DNA of 64,000 bases, taken from Macrostomum hystrix (lineage: Eukaryota > Animalia > Platyhelminthes). The position numbers and the translations under genes were made by a program. The stretch lies in NCBI GenBank assembly GCA_950097015.1, contig CATNEN010000010.1, positions 2,790,001 through 2,854,000 of the forward strand, in the 5' to 3' direction. This document shows positions 1-64,000 of the stretch, in pieces (positions within the stretch are counted from its first letter, which is position 1; every line of letters begins with the position of its first letter). The notes below the pieces were generated by a model that made no database searches, had not been told where the DNA came from, and saw only the letters and a list, made by a program, of their open reading frames with translations.

Positions 1-57
1 AGGCAACCCCAAGTAGCTAATCTTGAGTATTCGATCCGCTCATTAAAACGCGCTCAC

Positions 58-134
58 CCTACAACCACGCAGGAGATTGTGGTGCCGATGAAAGCCAGAG
101 TGAGAATGGCGCCAATATTGCGAAAGAAGTGCTT
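58..134 (-). CDS. NHE6/7/9-like exon 3 (gene continues beyond the window's left edge)
   Basis: ttttttgttcacag acceptor; encodes KHFFRNIGAILTLAFIGTTISCVVVG; GTGAG donor at 57; joins exon 2 in phase 0. Confidence 0.9.
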
Positions 135-219
135 CTGTGAACAAAAAAGTGAGACAAAAAGTTTGTTTATTAATTGGAACAACCAATAATACGATTTGTC
201 ACTTGAAGAAGCCACTCAC

Positions 220-524
220 CCGCTTCATACTGTAGCCAGCGCAGAAGATGATTGGCGGCAAAATGATGTTGAAAAATACCTCAGGATTAAACGTCGCCTT
301 CTCGTCCAGAATTGGGGCTCTTATTTCGTTGCCATAGAGACGCCGCTTGTAATCATATTCGTACACCCGGGTCTGGTTGGTGTCGCCGATCTCCAGCAGG
401 GTCACCAGCACCTTCTCCGGCGGCAGAGCTGCGCTGTCCGGCAGGGAGCCGGTGGTGTTGAATCGACGCACGGTGAACTCGCTGGCCTGGGAGCAGTAGC
501 GAATAATGGCGCCCACAAGCAGGC
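220..524 (-). CDS. NHE6/7/9-like exon 2
   Basis: AG acceptor at 526-525 gives in-frame G|LLVGAIIRY...[27 protein letters not shown]; GTGAGT donor at 219. Confidence 0.9.
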
Positions 525-534
525 CTTCAGGTGC

Positions 535-672
535 AGGTGGTGAAGGGTGGGTTCACAGTGATAGCGGGTGGTGAAGGGTGGGTTCACGGTGATAGCGGGT
601 GGTGAAGGGTGGGTTCACGGTGATAGCGGGTGGTAAAGAGTGGGTTCACGGTGATAGCGGGTGGTGAAGGGT
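535..672. repeat. 31-bp intronic minisatellite (about 4 copies) abutting the NHE exon 2 acceptor
   Basis: Unit GGGTGGTGAAGGGTGGGTTCACGGTGATAGC read directly; period 31 (541 to 572). Confidence 0.9.
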
Positions 673-2139
673 TGGTCCAGAGTACTTGGAGCCTCCACCA
701 AAGCTCCCCACAGCACCAAGTCTTGTGGTGAAATGTGGGTTTACAGTTTAAGATGGTGTGAGCAGTAATGATTGTTAGAATGGCCAGAACATGGACATGG
801 CCAGAATGGAAAAACTTTAAAAATTGTTTATTTTTTTTCACATGTTAGCAAACTATATTTATTAGTGCTTTTACCTAAATCTAAAGTGCAACAATAATGC
901 TAAAGAACTCTTTAAAAGCTACTTTCGCAAGAAAATTAGACATTTAGAAATGAACACATCATTTTAGAAGCACTTTTTTGAAAATCATAGAGACTGAAGA
1001 AAAGAGACTGAAGAAGATCATTCATTTAAGAATTATTACAAAATAGCAGCAATCACATGTAAAGGCAATAATGTGACTTTCTATAAAAATACACAATGCA
1101 AAATGTAATAAAAAAGCAGATGAATAAATACTTAATTTTATTAACTTGGACCTAATTAACACCTAACTGTCATCTTCAAAATTCAATTGAAAATTTGAAA
1201 GTGATATCTTAGCTATAAAAACCATTCCATAAATAAAGTTTGTTGGTGATTATTATACTAATGTGCATTTACAATTACTAAAGAGTGTGTTTTTATTTAT
1301 TAGTACAAAATGCCATAATTTACACCTGTTTACATCTGATTCATGACAAATAAAATGTAAAATACTATTAAATACTTGTGTGACAATGGCAAATGCTTTT
1401 TCCCTGTGCTACACCTTTACTAAAATATAAAGCTTATAATCAATAAAATAAAATATGCCTTTGAATTCTTACAAATCAGAGGCGATATAAAGCCATAATA
1501 GAACTCCTTGATAAAAGAACTCACTTGCATAACTCAAAAGATATAAATATGCAAGCCTTATAAATTTATCCCTTTGAACTACACATTTTATTTAGTTAAC
1601 TACACTTGTAGACATACAAAAGGGTGACTATTTCTCAAATTATAGTACTACTTAACTCTTCTTCACCTCAGGAGTAGTGTCTATGGCTTTATATTTCGGC
1701 TTTAGATTTGGAAGCTGATTGAGCATTCTAGTGTATTCTGTGGTAAGAACTATTTCCTCAGAACAAAGTCGTAAAACAAAAATCAACAATAAACATAAAA
1801 TAACTATATGGTGCTTATAAACTATTATAATATTTCTTGGAATATAAATAAAGACAAGAGCATGTTGGTTTGCATTATTTTTTAATTTAACTATGATGCA
1901 GCATCCAAAAGCAAAACATTATAACCAGAGTTGAGAATATATAGCTTGAGTTAGATAAAAAGTTTAAAGTCAGTTAAGCTATGTGAATATTAAAGCACAA
2001 TAAAATGTTGTCTTAACTTTTGACAATTAAAAAATATAGTCTTTTTACAAAATATATAAACATTGGTTTGATAGGGAAAATAAAACATAAACATGAGACA
2101 AACAGTGACATAAACTCAGCGTCAGCATCATAAGCTTAC

Positions 2140-2332
2140 CATATATAACCGCCAAACCAGTTTCATGGATAAATCTAAATCTGCGATGTTTGAACAGCCA
2201 AACAGTAAGTAGTGTTAAGACTAAAAGACCTAAATACAGTAACAGTGTAAGACTATCCGAGACATGATTATTTTCTACTCTACTTTCCTGACTGCGTTCG
2301 ACGCTTTTGTCTATTTTTTGATCATCGGACAT
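2140..2332 (-). CDS. Endosomal Na+/H+ exchanger (NHE6/7/9-like), coding exon 1
   Basis: ATG at 2332; encodes [39 protein letters not shown], typical of the SLC9A6/7/9 N-terminus; GTAAGC donor at 2139 (phase 1). Confidence 0.9.
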
Positions 2333-3593
2333 AAGTGCTTAATGACAGTGAACCGTCTATTTCTGATAGAAAACTTATGCCTACTTATTGTACTCTTAAT
2401 AAAGGTTCTTAATCACTTTTGTGTAATTGTAATTGAAATCAGTTTCGACGAGTTTCGTTTTAATTCTTTTCCAATAAAATGTAATTTTGAATGAAGTCAA
2501 CGTCAACGGCACAATGTAGTATAACAATTATACTCATAATTCGTATTTTTTGACCTAATGTTTTCAAGAACTACCCATAAACATTCGTCCGCACATCAAA
2601 AACTAACCTTTGTGCAATTTCAGCATTTTCTGAATGTCATGTAAACCATAATATGTCAAGTCAAAAAATCTGCTAATAATTTTACAAATCTACGTAGCTA
2701 GATGGAAAAAAATTAGGACTTATGAGCGATTATTTCATCATCATGTTGATTTATTTTCTTTTTTATTCGAAATTTTGTTTCGCATCATCGCAGGAGTCTA
2801 GCTATATACTTATAGCTATGATACTACAAGGCTAAGATACTTGCAATTGTGTATGACGAATTCAGTTAAGGCGTGACAATTTAGACAATTCGATTCCCAT
2901 CTACGCGCTCCAATGAAAATCTAAAAAGTACTCTGTTTTCCTCCTCCAGTACGAAAACGCGCCTGCTAGGACATTTTGGGATTTGTCGAGAACTATTTTC
3001 AAATATGAAATTTTCGATGCTATAAAAGTCCTTGCACTGATATCAAATAGTCTAACCCTCTCCTGCCCTCAGTAAACCAATCTTACCCTCTCCGATCCTC
3101 TCATGCTTAGGCTGATTCTCAAAGCATGGCTTGACCCTGAATGACTCAGAAATCCTCATGTGCCTTAACTTAGACTCGAATTGACACATTAGCTTTCACC
3201 TTTGAGAAAAACCTAGACCCTTAAAGAATTACCTAATCATCTCCTCTCTTTAACTAAACTATACCTCTCATTGCCTGATCATTGATTGAAAAGGACTCGT
3301 GAGTATGAAGTAAACACCTTGGTCGGGAAAGACTTTTTTCTCTCAACATCCCTTCAAAGGTTAACATCTTTCTGATTGCTTATATTTTGAACATCCAAAA
3401 AACGCTAAATAAATTGAAATTGTGTAGACACTAGGAAAAGCAAAGTCGATTCTTCGCTTCCTCAACTTTTAGAAGTGAGAACAGTCTGGAGTCTTGTCAC
3501 TGATCTGAGAGACTACTTAGAGTAGTACAATTTGAACTGACAGAATTCAAGACAGACAGACGACAACAACGCATTTCAAACGTTTCACTGGTT

Positions 3594-3656
3594 TCGCTGA
3601 CTGGAGTCGAACCCCGGCCTTCCACTTGACAGGCGGAGATATACTGACCACTATGC
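3594..3656 (-). pseudogene. tRNA-Asp(GTC)-derived sequence (tRNA pseudogene or SINE head)
   Basis: Reverse complement ATAGTGGTCAGTATATCTCCGC-CTGTCAA-GTGGAAGGCCGGGGTTCGACTCC resembles eukaryotic tRNA-Asp with A box, anticodon stem-loop and B box; the acceptor stem and T stem do not pair properly. Confidence 0.65.
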
Positions 3657-3994
3657 GTGTCGTAATCGTTGTCGTATAAGTATTTGTACCAGTATCGCTT
3701 ATCCTACAAGTTCTCATTATTTAAGCCTTCTCACCCGGTAAATTAAGTGGGTGTGTAAGCCAATAATATCAGCACCAGACGCTATCGAGTGTAGGTGCCT
3801 GTTTGTCCTTCTACATTCCAAGCGGCCCAAGTCTGCAGCCGTGCATTGCTACTGCTGTCAGGAGTTAGACAGTACATTGGACATTTATACACAATTTCGC
3901 AATATTGTGATGTTTGCCCACCGAAATTTGCACAGAAACCCAACCATTATTGGCAAAATCTCGAAGCTTTCCTAAATCTTTTCCGAAACATGTA

Positions 3995-5612
3995 CTTCAG
4001 TTATGCACAGCCTAATAACTTTTGCATACAGGATGCTTCAGTTATGCACAGCCTAGTAACTTTTGCATACAGGATGCTTCAGTTATGCACAGCCTAGTAA
4101 CTTTTGCATACAGGATGCTTCAGTTATGCACAGCCTAATAACTTTTGCATACAGGATGCTTCAGTTATGCACAGCCTAGTAACTTTTGCATACAGGATGC
4201 TTCAGTTATGCACAGCCTAACAACTTTTGCATACAGGATGCTTCAGTTATGCACAGCCTAACAACTTTTGCATACAGGATGCTTCAGTTATGCACAGCCT
4301 AGTAACTTTTGCATACAGGATGCTTCAGTTATGCACAGCCTAATAACTTTTGCATACAGGATGCTTCAGTTATGCACAGCCTAGTAACTTTTGCATACAG
4401 GATGCTTCAGTTATGCACAGCCTAGTAACTTTTGCATACAGGATGCTTCAGTTATGCACAGCCTAATAACTTTTGCATACAGGATGCTTCAGTTATGCAC
4501 AGCCTAGTAACTTTTGCATACAGGATGCTTCAGTTATGCACAGCCTAACAACTTTTGCATACAGGATGCTTCAGTTATGCACAGCCTAATAACTTTTGCA
4601 TACAGGATGCTTCAGTTATGCACAGCCTAATAACTTTTGCATACAGGATGCTTCAGTTATGCACAGCCTAATAACTTTTGCATACAGGATGCTTCAGTTA
4701 TGCACAGCCTAATAACTTTTGCATACAGGATGCTTCAGTTATGCACAGCCTAATAACTTTTGCATACAGGATGCTTCAGTTATGCACAGCCTAATAACTT
4801 TTGCATACAGGATGCTTCAGTTATGCACAGCCTAACAACTTTTGCATACAGGATGCTTCAGTTATGCACAGCCTAGTAACTTTTGCATACAGGATGCTTC
4901 AGTTATGCACAGCCTAGTAACTTTTGCATACAGGATGCTTCAGTTATGCACAGCCTAATAACTTTTGCATACAGGATGCTTCAGTTATGCACAGCCTAAT
5001 AACTTTTGCATACAGGATGCTTCAGTTATGCACAGCCTAGTAACTTTTGCATACAGGATGCTTCAGTTATGCACAGCCTAGTAACTTTTGCATACAGGAT
5101 GCTTCAGTTATGCACAGCCTAATAACTTTTGCATACAGGATGCTTCAGTTATGCACAGCCTAGTAACTTTTGCATACAGGATGCTTCAGTTATGCACAGC
5201 CTAACAACTTTGCATACAGGATGCTTCAGTTACGCACAGCCTAATAACTTTTGCATACAGGATGCTTCAGTTATGCACAGCCTAATAACTTTTGCATACA
5301 GGATGCTTCAGTTATGCACAGCCTAACAACTTTTGCATACAGGATGCTTCAGTTATGCACAGCCTAATAACTTTTGCATACAGGATGCTTCAGTTATGCA
5401 CAGCCTAACAACTTTTGCATACAGGATGCTTCAGTTATGCACAGCCTAATAACTTTTGCATACAGGATGCTTCAGTTATGCACAGCCTAATAACTTTTGC
5501 ATACAGGATGCTTCAGTTATGCACAGCCTAATAACTTTTGCATACAGGATGCTTCAGTTATGCACAGCCTAGTAACTTTTGCATACAGGATGCTTCAGTT
5601 ATGCACAGCCTA
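3995..5612. repeat. 41-bp tandem minisatellite, about 39 copies
   Basis: Unit CTTCAGTTATGCACAGCCTA(AT/GT/AC)AACTTTTGCATACAGGATG; period 41 (3995 to 4036). Confidence 0.95.
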
Positions 5613-6196
5613 GCGATGAGTGCAAGCAGGGACGGAATTAACAGCAGGCTAGTCAATGAAAGCGGAAACTTCAACAGCTGCTCAGTATAGTGAAGACAAC
5701 TGCAGCGGCAGTGCCGGCAGCAGCGACCGGAGCATCGACACTGACTGCATTCGTGCCTGTTTGGGACGAGAACGAACTGCTCAGCACCTTCAGTCAATTA
5801 CTCTTAGCCCCACAATACCTACTTCGTCCCGATTGTTTTTTAGTTCACAGTCCATTGTCCCTTAGTCCAGTCTCTTTCTCCCAAGTCCCCAGTCCATGAT
5901 ATTGTACAACTATTTTTCGTCAACCAGTATTTGTTTTATAAAAAAACATTTTTTATAAGTATAAAATGTATAATAATTTTATTCGAAAATTAAAAAACTA
6001 TGAACAGTCAAACAGTGCTACTGCTTGACTGCTTGACAATAGAAGTAGCATGATTGGGGTGTGACACAATTGAAAGTATTCCCAGTTTATGAATTAATGT
6101 GCTACTACTTGTACAGTTACAGATAAAAAACTACGCACTGAGTTCATGAAGTTAAAGTGCAGTTTAAAATACAATTAAGTATTATATCATGGATGT

Positions 6197-7800
6197 TTAA
6201 TGCGCATTCTAGGGTTAGAAAGTCCGAGGCTGCATTTGATGGTCACGAGGCGAGCGAAGCGAGCCGAGGACCATTCAGTGTGGCCGAGGACTTTTTACCA
6301 TAGAATGCGCATTAAACTACATACCGTGATCTTATATGAAATCTGAATTGCTTATTTTCCTCTTGAGCCCCGCCGAATGCGGTGCAGCCATCGGGAGTGT
6401 CGGGGCAAAGCCCCCACATGGAACCATAGACGAATTCGCGAAACGCCAAAAACAAGAACAGCAGATGACCGAAAGTTCACGCTATTGAAGGAATAAAAGT
6501 AGATTGTCACTCCCATGTGATGGTTACACAGTTCTCCTCTCCGTTCGCCACAATCTTCATCTTCTTCGCAGGACGATGGTCTTCAGTTGCAAATAAGGCA
6601 GTAATGCCCCCTGTGGCAGTAGCAGCAGATGGGGCCGTAGCATGGGTTGGTAGATTGGTCAGTGTGGTAGTGGTACCCCCTGAATGGCCTGTGTGCAACG
6701 CGTCTGAGATGCGCAGATGGTCAGTACTGTCAAGGAAATGTATATCGCTCTATATCACTGCTTGAATGGCCCGTGACCCTAGCAATGTCAGCCCGTTCGA
6801 AACCAGCCTTTCGTAATTCAGTTGCGCAGGTCTTCCTTAATGATTGATTCGTAAAACGCATGCCATTGCCATTGCCAGTACTAGTTAGCTCCTTAACAAT
6901 GTTGTCAAGAGTGTGGCGGCCAAGAGGTACGTTCTGATACCATTTTCCGGCAGCAATGCTTGTCTCCTTGAGATAGTAGCTCAGGAACAAGCTGCTAACA
7001 TGGCAGTTCTCGGGGCGCTTCTCATTGTACTTCATGTAAATACAAACAAGACAGCGCTCGTGTCCAGGTGTATGGAACGCACGCATTTCACGAGGAGGAG
7101 TAGGTTTGGCCTTCAAGCCACGATTGTTGGTTTTATTAGCTCTCTGCTTTGTGAAGAGTAAATGTGAGAGATACAATTCAGACTACTGACAACAGTAGAA
7201 AAGCAAAGACTTGGCTGCAAAACTCTCACATAACACTAAAAAGTATCGCCATAAAAATGGCAAGCTTAAAAGAGACTTCTGTGCACACTAAGAGTGGTGG
7301 GAGAGGACGGCGTGTGGCTATGGCTGACTGACGAAGGCAAACAAGCCAGAAACCGGTCTCGGTCTGCCAGCGCGAGGTTCGTTCCCCACTTGCAGAAGCC
7401 GTTTCAGCCCTAATAATAACAGGCCCAATCGAATCTGTTGGTTCTGATACCCCAGTTGTTGTTCTATTAGCTGGTTCGAACAACTCATCTAACCAGTCCA
7501 ACGCTCCAGGTTGACCCAACGGATCCATGTCACTGACGGATTACTGACACTGGATGAAAAACTATTTCAAAAAGCTTTGTTTCACGAGGCCAGTGTGGTA
7601 GTCGTACCATGCACGAGGCGCAAGTCTATACATAAAAGGTATATCATAAAAGGTGTTTAAAGTGTTTTAATAGGTTAAATAACGTATTACCCTCTAATTT
7701 TGTGTTCTATGGTAGAAAGTCCTCGGACGCTATTCTCGGACGTGACTCGAGGCGAAGCCTCGGCCTGATAAACGCATCCTCGGACTTTCGTGTTATTCCT
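6197..7800 (-). mobile_element. Decayed Crypton-type (DUF3504-like tyrosine recombinase) DNA transposon
   Basis: ORF 6730-7176 has RCLVCIY...KWYQNVPLGRHTL...TNQSLRKTCAT...IARVTGH...IERY, the YR catalytic core as in CryptonA/ZMYM/KCTD1 domains. Upstream LADRDRFLAC...SPTTLSVHRSL and a frameshifted C-terminal tail are present. Related imperfect hairpins lie at both ends. Confidence 0.8.
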
Positions 7801-9524
7801 ATAATTCCTGTTATTTTTGTTGCATTTAAATACGTTTATTAGTTCTGTTTAGTCTATGGTTCAGACTGCTTTCATTTCGGGACCATCAAATGATTTGATG
7901 GTCCTGGAGTTATAGCACTTTCAACCATGGACTAGGCGTTCCTGGCAAAGAATGAGCCCAATAACTGTCAATAAAATAAGCAGTCGGATTTCATATATTA
8001 CGAGCTAGATCCAGAAGTTTATATTCTTTCATATACACTAAATTAAATTTATTCTTAAAATTTCTTTTTGTACTTTTACTAGAGTTTTTACTAAAGTACA
8101 CCTTCTCTATGGCCAAACTTGTACTCGAGCACTTGTACTGTATGTTTTCTCTTTACTAATTATGTAGAAATTTAGACAAGCCATTCATAAAAATCTCCCA
8201 AATGTTTTCAAGCTGTACTTTATGGCTAAGATCCTTCTTAATCTCGCAGCAAATGCATGTAGAAAATTAAATTATGGATATTAGGAGTCAAAGGCTTTCC
8301 TCTGCATGCTTCCAATCATGTTTAAACAGGAAATTAACAGCGAAGTTCCCAATTAGGAATTAAATTAAAACAAAAAGCAAACACGCGCTGAATAGGATTT
8401 TATGCATTTTTAGCTGTCAATTTCCATTCAGACAATGCGGGGTCAAAAGGTGAGGAAAGAGTCTGCAGCATCGCATTGTTTAATCAGCGAATAAAAAGCT
8501 TAGATTGCATCGAACAATTTTACAATATCATGTTTTCTCCGAGAAGCCTTTCAAACCCAATTAGGAGCAACTGCCGCGTGACTGGAAGCAGAGAGCTGCG
8601 TGGGGACGGAGCCACAATGCGACACGCTAGAGTGACAGGCCCAGAGAGCGGCAGATCAATACACTCGATTGCCAAACAGCTCGCACTGACTTACTATTTT
8701 GCGCTATACCAATATTTCCACCTGAAATGCTGTGAAATCCCTACTAAATTCGGGTCAGGAACTGGCGACCTCCGCAGCTAGAGAAATCCCAAAAAATGAT
8801 TTCAATAATAGATCCTCAAGCTGGACTATGCAGATCCGCGAGGCGTGTCTGATCCCAAAGATCCCCCGCTGGCGGTGCCACAATATTCCCAAAATAGATC
8901 CCACAGCGGCAGGTGCAGCTGAAAATTGCGCAGGTCCTGGCAGACTCCCCATCTTCTGTCCAGTGCAGTCAGTTCGTGTTCCACCCAGTCCCAGCTTTGA
9001 CACAATGGCGGAGTCAATAACGGAGCCGCAAACGGCGGACATGACAATTTCGATTTCCCAGGCCTCCATATATTTTGTCATCCAAGACTTTTTCATCAGC
9101 CCCAGCGCCTTCTTGTCCCTCCCCTCTGGCGTGACTGTTGGCCTTGTTTTTTGCAGTCTGCGGAGGCCCGCGCGGGGGTGGCTGCGGGGTCGAGAAAGCA
9201 GACGCTGCATAGCCCGGGAAGACGAGAAGACAAGAAGAAGCAAGACGCAATGGCTTGTATTGTTGCACCTGTCATCATCAAGCAAAGTGGAAGGCGGAGA
9301 GACAAGGCAGCGAGTGAGGGAATGGGAGGCCGGTCTGATGTAGCATCGGAAATAACATGTGGGAACAGAATCCCAAGAACACGACTTTCACTGCAGACCC
9401 ATTATTTGTCTCGAGTGCTTCGATTTGTATGCAGCGAGGCAGTAAATGCAGAGGCCGAAATCATTTTGACTTCCGTGCGACCGTCTGAATTGGGTCTGTG
9501 CAGAGCAGGACTGCTGACATGCCA

Positions 9525-10144
9525 GTCTGAGCTGTGACTCCATGAGATGTGAGCAGTCTGAGCTGTGACTCCATGAGATGTGAGCAGTCTGAGCTGTGAC
9601 TCCATGAGATGTGAGCAGTCTGAGCAGTGACTCCATGAGATGTGAGCAGTCTGAGCTGTGACTCCATGAGATGTGAGCAGTCTGAGCTGTGACTCCATGA
9701 GATGTGAGCAGTCTGAGCTGTGACTCCATGAGATGTGAGCAGTCTGAGCAGTGACTCCATGAGATGTGAGCAGTCTGAGCAGTGACTCCATGATGAGATG
9801 TGAGCAGTCTGAGCTGTGACTCCATGATGAGATGTGAGCAGTCTGAGCAGTGACTCCATGAGATGTGAGCAGTCTGAGCTGTGACTCCAATGAGATGTGA
9901 GCAGTCTGAGCTGTGACTCCATGAGATGTGAGCAGTCTGAGCTGTGACTCCATGATGAGATGCGAGCAGTCTGAGCTGTGTTTCCATGAGATGTGAGCAG
10001 TCTGTGCTGTGACTCCATGAGATGTGAGCAGTCTGAGCTGTGACTCCATGAGATGTGAGCAGTCTGTGCTGTGACTCCATGAGATGTGAGCAGTCTGAGC
10101 TGTGACTCCATGATGAGATGTGAGCAGTCTGAGCTGTGACTCCA
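9525..10144. repeat. 31-bp minisatellite, left arm (about 20 copies)
   Basis: Unit GAGCAGTCTGAGCTGTGACTCCATGAGATGT; translation repeats every 31 aa. Confidence 0.95.
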
Positions 10145-10519
10145 TAATCTCACATCCTTGAATTCCTGCCTGTCTAATCAGCCAGTCAGCCAGTTTTTCT
10201 TTGCCTATTTGAATTCGTGCCTGCGAATCGCATTGAAAATAAACAAAAGCTGTAGGAGTGGCTTCATTGGGTCCCCTGCATTCCTGGAAAGACCACAATG
10301 TCCACTTAGCAGCCGCTGTCCATCGGTTTGGCACACCAAAGTTGTTTATTTCCCGGTGACGGATCCGACCACATGACTGTCACCGGCGTCATAAGCAGCT
10401 GCAGGTGAAGAGACTGCTGCCACAGCAACTGCAGGGGACTCAGCTTGCAACTCTCTGCTGTTGCATCCGCGTCTTCAGATTGACTGCAGTCAGCAGTCGA
10501 AGGCTAATTGGGTAAAGGC

Positions 10520-11283
10520 CGGATTTTGAGTGGTAGAGGAGCGGATTCTCAGTGGTAGAGGAGCGGATTCTCTGTAGTAGAGGAGCGGATGCTCGGTGGT
10601 AGAGGAGCGGATTCTCAGTGGTATAGAAGCGGATTCTCAGTGGTTGAGGAGCGGATTCTCAGTGGTAGAGGAGCGGATTCTCAGTGGTATAGAAGCGGAT
10701 TCTCAGTGGTTGAGGAGCGGATTCTCAGTGGTAGAGGAGCGGATTCTCAGTGGTAGAGGAGCGGATTCTCAGTGGTAGAGGAGCGGATTCTCAGTGGTAG
10801 AGGAGCGGATTCTCAGTGGTTGAGGAGCGGATTCTCAGTGGTAGAGGAGCGGATTCTCAGTGGTAGAGGAGCGGATTCTCTGTAGTAGAGGAGCGGATGC
10901 TCTGTGGTATAGAAGCGGATTCTCAGTGGTAGAGGAGCGGATGCTCTGTGGTATAGAAGCGGATTCTCAGTGGTAGAGGAGCGGATTCTCTGTAGTAGAG
11001 GAGCGGATTCTCAGTGGTTGAGGAGCGGATTCTCAGTGGTAGAGGAGCGGATGCTCTGTGGTATAGAAGCGGATTCTCAGTGGTAGAGGAGCGGATTCTC
11101 AGTGGTAGAGGAGCGGATGCTCTGTGGTATAGAAGCGGATTCTCAGTGGTTGAGGAGCGGATTCTCAGTGGTAGAGGAGCGGATTCTCAGTGGTATAGAA
11201 GCGGATTCTCAGTGGTAGAGGAGCGGATGCTCTGTGGTATAGAAGCGGATTCTCAGTGGTAGAGGAGCGGATTTTCAGTTGTC
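10520..11283. repeat. 22-bp minisatellite, left arm
   Basis: Unit GAGGAGCGGATTCTCAGTGGTA with variants. Confidence 0.95.
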
Positions 11284-12204
11284 GAGGGCGGATTCTGAGA
11301 TCTCAATCTCAGATGAGAATGTTAAGCAGCGATTATCATATTTGATACGTAAGTAAGTCGAGCGTAAGTCGTGATTTTTTCAGTTTACTTGGCAGCAAAG
11401 AAGTGGGACAGTTAAATATTTATTGCCCAATGGTTGCTATATATCTTATAGCACATTTATAAAGCTTCAGTCAAATATTAGTTTATAAAGCATTTAGTTA
11501 GGGAGCAGTTTCAGTGAATGGGGGCTGATTCTGAATTGTAGGGGCCGATTCTGAATGCAGTACAGACCTTATACTTCCCATGAAATCGCAGCTTCTACTA
11601 AGCCTTGGGGTTCGGAAACTTTGATAGAGTGAGTTAAGATAAGTTATGCTGGTCTTTGTACAGAATGCATCGATGGCATCTCGCTGCACCTGTCACTATC
11701 TAGCAATGTGACAAAGTGGAGGATTTGGTTTTTCAAAGGCGCATAGGGATTGATTTAATTCGATTTACTTCTTTGTGTAAGAAAGAAGCACTTTACACAG
11801 CTTTTCAAGTGCCTTGAAGTGGATCCGGACAGCAAAGCAGTTTTGTGCGGATTGAAAGTGCGAACTCTTGCTGTTTCTATTTTTAGATTTGTCAAAGTAC
11901 GAGTATTTTGTGCATTTCATCTGACAGTCGGTGACACATTTTTATGGTAAGATGCTGCATGATGATCTGTCCGCACAGGTGTTAGCGGGAAAAATCTAAT
12001 TTTTTGCGACTTTTCAAATAGTTTTTTAGATTAAAAATCGAAGTAATAGAAAATGATTAAAGCTACTCAATTAAATCGGCTAAATATAACTTGCAGAAAT
12101 TGTCTATTTACTACTTACGATTTCCATGTCAGTAGTATCGACTCCAATTTTTAAGGACTGATTCATTGATCTGAAAATATTCGTTTGAAGGTAAGAATGA
12201 GACA

Positions 12205-13650
12205 AGGGGAGAATGGGAGAATTGGAGAATGGGAGAATCGGAGAATGGGAGAATTGGAGAATTGGAGAATGGGACAATGGAAGAATGGGAGAATCGGAGA
12301 ATGGGAGAATTGGAGAATTGGAGAATTGGAGAATGGGACAATGGAAGAATGGGAGAATCGGAGAATGGGAGAATTGGAGAATGGGAGAATTGGAGAATGG
12401 GAGAATGGGAGAATAGGAGAATCGGAGAATTGGAGAAACGGAGAATTGGAGAATGGGAGAATCGGAGAATAGGAGAATTGGAGAATTGGAGAATGGGACA
12501 ATGGAAGAATGGGAGAATCGGAGAATGGGAGAATTGGAGAATGGGAGAATGGGAGAATAGGAGAATGGGAGAATAGGAGAATCGGAGAATTGGAGAAACG
12601 GAGAATTGGAGAATGGGAGAATTGGAGAATTGGAGAATGGGACAATGGAAGAATGGGAGAATCGGAGAATGGGAGAATTGGAGAATGGGAGAATTGGAGA
12701 ATGGGAGAATCGGAGAATGGGAGAATCGAAGAATTGGAGAATCGGAGAATTGGAGAAACGGAGAATTGGAGAATTGGAGAATCGGAGAATGGGAGAATTG
12801 GAGAATGGGAGAATTGGAGAATGGGAGAATGGGAGAAAGGGAGAAAGGGAGAATGGGAGAATCGGAGAATGGGAGAATTGGAGAATGGGAGAATGGGAGA
12901 AAGGGAGAATGGGAGAATGGGAGAATGGGAGAAAGGGAGAATTTTAGAATGGGAGAATCGGAGAATGGGAGAATTGGAGAATGGGAGAATGGGAGAATGG
13001 GAGAATGGGAGAAAGGGAGAATTTTAGAATGGGAGAATCGGAGAATGGGAGAATCGGAGAATGGGAGAATCGGAGAATGGGAGAATTGGAGAATGGGAGA
13101 ATGGGAGAAAGGGAGAATTTTAGAATGGGAGAATTGGAGAATGGGAGAATTGGAGAATTGGAGAATTGGAGAATGGGAGAATCGGAGAATGGGAGAATCG
13201 GAGAATTGTAGAAACGGAGAATTGGAGAATGGGAGAATCGGAGAATGGGAGAATTGGAGAATTGGAGAATTGGAGAATGGGAGAATTGGAGAATGGGAGA
13301 ATTGGAGAATGGGAGAATTGGAGAATGGGAGAATTTTAGAATGGGAGAATTGGAGAATGGGAGAATTGGAGAATTGGAGAATTGGAGAATGGGAGAATTG
13401 GAGAATGGGAGAATTGGAGAATGGGAGAATTTTAGAATGGGAGAATTGGAGAATGGGAGAATTGGAGAATTGGAGAATTGGAGAATGGGAGAGTCGGAGA
13501 ATGGGAGAATTGGAGAATGGGAGAATCGGAGAATGGGAGAATTGGAGAATGGGAGAATTGGAGAATCTGTGAATGGGCGAAGGGGAGAATTGGAGAATGG
13601 GAGAATTGGAGAATCTGTGAATGGGCGAAGGGGAGAATGGGAGAATTGAC
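12205..13650. repeat. Purine-rich satellite built from 8-9-bp GGAGAAT(T/G/C) units
   Basis: Read directly; it produces the spurious 540-aa SPIL-repeat ORF on the minus strand. Confidence 0.95.
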
Positions 13651-14892
13651 GAGGAGGAGAAGGGAAGAATTGAATAAAAAAATTCGAACGGAAGAAACCC
13701 AGGGGGGTAAAAGGTCATCAGGGGAGTTTGAAGATTTGGGACGTGAGGCAAGCGAAGGGAGGAATGGACAAAGGAGTGTTAGAGCAGGGGGAATCAACCC
13801 TATAGATTCCCATCAATGCTAGATGCTGGGTGGTAGAATGGATGCTTTTATTTAGAAGCGAAAGTACGAATAAGTTTCGAAGAGAGCTACTTCCATTTCC
13901 TAAAAAATGCCGAACACCAATAAAATGAGGCAATTGAGCACGAATCGCGAAGTCCGCATAGCAGACTGCCAGTGCCGTAGTTGCTATGCAATTATGCACA
14001 GTAGACAGCCAGCTTATAGGATGTGGCACAGGCTGCAGCTTGGCATTTGGGAAGTGTATAGCAGTTCGCTAATAGCGCAGCTGCCATTTCCTATCGTCTT
14101 ATCCCGGCAGTTTCTAAGCAATTCAGCAGCGCTGAGATTTCCCGTTTCACATTCCTCGGCAGTCTAGCAGCTTTGGGAGGCTGGGCAAAAAATGTCTTTT
14201 CAAAGCAAGAAGGAACGAAAAACAATTCCGCAGCTGCAGTTTGCTCAACAGCTGTCGCCAAGCCTCAGCCAGGTAGAGTGGATCGCATTCTTACGGGGAT
14301 TTTATCCTGTGTGAGGGGAACAGGCGCTGGGACGACACGAACAACGGGAAAGCAAAGACGGCTTTTCTGTGATTCCCGCTGAAGCCGGGCAGACCCTCAG
14401 CAACTGCGGGGAGGCTGAGGGCCGATGATGGCCGCATGCGCACAAGAGCCTCCCCCGCTGCCTTAATGACCCGCTCGGCAACCACCCCCTCCGCACCGCT
14501 GCATTCCGCTGCACAGGCGACTTCGGCGCAGCCTGAAGGACAAGCGTCAGCTGACGGGCCCGCAACCGCCTGGCAGCAGCCGAAACTTTTAGAACAGTTT
14601 TTTTAGAACAGGATCAGGGCTCTTCAGCCGAGGGGCTGGGAGGCGAAAAGCAATGTCCAGGCAGATACTAGCGGCTGCCTTTCTCAGCATTTCGAGTCCA
14701 GAAAGACTTCAATGTCAAAAGGAAATCGCTGCAGGAATTAAATGCCTTATAAACTAAACTATGAGTGAAGCTTTATGACTTTGCTATATTGAGCCAGCAA
14801 CCATTGTGCAATCAGTATTAAATTTTAAGTTTTAATCATGCAATGTGAATTGTTTGAATTTGACACATCACCGAATATGATCAAGGCCGCTT

Positions 14893-15730
14893 GACAACTC
14901 CGAAATCGCTCCTCTACAACAGATAATCCGCTCCTCTACCACTGAGAATCCGCTTCTCTACCACACAGAATCCGCTTCTCTACCACACAGAATCCACCCT
15001 GAGCATCCGCTCCTCTACCAGTGAGCACCCGCTCCTCTACCACCGAGCATCCGCTCCTCTACCACTCAGAATCCGCTCCTCTATCACTGAGAATCCGCTC
15101 CTCTACCACACAGAATCCGCTTCTCTACCACACAGAATCCACCCTGAGCATCCGCTCCTCTACCAGTGAGCACCCGCTCCTCTACCACCGAGCATCCGCT
15201 CCTCTACCACTCAGAATCCGCTCCTCTATCACTGAGAATCCGCTCCTCTACCACTGAGAATCCGCTCCTCTACCACTGAGAATCCGCTTCTCTACCCCCG
15301 AGCATCCGCGCTCCTCTACCACTGAGCATCCGCTCCTCTACCACTGAGCATCCGCTCCTCTACCACTGAGCATCCGCTCCTCTACCACTGAGCATCCGCT
15401 CCTCTACCACTGAGAATCCGCTCCTCTACCACTGAGAATCCGCTCCTCTACCACCGAGCATCCGCTCCTCTACCACTGAGAATCCGCTCCTCTACCACTG
15501 AGAATCCGCTCCTCTACCGCTGAGAATCCGCTCCTCTACTACTGAGAATCCGCTCCTCTACCACTGAGAATCCGCTCCTCTACCACTGAGAATCCGCTCC
15601 TCTACCGCTGAGAATCCGCTCCTCTACCACTGAGAATCCGCTCCTCTACCACTGAGAATCCGCTCCTCTACCACCGAGCATCCGCTCCTCTACCACTGAG
15701 AATCCGCTCCTCTACCACTCAAAATCCGCC
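14893..15730. repeat. 22-bp minisatellite, right arm (reverse complement of the left array)
   Basis: Unit TACCACTGAGAATCCGCTCCTC. Confidence 0.95.
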
Positions 15731-16099
15731 CTTTACCCAATTAGCCTTCGACTGCTGACTGCAGTCAATCTGAAGACGCGGATGCAACAGCAGAGTTGCA
15801 AGCTGAGTCCCCTGCAGTTGCTGTGGCAACAGTCTCTTCACCTGCAGCTGCTTATGACGCCGGTGACAGTCATGTGGTCGGATCCGTCACCGGGAAATAA
15901 ACAACTTTGGTGTGCCAAACCGATGGACAGCGGCTGCTAAGTGGACATTGTGGTCTTTCCAGGAATGCAGGGGACCCAATGAAGCCACTCCTACAGCTTT
16001 TGTTTATTTTCAATGCGATTTGCAGGCACGAATTCAAATAGGCAAAGAATAACTGGCTGACTGGCTGATTAGACAGGCAGGAATTCAAGGATGTGAGAT

Positions 16100-17008
16100 T
16101 ATGGAGTCACAGCTCTGACTGCTCACATCTCATCATGGAGTCACAGCTCAGACTGCTCACATCTCATCATGGAGTCACAGCTCAGACTGCTCACATCTCA
16201 TGGAGTCACAGCTTAGACTGCTCACATCTCATTGGAGTCACAGCTCAGACTGCTCACATCTCATGGAGTCACAGCTCAGAATGCTCACATCTCATGGAGT
16301 CACAGCTCAGACTGCTCACATCTCATGGAGTCACAGCTCAGACTGCTCACATCTCATGGAGTCACAGCTCAGACTGCTCACATCTCATGGAGTCACAGCT
16401 CAGAATGCTCACATCTCATGGAGTCACAGCTCAGACTGCTCACATCTCATGGAGTCACAGCTCAGACTGCTCACATCTCATAGAGTCACAGCTCAGACTG
16501 CTCACATCTCATGGAGTCACAGCTCAGACTGCTCACATCTCATGGAGTCACAGCTCAGACTGCTCACATCTCATGGAGTCACAGCTCAGAATGCTCACAT
16601 CTCATGGAGTCACTGCTCAGACTGCTCACATCTCATGGAGTCACTGCTCAGACTGCTCACATCTCATCATGGAGTCACAGCTCAGACTGCTCACATCTCA
16701 TCATGTAGTCACAGCTCAGACTGCTCACATCTCATGGAGTCACTGCTCAGACTGCTCACATCTCATCATGGAGTCACTGCTCAGACTGCTCACATCTCAT
16801 GGAGTCACTGCTCAGACTGCTCACATCTCATGGAGTCACAGCTCAGACTGCTCACATCTCATGGAGTCACAGCTCAGACTGCTCACATCTCATGGAGTCA
16901 CTGCTCAGACTGCTCACATCTCATGGAGTCACAGCTCAGACTGCTCACATCTCATCATGTAGTCACAGCTCAGACTGCTCACATCTCATCATGGAGTCAC
17001 AGCTCAGA
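16100..17008. repeat. 31-bp minisatellite, right arm (about 29 copies)
   Basis: Unit ATGGAGTCACAGCTCAGACTGCTCACATCTC. Confidence 0.95.
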
Positions 17009-18279
17009 CTGGCATGTCAGCAGTCCTGCACTGCATAGACCCAATTCAGACGGTCGCACGGAAGTCAAAATGATTTCGGCCTCTGCATTTACTGCCTCGC
17101 TGCATACAAATCGAAGCACTCGAGACAAATAATGGGTCTGCAGTGAAAGTCGTGTTCTTGGGATTCTGTTCCCACATGTTATTTCCGATGCTACATCAGA
17201 CCGGCCTCCCATTCCCTCACTCGCTGCCTTGTCTCTCCGCCTTCCACTTTGCTTGATGATGACAGGTGCAACAATACAAGCCATTGCGTCTTGCTTCTTC
17301 TTGTCTTCTCGTCTTCCCGGGCAATGCAGCGTCTGCTTTCTCGACCCCGCAGCCACCCCCGCGCGGGCCTCCGCAGACTGCAAAAAACAAGGCCAACAGT
17401 CACGCCAGAGGGGAGGGACAAGAAGGCGCTGGGGCTGATGAAAAAGTCTTGGATAACAAAATATATGGAGGCCTGGGAAATCGAAATTGTCATGTCCGCC
17501 GTTTGCGGCTCCGTTATTGACTCCGCCATTGTGTCAAAGCTGGGACTGGGTGGAACACGAACTGACTGCACTGGACAGAAGATGGGGAGTCTGCCAGGAC
17601 CTGCGCAATTTTCAGCTGCACCTGCCGCTGTGGGATCTATTTTGGGAATATTGTGGGACCGCCAGCGGGGGATCTTTGGGATCAGACACGCCTCGCGGAT
17701 CTGCACAGTCCAGCTTGAGGATCTATTAGTGAATGATTGAGGAAGCATGAAATCCCCTGCCATTTTCGTCTGTCACACAGTTTCCCCAAACTTAATTCCA
17801 GAGCTGCTGGGTTTGCTAGCCGCTGGATTGCAAGTTGATCGAGGCGGGCAGTCTGGGAGAGATGCCGCTAGCAGGTGCAGCGATGGCGCGTGTATTCTGT
17901 GACTGCGGACTGCATGAAAAATCACGGATTGCACACGACAGACATTGTGAAAACACTTGATGCAGCAATCTAGAAATACTTTGTAGTCTTAAATGGTTTC
18001 TAATTTTATGATGTACTGAGTTAAGTTTAGATTCAAATAGCTCTGCATAGGCATTGCTCTAATAATGGGACCCTTTGTTACATGACTTTTTTATGCTGTC
18101 TTACAGCAATCGGCGGGTTTTTGAGACCGCTGCATGGGCGGGCCTAGATTCTGAAATTTCCAGCAATTAATTTTATTGGATCCCAGTGAAGCGAAAGTTG
18201 CAATTACTCTATGATTGACCTCTGATTCTGAATTTTTTTTGGTAGATTTTAAATCACAGTCTCTTTTCACCTTCCCCTA

Positions 18280-18890
18280 CGTCTCCCCCCTTCCCCTGCA
18301 TTCTCAACCCACTTAACCTGCCTTCTCTCCCCCTTCCCCTACCGTTTCTCCTCTTAACCTACAATCTCTCTCCCTTCTCCTACCCTTTCTCCCCTTCCCC
18401 TGCCTTCTCTCCCCCTTCCCCTGCCTTTTCTTCTCCTTCCCCTACCTTCCTTCTCTCCCCTTCCCCCACCTTTTCTTCCCTTCCCCTACATTCAATCTCC
18501 CTTCCCCTACCTTCTCTCCCCTTCCCCTACCTTTTCTCCCTTCCCCTACCTTCTCTCCCCTTCCCCTACCTTCTCCCTCTCTTCCCCTACCATTTCTCCC
18601 CCTTCCCCTACCTTCTCTCCCCTTCCCCTACCTTCTCTCCCCTTCCCCTACCTTCTCCCTCTCTTCCCCTACCATTTCTCCCCCTTCCCCTACCTTCTCT
18701 CCCCTTCCCCTACCTTCTCTCCCCTTCCCCTACCATTTCTCCCCCTTCCCCTACCTTCTCTCCCCTTACCCCACCTTTTCTCCCCTTCCCCTACATTCTC
18801 TTCCCTTCCCTTACCATTTCTCCCCCTTCCCCTCCTTTCCTCTCCCTTCGTCTACCTTTTCTTCCCTTCCCACCTTCTTCCCCTTCTTGC
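18280..18890. repeat. Polypyrimidine 21-22-bp degenerate minisatellite
   Basis: CCTTCCCCTACCTTCTCTCCC-like units. Confidence 0.9.
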
Positions 18891-19514
18891 CAGCCTTGCT
18901 CTACCTGAATGTTTTATCTCATTTAGCGTATTCTGTATTATATGTAACAATATCTTATCAGTTCTCTATCTAATTAGAAAAGCAAACTCAGCTTGGGTGC
19001 ATGCAGGACCGCCTGTGGATAAGACTTTTTATTTTCGTCTATTTTTTAACCAAAAAAACGGTGACGGCAGGGGGTCGCAGGCTCAGCACTATACACAGTC
19101 AGGCATTGAAAATGGCCGTTTCGAATTTTGCAGAATGAGATTAACGGCTTGTATTGAAGATTTGCATTGCGCAACATGCGCCTGCCCTGAAATGGTATGG
19201 AGTGCAAGGTCTAAAGGAAATTATTTTTATAGAGAGGTCTTGCAAGAGATTCGTTTGACAGTTGAATAATCTTGACAGGCGTTTCGTCATCCAAGGGTTA
19301 ATAAAAAAAGTTCTGAAAAGCTTTCTGCCTGTAAAAAATGGTTCCGTAGTAGATTGAAAAATATAGATTGGTATGTTCCTAATATCCTACCTGTCGACCT
19401 CTCATTCCAAATTTCTCCCCTCTACACCACCCTCACTCTTGCTTTCTCTCTCTCTACCTTTCGCCTTCTCTCTACCTCCCTTCCGGTCACTCTACTTCTA
19501 TTTCTCTCATTATA

Positions 19515-20010
19515 TCTCTCCCTTTCTCCCACTGCACCTCTCTTTCTCCCACTGCACCTCTCTTTCTCCCACTGCACCTCTCTTTCTCCCACTGTACCTC
19601 TCTTTCTCCCACTGCACCTCTCTTTCTCCCACTGCACCTCTCTTTCTCCCACTGCACCTCTCTTTCTCCCACTGCACCTCTCTTTCTCCCACTGCACCTC
19701 TCTTTCTCCCACTGCACCTCTCTTTCTCCCACTGCACCTCTCTTTCTCCCACTGCACCTCTCTTTCTCCCACTGCACCTCTCTTTCTCCCACTGTACCTC
19801 TCTTTCTCCCACTGAACCTCTCTTTCTCCCACTGTACCTCTCTTTCTCCCACTGCACCTCTCTTTCTCCCACTGTACCTCTCTTTCTCCCACTGCACCTC
19901 TCTTTCTCCCACTGTACCTCTCTTTCTCCCACTGTAACTCTCTATTCTTACCACTGTACCTCTCTATTCTTACCACTGTACCTCTCTATTCTTCCCACTG
20001 TACCTCTCTT
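19515..20010. repeat. 20-bp minisatellite
   Basis: Unit ACTG(C/T)ACCTCTCTTTCTCCC. Confidence 0.95.
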
Positions 20011-20436
20011 TCCCGCACTGTACCTTTATTCCTCACGTTCTATCCCTCTCTTTCTCTCACTCTGCCTCTCTTTTTCCTCCAGCCTACTACCCAATCAATA
20101 TTTGACCGACAAAACCTAGCTTGCACATCTCTTCCTGTCATCTTATTTACCTGGCTCCAAACCTGCATCCCTATTCCCCATTTTCTAATCCCCACACGGG
20201 TGCCGCAGATCAAACATAAATGCCCAGAGCTTCAACTAAGCATAGCTTTTTACTGTCAAAGACAGGGCACGCGGCAATCATTTCTGCCATCAATTTCCTT
20301 CTTTTACTTTTTTCTAACTTTTCTAAGAACAGAAACTAAAATCCCCATTAGCCCCAACGCCTCCCTCCACGGAAATTCACCAGCGGGATCCATTTTCGGC
20401 ACCAGATCCGCACCCCACATCCCAAATCCCTGCGGA

Positions 20437-20619
20437 CCAATCGGGGCAGGGCGAGTTTGACAGGCGGAATTGCCGGCCAATGGACCGCCCGCCACCGGCC
20501 TGCAGACCCCGGCCCAGCGCCCGCAGCCCACCCCTCCGCCCCGGCAGGCGCGCCGCCCGGGCTATAATGTATGGGAGCAAATGTTGCAGACAACTGGCCA
20601 CTTCCCTGAGCAGCAGCTG
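20437..20619 (+). promoter_or_regulatory. Candidate MyoD proximal promoter
   Basis: CCAAT at 20437 and 20477, several CCGCCC GC boxes, TATAAT at 20563, and E-boxes CAACTG (20591) and CAGCTG (20614) upstream of the ATG at 20833. These are motif matches only. Confidence 0.35.
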
Positions 20620-20832
20620 ACGAGCAGGCGTCTCTCGAACAGTCCCGGCCTTTCTGCTTTCAACCGAAAAAGTCAAACAAAGTCAGAGTGGGACAGACAG
20701 AGAAGGGAAACGTTGCTGAAGTCGTTATTGAAGAGACACGCGCGCAGCTCCGTCCTTGAAAGCCTGTGCAGGCGCCTGTTGCTCCGGCTCAGCCTGTCCC
20801 GCGCCATCAAACGCCACCCCCTTCCAGCAGCC

Positions 20833-21225
20833 ATGCGCGATTGTCAATCCGGCTACGCGGTGCAGAGCTATTTCCCAGCCTGCGATCCTTCATCCTCAAC
20901 AACTGTTCTCACAACTGGCTGCGCCAGCCTGCAGGTATCAGCTGGCCTGTCAGCCTGTCCATTGCAGCAGCAGCAGCAGCAGGACCCGCTCAGCGGCGGA
21001 GGAGGAGGTTGCGGCGGCGGTAGCGGAGTCGCCGCTGCGGCCGCTGCAGCGGCGGCAGCTGCGGCGGCTGCCGCATCTATAAGTAGCCAGCAGGGAATTT
21101 GCAGCAATAATACTCAGCAGCAGCACCAGCAGCCACAGCACAATGGCCATGCCGCAGCCATTAACTCTTATCTGTACGGCCCAGCTGATTACTACGGCTC
21201 CTACTATGGCAGAGGATATCAGCAG
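20833..21225 (+). CDS. MyoD: MyoD-family gene, exon 1 (polyQ/polyA, low complexity)
   Basis: GCCATG start, open frame to the CAG|GTGAGA donor (phase 0). The start codon choice is inferred. Confidence 0.6.
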
Positions 21226-21325
21226 GTGAGAGAAGAACTGCTTCATGTTCTTTCAGTTCTCGAATGCTTTGTCGAACTTAAAACTTGACAGCCCATCCAC
21301 CCTCCTTCGCCCCTCCGCCCGCCAG

Positions 21326-21531
21326 CCGGACATGTTCTATGGTACACCGGCTGCGGCGGCCGCCTACGCAGGAGGTTACGCGGCCGTTGGCAGCTACCTG
21401 AGTCCGGCCAACTCCTACTCAAGCTCGCTGAGCTCACTCAGCCCGAAATTCGCGCATTCGCCAAATCTCAGTAGCTCCCTCATCAGCCTTCAGCAGCAGC
21501 AGCAGCAGCAGCAGCACCATCAGCATCAACT

Positions 21532-21565
<34 letters not shown>

Positions 21566-21997
21566 CAACATCAGCAGTCTCAGCCGCAGCTGCATCAGCT
21601 GCATCCTCAGCATCAGCAACATCATCAGCAGCACCAGCTCCAGCAGCAGCAGCAGCAGCATTTGATCCAGCAGCAGCACCCGCTGCAACAGCACCAACAG
21701 CAACAGCAGCAGCCGTCTGGTAGGAAGTCCGCAGACTGTCCCATCGCTACATCAGCCTCGACGCCTGCAGCATCAAAGTCGGCAGTACCCGCTGCCGCCG
21801 CTGCTTCAGCTGCCGTGACTTCCATTGCTCAGTCAGTGGACATTGACGCGAAGCCACCTCGGAAGCTTCTACCAGCTGCAGCCACAGCCGCTGCTGCGGA
21901 CCCTGTGGAGAGTCAACAGCAGCAGCTGCTGCCTCACCAAGGCGATCTGCAACATCAGCAGCAGCCACAGTTGCAGTGCCCGAATGGCAATCACAAG
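21326..21997 (+). CDS. MyoD: MyoD-family gene, exon 2 (long polyQ/H tract)
   Basis: Pyrimidine-rich acceptor ending CGCCAG at 21325 is in frame; AAG|GTAGGC donor at 21998. The acceptor choice is inferred. Confidence 0.7.
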
Positions 21998-22038
21998 GTA
22001 GGCTCACATTACATACAATACTACTCTTACTTATTAAC

Positions 22039-22375
22039 ACCAATCCTTTGATGAGCCGCCAGTCACCCCAATCCTTTGATGAGCCGCCAGTCACCCCAAT
22101 CCTTTGATGAGCCGCCAGTCACCCCAATCCTTTGATGAGCCGCCAGTCACCCCAATCCTTTGATGAGCCGCCAGTCACCCCAATCCTTTGATGAGCCGCC
22201 AGTCACCCCAATCCTTTGATGAGCCGCCAGTCACCCCAATTCTTCGATGAGCCGCCAGTCACCCCAATCCTTTGATGAGCCGCCAGTCACCCCAATCCTT
22301 TGATGAGCCGCCAGTCACCCCAATCCTTCGATGAGCCGCCAGTCACCCCAATCCTTTGATGAGCCGCCAGTCCGC
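22039..22375. repeat. 28-bp minisatellite in MyoD intron 2 (about 12 copies)
   Basis: Unit GAGCCGCCAGTCACCCCAATCCTTTGAT; period 28 (22053 to 22081). Confidence 0.95.
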
Positions 22376-22410
22376 ACGTACAAAGGCAACTCATTATCCA
22401 ACCCACTCAG

Positions 22411-22927
22411 GAGGAGCACGTGGTTGCCCCCGGCGGCCATGGCAAGTGCCTGCTGTGGGCCTGCAAGGCCTGCAAGAAGAAGACGATCACGGTGGACCGG
22501 CGCAAGGCTGCCACGATGCGCGAGCGCCGCCGGCTGCGCAAAGTCAATGACGCATTCGAGGCGTTGAAGCGGCGAACCAGCGCCAACCCGAGCCAACGCA
22601 TGCCGAAGGTGGAGATCCTGCGCCAGGCCATCGAGTACATAGAGTGCCTGGAGGACATGCTGCACAGGGCAGGCAAGTCCGTCGCCAAGATCTCCTGCGA
22701 CCTCAGCGGCAGCCTCGACCTCGGCAAGTCGACGGCTTCGGCCGGCTCCCGAGTCAAGATGGAGGGAAAGCCCGGCGCCGAGGACTCTGATGACACCAGG
22801 ATGGACCAGGACGGCGAGGATGACGACGAGGAGGACGATGACGACGACGAGGAGGAGGAGGAGGGCGGAAACCGCGGCGAAGTGTCGCACTGGAAGTCGC
22901 GCCGGCACGAAACGTACATGTCTCTCG
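22411..22927 (+). CDS. MyoD: MyoD-family gene, exon 3: basic (His/Cys) region and bHLH
   Basis: [56 protein letters not shown]...[13 protein letters not shown] carries the diagnostic myogenic [12 protein letters not shown] motif; GTGAGT donor at 22928. Confidence 0.95.
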
Positions 22928-23118
22928 GTGAGTTGTCGAGTGACCAATAAACTAAAGTCTAGTTTAGATTTTCTAGGAAAATCAGAAATGTTTCTTCGAG
23001 TTTTAAAAAAGTTCTTAGAAAAGTTCGATAAAATCTGCATTAAAGTACATGTGTACTTTTAGCGTGTGTCTTAAAGTGCATTACAAATCCTGAACAAAAC
23101 CCAAAACTGACATTCCAG

Positions 23119-23246
23119 GCTTTGAGTGCGGCGGCTCCTCCGTGCCAGACGAGGTGAGCAGCCTGAACCGGCTCAGCTCAATTGTTGAGAACATCTCGCC
23201 CAAGACTAACCCGACCCTGCTCACCCACCTGGAGGCGGCGAATTAA
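23119..23246 (+). CDS. MyoD: MyoD-family gene, exon 4 with helix III
   Basis: Phase-1 splice gives GFECGGSSVPDEVSSLNRLSSIVENISPK...AAN*, matching the MRF helix III motif SSLDCLSSIVERIS. The predicted protein is 569 aa. Confidence 0.9.
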
Positions 23247-23964
23247 CTATGAAAAATGCTTTGACTCGATTCGACTCAAATTTGACAGCTTTTGATAAAT
23301 ATGAGTAAATATGAGTTTGATCATGCTTCTATTTGATAATTAGAAAATGTAATGCAAAACGGAGCCCTGCTCTGTTTAACCAGCCTCTGTAATGCTAGCT
23401 TGCTCTTTGACTGTACAGAAATCCACAGCCCGGCTCACGTATATTGGTGGACTTTTTCTAAGAAAGGTAGCTTATTTTAATGGCAGTTGTCTGCACTTTG
23501 TAATCTCACGCAAAACCACCACTGCAAGTTGTCACACTGTTCAGTCAGTAAATTCTCAATGCTTTTGTGTCAGCCTTTTTACTTTTAAGTTTGTCTTCCT
23601 GACAGAAGTGTAAAAAATTAACTTTTTTATTAGCTACAATTTTGGCCTTGAAAATTATAACAAAATTTACGGTGTGGCGATGCACGACTAGCGCCGCAAC
23701 GGCATGCCAGACACAAAAACGCATGACCTTTTAGTCTTCTTGTAATTTCTGGTTTGTGTCCATGACCAACCAGCAAACTTGCACAGTGATTACATTGATG
23801 GCTTGCTAGCCATGGACTTCTATACCATTTTCGGACATTGTGTAATAGAAGGCAGATTTTAGGAGCTGCAAATTTGCCAATTTCAAAGAAACTGCTTTTT
23901 GTGCCATTAAGGTACTCCATGCAGCATTCAGGCTAAGGCTAATATATACAGGACAACTTCTCAC

Positions 23965-25440
23965 CCTCAGCCTACATTCAGTCACTCCCTCAGCCTTTAT
24001 TCAGTCACTCCCTCAGCCTTTATTCAGTCACTCCCTCAGCCTTCATTCAGTCACTCCCTCAGCCTTCATTCAGTCACTCCCTCAGACTTCATTCAGTCAC
24101 TCCACCAGCCTTCATTCAGTCACTCCCTCAGCCTTCATTCAGTCACTCCCTCAGCCTTCATTCAGTCACTCCCTCAGCCTTCATTCAGTCACTCCCTCAG
24201 CCTTCATTCAGTCACTCCCTCAGCCTTCATTCAGACTCCGGTCAGCCTTCATTCAGTCACTCCCTCAGACTTCATTCAGTCACTCCCTCAGACTTCATTC
24301 AGTCACTCCCCCAGCCTTCATTCAGTAACTCCCTCAGACTTCATTCAGTCACTCCCTCAGCCTTCATTCAGTCACTCCCTCAGCCTTCATTCAGTCACTC
24401 CCTCAGACTTCATTCAGTCATTCCCTCAGCTTTCATTCAGTCACTCTTTCAGCCTTCATTCAGTCACTCCCTCAGCCTTCATTCAGTCACTCCCTCAGCC
24501 TTCATTCAGTCACTCCCTCAGCCTTCATTCAGTCACTCCCTCAGCCTTCATTCAGTCACTCCCTCAGCCTTCATTCAGTCACTCCCTCAGCCTTCATTCA
24601 GTCACTCCCTCAGCCTTCATTCAGTCACTCCCTCAGCCTTCATTCAGTCACTCCCTCAGACTTCATTCAGTCACCCCACCAGCCTTCATTCAGTCACTCC
24701 CTCAGCCTTCATTCAGTCACTCCCTCAGCCTTCATTCAGTCACTCCCTCAGCCTTCATTCAGTCACTCCCTCAGCCTTCATTCAGTCACTCCCTCAGCCT
24801 TCATTCAGTCACTCCCTCAGCCTTCATTCAGACTCCGGTCAGCCTTCATTCAGTCACTCCCTCAGACTTCATTCAGTCACTCCCTCAGCCTTCATTCAGT
24901 CACTCCCTCAGACTTCATTCAGTCATTCCCTCAGCTTTCATTCAGTCACTCCCTCAGCCTTCATTCAGTCACTCCCTCAGCCTTCATTCAGTCACTCCCT
25001 CAGCCTTCATTCAGTCACTCCCTCAGCCTTCATTCAGTCACTCCCCCAGCCTTCATTCAGACTCCGGTCAGGCTTCATTCAGACTCCGGTCAGGCTTCAT
25101 TCAGACTCCGGTCAGGCTTCATTCAGACTCCGGTCAGGCTTCATTCAGACTCCGGTCAGGCTTCATTCAGACTCCGGTCAGGCTTCATTCAGACTCCGGT
25201 CAGGCTTCATTCAGACTCCGGTCAGGCTTCATTCAGACTCCGGTCAGGCTTCCTTCAGACTCCGGTCAGGCTTCCTTCTGTCACTCCCTCAGCCTTTATT
25301 CAGTCAATCCCCCAGCCTTCATTCAGACTCCGGTCAGGCTTCATTCAGTCACTCCCCCAGCCTTCATTCAGACTCCGGTCAGGCTTCATTCAGACTCCGG
25401 TCAGGCTTCATTCAGACTCCGGTCAGGCTTCCTTCTGTCA
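23965..25440. repeat. 23-bp minisatellite grading into a 22-bp variant
   Basis: CATTCAGTCACTCCCTCAGCCTT for most of the array; CATTCAGACTCCGGTCAGGCTT dominates after about 25050. Confidence 0.95.
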
Positions 25441-25449
25441 GTATTCAGC

Positions 25450-25800
25450 CCGGTGATGGGCCGCCGTCTTTCTACCAGCAGCGCAGCAGAACTTCAATCG
25501 GGTCTCGGGTTGCTAAGCGAACACTCTGCTCGAAGTACTTAACAATCTCGGCCACTTCGCTACTAAAAAGAGCTGCACTGGACGGACTGCAACCTGATCA
25601 TGTTTGCCAGGGTTCTTAAAGGGATTTCTATTGTTAATAGGTGTGTTTACACTGGATACCTGATCCCAAGCTGTTCACAGAGTCTTAGACGCATTCGAAG
25701 CGTTTTCACTACAGTCAGAGGCGGAATCCCCACATAGTCACCATGGGAGCCAACCGCTTATCATAGGCACTTAAAGAGGCCTAATAGTTTTAAAAGAAGC
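25450..25800 (+). mobile_element. Possible degenerate non-LTR (CR1/L2-like) RT 3' remnant
   Basis: Weak by-eye similarity (RVAKRTL...LKRAAL...NLIMFARVLKG) to LINE RT C-terminal motifs; frameshifted. Confidence 0.3.
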
Positions 25801-27075
25801 AGATTAGGTTTGGATGCTTTAGAATTTTTGTGTGCGCGGCTGTTGACTATAGCGGATAATCGGGTCGAGATTATCGGCCGAGGGAATTGTGAAGTGGCTC
25901 GCGCAATTGTCACCTCCGAGAGATCTGCTTTAAGCCCGCGCAGTGCGCACTGAATTTCCCGCCGAGAGAGGCGATATCTTATTCGCGAAATCTGAAAATT
26001 TGATCGAACAAAAATAAAACAAGAAAAAAGCCGGTTCTAGGGATATTATTTCTCTTTGAGTTTTTTTCCCAGTGGGTGGGGAATTATTCAGAGCCGTCAG
26101 GAATTCGGATCGCAATATAGCGCCGCGGGAAGGCTGATGACGGGGATTGTCAATTAACCAGAGGCACGCACGCAGGCGTGTCTGCCACACGATCCCACAG
26201 GTGCTCCGCAGCCTTGATTCAGCGGCCCCCTGCACCCTCCCGTATTGTTTTGATTGCGACTGAACGGAGCAGGGACAAAGATTACAGCTGATCAAGATGC
26301 GGCTTCAGCGCACGACTCTCGGCGGGGTGTCCTCACATTTTCAGCTGGATGCTGGTGGCACCTCCATGCGATGATTATTAGCAATCTAATTTGCATAAGA
26401 AGAATATTTTCTTGGTAAAATGAAATTCTCTCCGCGTGTCTTTTCTAAACTTCTTGTGAACTCTTCAAAACTCGTGCAATCTTTCTCCATCGAAATCACA
26501 TTTCTTAACCGAAAACTTCTTAACCATTATCTATCCCCCATTCTTACTCCACCCACTCCATCCCATCCGTTGTCTACTTTCTCCCATATCAACATTTCCC
26601 CTATTTAATACTCCCTCCCTTATGTACCTTCTCCCCTATCTACTCCCTCCCCAATCAGATTTCTCCCCTTATCTACTTTCTCCCCTATCTTCTCTCTCCC
26701 CTATATTCTCTCTCCCCAATTTACTCTCTCCCTTATCTACTTTCTCCCCGATCTAACTTTTCCCAAACTATACTTTCTCCCCATATACTATCTGCCCATC
26801 GTCCGTCCCCAATCGAATTGCTTCTAGTGAACATTTCCCGCTAAATTTTCTAACCTGTAAACCCCGATCAATTTAGTCGCCAACCTAAACTGTACAGTCT
26901 GATTGCGCATCTCTTGTAGACACTTTCCCAATCAGGCATTTGAGCCATGCAGGCAGATGAAAATCAGCTTTAGCAGAGCAGCTGGCAGGTGTAAATCAAT
27001 CTGCTAACAGCGGCCTTCACCTAAGCTTGCATCACCACCAGGCAGTATCCAAGCCATCAGTTTTTTGTCTTCGCA

Positions 27076-27240
27076 GCATCGAAGGAAGCGTCCGCGTCAC
27101 CGACGTCCGCCGTCTCCGAGCGATGTTGCGCCAGCTGCCGCGGTCGTTCGCCGAGCTCCTCTAACGGCGCCTCCGACAAGCCACCCGGATACCAAGCGGG
27201 GAGATCGCCGAGGGTGATAGGCCACCTCCGAGACACTGCT
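27076..27240. other. GC-rich exon-like island of undetermined strand and frame
   Basis: Plus strand has a strong acceptor (ttttttgtcttcgcag at about 27075) with open frames; an open minus-strand frame also exists (27057..27344). Confidence 0.3.
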
Positions 27241-27559
27241 GATGTTGCAGATGAGTGGATAATTGGCTCACTGTTTACATTATCACATGCCGCCTCGGTT
27301 ATTATGCCTGGCACTTCAAGAATGGGATGGCCCACTGTATACAAAGCGGTTTCAAATTTGTTTATTTGCGTTCAACTGGCAACCGAATCTTGCAAGCCAA
27401 GGCTTTATACAGTTCGCAATCTTTTGAGCTACTCAAGAAATGCAAAATTATCTACTTTCACCTCTCTAATCTTCCATTTTTAAGCAGGTAGTAACTTGAT
27501 ATCATCAGAAGTTTCTTGCGTTATACACCAAACTTCATTTTTACTTACTTATTTTCTAA

Positions 27560-28200
27560 CCCTTGCCTATCTTATCCCCTACATCCGCATCTTATCCGCT
27601 ACATCCCCATCTTATCCCCTACATCCCCATCTTATCCCCTACATCCCCATCTTATCCCCTAGATCCGCATCTTATCCCCTACTTCCGCATCTTATCCCCT
27701 ACTTCCCCATCTTATCCCCTAGATCCGCATCTTATCCCCTACTTCCCCATCTTATCCCCTACATCCGCATCTTATCCCCTACTTCCCCATCTTATCCCCT
27801 AGATCCGCATCTTATCCCCTACATCCGCATCTTATCCCCTACTTCCGCATCTTATCCCATACATCCCCATCTTATCCGCTACATCCGCATCTTATCCCCT
27901 ACATCAGCATCTTATCCCCTACTTCCCCATCTTATCCCCTACTTCCCCATCTTATCCCCTACTTCCGCATCTTATCCCCTACTTCCCCATCTTATCCCCT
28001 ACATCCGCATCTTATCCCCTACTTCCCCATCTTATCCCCTACATCCCCATCTTATCCCCTACAGCCGCATCTTATCCCCTACTTCCGCATCTTATCCCCT
28101 ACTTCCGCATCTTATCCCCTACATCCGCATCTTATCCCCTACATCCGCATCTTATCCCCTACATCCCCATCTTATCCCATACTTCTCTATCTTATATCAT
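27560..28200. repeat. 20-bp minisatellite
   Basis: Unit CTTATCCCCTAC(A/T)TCC(G/C)CAT. Confidence 0.95.
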
Positions 28201-29359
28201 CTTTTCTATCTTATCTCCTTCTTTTTTTTATCCCCTCCTTTTCAATCTTATCCCCTCTATCTCCATTTGCAATCCCATTTACAGCATTAAATGCTTATGC
28301 TGTAAAAGCGCATAAAGTCCCATAAAAGCGCTGCTCGCACCCAGGAAAGTCTCAGTGCCAGAATAAAAATGTTCCAAATGTTTCCCGAACCATTCCTCGA
28401 CTAATTTCGCTCCCACCAAACCTTTTCAAGGGCAAAAGGCCTTGAAGGGAGAAAAAGGGAGAAAATGTTTGCAACCACAAGACAGAGATCTCGGCTTGCT
28501 TGTCGTTTCATTTTACATAGAAATGCATTGAGAGGCCATAAAAATTACAAAGCGGGCGGGGCCCAACCTCCCTCAACCTCCGCTAGTCCTGAACTGCGAA
28601 ATTTTCACGTGCACCTGCAGAACTCCACCGCGCGTGACTCCCTCGGCAATATTTCTCCCCCCATATGGGCCTGAAAAGATCCCAGAAGCAAAGAACAAGA
28701 TGGAGAACAAGAACAAGGACCTTGTCGACCTCCCCTCCCGTACGACATGTCAGGGGACGCGTGATTTCGCTCTTTGTAATCGGCTCTTTGTTGTGCGGCC
28801 CATTGTTTTTGCCTCTGCCGATATTGTCACGGCTAAGCGATGCTGGCAGGCCCTGACTCGCCTTCTCTAATGATCATTGTTATTAATAGTTTCTGGCCCT
28901 GTCTGTTCTGGGAATTGTGCGATCCTGGGCCAGTGCCGTTCGAGCAAATTCTCAGATCAATCAATTTTTATCGACTTCTGTCAGCTGTTTGTTTAGCATC
29001 TCTGAAAAAAGCTTTGTGCGTTTACAGGCAGACTTACGGATTCAGACCAGGTGTAATTCAGTTTCGATTTGCTTTACGGAAAATACTAGCAGGTAGTGAT
29101 GGAGGGCAGAATTGACTATACAGTTTCAATCAGATAATTATTCAATCAGAATTACATTGGATGAGCAGAATTAAATGTACTTTAATAATAAGTTGCTCAG
29201 TTACGCAACATAGAGCCCAGACTTATTTGCAAATGATTTCAATATTCCTTTCGCGGCAATTACATTTTTACTTATGAGTAGTATTATATGCGCAAGATTA
29301 GAAGCAAAAGTATTTTAAAGTTTTGGCAAAAAAGAGTTTTGGCATAAGGGTGAATGGGA

Positions 29360-29860
29360 TTTAGATGAGTGACAATGGGATGGGAGACGATTGGATAGAG
29401 AAGAATAAAATGGGTGAGAATGGGATGGACTGAATGGGGTGGGAGAGAATAGGATGGGAGAGAATGGGATGGGAGAGAATAGGGTGGGAGAGAATGGGAT
29501 GGGAGAGAATGGGATGGGTGAGAATGGGATGGACTGAATGGGGTGGGAGAGAATAGGATGGGAGAGAATGGGATGGGAGAGAATGGGATGGGAGAGAATG
29601 GGATGGGTGAGAATGGGATGGACTGAATGGGGTGGGAGAGAATAGGATGGGAGAGAATGGGATGGGAGAGAATGGGGTGGGAGAGAATAGGATGGGAGAG
29701 AATGGGATGGGAGAGAATAGGGTGGGAGAGAATGGGGTGGGAGAGAATAGGATGGGAGAGAATGGGATGGGAGAGAATGGGATTGGACTGAATGGGATGG
29801 GACTGACTAGGGTGGGAGAGAATCGGATGGGAGAGAATGGAATTGCAGAGAATGGGATGG
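29360..29860. repeat. 15-bp purine-rich minisatellite
   Basis: Unit GGGAGAGAATGGGAT with variants. Confidence 0.9.
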
Positions 29861-30803
29861 TCAGCTACGAGTTCAGAGCTCAGAGCATGCAATATATAAT
29901 AAGCCTTCTATTAGAAAGTCATTCGTTGGTTCGATTCAAAGGTGCAGCAACTGACTGCACCTGCAGACCAGTTTTTCCCGTCATTAACCTCTCCCCGCAA
30001 GCCATATTTTTTCCCATAGGTCCAACAAAGTAATAGAAGCAAATAAGCATGACAGCAGAACAAGGACTCTGCCGACCTCCCCTATATTGGACACGTCAAG
30101 AACTCCATGGAAGGAGTCTTTGTAATCGAATCTTTGTTCTGCGGCGCAATTGTTTTTCCTATGCCGAAATTATCACGGCTAAGCGATGCTGACAGGCCAT
30201 CGTGACAGGCGGAGCAAATGAGCGCGGACTCTTGAAGGGATTTTTGGGGAATTCGGGGATAAAGGAATAGGAATACTTTATTACAAGAATTGTGTATTGC
30301 AAATGACAAAACTGTGTTGTGAGGCATTCCGATGTCTCACTGGAATAGGACATTGGCTTAAAGAAACAAGACAGTAAAACCAGTCGTGACAGCAAAGACA
30401 TGTTTTCTTGCAGTATTATTTTCAAGTTAGCATAGGTCTATTCGGTATACGAGCTAACTTGCAACTGCACTACTTGTAGTAGAATGCGAAGCGCATATTT
30501 TTTACGAGTACGACGAATTTCGCAGCTCAAATTCAGAAAAGGTCAGGAAAAGTACAAAAGCTGACAGTAGTGTTTCTACTCCTAACTCAGAAACAAGGAA
30601 TATAAATTTGTTTCCTAAAATGTTTACTGAAAGACATGTAAGTCGTAGCAAAATTAACTAGCTGAAGGATAGGCCCATTAGCTCCAGGAGACACCCGAAT
30701 ACTCAAGCAAATTATGACAAGAGCAACTAGTCAATCAAGTTTGATTAATTTCGATAAGTGGATGAAAGCGGAACAGATAGGCCGCGCTGCTTCTAGCAGC
30801 ACA

Positions 30804-30804
<1 letters not shown>

Positions 30805-30844
<40 letters not shown>

Positions 30845-30855
30845 ACAGTCAGGCA

Positions 30856-30900
<45 letters not shown>

Positions 30901-30905
30901 ACAGT

Positions 30906-30936
<31 letters not shown>

Positions 30937-30941
30937 ACAGT

Positions 30942-30976
<35 letters not shown>

Positions 30977-31004
30977 CACAGGCAGGCAGGCAGACAGGCA
31001 GCCA

Positions 31005-31037
<33 letters not shown>

Positions 31038-31088
31038 ACAGTCAGGCAGACAGGCAGGCAGGCAGACAGGCAGGCAGGCAGGCAGACA

Positions 31089-31121
<33 letters not shown>

Positions 31122-31124
31122 ACA

Positions 31125-31161
<37 letters not shown>

Positions 31162-31176
31162 ACAGGCAGGCAGGCA

Positions 31177-31241
<65 letters not shown>

Positions 31242-31264
31242 ACAGGCAGGCAGGCAGGCAGGCA

Positions 31265-31329
<65 letters not shown>

Positions 31330-31364
31330 ACAGGCAGGCAGGCAGGCAGACAGGCAGGCAGGCA

Positions 31365-31441
<77 letters not shown>

Positions 31442-31476
31442 ACAGGCAGGCAGGCAGGCAGACAGGCAGGCAGGCA

Positions 31477-31521
<45 letters not shown>

Positions 31522-31556
31522 ACAGGCAGGCAGGCAGGCAGACAGGCAGGCAGGCA

Positions 31557-31625
<69 letters not shown>

Positions 31626-31642
31626 ACAGGCAGGCAGGCAGG
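30805..31642. repeat. (CAGG)n/(CCTG)n microsatellite with CAGA interruptions, about 210 units
   Basis: Read directly; it starts a few bases from the stop codon of the adjacent minus-strand exon. Confidence 0.95.
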
Positions 31643-31645
31643 AGA

Positions 31646-31989
31646 CTAGCCGGTTTTCACCGGGTCAGGGTCGATCGAACTCATCGGACAAGTGATGTCG
31701 GCAACAAGCTGCTGTAGCTCTTGCATTTTATTCTGAGCTTCAGGCGACTGCTGACGGCAGAGGTCTTCCAGGCAAGCCAGCTGGTCGGTGCGGACCAGCA
31801 GCAGCACCAGGTCGGAGGCGGTAGCGCAGCGTGACAAGTCGCGCGGCGTCGGTCTCGCCTGGTGATGGCGGCCTGGCGAACCGGCGGCGGCAACAGCGTC
31901 CGTGGCGGCGGTGGCCACGGCCGGGGCGGCGGACGATGCGGCTGCTCGAACGGCGTCGATGTTCAGGCTGGACCCCAGCGAGCGGGCGA
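31646..31989 (-). CDS. Uncharacterised (BACK-like) gene, distal exon
   Basis: ttcttcag acceptor (phase 1) gives VARSLGSSLNIDAVRAAAS...DLVLLLVRTDQLACLEDLCRQ...KTG*. The 3' end may instead splice at CCG|GTGAAA. Confidence 0.6.
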
Positions 31990-32089
31990 CTGAAGAATTC
32001 GAATTCGAATGGCAAGAATGCCACAAGAGATCGTGATTGGGCAAAAGGACGGTTAGGGAAAAGGCGAAAGGAAAAGTTGCGGTAGAAAG

Positions 32090-32925
32090 AGACAGGAGGG
32101 GTCGATGGAGACAGGAGGGTAGAGGGAGACAGGTGGGGTAGAATGAGACAGGAGGGGTAGAGTGAGACAGAAGGGGTAGAGTGAGACAGAAGGGGTAGAG
32201 TGAGACAGGAAGGGTAGAGTGAGACAGGAGGGGTAGACGGAGACAGGAGGAGTAGAAGGAGACAGGAGGGTAGAGTGAGACAGGAGGAGTAGAAGGAGAC
32301 AGGAAGGGTAGAGTGAGACAGGAGGGGTAGAGTGAGAGTAGAGTGAGACAGGAGGGCAGAAGAGACAGGAGGGTAGAGTGAGACAGGAGGGTAGAGTGAG
32401 ACAGGAGGGCAGAAGAGACAGGAGGGGTAGAGTGAGACAGGAGGGGTAGAGTGAGACAGAAGGGGTAGAGTGAGACAGAAGGGGTAGAGTGAGACAGGAA
32501 GGGTAGAGTGAGACAGGAGGGGTAGACGGAGACAGGAGGAGTAGAAGGAGACAGGAGGGTAGAGTGAGACAGGAGGAGTAGAAGGAGACAGGAAGGGTAG
32601 AGTGAGACAGGAGGGGTAGAGTGAGACAGGAGGGGTAGAGTGAGACAGGAGGGGTAGAGTGAGACAGGAGGGCAGAAGAGACAGGAGGGTAGAGTGAGAC
32701 AGGAGGGTAGAGTGAGACAGGAGGGCAGAAGAGACAGGAGGGTAGAGTGAGACAGGAGGGTAGAGTGAGACAGGAGGGCAGAAGAGACAGGAGGGGTAGA
32801 GTGAGACAGGAGGGGTAGAGTGAGACAGGAGGGTAGAGTGAGACAGGAGGGCAGAAGAGACAGGAGGGGTAGAGTGAGACAGGAGGGGTAGAGTGAGACA
32901 GGAGGGGTAGAGTGAGACAGATGGA
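32090..32925. repeat. 17-19-bp intronic minisatellite
   Basis: Unit GAGTGAGACAGGAGGGGTA with GGCAGAA variants. Confidence 0.9.
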
Positions 32926-33011
32926 ATAATGATTCAGATGACATGCAATGTGGAGTTAAGTAGAGTCTTAGCACAATGAGCAGTCGCGGACAGCTGGTAC
33001 TCTAGACTCAC

Positions 33012-33065
33012 CTGCCTGAATTCGCAGCAGTTTCACTTCCATTATTGAGTAGGCGGCTCTGTGCT
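33012..33065 (-). CDS. Uncharacterised (BACK-like) gene, 54-nt exon
   Basis: TAG acceptor and GTGAGT donor, phase 1 to 1; encodes EHRAAYSIMEVKLLRIQA and bridges the neighbouring exons in frame. Confidence 0.5.
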
Positions 33066-33397
33066 CTAGAATTTTTGAAGTTCTTAAGGTCGATTAATCA
33101 CTCCGATTCGGCGATGAAAGATAAAATAATAAAAGCTGAAGTGATTGCTGCCACAGACAGGCAATTTCATTATAACTAATGACAAGAAAATTTCCTGGAA
33201 AGGGCCAACAAGCACCTTATTGGTTCCTAAAAATAGACATCGTAGCTGCACTGAAGTGTGGCAAGCAACGGCTGGAGTTTAAACAGAGCTCTTTTCACAG
33301 AGTAAAGGTACAAACAGGATTTCCAAGAAATTCTGAGCGTAACAGCCAATCCTAAGCGGTCAAGGACTCAAAAATTTCGGCTTAGTTTAGGTCGTAC

Positions 33398-33618
33398 TGT
33401 GGCGGCCAGGTCTGCACGCGGCGCGACTCTGGGTGCATATGCACTCAAACCCCGGGCCGCCTGGCTGGTTTGAGTTAGTCTCGCTAAGCCGGGGGGTTAC
33501 GGACTCTCGCCACCTCACGCGCACCTCCCCACGCTCTGAAGCGCTATTTAAGATCTGTTTGACTAATAAATAAATTTACGCTTTCTCGCGCACTGCATTT
33601 CATTTGCGAGACACTAAA
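33398..33618 (+). repeat. 5' LTR (221 bp)
   Basis: TGTGGCGG...GACACTAAA, followed by the PBS. Confidence 0.95.
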
Positions 33619-36600
33619 TTGGTGAGCCCGACTACCCCAGCCGTGCTGAGGAATGACTGAGTCAGCCGTTGCACTCAAACTGCCCACGTTTTGGGCCTCG
33701 CAGCCCCGGGCCTGGTTTATTCAGGCCGAAGCCCAGTTCAATCTGCGGCGAATCACTGAGGACAACACTAAGTACACGCACGTAGTCGCTGCTCTCGACC
33801 AGATCACAGCCGAGCGACTACTCGATGTGCTGGAGCGTCCGCCGGAAGAGGACAAGTACCAGAGCCTGAACGTTTGGCCTCACTCGACAGCTGCGGGCCA
33901 GCCGCCTCCTCGGAATGTCCGGCCTCGGCGACAAGCGTCCTCTGTAGAGAAATGCTCGCTCTGCTAGGTGACCATCCCCCCGTGCCTCCTGTTCGAGGAA
34001 ATTTTCCGCCAGCAGCTGCCCGCCGACGTCAGGATGATGTGGACTTCAGCGACCCGCGGGCCGCAGCGCAAGAGGCCGATAAGCTGTGGGCGAGCCGGTC
34101 GCAGCCGTTCACAGCCTCCGTGCAGCATCCCGCTGCAGAGCAGCCGCCGCATCCGCCTGCTCAGCCGTCCTTGCAGCTAGCCTCCGCCCGACCAGGCAGA
34201 GTCGCAAACGCTCGGATGACGGCCTGTGCCGTTTTCACCGCCGATTTGGTGCGGCGGCCCGCCAGTGTCAGGCGCCCTGCAGCTTCCAGGGAAACGGACA
34301 GGCCGGCCGTCAGTGATCAGCTCGGCGGCCGGTAACAGCAGCCTGCTGCTCATCCCCGATGTCCAGACGGGCCGGCGCGTCCTGGTCGACACGGGCGCCG
34401 AGGTCAGCATTTTTCCCGTCGCCGGCACTGATGCTCGCCTGCGGACGCCTGGCCAGCCGCTCTTCGCAGCCAACGGCAGCCCCATCCGCACCTTCGGTAC
34501 CCGCCAGATCACGCTCGACCTCGGAATCCGGCGCTGCTCCTGGCCGTTCATCCTGGCCGAAGTCTCCCGCCCGCTGATCGGCGCCGACTTCCTGCGGCAC
34601 CATGGCCTGCTGGTGGACCTGCCGCACCGACGCCTGCTGGACGGCCAATCGTTCGCCAGCGTGCACCTGCTGGACAGCGTGGGACCCGGCCTGCAGCTCG
34701 CCGCGGACCCGTACAGCCAGCTGCTGGCGGAGTTCCCCGGCCTCACCGAGCCCAGTTTCCAACGAGCCCTGCTGCGCCACAGGGTCGAGCACCATATCCC
34801 GACCAGCGGCCCGCCTGTCCACGCTCGCCCACGCCGCCTGCCGCCAGACAAGCTGGCGGTGGCCAGGGAGGAGTTCCGACTCCTGGAGCGGCTCGGCATC
34901 GCTCTCACAGCCCGTGGTCGTCGCCGCTGCACATGGTGCCCAAGGTGTCCGGCGGCTGGCGGCCCTGCGGCGACTTCAGGCGGCTGAACGACGTCACGGT
35001 GCCAGACCGCTACCCGGTGCCGCACATCCAGGACTTCTCGGCCCGCCTGGCCGGCTGCTCGGTCTTCTCCAAGATCGACCTGGTGCGCGGCTACCACCAG
35101 GTGCCCGTGACCGCGGCCGACGTGCCCAAGACCGCCGTCATCACCCCGTTCGGCCTCTTCGAGTTCCTGCTTCGAGTTCCTGAACGAGGCCCTGTTCGGA
35201 CTCAAGAACGCCGCCCAGGCCTTTCAGCGGTTGGTCGACTCCGTGTGCCAGGACCTGGATTTCGTCTTCGCATACATTGAAGATTTCCTGGTGGCCAGCC
35301 GCAGCCAGCAGCAACACCTGGAGCACCTGCGGATGCTTTTCCAGCGCCTCGCCGACAACGGCCTCATCATCAACCCGGCCAAGTGCGAGTTCGGCCGCAG
35401 CGAGATCGACTTCCTCGGCCACCGCATCAGCTCCGAGGGCGCCGTGCCACTGCCAGACAAGGTCGACGCCATCGCGGGTTCGCGACGCCAGCCACCGTCA
35501 AGGGCCTGCAGGAGTTCGCCGGGATGTTGAATTTCTACCACCGCTTCGTGCCACGGGCCGCCCAGCTGCTGCGCCCAATCCATGCGGCCACGGCCGGTAA
35601 GGAGAAGTTTGTCCGCTGGACGCCCGAGCTGACCGACGCTTTCGACGGAGCTAAGCGGGCGCTGGCGGCCGCCACCATGCTGGCGCACCCGCGGCCGGAC
35701 GCGCCCATCGCCCTCACCGTCGACGCCTCGGACACCGCGGTCGGCGCGGCGCTCGAGCAGCGGGTCGGAGGCGCCTGGCAGCCGCTCGCTTTCTTCAGCC
35801 GGCAGCTCCGCCCACCCGAGCAGAAGTACAGCGCCTTCGACCGCGAGCTGCTCGCGCTGTACCTGGCGGTCCGGCATTTCCGCTACTTCCTGGAGGGCTG
35901 CGTGTTCACCGCCTTCACGGACCACCAGACGCTGGTCGCCGCCATGTCCAGGATGTCCGACCCGTGGTCCGCCCGGCAGCAGCGGCACCTGGCCTACGTG
36001 TCCGAGTTCACAACGGATATCCGGCACGTGGCGGGCAAGGACAACCCGGTGGCGGATGCGCTGTCCCGCTGCACTGTCTCCTCGGTGCGGCCCCGGCTGC
36101 TCCCCGGCGATGGCGCAAGCGCAGGCAGCCGACCCGGCCGTCCTGGCCCTGCAGCTCAGCCCCGGTGACGCCCTGCTCTGCGACATCTCGACCGGCCGGC
36201 CGCGGCCGCTGGTGCCGCCAGACTTCCGCCGCGCCGTTTTCGACGCCATCCACGGCCTCGCGCACCCGTCGGTTCGCAAGACGCAGCGCCTCGTGGCCGC
36301 CAAGTTCGTGTGGGTCGGCATGAACCGGGACGTCAGCAGGTGGGCCCGCGCCTGCGTCGCCTGCCAGACGGCCAAGGTGCACCGCCACGTCGCCGCCCCG
36401 GTGGACAACATTCGCGTGCCGGACCAGCGCTTCGCCCACGTGCACGTCGACCTAGTGGGGCCGCTAGCGCCGTCGCAGGGTTTCACGCACCTGCTGACCA
36501 TCGTGGACCGCTTCACCCGCAGGCCGGAGGCGATCCCGATGACCGATACGTCCGCCGCCGCCTGCGCCGCCGCCTTCAGCGCTCATTGGATTGCCCGGTT

Positions 36601-37419
36601 TGGCGTGCCGAGCGACATCACCTCGGACCGCGGTCCCCAGTTCACCTCGCAGCTGTTGTCCAACGTCTCCCAGCTCCTCGGCATGCAGCTGCACCGGACC
36701 ACGGCTTTCCATCCGCAGGCGAACGGGCTGGTCGAGCGGTTCCACCGGCAGCTGAAGGCCGCCCTCATGGCGAGGCTGGCAGGGCCGGCCTGGGTCAGCG
36801 AGCTACCCTGGGTGTTGCTCGGCATCCGGACGGCCCCCAAGGAGGACCTGCCAGCATCGTCGGCGGAGCTGGTCTACGGCGCGCCCCTCTGCGTACCCGG
36901 CGAGTGCCTGCAGCCCAGCCAGCCCGCCGGCGACGGCGACCAATTCCTAGGACAGCTCCGCAGCGCCGTGCAAGCCTTCCGGCCGACGCCGACAGCGCAT
37001 CACGGCAGTCACCGCACCGCTTGGCCGGCGGCCCTCGACGCCTGCACCTACGTTTTCGTGCGGCGGGATGGTCACCGAGCTCCGCTGCAGAAGCCCTACG
37101 ACGGCCCGTTCAAGGTCATCGAGCGAGGCGCCAAGGCCTTCCTGCTAGACCTGGGAACCCGCAGCGACCACGTGACCGTCGACAGGCTCAAGCCGGCCGT
37201 CCTCGACTTTCGAGAGCCAGTACCGACGCCGGCTGTGCGCCCGAGAGGACGCCCACCCCAGCAGCCTGCAGCGCCACCGCTGCCTGCCGGGGCGACCGAC
37301 GAGGCCGACCGACCGCCGCCAAGCGCCCAACGCGCCGCCGCCCTCCCCAGCCGTCGGCAACCGCCTCGCCAGTGCCGCCCGACGACTTTCGGAGCCTAGC
37401 TCGGTGCTGGGGGGAGCCC

Positions 37420-37654
37420 TGTGGCGGCCAGGTCTGCACGCGGCGCGACTCTGGGTGCATATGCACTCAAACCCCGGGCCGCCTGGCTGGGGGGGTGGGT
37501 GCACCCGACCCACCGGCTCGCTAAGCCGGGGGTTACGGACTCTCGCCACCTCACGCGCACCTCCCCACGCTCTGAAATGCTATTTAAGATCCGTTTGACT
37601 AATAAATAAATTTACGCTTTCTCGCGCACTGCATTTCATTTGCGAGACACTAAA
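37420..37654 (+). repeat. 3' LTR (235 bp)
   Basis: Matches the 5' LTR except for a block substitution and a few SNPs. Confidence 0.95.
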
Positions 37655-37727
37655 GTACTTTATTACTAGCAGTAACAAATGGCGCACTATATATTATTTA
37701 AAATGATAAAGACTGATTTCGTCTAAC

Positions 37728-37890
37728 CTTTGTCAAATGTATCCGCTATTAAAAGGCAATCGCCTGTAGTCCAACGCATGGCGCTGACAAACACGGCCCC
37801 GAAGCTGTCGCCGTAGTAATTACTGAGCCAATCAATGACGGCAGTCCACACCACGCTGCGCGGAGGAGAGCGTGAGGTTGTGTCTGAGGC
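37728..37890 (-). CDS. Uncharacterised (BACK-like) gene exon
   Basis: tttgtttcatcag acceptor and GTTAG donor; encodes ASDTTSRSPPRSVVWTAVIDWLSNYYGDSFGAVFVSAMRWTTGDCLLIADTFDK. Confidence 0.7.
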
Positions 37891-37954
37891 CTGATGAAAC
37901 AAATAATTAGGGGACAGTTTTTGGACGAAAAATAACTCACTTTAAGGCTTGGAG

Positions 37955-38285
37955 ACGACTGGAGGGCGATTCTATGGGAAGGACAGGAGGTCGATTCTAT
38001 GGGAAGGACAGGAGGTCGATTCTAGGGGAAGGACAGGAGGTCGATTCTAAGGCTTGGAGACGACAGGAGGTCGATTCTATGGGAAGGACAGGAGGGCGAT
38101 TCTATGGGAAGGACAGGAGGGCGATTCTATGGGAAGGACAGGAGGTCGATTCTATGGGAAGGACAGGAGGTCGATTCTATGGGAAGGACAGGAGGGCGAT
38201 TCTATGGGAAGGACAGGAGGTCGATTCTATGGGAAGGACAGGAGGGCGATTCCATGGGAAAGACAGGGGGTCGATTCTATGGGAG
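37955..38285. repeat. 25-bp intronic minisatellite
   Basis: Unit GATTCTATGGGAAGGACAGGAGG(T/G)C. Confidence 0.95.
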
Positions 38286-38323
38286 AACGGAATGGCGAAT
38301 AAGTGTCAGCTAGTCTCACCCAC

Positions 38324-38535
38324 CTGAGGAGAGCCATCGGGGCCGATGCTGAACCCACTACATTTCTGGGGCAGGCCGCACTCGCTCACAAGCAGAGCCA
38401 GAAGAGAGTCCGGCAGCTTCAGGAGGAGGCGTTTATTGTCGCGCAGATCATTATTTAACTGATCAAAGTACTGCTGCTGCATGAGACCTGCCAGACGGCT
38501 GCCAATCTGGTCGGCGCTGGGATCAAACTGAGGCT
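38324..38535 (-). CDS. Uncharacterised gene exon with a BACK-domain-like helix pattern
   Basis: Open frame FDPSADQIGSRLAGLMQQQYFDQL...LLLKLPDSLLALLVSECGL...SPQ, CAG|GTGGGT donor in phase with the next exon. The 5' boundary is uncertain. Confidence 0.65.
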
Positions 38536-38629
38536 CTAAAATTTAGTCAGCCTGTTTGTGACCTGAAATTTAGGCTATTCACTGTTACCTGTGCCACAAT
38601 GTCATAAGCCAATGGCAGAGTACTTGATT

Positions 38630-39150
38630 ATAGAAGGGAAGTAGATACACAGATAGGATTATAGAAGGGAAGTAGATACACAGATAGGATTACAGAAGGG
38701 AAGTAGATACACAGATAGGATTATATAAGGGAAGTAGATACACAGATAGGATTATAGAAGGGAAGTAGATACACAGATAGGATTATAGAAGGGAAGTAGA
38801 TACACAGATAGGATTACAAAGGGAAGTAGATTCACAGATGGGATTACAGAGGGGAGTAGATTCACAGATGGGATTACAGAGGGGAAGTAGATTCACAGAT
38901 GGGATTACAAAGGGAAGTAGATTCACAGATAGGATTACAGAGGGGAGTAGATTCACAGATGGGATTACAGAGGGGAGTAGATTCACAGATGGGATTATAG
39001 AGGGGTAGTAGAGTGACAGATGGTATTACTGAGGGGTAGTAGAGTGACAGATGGTATTACTGAGGGGTAGTAGATACACAGATGGGATTACTGAGGGGTA
39101 GTAGAGTGACAGATGGTATTACTGAGGGGTAGTAGATACACATATGGGAT
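38630..39150. repeat. 30-31-bp minisatellite with a polarised variant gradient
   Basis: Unit GGATTATAGAAGGGAAGTAGATACACAGATA drifts to GGTATTACTGAGGGGTAGTAGAGTGACAGAT. Confidence 0.9.
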
Positions 39151-39719
39151 TACAGTGGGTGAGTATGGAGGGACAGGCGAGAAGTAACAAAAATGAGCCA
39201 GTCATAAAACGCCGTGATCTTGAACTTGTTCTTTTACTCGCATATTTTGTTTTTGATTATCAAATCTCTATTGTCAAACCAGTTAAGAGTTTTGATTTCT
39301 CACAGACAGAAAAACAATTTGGCATATAGGGGTGCACAAACGCAGACCAATACTTATACAAACACAAATATCGCAGTTCACAAATAGAGCAGGACTTTCT
39401 CAAGCAATGCAGAAAATACACACTGACACATCGGCCCCAATGAACTTCGAATGAACAACGATTGTGGCTCCCATTGTTGCGCGATTCAATAAAAATAAAA
39501 TAATTCAGTAATATAACTATCAAAGGCATTAAATATGAGCATGATTAGTGACAGTAAATTACAAGGTCAGGACAGCGGTGAGAAGCTGACTATTGTGTAG
39601 GGCTCACAAAAAACGCGAAATGGGCGGTAGATTTTGATTCATTTTAATTGCAAAACTAACTACTTAGCGAACCAGCCGATTAGGATGATCAGCTGGAGTC
39701 ATCTGGAAAAATAGTTTAG

Positions 39720-40240
39720 TCATCCGAGAGACCTGAAGTCATCATAGAGACATTAGAAGTCATCTTCGAGACTTTGAGTCATCTAGAAGACATTTTAGTC
39801 ATCTGAGAGACACTTTAGTCATAGGAGAGACATCTGAGTCATCTCGGAGACATCTGAGTCATCTTGGAGACATCTGAGTCATCTTGAAAACATTGTAGTC
39901 ATCTGGGAGACATTTTAGTTATCTGGGAGACATTTTTGTCAACTTGAAGATATTTTAGTAATCTGGGAGATTTTTTTGTCATTTTAGAGACATTTTAGTC
40001 ATCTGGGGGACATTTTTGTCATCTTGGAGACATTTTAGTCATCTTAAAGACATTTGGCATCTGGGAGACATTTTAGTCATCTTGGAGATATTTTAGTCAT
40101 CTGGGAGACATTTTTGTCATATTGGAGATATTTTAGTCATCTGGGAGACATTTTAGTCATCTGGGAGACATTTTTGTCATTTTAGAGACATTTTAGTCAT
40201 CTGGGAGACATTTTTGTCATCTTGGAGATATTGTAGTCAT
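39720..40240. repeat. 20-bp degenerate minisatellite
   Basis: Unit TTTTAGTCATCTGGGAGACA. Confidence 0.9.
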
Positions 40241-40349
40241 CCAATCCCCCTTCTATGGCTCGATTATAAGATACAAGCGGTTGTAATTACTCGCACATGA
40301 AAAAAGAGTTCAGCCTGAATCTCTAGCCCCACATCGCAGTGCGCAGGGT

Positions 40350-40706
40350 CTAGCGGACATAAACGTCTGTGTTGCGGTAGCTGGACTTGTCCTTTAGCGA
40401 ATCCGTATGCCTCTTGTACTCAATGATGGTGTTGGCCGGTAGGTTCAGAGTCCGCTTAATTATGTCTCGAATCTGCTTCGTGGTGACGTCATCCGTTGCG
40501 GTGCGATTCCACACGGACAGGATGTCCTCTTTAAAGCGGACTGACATCACAGTGCCGCAGATTTCGTCGCCAACGTCGAACTGCTCGCCTAGCAACGCGA
40601 ACAGCATAGCCTCCCAGCAACGGGAGGCCAGGCCTTTCTTTAGTCGGATTATCCACTTGCCTCCATCCTTGTTGTGCGTATCCTCCCACATTGGCCGAAC
40701 ACCCTC
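40350..40706 (-). CDS. EIF4E2: Class II eIF4E (4EHP), exon 2
   Basis: caatccacag acceptor; encodes EGVRPMWED...GGKWIIRLKKGLASRCWEAMLFALLGEQF...EICG...SVWN...IIEYKRH...YRNTDVYVR*. Confidence 0.92.
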   Translation of the reverse strand, partial: EGVRPMWEDTHNKDGGKWIIRLKKGLASRCWEAMLFALLGEQFDVGDEICGTVMSVRFKEDILSVWNRTATDDVTTKQIRDIIKRTLNLPANTIIEYKRHTDSLKDKSSYRNTDVYVR

Positions 40707-40774
40707 CTGTGGATTGAAAGGGGATTTAAGATTAGCAATCCATGAAAAAATTAGGCATTCGAAATTTCGATTAG

Positions 40775-41290
40775 GCATCCCGTTCGGGATTAGGGATTCC
40801 ATTTGGGATTAGGGATCCCATTCGGGATTAGGGATTCCATTTGGGATTAGGGATCCCATTCGGGATTCGGGATTAGGGATTCCATTTGGGATTAGAGATC
40901 ACAGTCGGGATTCGGGATCCCATTCGGGATTAAGGATCCCAGATGAGATTAGGGATCCCATTCGGGATTAGGGATCCCATTCGGGATTAGGGATCCCATT
41001 TGGGATTAGGGATCCCATTCGGGATTCGGGATTAGGGATTCCATTTGGGATTAGAGATCACAGTCGGGATTCGGGATCCCATTCGGGATTAAGGATCCCA
41101 GATGAGATTAGGGATCCCATTCGGGATTAGGGATCCCATTCGGGATTAGGGATCCCATTTGGGATTAGGGATCCCATTCGGGATTAGGGATCCCATTCGG
41201 GATTCGGGATCCCATTCGGGATTCGGGATCCCATTCGGGATTAAGGATCCCATTCGGGATTAAGGATCCCATATGAGATTAGGGATCCTA
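40775..41290. repeat. 19-bp intronic minisatellite containing TTAGGG and GGGATCCC
   Basis: Unit GGGATTAGGGATCCCATTC. Confidence 0.93.
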
Positions 41291-41328
41291 TTTGTAATAT
41301 CAGGTACGAAAGTTCATAAAAATCGCAC

Positions 41329-41754
41329 CTTAAAGATCAGATAATCGGTCTGAGTATCAATATCGCTCGGCTTAACCAGGTAGACGTAGAGGTGCCAGAA
41401 TTGTTCAAGAGAACGAAACGTAGCCACCTGGCACAATGTCTCGTCATAAGATGAATGCTTTTGTGAGCCTGTCGGACCCGAAGTGGCCTTCTTATTGTAC
41501 CACAGAGTGTAGGCATACTGCAGTCGGTGATCGGATGCTGGCGGCTCGCTGCCAATGTGCTCGCTTCTAGCTTCAACCCCAGCAGATGCGGAGGCCGCGC
41601 TGTCCAGCCCCTCATCTTCTTCGTCATTGCTGGACACATCCACTTCCGCATCTGGATCATCGGCGTCTGCCAGCACTTTGAATGGATTCAGCTGAGCCTG
41701 CTGCGTTGGGTGCTGCTGCAGCTGTAGCGAGGCAGCGTGACTGGACTTTGACAT
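41329..41754 (-). CDS. EIF4E2: Class II eIF4E (4EHP), exon 1
   Basis: HRLQYAYTLWY and SYDETL show Tyr at the class I Trp43/Trp56-equivalent positions; AAG|GTGCG donor in phase 0. The predicted protein is 260 aa. Confidence 0.9.
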
Positions 41755-42639
41755 TCTGTTTATGCAGCTGCAATTTTGGGGTTAGTTTAGTGTACAGTGA
41801 GATGATAAAAGTAACGGGCTCTAATTACTTATCTCCTTCTTGTAGGAGCCAAAACATGCCAACTTTGTGACTAGTCTGAGCAGGAGACAAAGCTAGGTTC
41901 TATATCAAGACATTAAATTATTAGTAATATAGAAAATTTCGCATAGAATACTGGCTCCAGACTAGTGTTGACAATAGAACAGAAGATTCGATTATATCAA
42001 ATTTTCTTAAGATATTTTTGTGGATTAAGAGTTTTCTCTTGAAATGCCTATTGGGGATATAGCAGAAAATTCTATTATATAGTGCTAATTCTTTTAGTTT
42101 AGAGGTAGTAAATTTAATTTTCCAAAGCAAAAACTAATTTGATTGCATATATCTGTATGAAATTTTGTTATACTACTGAGACATTCACTAGAATATTGAA
42201 TTTAGATAATCAGAGCATGTAAAATGTGAAAAAATTCACTGTAAGTTTTTTTAATTTAAAATGATTGTTTTATTTCTACTCTTTACCTAGTCCACTATAC
42301 CACAACCACTGTAATAAAACTAATTTAATAACCTAATAAAAACTACCATGTTGCCAGGCTAAAGTCTAAATAGAAAATATAAACAAAACTTATGTTTACT
42401 AATTTTTTTCTAGCAGACAGGTTGGTGAATTAATCGAAAACTTCAATCACAAATTCATAATCCAAAATAAAAAATGCATCAATTAATTAGACTGATACAT
42501 TCTAATTTTAAAGGCAAATGAAACATAGTGAACATTAAATAGACACAAACAAGGACCAGTAATAAAGGTATAGCTACAGCCTTTATAGATTAGCTGTCAA
42601 CAACAGCAACACCAAAACTGTTTCTACCAGCCATGCAGT

Positions 42640-43190
42640 GGCCAGAAAGGGGAGAGGAGTCAGAGAGTGCATCTCTGAGCTAAAGACCTCAAAGTCACAT
42701 CCACTAGCTTGGTCCAGGGCACTAACATCACTTACAAGCTAGTTAAGAAATCTCACTGTTTGCCCTTGGCCTTGCCTGCATGGTCCCTATAGCTTAAGCA
42801 GCAGCACATTGTGTAGTGGCTCAGTGCAGTGGGCCTCCAACCAGATGATGTATCCAGCCAGTCAAGTTGTTGCCTTTGCAGCAGGTCAGAAGCCCACATC
42901 AGGCATGTCCTAGCATAGAATTCTGCATTGGTCTTGCTGCCTGTGCTGCTGCACACCCCTAATGCTATATGCAGCATGGTTGCATGGGTCCAGCTGTCTC
43001 TGCAAGGTATCTATCAGGGTCTAGGTCTTGGCATTATATAGCAAGTCTCAATGACTGCCTGAAACAGCTGAGCCCTGAGCCTGTCATCCAGGGCCTCATA
43101 TTGGAGCACAGAGTGCACAGAGCAAAACATGGACCAGGTCAGTCCTCACTGCCTTGATAGGTTGTTGACAATATCTGGCATAAGGCCACT
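42640..43190 (-). mobile_element. Degenerate RTE-like non-LTR retrotransposon, 3' RT remnant
   Basis: Across frameshifts: RAQLFQAVIET...TLQRQLD...MLHIALGV...TNAEFY...SDLLQRQQLDWL, resembling the RTE RT C-terminus. Confidence 0.6.
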
Positions 43191-43230
43191 GAGGTATAAA
43201 AACCACTAGCAACAGGTAATGAGGTTTATG

Positions 43231-45178
43231 GAATTTTCGTCAACTTTTTTTCGTTAACTTGGTTGATGAATGTTCCAACCATCATTTCTGCAGTTGACGA
43301 ATATTCCAAATCTTCCAAATGTGTGCTGCCTGTTGACAAAAGTTCCACAGCCAGATTGAAGGCATTGGAGAACTGCCTTTGTGCACAATTTATTGCGTAT
43401 GCTGTATTGCGTATTCAACATGTGTTGATTGCCATTGTGCAGAAAAGCCTCCATATTTTCTCAGATGAATGTCACAAGACATTAATGATTTAGCAACGAA
43501 ACTATTCATCTTGTCAATTCATTCACTCTGATTTCCAAGATTGCAATGAATAACAAAGTTTTTTAGAAAATGTGCACTATATGTGAAGCACTTGATACTG
43601 TTATCACAATAATAAAATTGTACTGTAAATGCAAATCAATGTGCACTGTAGATGGCTTGGAAAACTAGAGTGCGAGAAAAAAAGAACTAAAGTGCACAGC
43701 GAAAGTCTCATAAAAAGTGACAACCTTACAATCTGAGCATGAACTAGCTAGCAGATATACATGACTTGCAATTTGGCACATGATCAGTGTGCACTGTGCA
43801 GTGTCCAACACAGTTTAGAGAAAATGTGCCAGGCGCCACTGATTTGTGGAGTATATATATATACTTGTACACACTCTTTTGTTTTGCTGTCACTTGCATG
43901 GAATAAACAACAATATCGAAAAACTTCAACAAAGCAAAGCACAAATGGCACCTCAGGTGCCAAATGTGAGCACATTAGTGCACATTGCGAACAAGATATG
44001 CGAAGCTGATAGACCAGTGCCACTTGCAGATCTGACATTCAAAAATTCTAAAAGTCATGTACTCGATGACTTTTCTCTGTTTGAGCTGCGCGTTGATTGT
44101 ACGGGAAAGTGCCATCTGCTGTTTTTGACAAATGTACAGTGGACTACACTCTCATTAAGTCGGGTCTGGTTTATGGACAATACTTTTGAAGTTGTGAGGG
44201 AGCCTTTAGACAGCTTTACATGTTCTACTGCTACATCTGCCAAGGAGAAGCAGCAAAGCAGGTGGTCTTGGCATTTGCTTCAATGTCTGGGAAGGCTCTA
44301 CATGACTACCTGGCAGTCTTCCAGCACCTTAGAAGCCTACTACTGAATGGCAGTCTTCCGCAGGCATTTGTTCTGGACTTCAAATGTGCCGCATGGCAGG
44401 CCCTATGTGTCCTCTTTCCTGAAGCAACACTGAAGGGCTGCCTGTTCCATTACGCACAGGCTGTGTTCTGTCACATTCAACAGGCTGGCCTCCAGTAGGC
44501 ATATATAGCAGATCCTGGTACAAAAACTTTCTGCTGGATGCTCATGGCTCTGCCATATCTCCCGGCTGAGCACATGGAAGAGGGCTTAGCATAGATTGTC
44601 ACGGGAATCGTCAACCCATGCCTTCTTAAAGTCACAGTTTACGTCGATGCTACCTGTTTGAACAGCCCAATGTTATTACAGACTTATTGGTTATTGGCCC
44701 AATAGCCCAACCCTCACTGGTTCCAAAACATCAAGCCAAGCTATATTGTACAATATTTATACTATAACTGCATGTTTGTACTGCAACTTGTATCTTAATG
44801 TTTTAACATTTTTACCATTGAAAATTTGTTCAATCAACTATTCGCAATTTTACCATTCTCGCATTTTTACTGTCCTAAAAGTAAAACAATAGACAATAAA
44901 GACATGTTCATTGAATTGTTACTGTTGAAGTTGGACATGAAAAATGAGAAAGTAAAATATGGTATGACTGGCAAGTTGAATTCTTGCCAAGTAATAAAAT
45001 ATGTATCACATAAGTTCAAGTTAAAGTGCATACAATCGCAACTAGTTGACAAAAATAACATTTCTCATTGGTAGTTCATGAAGATTCCATTGTTCCTATT
45101 GGCAGTTGACAAACATTCCAACTACCAATGAATTTTTGTCAACTCTCAGTTGACATAAAAAAAGTTGATAAAAATTCT
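43231..45178 (+). mobile_element. Decayed MULE (Mutator) DNA transposon
   Basis: Frameshifted transposase WFMDNTFEVV...FVLDF...AAWQAL...FPEATLKGCLFHYAQAV...LMALPYLP (about 43900-44690). Diverged TIR-like ends: GAATTTTCGTCAACTTTTTTT at 43231 versus its approximate reverse complement ending at about 45178. Confidence 0.8.
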
Positions 45179-46210
45179 AGGATCTGGTAATAGTTATGAT
45201 TGTATTGATAGCAGTGTTTCAATAATTTATCTTAGTAGGCAGGTCAGAGGGCATTGTGAAAATGACCATCTTTGGTGCATTCAACATGAGGCTCATACAT
45301 GCGCAACCTCCCAAACCTTAGCTGGCCATGCAACTTAGTTTTTGCTCTCATTTGCGACTTAGTTTGTTTCATTGCTCTATTTACAACTTAGTTTGCTCTC
45401 ATTTGCTCTCTTTTTCTCTCCCCCTTTTCCTTTTCTTCACACCTTCCTTTTTTGTCCCTTGGTCCCCCCTTTGATTTTTTTGCGCTTGGTTGATTGCTTT
45501 TTGCAACTTACCTTGCTTGGCCCTTGTTTCACCCGGCCGGTACGGCCGGGTCGGCCGGGTGTTGCGCATGTATGATGAGGCTAATCCACAATGCTGCAAA
45601 AATCAGGCCAAGATATCAAGATTAGCTATCAAGTTGCCAGTACTTTCAGTTCTATAGCTAGCTAGTCTTATAATGAATTCCAAATTTTATAACAAACTGC
45701 TACCAGAATGCTACCAAAATGTTAAGACTAAAAAACAAGAAAACTAGACTATTTGACAATATATTAGTCCAAACAATAAATCACTACCCATGTAGCTTTT
45801 ATCAGGCAGAATACTTATATTTAGTATTGATAGTATTTTCATAGTATTTTCATAAATAAATTGACAGTATTTTCATAAATTAAATTTTCATAAATAAATT
45901 GATCGAATTTTCATAAATTAAGTTCTTTTTATAGCTAGCTATAGTAGTTTAGCTAGTTAAACTATGTTATTCATTTAATATTTTAGCTAAAATCTAAAAA
46001 GTAAAGTAAAAAAACAAAAAACTAAATAGGCCTAATCATTACCATTACCAAACGTGGTAACATTCAGTCTGATATTTCATGCTACTATTATATAATAATA
46101 ATTATTGTTATGCAATTTTGCAAGGAAAAATAAATAATTTGGCCAAAGCACAAGTAACTATTTACAAATCTTGATAGAGGCTCAGCATTCAGATATTACT
46201 AGCACACTAA
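44647..46210. repeat. Inverted repeat 2, left arm (1564 bp)
   Basis: Reverse complement of 48565-50128; one mismatch seen by eye. Confidence 0.97.
45294..45574. mobile_element. 281-bp MITE with 14-bp TIR and 8-bp TSD
   Basis: TIR CATACATGCGCAAC...GTTGCGCATGTATG; perfect TSD ATGAGGCT (45286-45293 and 45575-45582). Confidence 0.92.
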
Positions 46211-48564
46211 GCACTCCCCGGTCGCCAGCAATAGGGCCAGCAATAGACTTTTGAAAACTTGGTGTGCCACTGCTGGAAATGAATGAATTTTTTTATTTTG
46301 ACCCACAGATTCTGTGCCACGAAGAATTGAGGCCTCCAAGACAGGTCGCTTGGATCCAGAGCGGCGAAATTTGCTTTTTTTTATTGCTGGAGCTATTGCT
46401 GGTCTCCCACTCCGTGATGCAATGAGGAAAATGTGTGCCGTTTTTATTTTTAAGAGAAGCATAACAGGTTCTTCTTGTGTCACACTACCCAGGGTTTGTG
46501 CCGCTCTGTCTAAGCATGTAGGAAGTAATAAAGTACTTTTACGGCTTTACGCCAGTCATTTTATTGCTGGACTTACCACGCTGCACAGAGCGGCTAAAAT
46601 GGCACACAATACATATTTTTCGCTTTATTAGCGCAAGAAGTAACTGTGCCACAATTTTTAAGAGTACTTGCTATTAGTCTAGGCACATTGCTAAAAACTA
46701 TGTAACGTCCCTATAATCTATAGATGTCTTCAAGGATCGTTTGTCGTGAAATATTCAAACTGCAGCTAAAGTTTTCAACGAACTTGTCGTACCCCACGTG
46801 GTGTGAAACCCTCAACACTTAGGATTCGAAGCACTATTTTTCGAAATGAAGCTCTATTAGAATATTACTTTCAACAATAGTATATACCCTTTTGTGCTTT
46901 AATTTATGTGCAAAGACTGTCAAGAGTATAGTGTTATGCAGTGTATAGCTAGACCTAGTTATACATAGACCTACACTTGTGGGGGAGAGAAGAGTTCTAA
47001 CCGTATATGGCTATGGAAATGAAATAGAGAAAAAGACTTTCTAAAAGTTTCTCATCTGATTTTTTGCTTTTGAACAAAAGATAGCTATGCCTATGCTTAG
47101 CTATATAGCTAGCTAAAGCAGGATTAAGATGGCTATGAAAAAATCCTAGAAAAAAGAATGTTGTACTTAGACTTAGAATACTGTAGAGCTAGTTATGACA
47201 ATTTTAATATAATTGTATTCCTCAAACATATTTCATTGAATATATACATAGAAAGCCAACTTGATATGATATTATTTAATATTAAGCATATTTATTATTT
47301 AACATTATTGTATAGGCCTACTCACATAGGGAAAAAGGAAATTGTCTATTTGTTTGTTAACTTCTCTAAAAAAATGTATAGACTGACATGCTAAAAAAGA
47401 CAAAATATCTATCATTCATTATTTGTTTACTCTATTTAGATTCCACAATTTGGTTTATATAATTTATTCAATTTACTTATATTTGGGTTCAATAAATGAT
47501 TAGCAACAGCAGCTGGACGAAGGCATACGCCGAAGGAAGCAGACAGTGCAGGAAGGATCTCTGCCTGCAGCAGCTTCCAAGGTTCATCGATGTGAAGATG
47601 GCAGTTCCGACGAGGGAGAGCCGGAAGCTCAAATGCAGAGGGAACTAGAGACTGTACCGAAAAGGAAAACGACGAAGAAGGGAACACTTTGCAATCCATG
47701 GAGCGGGGCTAGCGTGCAAACCAGCTGTACTGCCCGAATTTTGCGCTCGAGACGGGTTTAATGCATGCCATCTCTTGTTTTCATTCACAAGACTCAAATG
47801 CAATCTGTTTTGGCATTTTGCCTTATAGCCTTTGCGAAGCAGTGATTTCAGGAGCAAAAAATTGTGCTTTTAATCAAGCACAAGCAGCTGTAAAATAAGA
47901 TCGTAAATGTGACTTCTTTCAAGTGGAATGCATTGCGGCTAAAATGAATATTACGAGCTATATGCTGAATGCCATATGCTACATGTATATGCTTAAGCCG
48001 ACGAACGATGACTATCACTCGCAAAATGTTTTGCGGTTTTATTGTATTTTGAAGCTACTAAAGCTACATTTTTGAACGGATACCAGTTACGCTAAGCACA
48101 TCTATCTTGTCAAACAGACAATGACAAGATGACAATCTTGTCTATCTTGTCAACGGCTAAATATAGTTGTTGGATCATTGTTCGCTACATTTCAAATTGG
48201 CATTTCTGTTTAAGGACCAGACTGTCTGGTCTTCACTAGCATGCACAACAAGTTTGTCAAAGTTTTTCTCCTGCGTCAGTTTATTCTCGAACCCACGAAT
48301 CTTACGCGCGTATTATCATAGCGCTTTTCCAAAATCATAAGGGCAGCAATATCGTGCATTTCTATCGCTCTCTCTTCATTTCTTTTTTAATAAGAAGTAA
48401 AGTGCTGGAAGCAAGCCGTTTACAAGCTTGATTACTGAAAACGAAACAAACAAAAGTGATTTCTGAAGCTTGTCTCTAACAAACTGGTCGTAAGTTGTGT
48501 ATACTTGTAAAATATATTAAAATATTGTGCAAAATGTTTGCGTCAAACTGATGCGAAGAAAATA

Positions 48565-50128
48565 TTAGTGTGCTAGTAATATCTGAATGCTGAGCCTCTA
48601 TCAAGATTTGTAAATAGTTACTTGTGCTTTGGCCAAATTATTTATTTTTCCTTGCAAAATTGCATAACAATAATTATTATTATATAATAGTAGCATGAAA
48701 TATCAGACTGAATGTTACCACGTTTGGTAATGGTAATGATTAGGCCTATTTAGTTTTTTGTTTTTTTACTTTACTTTTTAGATTTTAGCTAAAATATTAA
48801 ATGAATAACATAGTTTAACTAGCTAAACTACTATAGCTAGCTATAAAAAGAACTTAATTTATGAAAATTCGATCAATTTATTTATGAAAATTTAATTTAT
48901 GAAAATACTGTCAATTTATTTATGAAAATACTATGAAAATACTATCAATACTAAATATAAGTATTCTGCCTGATAAAAGCTACATGGGTAGTGATTTATT
49001 GTTTGGACTAATATATTGTCAAATAGTCTAGTTTTCTTGTTTTTTAGTCTTAACATTTTGGTAGCATTCTGGTAGCAGTTTGTTATAAAATTTGGAATTC
49101 ATTATAAGACTAGCTAGCTATAGAACTGAAAGTACTGGCAACTTGATAGCTAATCTTGATATCTTGGCCTGATTTTTGCAGCATTGTGGATTAGCCTCAT
49201 CATACATGCGCAACACCCGGCCGACCCGGCCGTACCGGCCGGGTGAAACAAGGGCCAAGCAAGGTAAGTTGCAAAAAGCAATCAACCAAGCGCAAAAAAA
49301 TCAAAGGGGGGACCAAGGGACAAAAAAGGAAGGTGTGAAGAAAAGGAAAAGGGGGAGAGAAAAAGAGAGCAAATGAGAGCAAACTAAGTTGTAAATAGAG
49401 CAATGAAACAAACTAAGTCGCAAATGAGAGCAAAAACTAAGTTGCATGGCCAGCTAAGGTTTGGGAGGTTGCGCATGTATGAGCCTCATGTTGAATGCAC
49501 CAAAGATGGTCATTTTCACAATGCCCTCTGACCTGCCTACTAAGATAAATTATTGAAACACTGCTATCAATACAATCATAACTATTACCAGATCCTAGAA
49601 TTTTTATCAACTATTTTTATGTCAACTGAGAGTTGACAAAAATTCATTGGTAGTTGGAATGTTTGTCAACTGCCAATAGGAACAATGGAATCTTCATGAA
49701 CTACCAATGAGAAATGTTATTTTTGTCAACTAGTTGCGATTGTATGCACTTTAACTTGAACTTATGTGATACATATTTTATTACTTGGCAAGAATTCAAC
49801 TTGCCAGTCATACCATATTTTACTTTCTCATTTTTCATGTCCAACTTCAACAGTAACAATTCAATGAACATGTCTTTATTGTCTATTGTTTTACTTTTAG
49901 GACAGTAAAAATGCGAGAATGGTAAAATTGCGAATAGTTGATTGAACAAATTTTCAATGGTAAAAATGTTAAAACATTAAGATACAAGTTGCAGTACAAA
50001 CATGCAGTTATAGTATAAATATTGTACAATATAGCTTGGCTTGATGTTTTGGAACCAGTGAGGGTTGGGCTATTGGGCCAATAACCAATAAGTCTGTAAT
50101 AACATTGGGCTGTTCAAACAGGTAGCAT
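48565..50128. repeat. Inverted repeat 2, right arm (1564 bp)
   Basis: Positions map as x to 94775-x; ORF twins 44826..45074+ vs 49701..49949- confirm. Confidence 0.97.
49201..49481. mobile_element. Mirror copy of the 281-bp MITE in the right arm
   Basis: Same TIR and TSD, duplicated with the arm. Confidence 0.92.
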
Positions 50129-51099
50129 TCTGATTCTCAGAAACCATGATGCACTGCAGTAATGACTAGAACTAGTTATCAGAACATAATTCATAATATA
50201 TGTCAACTATCTAAATATTTAATTGAGTTCATTGACTTTAATTTAGTTCATTGAGTTTGAGTCAAATATTTAATTTTTAAGAAACAGTCACGTAGTAATA
50301 CCAACGGATATTATTAAAATTAAAGAAAATACTTTTTTGAAAGTTCATTCCTTCTTCTCGTCATTGTCAAATTAAACAATTATAAATATAGGCCTACTTT
50401 AGCTATGAAGATCTGTTTGTTTTGCACTATCAATATTTACATATTGCATGAAATTAAGCCCATACACTTGTTTCCCAAGCTTGTACATTACAAACAAGCT
50501 GGTGTGTACAAAAAGTGCATATGTAAATAATAAATGTGATTACTTATTATTTAGCCTATGATAGGTCATAGCTGACTATTGGGAAATTCAGGCTTGATCC
50601 TTGACATTAATAGGCAAGGAACTTCAAAAGTTGCTAGGCCTAGTCCTAGAAGGTTTTGGGTTGGCTGTCAAGCTAGAACTATTCTATTCTATCAATTCTT
50701 GTAGAACCAATCAATAAATTTAAGAATTTTACTATTTATACATAGGATTTCTACAAGTATTTTAATTTTTGAATCAGTCTCGTCTATTATGTTTAGCTTC
50801 CATTTATGTGCACAAATTACTGACTTTAAATTTTACTGTCAATATTTAGTGCCAATTATAGATATTAAGATATATAAATTAGGCAAATACTATACCAAAT
50901 AGTCATAGGCCTATACTAGCTATTTTCAAGTTGTTCTATATATAAAATTGTGTTTGATATGTTCACCTGTATTTACTTAATAGCCAATTGTATACTCAAT
51001 CACTCATACCCAAAGGCTTGATTACAAAGAATAACAAACGTTCTTAAATTTCTTAACAAGAAATCACTTTTCTGAGTCACTTTGTTTAGTCAGCTAATG

Positions 51100-51400
51100 A
51101 CAATCAGCTAAACACATAAACCACATAATTTCGTGTTTTTGTGTTTCTACCTAATAAGCATCCTTGTCATTTGTATGCTCAATCACAAGTACCTGAATGC
51201 TTGACTTGATGCTCTCTTAATAAAAAATCATCCTCCTGAATCACTTTGTCGTTGAGTTGAAGACAAATTAGCTAAACACATAAACCACATAATTTCGTGT
51301 TTTTTGTGTTTCTAACTAATAAGCATCCTTGTCATTTTTATGCTCAATCACAAGTACCTGAATGCTTGACTTGATGCTCTCTTAATAAAAAATCATCATT
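51100..51400. repeat. Direct duplication of about 130 bp
   Basis: AGCTAAACACATAAACCACATAATTTCGTG...AATAAAAAATCATC occurs at about 51105 and about 51270. Confidence 0.85.
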
Positions 51401-51539
51401 ATCTGCCATATTCATATATATAATATATATATATAACCGTCTCCCATCTCCTGACTCCCGATCCCGACTGATCCCAAGAAAAAAAATAAATTCCCGCCCG
51501 ATCCTGCCCGACAATTTTTTCTTCTGTTCGGTCGGTCTC

Positions 51540-52790
51540 TATCATCCACTAGGGCTTCCACTGCACAATCGTCGTCAAATGCGCGCACAGCGTACTGTAC
51601 ACTGTTATGAATATGGTGAAGGCTACAGCCCCAACGTCAATAAGATGGTGCATGTCAGCATCGTCACGCAGCTTCGTCACCAGGCCACCACGGGATCCTG
51701 AAGTGAAAAGACACAAGAGTTGATGAGTTAGACTTAAATAAGAACACTGGGGCATAATGGTAATTGCTGTTACTTACCTCGCATAGCATTGAAATTGTCT
51801 GTCATAATGGACATGACGTTCTCGGTCGGCAAATGGTTGTCCTTGAGCATTTTCAGGACCAATCCTTTCATGCCATCGGCAGTTGAGTCAACCAGCTCCT
51901 CTGTGCCAATGTGCATCAGTAGTACCTTCTGGTGCTCAACTGAGAATACTCGACCTAGTACAACCAGCCAGGAGCGATCTCTTCGCATGCCTTCGTCAAG
52001 TAAGATTGAGAACGGCGCAGTTCTCAACTCCTCGGGCATCAATTTTTTCGCATAAAGTCCTAATGCCTCGCATATGATGTACGCTGTTTTTGTTCTGCAG
52101 CAGGAGTAATCCTCAGCAATTTTGCTGTCTGAAAACGCAACAGGAAGTACCTTGGCCAGCTCATCCATGAAGCGAAAGGAAACATCCTTCTTGACGATTG
52201 TAGTGCACAACCGAAGGCATGCCTCCATCTGCTGATCAGAAGCTTTGTCGCGTCTTGACTCGCCAGCATAAGCAAAAAAAGATGTGATTGACTGTTGCTG
52301 GTTGCTCTTGCCCATTGGGTTTTGCAGATGACCGGCGGCAGCCTTGTGCTTCGCCCCATCAGCATGCTGGCGCAATGCACTTATTCCGTGCAACAAAACT
52401 ACCACGGTCTTCTGACAAACGTTGCAGTAACCTTCGTCCAGCTTTTTCCCTTGGGCGTCACAGTTTTGTCGGCACCATTGGCCAATTGGGGAACAAACCT
52501 CGCGCTGGCAGACCAGTTTCTGGCTTGTTTGCCTTTGTCAGTCAGCCATAGCCACACGCAGTCCTCTGCCACCACTCTTAGTGTGCACAGAAGTCTGTTT
52601 TAACCTTGCCATTTTACGGCAATACTTTTTTAGTGTTATGTGAGAGTTTTGCAGCCAAGTCTTTGCTTTTCTACTGTTGTCAGTAGTCTGAATTGTACCT
52701 CTCACATATACACCCTTCTTCAAATGTTGGCACTCTTGCCAACAAATTTTTCTGCTGGCTCTCTTACCCTCCTTTTTGGGGTGGCCAGGT
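51540..52790 (-). mobile_element. hAT transposase pseudogene, N-terminal to middle fragment
   Basis: BED-like YCNVC...LRQHADGAKH, LLDEG, MTDN, an 80-nt intron (51777-51698), then MRGSRGGLVTKL and a frameshifted CSLH motif. Confidence 0.75.
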
Positions 52791-52952
52791 ACGCCCACTG
52801 CAAGGAACCAATTGTAACACACTAAAAGTGGGGAACAAACCTCGCGCTGGCAGATCAAGACCGGTTTCTGGCTTGTTTGCCTTCGTCAGTCAGCCATAGC
52901 CACACGCAGTCCTCTGCCACCACTCTTAGTGTGCACAGAAGTCTGTTTTAAC
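52489..52952 (+). mobile_element. Two fragments (52489-52710 and 52826-52952) homologous to the Crypton at 7160-7392
   Basis: Near-identical sequence, e.g. GGGGAACAAACCTCGCGCTGGCAGA...GTGCACAGAAGTC...CAGTAGTCTGAATTGTA. Confidence 0.85.
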
Positions 52953-53099
52953 CAGTGTGACCACCAGGATTTTCGAAAAAAAATAACTCAGCCAAAAAAA
53001 TAACGCAGGTATGCTACATGTGATTTCTACAGGTATATATGTAGAAATACAGTATACAGTACAGTTATATTATTGTAAGATTAGTTCCTGATAACAAGC

Positions 53100-53985
53100 A
53101 AAAGTCATGTCACCCGCAGCATGGTCGACACTCGACAGAAAGTATGCAGCCTCATTGGAGTTATTTGCGCGCCTGCTTTGCAGGGGGTCCATCACCTGAC
53201 CTGCCACTGCTGCCAGACTCTTGCAGGGCCTGCTTCGACTTTCGCTTCCATAGCTCCACCTCCGCCTTCTCCGCAGCTGCAAGCATCTCACGCGCCTTCT
53301 AACGTGCTTCGTTGTTTTGATGTTGCTCTTGGCCCAGTTGCTTCTGGCGTTCTCGCTCCTTCTTGTCAGTATTCTCTCGCTCAGCTTGCATGCGCCTTAG
53401 ATTATCAAAATGCTGTTGCATCTTGGCAACAAGCAGTCAAAGCAAGTTCAACGTTTATTTTGCTTGCACTAAAGGAAGTAGCCTTTAGCCATACTTTGAT
53501 CAAAAGAAGCGAATCAAGGGTCAGATCAGCTAGCTGGTTGCGCTGCTTGGTTAGATTAGTCCCAATCCACTTGATCACTCGCTCGCTATCGGCATTGGCG
53601 TGAGGGATATAGCAAGTGGCTCGACACAACGATGCTAGGTGTGGGTACGTTGCAGTTTGAAGCTTGGCCCAGAAAGCCTCTGGATTGTCCTCAGCCGAAA
53701 GATGATCAGGGCAGCATGCTCGAATTTTTGTGACCTCTAGGCGCAGATCATCCAGTCGCTCAGCTAGAATGACAGTCTTGAGGGCCTTGGCGATCCGCAG
53801 AATGGTTAAATCGAAGTTGAAGTCCTCTGCAGAAAGCAGGTACTTTGGATCTACAAATTGCAGAGCTCAAAGTAGCTTGTTGTGCAGCAGCAGGTACGAT
53901 ATGAGTCGGCATGCCAGTTCAACATAGAATTTTCGGGCAGCTGCAAAGAAAGCCACTTTGTCAATGTCGGAGAGCTTGGAGACTG
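53100..53985 (-). mobile_element. hAT transposase pseudogene, C-terminal (dimerisation domain) fragment
   Basis: PEAFWAKL...YPHLASLCRATCYIPHANADSERV...TKQRNQL...TLDSLLLIK. Confidence 0.8.
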
Positions 53986-54058
53986 TCCCGTCATCAGTTG
54001 GTGTTGGTGATGGTGATGGCCATCACCAACTGAAAAGTTGGTGATGGCCATGGCGCCA

Positions 54059-55682
54059 CACTGTAAATGAAAAGTGGCCGAAAAAGCGGCCGAAAGGTGG
54101 CCGAAAGTAAGTGGCCAAATAGTGGCCGAAAGTCTCCTGATTTCAGCTACTTTAAAGTAGCTGAATTTTCATTCTCGGTTAATTTAGCAGACTGTAAAGG
54201 AGTGTCTTTGGCGAATCAAATAATTAACAGACTTAACAAATAAATCCTTTCAATTACCATGAAAACAAATCATATTTAAAATATTTAACATTGTATAATT
54301 GTTATTTAGAAACTGATTCGTTCGTTTATTTATACTCGAAAATGCCGATAGTTATAAGTTACATACCAATTTAGAAGACTGAACATTTGATAAATTGCAA
54401 CAAATTTACTTAAAAATATATTAGTGAGCAATGTTGCTTTGCAAATATAGCGAATGAAAAAAGTAAGATAAAGTGACATGTAAATTACTAAAAGCAAAAT
54501 AGTATATATGATTGCAGTACACGAAATGCTTTAAAACTTATTGCAAATATCGAGCAGTACAAGGAAAATGTAAATTAAGAAAAATAGCTAACAATATATA
54601 TTTAAAATGCATTTATTCTGTTACATTTATTAAACGCCTATAAAAGTTACTTAATTAAACAATTACATTAATAACTCATGTTAAAATTTCAGTTAAAATC
54701 AAATAAATACAATTATATTCAAACTTTTTGTTAATTAGAAAAAAATGAGCAATCAAGTAAAGATTAGTAGGCTCGGCCTACTCTGACTTAACAAGCCAGA
54801 CACAGAATGAAACAATTTGATAGTTCTTTATCTCAGACAGCAAAAAAGTTTTCCTTTGCTTGAATAACGCAAAAAGAATCGTTCAAAAGTATTTTTTTTC
54901 TAAAAATAGCAGCAATTGCAAAACAGCACATGAGCACACTGTTTAAGTTTTTACATCGGAAGAATGTTAACTAGATTTTTATTGCCTGGTTGGTAGCTCG
55001 CTTAGGGTTGCGCAATTTCAAAAAAGATCTCGATCGTCTCGAGGATGCTTTCCGTTCGTCGGTCATGCTTCAGGTTTAAAGCCAGGAAATCCATGACGTA
55101 CACGAAGATCGACTGAATTGTCGACTCCGTTTTCACGGTGCATACGTCGGAAATCCGAACTCCGGTCCAGCGATAGTCTGGATCAGATTCAGCCACGATG
55201 CTGACCAGACGATTTCTGTCCAAACAATCGCTTGGATTCAGCACCTTTGCCTTGATTGCAAGTAGAAAAAAAACATTTCTGGCGAGCAATTCAGGCTCGT
55301 CGGTAGCTTAAAGATATTGACGACGTGCTCGAGATGATCTTTTGAATAGCTCTGAGCCTCTAGTGAACCAAGCTAGAAGACTTTGCAAGCGATCGCAGAG
55401 TGCAGTGATATTGGTGCCGTCTTGTAGCAGATAGTCTGATTTTGTTGAGCTGGCATACACATTCACAACCCGAAGTGGCTCTTCACACAGCAAGCGTGAA
55501 TTAGCCAGTAATGGGTACGCAGAGAATTCTTCCGAAAGAGACATAAACTGCGCCACCTGAACGCGTTCAGTGAAAGTATCATGCATGGCATCAGACGCTT
55601 CCTTCAGTGATACCAGGAGCTGGCCATCGCGAATCATTGGTGCAAAATGATTGGTGTCGTCATTGCGGGCTAATAACGACAA
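54059..55682 (-). mobile_element. CACTG-ended (CMC/EnSpm-like) element remnant 1 with a broken accessory ORF
   Basis: End CACTGTAAA with GGCCGAA subterminal repeats at 54059; split ORFs 55308-55682 and 55002-55289 point toward this end. Confidence 0.5.
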
Positions 55683-56996
55683 AGCGGGTTAATAAGACAG
55701 TAATGGTCATTACTGTCTAATAACTGACGAGCAGAGATAAAATAATTCGCTCCTGACATTTGTCGGAGCCAGCCGAACCTGCGCTCGATGCTGTCCGATT
55801 GCAGGGAGCCAAGAAGCACATATGAGAAACCCTCGTGACTTAGCAGGTGTCTAGCACAGGCTGCGATTGACAAGCAGGTTAGCCGGCAGGAAAGAAAAGT
55901 CTCCTTGGACAATCCTGGTTCTCGCGTTGTCTCCCAGTCCTGCGAATATTTTTATGGACGAGGAGTTCCTTTACTTTAGCATTTTTTCATTACTGATCGC
56001 AATTCTAGAAAATTTCATCCCTTATATTTTTTGTTACTCGTATTTATAGGCAGAATTAAAGCAATTGAGTATTTTCATGCAATAAAATATTATGTACGAA
56101 GTATTTCATACCTGCAGAAATCCGGCGAACTCTTCCAGAAAATTCAGCTTCCAGTCAACGGATGAGCGAACAGGATCCTTCGTGTAATCCCGCTTGTAAA
56201 GGCCCTTCGACGCTGACTTGACATTCAGAACATTCCAGAGCTTCATGATCATAGAGATAAAGGTGGCAGTGTCACCCCAGTCCTTGCCTTCGTACTTCGT
56301 GTAGTATGCTAGAGCATCCCGCGTTGACTCACAAAAAACAGCGGTGGCCAGCTTTACAGATGATTTTTCTATACTCTTTGGATTGAGCACAGAAGGATTG
56401 AGCTTATGAGCTAGTCTCACGGGTTTGCTGATTTCGGTATTATAGAGCTGCACTATATGGTCAAAATGAGCACTGCAGGCCTGCGATAGTACAGGTGGAA
56501 ATTCGGGGCAACGAAATACCTTCCGAGCTTGAAAATTGTTGTACACATTTTTCAAGTCATGAACTGGATCGAAGATAAGGAAGATGGGCTGCCCAGTAAC
56601 TTCGTCTATGATAGAAAAATTGTGCTCCTTGTTGCACAGCAAATCGATTATGAACTTTCTATTCACAGGTGCGTTATCCACGGATATTGCGATGACAGAG
56701 AAATGCAGACTTCTAAGAGTATCCATAACTTCTTTAAACCAGTTATTCAGCTTGTAGGCGGTCAGCGTAGATACTGGCTTCATTGTAACCATATCCTTGT
56801 AGTTACCAGCAATGGATTTAATCATGAAGCAACAGAATGTTGATGCGACTGCTCCACTAATCGTCCACGCCGCTAACCTTGCCACTGCTGTATTCAATCC
56901 GGTTGGCAACGTAGATCTCGTCAATGAAGAGAATGACCACCTTCTCCATTTGGGAAAGTTCAGTCCAGATGCTTCTATTCAGGGGTCCTTGACCTA
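55683..56996 (-). mobile_element. P-element-superfamily (THAP9-like) transposase fragment with one intron
   Basis: ISVDNAPVN, FDPVHDLKNVYNN, RLAHKL, VKLATAVF; intron 56111-55940; then LQSDSIERRFGWLRQMSG. Truncated at both ends. Confidence 0.88.
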
Positions 56997-59155
56997 CACT
57001 GTAAAAAATAAGTGGCCGAAAAAGTGGCCGAAAGGTGGCCGGATGTATATTTGACGTTTGTGATGTTAGTTATTTAAGCATAGCAAATCATATGCTCAGT
57101 TTTCTGTGCTCAATTTGTTACTTTGGTTGAAAGTCTAGTCGATTGCTACCTAATATTTATTTTGAAGCTTTTATTTAATAATAATAAAAAAAACTAAATT
57201 AAAATTAGAATTTCAATGAAAGTTTATAATAATTACAAAAACAATGCACGATATAGAAGTGGCTGGGATGGCTGGGATAAAAAGATTTTACTTTAAATTT
57301 TTTCAAACTACAATTACGATTTAAAATTACAAACTTACAATTAGAATTTTAACTAAGGCTATAAACATTACAAAGAGTAATACACGATATACAGAAGGTT
57401 TTTACTAAATTAATTGAAGATAAATATTGCAAGTAGTACTTGCACATATATTAGAAACATTTTTCCAGAACAATGAAACGGTTAATAGTATTGCGAGGGG
57501 GCGTTTCGAGAATAGTAATGAAAGTTTAGTATTACTTTTGAATGGATAACTTATCAACTAGAATTTTTTACCCAATACTTTGTCACATCATTAAGCAACG
57601 TGCAGCTTCAGTTTCAACTCTGAGTCATCATGCGCCAGAGATTTCCAACATCAAAGTCAACACCTCGAGATACAAAAATACGGTTTTTGCAAAAGTTATA
57701 GCAAAACTCTCGTTACCTTACTTTTGAAACTCATCGTTTAAGTCCGATAAACAATACTTCAGAAGTTCATAAGTTACACTTAAAAAGGCAGAATTTTTAG
57801 AATGCCACGCACCGACTGGTTGGATCCCTTGTTTCTCTTTCGAAAGCCGAAGAGAATTTCGAGCAACTCGATCGCATTTTCAGTGCTCTTGTGATGGCGT
57901 AAATTTAAGGCGACAAAAATCATTACAAATGATTGAATGGCATACAAGCTTGAGTTTTTTGCGCAATTTATGGCGATCCCAGCCACTTTTACGCCCCAGA
58001 AGCCGTTTTCCTGGACGTAAAAGTGCACAAGCTTTATTCGCGTCAAAAAAGACCCGCAAATTTTTTATCTGCGCCTTTATGCAGAGCAGCATGAAGCCGA
58101 ACTTGACAACATCGTCTTCGCTCTCCGGCTTTAAGAACTCTTGGGCCCTTGCGCATCGTCTAAAAAGATCCGAGTTGCTGCACAACCAGCTACAAATACT
58201 GGACAGCTTCTTTCGCTGTAGCTCGTCTTGCAGCAAAAAGTCGCATGGCGTCGGACTGCTGTAATCGGAGTTGGGCGTTTTCGCATAAAGACCAACGACT
58301 CGAAGAGCTTCTTGCGCCAGAAGAGTTCCGTTACAAAGTAATGGATACTCCATTAACTGTTCATTTTTTGGGCAGCTTTAATGCGCTCAGAAAAACTCTT
58401 TTCCAGCAGATCTGCAGCATCCGCCAATGGAACTAGCAGACGACCATTGGATTCGACCGCCATGGCCATTTTTTCCCGAAGACAGTTGCTGCCAAATTAA
58501 GCATGGCTTTCCGGTGCAATGCAGGATGCCAGGTCACTTGCCTTTTCTTCCTTATCTTCATCCAAGCAAGGACTTGCACTGTCCCGAGTCGAGCGTGGAG
58601 TGCCGCCGTCCCGAGTTGAGCGTGGAGTGGCGCCGTCCCGAGTCGAGCGAGGAGTGCCGCCGTCCTGGGCGGAGCGTGGAGCGTCGCCGTCCCGAGTTAA
58701 GTGTGGAGTGGCGCCGTCCCGAGTTGAGCGTGGAGTGGCGCCGTCCCGAGTCGAGCGAGGAGTGCCGCCGTCCTGGGCGGAGCGTGGAGCGTCGCCGTCC
58801 CGAGTTGAGCGTGGAGTGGCGCCGTCTCGGGTCGAGCGTGGAGCAGCAGCAGCTCTTCTCCTGCGGATTAGTGAGAAACAATTATTTTTTACTGTAGGTT
58901 AGCTTTGAGTTAAACTGTCAGATTGCAAGGCAATAATATATATTTTACCTGCTGCCCTTGTCCTGATGAGAATTGTGTGTACACGGATTGTCGTAGGAGG
59001 TGGGAATGTTGGCATCTTCATCCTCCTCCTCGATCTCTTCATCCTCCTCCTCCTCCTCCTCGATCTCTTCATCATCATCCTCCTCCTCCTCGATCTCTTC
59101 ATCCTCCTCCTCCTCCTCCTCGATCTCAATAATGCAGTTTTTAGATTGATAGTTG
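56997..59155 (-). mobile_element. CACTG-ended (CMC/EnSpm-like) element remnant 2 with a spliced accessory gene
   Basis: CACTGTAAAAAATAAGTGGCCGAAAAAGTGGCCGAAAGGTGGCCG at 56997. Acidic exon 59155-58949 splices in frame (88-nt intron) to an exon from 58860 with 9-aa repeats, then a domain homologous to 55002-55682 carrying stops and frameshifts. Confidence 0.5.
58590..58840. repeat. 27-bp coding repeat (PRSTRDGAT-like on the minus strand)
   Basis: Unit GAGCGTGGAGTGGCGCCGTCCCGAGTT. Confidence 0.85.
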
Positions 59156-60756
59156 CTGAATTTTTACCAAACCAAAGCTCTTGAAATGCACCATTTGCAT
59201 TTTTGCAATTAATTGCCTTTTGGCGATTTATAGTGCAATTTGGGCTGCAATGGCTGCAGAATTATTATAAGCAAAGCACTTACAAAACAAACCATTTGAC
59301 TGTTTGGCAATTAACTGCCTTTAGGCAATAACTACTGTGAGACTAGTTAAATGCTCAATGCTTTTTGTTTTAGGCATGGCAGTACTTTTCTCTCAACATT
59401 GATTTGGATATTGATTGATTGATTTGATTTGTTTTGCATTTTTACTATGTCTAATTATGGACTTAGCTAAATAATTAGCCTAGGCCTACCTAATGTTGGA
59501 TAACTTGTATTGAATGGCAAAGCATTTCACTGCAAAGGCATATCTTGTGGTTTCACGTACCTGTGGGTGTTAAAATATACATTTAAAATGCTTAATTTAG
59601 TGGAAAATCTCATTTTAATATAAAGACACAGTGAACAGAATCCGAGTGTAAAAAAGTTTTTAAAACCTAATTATGTTGCTAATTATAAGACTATTTTTAC
59701 AGAAAATTTCAATTTATTAAGGTAGCATGTTCACTTTCAACTTTGTAAATTTATTACCATTGCTAGCTATTCTACTTAGCCCATTTGTAGAAGAACTAAT
59801 AAACAAGATTTAGTTTTTTTATCTATTTTTAAATATATTTATTACTTGGTATTTTTCTACCAATAGCATAAATTGTATTGTTCAGATTTTGATCTTTAGA
59901 ATTCCTAATCCAAATATACAGAATGTCCAAGATTTTCTATTATGAGTATTATTTATTGGACCTTAGTATATGATGTTAATTCATGTGGCTGACTTTGATT
60001 TTTAAGTCTATTTAATAGAACTTTGTGATAAAAAAATTAATGAATGGTAAATTATAATTAATTAGGCCTAGTCACACAGGACATCTGTAACTAAAAAAAC
60101 TTAGCATCTAAGTAGTTTACAATAGTTAGGCATTTTTAGGGTTTTATGTGTTGCAAAACAGTTTGCTTTCTACAGTATTTGGCTTAGGGCTGCATCCATA
60201 ATTGGAAACAATAAGCTTCTAGATATGTACATTAGAGACATATCTAGTATGTCTCTAATGTCTCTAGCTGTAACAAAAGAAAGATCTTGTTACAGCTGGT
60301 GGTGTGTCTATGACGGATTTCACGATCTACTTCAAATTAAAAATAAGACTTCCCGACTTCAGCAATCCTGCCAAAACGAAGAAAATGAACGCAACTCACA
60401 AAGATCTGCGATCTGCGATTTGATCTGCAAATTCCAAGATCGAACAACAGGTATCTACTTGAGTTAGAATTGAGTGATTTTAGAGACTTGTCAACATATA
60501 TATTTGCTTCTTGGAGTCAATTGATACAAAATACAACACAAAGTTATTGTCAAAATAACGAATATAAAATACGAAAATAAATCGACAAGGAAAAAACGAG
60601 CACTATTTTTAATCCGCACAAGGCATGCTGTCCACAAAGAATGACTATTATGAAATTTAAAAGTACACAAAAAAACCTTAAAAAATAAAGATTCGTCCAA
60701 TTTACAACTGCAATAAGGCGGAAGGCCTTTTTGTTTACGAGTTGGAGTGGCAGCAA

Positions 60757-60970
60757 AGTTTGTGTGCTGCATTGCACGTATATTTATATACAACGCCTGA
60801 GCGAGATAGAGGGGTCTAGGGAGGTGCGAACTGGTGGCGTGACTTCATACCCCGGCTTAGCGAGCCGGCTGGCTGGGTGCACCAACCCCCACCTCAACTA
60901 GACTGAGGTTGAGGGGTTTTGGGTGCGGCTGCACTGGCGCTGGCTGGTCGCGTGTTGACTCTCCGCCACA
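60757..60970 (-). mobile_element. Solo LTR related to the gypsy element
   Basis: Reverse complement begins TGTGGCGG and contains GTGCACCC...CCGGCTCGCTAAGCCGGGG as in the 3' LTR; flanked by the direct repeat GCAA(AGT); about 214 bp. Confidence 0.75.
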
Positions 60971-61569
60971 GCAAAGTATTATTCTTTTAGTTTCGACGAC
61001 AAAAAGAAATTCTCGTAGTGGAAAGTTCCAAGGCAAGGATGAAATGCAAAGATACATTTCTACACATTGCCATCATTTCGAAGAAATAAGCATATTGGCA
61101 GGAGTAAGTCATGAAATAAAATCTTATTGTTGACACTTGAAAGCAATAACCAAAGCACAGGCACAAACTTTGTCACTTCTGATATGCTAATTAACCCTGA
61201 ACACAGATTGACATCCAAATAAAAACTGTTGATTTCGTTATTTCATAACAATATTGGCAAATTAAAAGCTGAAAATTGAGCAAATGTTCTATCGATCAGG
61301 CACAAGGTTCGATTAAAATAAATTGATGCAGCCATATCAAATTGAACTAAGAAGACTAAAAAACTAAAAAGACAGGGGGAAGCTAAAAACATAAAATAAA
61401 TCATAAAAACAGCATTGGACAGCACAAAGGACATAAGATCTAATTGATTTTAGCTGGGGAAGCGATACCAAGCAAGGGGCACCTTAATTTTTTGTAAAAT
61501 GACACACACAGTAGCAACCAACATTGATAGTGCGCTAGGTCCCACACAACTAGTTTCCAAGCAGTTCAA

Positions 61570-62196
61570 TTAGACCCTGACTGGCCAGCGGCCATGGCTA
61601 GACGGGTCCACAATGTGCCTATCGTTACTGATGGTGACACGCAGGCCGCCAGTGTTGGCCTCGCCGAGGCGCACCAACTGACAGGGCAACTCCTCGTCGC
61701 TTTCCTCATCAACTCTGATAACAGACAGACAGACCCGCTGCCGCTGCTGCTTATAATCAGACTGATAATAGTTGGCGTTCTCATCTCGGCTCCGAGAAGA
61801 CTGAATAGTAGTGTAGCGCGGTTTATAGCGACTGTGAAGCTTCTCCTGCTGGAGTGCGTGCTGGCCAAAGCTATACGATCGAAAAGCGCCACCACCTCGA
61901 CTAGCGCCTCGGTTGGCGCCGCCTGTTCTCTGTCGCTGGATAAGCGAGCAGATGTGGCTTGTCTCCTCTGTTTCTCGACCAAATGCGACTAACTCGCCAT
62001 TCACTAGGTGGATGTAGCCTACATTAGGCAAGCTGCGCATTAGTGAAGTCACATTGTCATGTCCAGCCAGATCGAGGGCGTGCCCGGCCAGGGCCCTGTA
62101 CTGGGCCTGCAGCTCGCATAGTCGGACACCATTCTTAGTGCTGAGAAGTACAGCCCGAAGCAGGCTGTCTTGAGCAGTGGGGCTGGGAGTCGACAT
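61570..62196 (-). CDS. eLOTUS/OST-HTH domain exon (TDRD7/TDRD5-like N-terminus)
   Basis: LRAVLLSTKNGVRLCELQAQYRALAG...SLMRSLP...ETEETSHICSLIQRQ matches the extended LOTUS pattern, followed by an RGG/RS-rich linker; ATG at 62196. Downstream exons were not found. Confidence 0.8.
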   Translation of the reverse strand: MSTPSPTAQDSLLRAVLLSTKNGVRLCELQAQYRALAGHALDLAGHDNVTSLMRSLPNVGYIHLVNGELVAFGRETEETSHICSLIQRQRTGGANRGASRGGGAFRSYSFGQHALQQEKLHSRYKPRYTTIQSSRSRDENANYYQSDYKQQRQRVCLSVIRVDEESDEELPCQLVRLGEANTGGLRVTISNDRHIVDPSSHGRWPVRV

Positions 62197-62568
62197 GAAT
62201 AAACAGCTGAAAATCAATAAGTAAGGATTAGAGCAAAGAGGCTAGCTAAGGAAAATGCTGTATACTTCATAAATATATAAATATTTGTAGAAATTGATTT
62301 ATTAGGCCTAGTCTAAGTGCTAATTAGACAATAAAAACAATTGAAGTATGCAGCTAAGTATTTTGAAAAGCCTACTCCTAACATTTACCAAACTAGTGTT
62401 TAGCATTAAGAAAGTATATTTGCCTGTTTAAATTGCACTTTTTGTTGTTGTGATTTGGAATCACATTAACAACAATTATAACACAGCTGTTTTTAATAAC
62501 AAAATGAATAATAAATAATACACAAATGAAGAAAAAAATTAAAAAAATCCATTTTAGATTTAAGACTA

Positions 62569-63058
62569 TCTATATATATAAAAGTGAAAACTCTGTCTGT
62601 GTGTGTGTCTGTGTGTGTGCAACCTTTTGTCTTTATAGACGCCGAAACCGCTCAACCAAATCGTACCAAACTTTGCACATACCTAAAACCACCTACGCTG
62701 AGTGCAATAGGCTACTCAAATTCCCGAAAAATCATTTCCTTCCTGCTCAAAAGTGCAAAAAACTGCTCAAAAATCGTCAAAAAAGCTCAAGGCAAAAGTT
62801 TACCCGAACCTGATGGTTCGATATGCTGACGTTGACTGGCTGTCAGAGAGGGCAATTCTGTGTCCTAGAAATGATGCCGCCAACGAAATTAACTACCAAC
62901 TGCTTCAGGAGTTGCCAGGTGCAGTTTTCACCTACAAGTCAATTGATACAACGTTGACTGATGACACCGCTGTGGAGTATCCTGTTGAGTTTCTGAACTC
63001 TCTAGATCCTCCTGGAACTCCATCGCACAACTTGCAGCTGAAAGTTGGGGCACCAGGG
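62569..63058 (+). mobile_element. Internally deleted Helitron fragment
   Basis: A|TCTATATATATAAA 5' start with GT-rich repeats; helicase fragment WLSERAILCPRND...YKSID...YPVEFLNSLDPPGTPSHNLQLKVGAP. Confidence 0.85.
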
Positions 63059-63122
63059 CTATTGTTATTGTTATGCCATGGCTATTTTCCTTATGTATAC
63101 GCGTGTACATGCATACTGTATA

Positions 63123-63395
63123 CAGAGGCAGATTTAGGGGGGGGCGGGAGGGCAGTCGCCCCCCTAAATTTTAATCATGGGAATAAGATGCCCCCACCAG
63201 GGGCGCCAGTCGCAGCACTGGCGCCCCTTTTCGGCCGCTGGCGCCCCTTTTTCAGCCGCTGGCTCCCGTTTTTCAGCCGCTGGCGCCCTTTCTTGGCTCC
63301 TGGCGCCCTTTTTCGGCCGCTGGCACCCCCTCTGTGATTCTCATGGCGCTCCCCTGACAGACCGCCCCAAAACAAAATTCCTGGATCTGCCACTG
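63123..63395. mobile_element. 273-bp hAT-type MITE
   Basis: TIR CAGAGGCAGAT...ATCTGCCACTG; perfect 8-bp TSD ACTGTATA (63115-63122 and 63396-63403); internal 21-bp repeats. Confidence 0.92.
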
Positions 63396-64000
63396 ACTGT
63401 ATAGAGGAGTGGCTAAGAGACATGTTTCTAAAGAAGTAATCAAGAGGGGGCTGTTTGGACAAACTTTTCACTTATTTTTTACTTAAAACGCCCTTAAACA
63501 AACTCTTCACTTTTCATTAATGCAGTAAATAAATAAATGGTGACCTTCACTATAAAGTTAATACAGAGACGTGAATTGCTTACTGCTGTGCTTTAAATTT
63601 CTGCCCCAAAAACAACGGGCAAAAAAGCTAGTAAATGTTTATAATGTTAAAGTTAGAAGCATTATATTTCTATAGGGCCTATGCTTTGTTTTTATAATAA
63701 TAATATAGACAATATGATATTTAAGCCTAACTATCTTTGTTTGTTCCTTTTTAAACAGCTATAACAGTGTAATATGACAATATAATATGGTGCCTAGAAA
63801 ATGTAGTGTCCTAGTTGTGCCACTATCAGTAGGCCTAGGCCTATTTGATATCATTGGATGAGATGCCTAAGCAACAAGATAAGCAAAGGCAAATTAGCAG
63901 TTTTGTTATTGACAAAGTTAATAGTACTAGGTGTACAGGTGGATAGTAGCATGGCCAATATAGCATTGGGGCCTAGTCAGTAAAATTAGTAAAATTTTAC

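Follow-up and report, generated by a model that had tools for sequence, protein, structure and literature searches.

A non-coding inverted duplication with two ages at a single locus in the Macrostomum hystrix genome

How do the arms of a palindrome come to be almost identical over most of their length, and deeply diverged next to the spacer? The locus that raises this question lies in a window (the whole stretch of DNA that was analyzed) of 64,000 nt from Macrostomum hystrix, positions 2,790,001-2,854,000 on the forward strand of contig CATNEN010000010.1 in assembly GCA_950097015.1. All coordinates of the palindrome parts are window positions, with position 1 as the first letter of the window. 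The inverted repeat is genuine, with arms at 8801-11499 and 14736-17733 in a stretch of about 9 kb, and the arms, about 2.7 and 3.0 kb long, enclose a unique spacer of 3.2 kb. From outer to inner, each arm is composed of a 722-bp unique module (U1), a 31-bp minisatellite, a unique module of about 365 bp (U2) and a 22-bp minisatellite, as presented in Table 1. A repeat search returned 8801-9545 / 16989-17733 and 10079-10454 / 15792-16167 as inverted pairs, both at 99%, and by blastn 9503-11499 was aligned to 16748-14736. No inverted homology was observed between the two halves of the spacer (z=0.1). A G-quadruplex barrier in the central array of the spacer was considered and dropped, as only 121 of its 1453 nt fit the canonical motif.

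Table 1. Features of the palindrome, in window positions.
Feature	Position	Strand	Remarks
GAAATCCC, 8-bp direct repeat outside left arm	8783-8790	+	partner 17749-17756, outside right arm
U1, outermost unique module, left	8801-9522	+	partner 17012-17733
31-bp minisatellite, left arm	9523-10145	+	TRF, 19.7 copies
U2, unique module, left arm	10146-10519	+	10146-10510 aligned to 15738-16100
22-bp minisatellite, left arm	10520-11296	+	TRF, about 35 copies
Left inner island, diverged older part of arm	11297-11499	+	11412-11499 aligned to 14736-14822; GC 32.5%
Unique asymmetric spacer	11500-14735	.	contains 1.45-kb (AGAATGGG)n-type array, 12194-13646 (TRF)
Right inner island	14736-14893	-	partner of 11297-11499; GC 32.3%
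22-bp minisatellite, right arm	14894-15737	-	TRF, about 38 copies
U2, unique module, right arm	15738-16100	-	aligned to left U2
31-bp minisatellite, right arm	16101-17011	-	TRF, 28.7 copies
U1, outermost unique module, right	17012-17733	-	partner of 8801-9522

An earlier note on this DNA had claimed that 8803-11283 and 14893-17731 are near-identical inverted copies in their unique modules, and this was confirmed by alignment: the two copies of U1 are identical at 715/722 positions without a gap, and those of U2 at 360/363 positions with one 2-bp indel in addition. The U1 mismatches fall, in left-arm positions, at 8805, 8828, 8877, 9079, 9211, 9498 and 9504. Three of these seven lie within the outermost 77 bp (P=0.03), a clustering that is thus based on three mismatches. 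With respect to the minisatellites, unit variants A-D of the 31-mer are common to the left and right arrays and their order is partly collinear. The majority unit of the 22-mer is identical between the arms (16/35 and 12/34 units), and nearly all of its minor variants are private to one arm. The outermost 22-mer units are collinear and near-identical between the arms; in the innermost pair identity falls to about 82%, yet both members carry a derived GTTGT variant. The right 22-mer array also has an internal higher-order duplication of its own, in which an IJKL block is present twice.

Inward of the arrays the arms continue as a collinear homology of about 200 bp at approximately 77% identity. 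Here 11412-11499 matches 14736-14822 at 68/88 positions, with a local score of 46 against 11.8±1.4 for dinucleotide shuffles (z=24), and a second collinear patch of 23 bp, 11320-11342 versus 14896-14874, is identical at 18/23 (z about 3.5). The diverged inverted homology which the earlier note had reported inward, between 11412-11498 and 14737-14822, is therefore real. While the core carries 10 differences in 1085 bp (0.92%), the island carries 19 in 87 (21.8%; Fisher P=5e-16), and the corresponding Jukes-Cantor (JC) distances are 0.009 and 0.26. The palindrome has two ages, its core differing by about 0.9% and its island by about 22%, which neither one recent duplication event nor faulty assembly would explain. 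The corrected divergence of roughly 26% in the innermost 200 bp speaks for an old duplication.

An origin of one arm from a mis-joined haplotype or a chimeric read is highly improbable. The assembly was built with canu from PacBio reads and required the purging of separate haplotypes (PMC10468722), and a divergence of about 1% with unequal minisatellite lengths is what alleles would show. Against this, the arms are anchored in the unique 3.2-kb spacer and in two unique flanks, and the collinear 77% homology running into the island could not be created by a mis-join. Artefacts from fold-back reads have identical arms and no spacer, and the sequenced line was highly inbred, with F about 0.998 (PMC10468722).

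The two edges of the near-identical core differ in kind. Outside, arm identity ends within about 10 bp of 8801/17733; inside, identity drops from the young to the old level within the 22-mer array, with no clean step where the array ends. The description of the core as sharply bounded consequently holds for the outer edge and not for the inner one. An old diverged homology had also been proposed outward, between 8501-8529 and 17941-17972. The pair exists as typed, but its score of 11.0 is just what the best matches of shuffled flanks reach on average (11.0±1.7; z=0.0), and inverted homology in the wider flanks beyond the arms was likewise at chance for the three flank sizes tried (z -0.3 to -0.4). 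Flank similarity no better than that of shuffled controls had been named as counting against the proposal of an ancient inverted duplication homogenised by recent conversion. Such similarity is what was found on the outer side, whereas the inner side stands far above the controls. The structure and its two ages are thus genuine, but the argument from old homology on both flanks does not survive. Because the outer match is at chance, simpler histories are no longer excluded by that argument, and a seeded duplication fits equally well in outline. As no old homology lies past the outer edge, U1, the 31-mer array and U2 are only putative members of the old repeat.

In such a seeded history, an old short inverted repeat flanking the spacer (the island of about 200 bp with some 22-mer units) would have seeded a later, outward inverted duplication. 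A stalled fork or broken end would fold back or switch template in the old repeat, copy the adjacent 2-2.5 kb in inverted orientation (the 22-mer array, U2, the 31-mer array and U1) and rejoin the flank, so that the young zone would be a second duplication about 1% old, for which conversion is unnecessary. We consider this possible but rather unlikely. Old homology is present on the spacer side alone, exactly where a seed repeat is required, with the island pair directly at the spacer border, and on the outer side the arms break off cleanly, similarity beyond them being at chance. Mismatches of U1 at the outer junction would suit error-prone synthesis near a template switch, and the seeding of inverted duplications by short inverted repeats is established in origin-dependent inverted-repeat amplification (ODIRA) and fold-back models (PMC4689423, PMC10766183, PMC10766186). 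A second, younger palindrome in the window, 44647-46210 / 48565-50128, has one mismatch in 1564 bp and two sharp edges; such a fresh inverted duplication indicates that new ones with kilobase spacers do arise in the M. hystrix genome. The same palindrome, however, formed without a detectable seeding repeat, so that an inverted duplication can arise here without one. Moreover, two independent rearrangements at one locus would be needed, the product of ODIRA is typically an inverted triplication and not a simple two-arm structure, and conversion would in any case be expected before long between close inverted arms of more than 2 kb.

The arms also resemble those of a mobile element. A solitary non-autonomous foldback-type transposon, inserted as a unit with arms inherited alike or homogenised within the element, would account for inverted arms built of tandem repeats of differing unit length (31 and 22 bp at homologous positions), for their unequal lengths and for a loop that is not repeated. 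Another inverted pair of satellite arrays is present in a 200-kb sample of contig C1. In addition, the direct repeat GAAATCCC lies close outside both arms and is the longest word common to both 30-bp flanks; shuffling yielded a shared word of at least 8 nt 99 times in 20000, and 15 of 1484 equally spaced window pairs had one (p about 0.005-0.01). This repeat is nevertheless offset from the repeat ends by 3 nt on the left and 8 nt on the right, the intervening bases mismatch each other, and the arm tips are unmatched.

Genome-wide searches bear directly on a mobile origin. Only two copies each of U1 and U2 are present in the 220-Mb genome, both at this locus, the 31-mer and 22-mer units are confined to the two arms, and the unique spacer parts and both flanks are single-copy; the whole-genome DNA searches behind the counts for U1, U2, the spacer parts and the flanks missed even the 77% partner and so exclude close copies only. 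Exact two-block patterns of the island motifs matched at the two arms only, among 220 Mb. A dispersed-repeat origin of the island was rejected: a 17-mer with 2 mismatches allowed gave 172 matches against 53 for the control, but the best of these failed to extend, with scores of at most 20 versus 46. As every component is restricted to the two arm sites in 220 Mb, the structure is neither a dispersed transposon family nor a shared repeat. Coding signal was likewise absent. None of 20 ORFs from the arms, spacer and adjacent flanks contained a Pfam domain (the best, Peptidase_C48 at E=0.06, was below the cut-off), no transposase being found in the arm or spacer ORFs. A 203-aa ORF in U1 had no protein relatives by word search, and no Rfam family or tRNA was detected in the 64-kb window. 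The locus is a locus-specific, non-coding inverted duplication in the M. hystrix genome. A solitary transposon, which taken alone would leave the two ages unexplained, is therefore improbable given these single-locus components. We regard as decidedly improbable the narrower idea of a single-copy mobile or hairpin-forming element of foldback type that entered as a unit, with GAAATCCC marking the insertion and the arms generating private minisatellites in place. If true, it would offer a snapshot of foldback arms giving birth to new locus-specific satellite DNA.

We prefer, at about even chances, a reading in which the palindrome is old, conversion between the arms has preserved the likeness of their long outer parts, and the inner island is shut off by the rapidly changing 22-mer array. 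On the sex chromosomes of primates and mice, conversion between the close inverted arms of palindromes, at more than 99% identity, is established (PMC8327919, PMC8981503, bioRxiv 10.1101/800185). Here, an old inverted duplication would have placed the arms around the spacer, and intrachromosomal gene conversion would then have homogenised U1, the 31-mer array, U2 and most of the 22-mer array, the latest homogenisation being recent enough to leave about 0.9% divergence. The island may have been spared because it is short and because about 0.8 kb of 22-bp minisatellite lies between it and the core; rapid turnover within that array would scramble the register of the 22-mers and block heteroduplex from running through. 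At the outer side, the ends of conversion tracts would coincide with the end of homology.

We infer that the young zone was made by conversion and not by a second duplication, a choice slightly favoured because one rearrangement suffices, the 22-mer array forms a natural barrier, and the U1 mismatches crowd the outer edge. Such crowding is the effect expected if conversion tracts seldom reach the edge of homology, though error-prone template-switch synthesis could also produce it. The shared 31-mer variants and their partial order also count for conversion. Since the innermost 22-mer pair is of the old type with a shared derived variant and the outer units are collinear, the array was probably part of the old repeat and later largely homogenised. 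The GC content of the core unique modules (50-53%; island 32%, flanks 39-43%) lies in the direction of GC-biased conversion, but is not specific, as the unduplicated spacer part 13647-14735 is also at 52%, and the differences are unpolarised. Against conversion stand the chance-level similarity past the outer edge and the reach that it demands, since a tract would have to extend to about 10 bp or less from where the repeat originally ended.

The palindrome is of a familiar type and unexceptional within it, arm-to-arm copying is a well-known process, and knowledge of palindromes is unchanged by this locus. Its value is that of a compact and clean case in which the parts of a non-coding inverted repeat plainly differ in age. 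With a second palindrome in the window, local inverted duplication and conversion may be routine in this genome. M. hystrix is a selfing, inbred laboratory flatworm. As the locus is non-coding, selection on a gene does not explain the identity of its arms, and it could be used in this species to measure arm conversion, the limits of its tracts and the barrier effect of a minisatellite.

Compared with primate and mouse sex-chromosome palindromes (PMC8327919, PMC8981503, PMC8600007, bioRxiv 10.1101/800185), the M. hystrix palindrome is alike in having inverted arms, a unique spacer, about 99% arm identity, and instability and divergence nearest the center of symmetry. Its duplication may, like theirs, be older than this identity implies, old homology being seen on the inner side of the core. 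Its arms are 2.7-3 kb, whereas theirs range from 8 kb to 1.45 Mb; unlike theirs, it lies on a chromosome of a hermaphrodite flatworm, has no detected arm gene and has arms that are half minisatellite. Its age was deduced from the internal diverged island, and not from orthologous palindromes of other species as in those systems. In common with ODIRA and fold-back priming (PMC4689423, PMC10766183, PMC10766186), a much younger duplication is joined on its inner side to a short imperfect inverted repeat and ends sharply on its outer side. The difference lies in the product, which is a plain duplication around a 3.2-kb spacer and contains no inverted triplication or terminal palindrome. The foldback transposons of Drosophila (FB/NOF) share with it long inverted arms of tandem sub-repeats, arms differing in repeat number and a central loop; unlike them, the M. 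hystrix structure is single-copy, without a transposase, with unmatched arm tips and with an offset 8-bp direct repeat in place of a target-site duplication.

Both arms of the inverted repeat described in the earlier note were recovered by repeat finding and by pairwise alignment. Each arm comprises, from outside to inside, a unique module (U1), a 31-bp minisatellite, a second unique module (U2), a 22-bp minisatellite and a diverged island bordering the spacer. Identity of the arms was gone within ~10 bp of the outer ends at 8801 and 17733, and inverted homology between the two halves of the spacer was absent (z=0.1).

Components of the palindrome, in window positions
Feature	Left copy	Right copy	Arrangement	Details
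U1	8801-9522	17012-17733	inverted	715/722 identical, gap-free
31-bp minisatellite	9523-10145 (19.7 copies)	16101-17011 (28.7 copies)	inverted	
U2	10146-10510	15738-16100	inverted	360/363 identical plus one 2-bp indel
22-bp minisatellite	10520-11296 (~35 copies)	14894-15737 (~38 copies)	inverted	
Diverged island	11297-11499	14736-14893	inverted	
Spacer	11500-14735		asymmetric	includes a 1.45-kb (AGAATGGG)n-type array

The window is eukaryotic sequence with abundant minisatellites and transposons. The M. hystrix assembly (PacBio reads from the inbred line SR1, F ~0.998, assembled with canu and polished with Arrow and Pilon; Wiberg et al. 2023, PMC10468722) was searched over 220,453,370 bases in 42 contigs. 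U1, U2, the spacer, both flanks and both minisatellite units were found at this locus only, in a DNA search which was insensitive below ~80% identity and, having missed the island's own partner, excludes close copies only. Pfam domains were found in 0 of 20 ORFs from the arms, spacer and two adjacent flanks, word search returned no protein relatives of the 203-aa ORF in U1, and no Rfam families or tRNAs were detected anywhere in the window; the locus looks non-coding. Just beyond both palindrome ends, at 8783-8790 and 17749-17756, lies an 8-bp direct repeat, GAAATCCC (p ~0.005-0.01), which may represent a target-site duplication or be coincidental. Such a repeat and the overall architecture would suit a solitary foldback-type element, but copy number speaks against this and neither a transposase nor matching tips were found, making it an improbable origin.

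The inner diverged homology claimed previously was borne out. Segments 11412-11499 and 14736-14822 matched at 68/88 positions with a local score of 46, where dinucleotide shuffles gave 11.8±1.4 (z=24), and a collinear 23-bp patch nearer the 22-mer array matched at 18/23 (z ~3.5). Mismatch was 21.8% in the island versus 0.92% in U1+U2 (Fisher P=5e-16), corresponding to Jukes-Cantor distances of 0.26 and 0.009. Across the whole genome, two-block island patterns matched nowhere but in both arms, and loose 17-mer matches elsewhere could not be extended. The strength of this match, its higher mismatch and its confinement to both arms indicate that the island is a genuine part of the arm homology and apparently far older than the near-identical core. 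Because the anchors are unique, the arms unequal in length and the homology collinear into the diverged island, an assembly artefact is very unlikely.

In the 22-mer arrays the majority unit was common to both arms (16/35 and 12/34 units) and the outermost units were collinear between them; almost every minor variant was private to one arm, and internal duplications were separate for each. The innermost degenerate unit pair was only ~82% alike, yet had a derived GTTGT variant in common. Judged from these collinear outer units and this innermost pair, the array was already part of the old repeat and is mostly young now, with the age step inside it. Four variants, and in part their order, were common to both 31-mer arrays. 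The 22-mer and the 31-mer, the two checked of about twenty distinct minisatellites in 3995-41292 (units 15-41 bp, 0.3-1.6 kb each), were private to their locus; in many arrays of this region one strand shows a strong G or C bias, and the strand concerned switches along it.

Other features were also observed in the window. A second, younger palindrome (44647-46210 / 48565-50128) has 1564-bp arms with a single mismatch (45162/49613), a 2354-bp spacer and two sharp edges with no diverged extension. Its arms are confined to their locus, save one copy per arm of a ~282-bp dispersed element (45293-45574, arm positions 647-928, and mirror copy), probably a SINE or MITE family, with 924 first-look candidates on many contigs and 93-96% identity among the 40 scored. 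A ~230-bp repeat at 7158-7392, inverted relative to 52483-52711 and 52826-52951 (92-95% identity, 45 kb apart), is probably another dispersed element. An LTR retrotransposon (33397-37654) lies inside a 68-71% GC block, with direct repeats at 33397-33618 and 37419-37654 (90% identical) and an ORF at 36056-37399 (+) carrying Integrase_H2C2 and rve domains. ORF 56106-56924 (-), with TNP-like GTP-binding insertion and RNase H N-terminal domains, is probably a transposase remnant; ORF 61570-62217 (-), whose OST-HTH/LOTUS domain fell marginally under the Pfam cut-off (23.7 vs 23.8 bits), may be one exon from a germline RNA-binding gene. A 200-kb sample of another contig (C1:5000001-5200000) held four local inverted pairs of at least 300 bp, two of which belong to inverted satellite arrays of 124-bp period (sample positions 183744-185089 vs 187744-189988; 98-99% identity, ~2.7-kb spacer), foldback-like in structure.

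With respect to the outer flanks, the pair proposed as old homology (8501-8529 and the reverse complement of 17941-17972) is present, but its score of 11.0 is what shuffled flanks reach on average as their best (11.0±1.7), and inverted homology in the wider outer flanks was at chance level (z -0.3 and -0.4). This match had been the chief ground for preferring conversion. Every explanation needs to account for two ages. One that does, and which we consider possible but rather unlikely, is the main rival, in which an old, short inverted repeat served as the seed from which fold-back or template switching later duplicated the neighbouring 2-2.5 kb, in the manner of ODIRA-type models (PMC4689423, PMC10766183, PMC10766186). 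Under it, old homology should be confined to the spacer side and the outer break should be clean, as is observed, and the fresh palindrome in the window shows that such duplications occur here, although that one arose without a seed.

We favour, at an even chance, arm-to-arm conversion in an old palindrome, homogenising the long outer part of its arms. Conversion would keep this outer part alike; the island's short length and its position behind a register-scrambled minisatellite would let it escape. Weak supporting hints are the outward crowding of U1 mismatches (3/7 within 77 bp, P=0.03) and the higher GC of the core (50-53%) than of the island (32%) or flanks (39-43%). Of the history drawn in the earlier note, the real two-age palindrome stands and the old homology on the outer flank does not; its conversion interpretation is plausible but not established. 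The palindrome itself is real, well-defined and of two ages; as such it is ordinary, and belongs to an already known kind.
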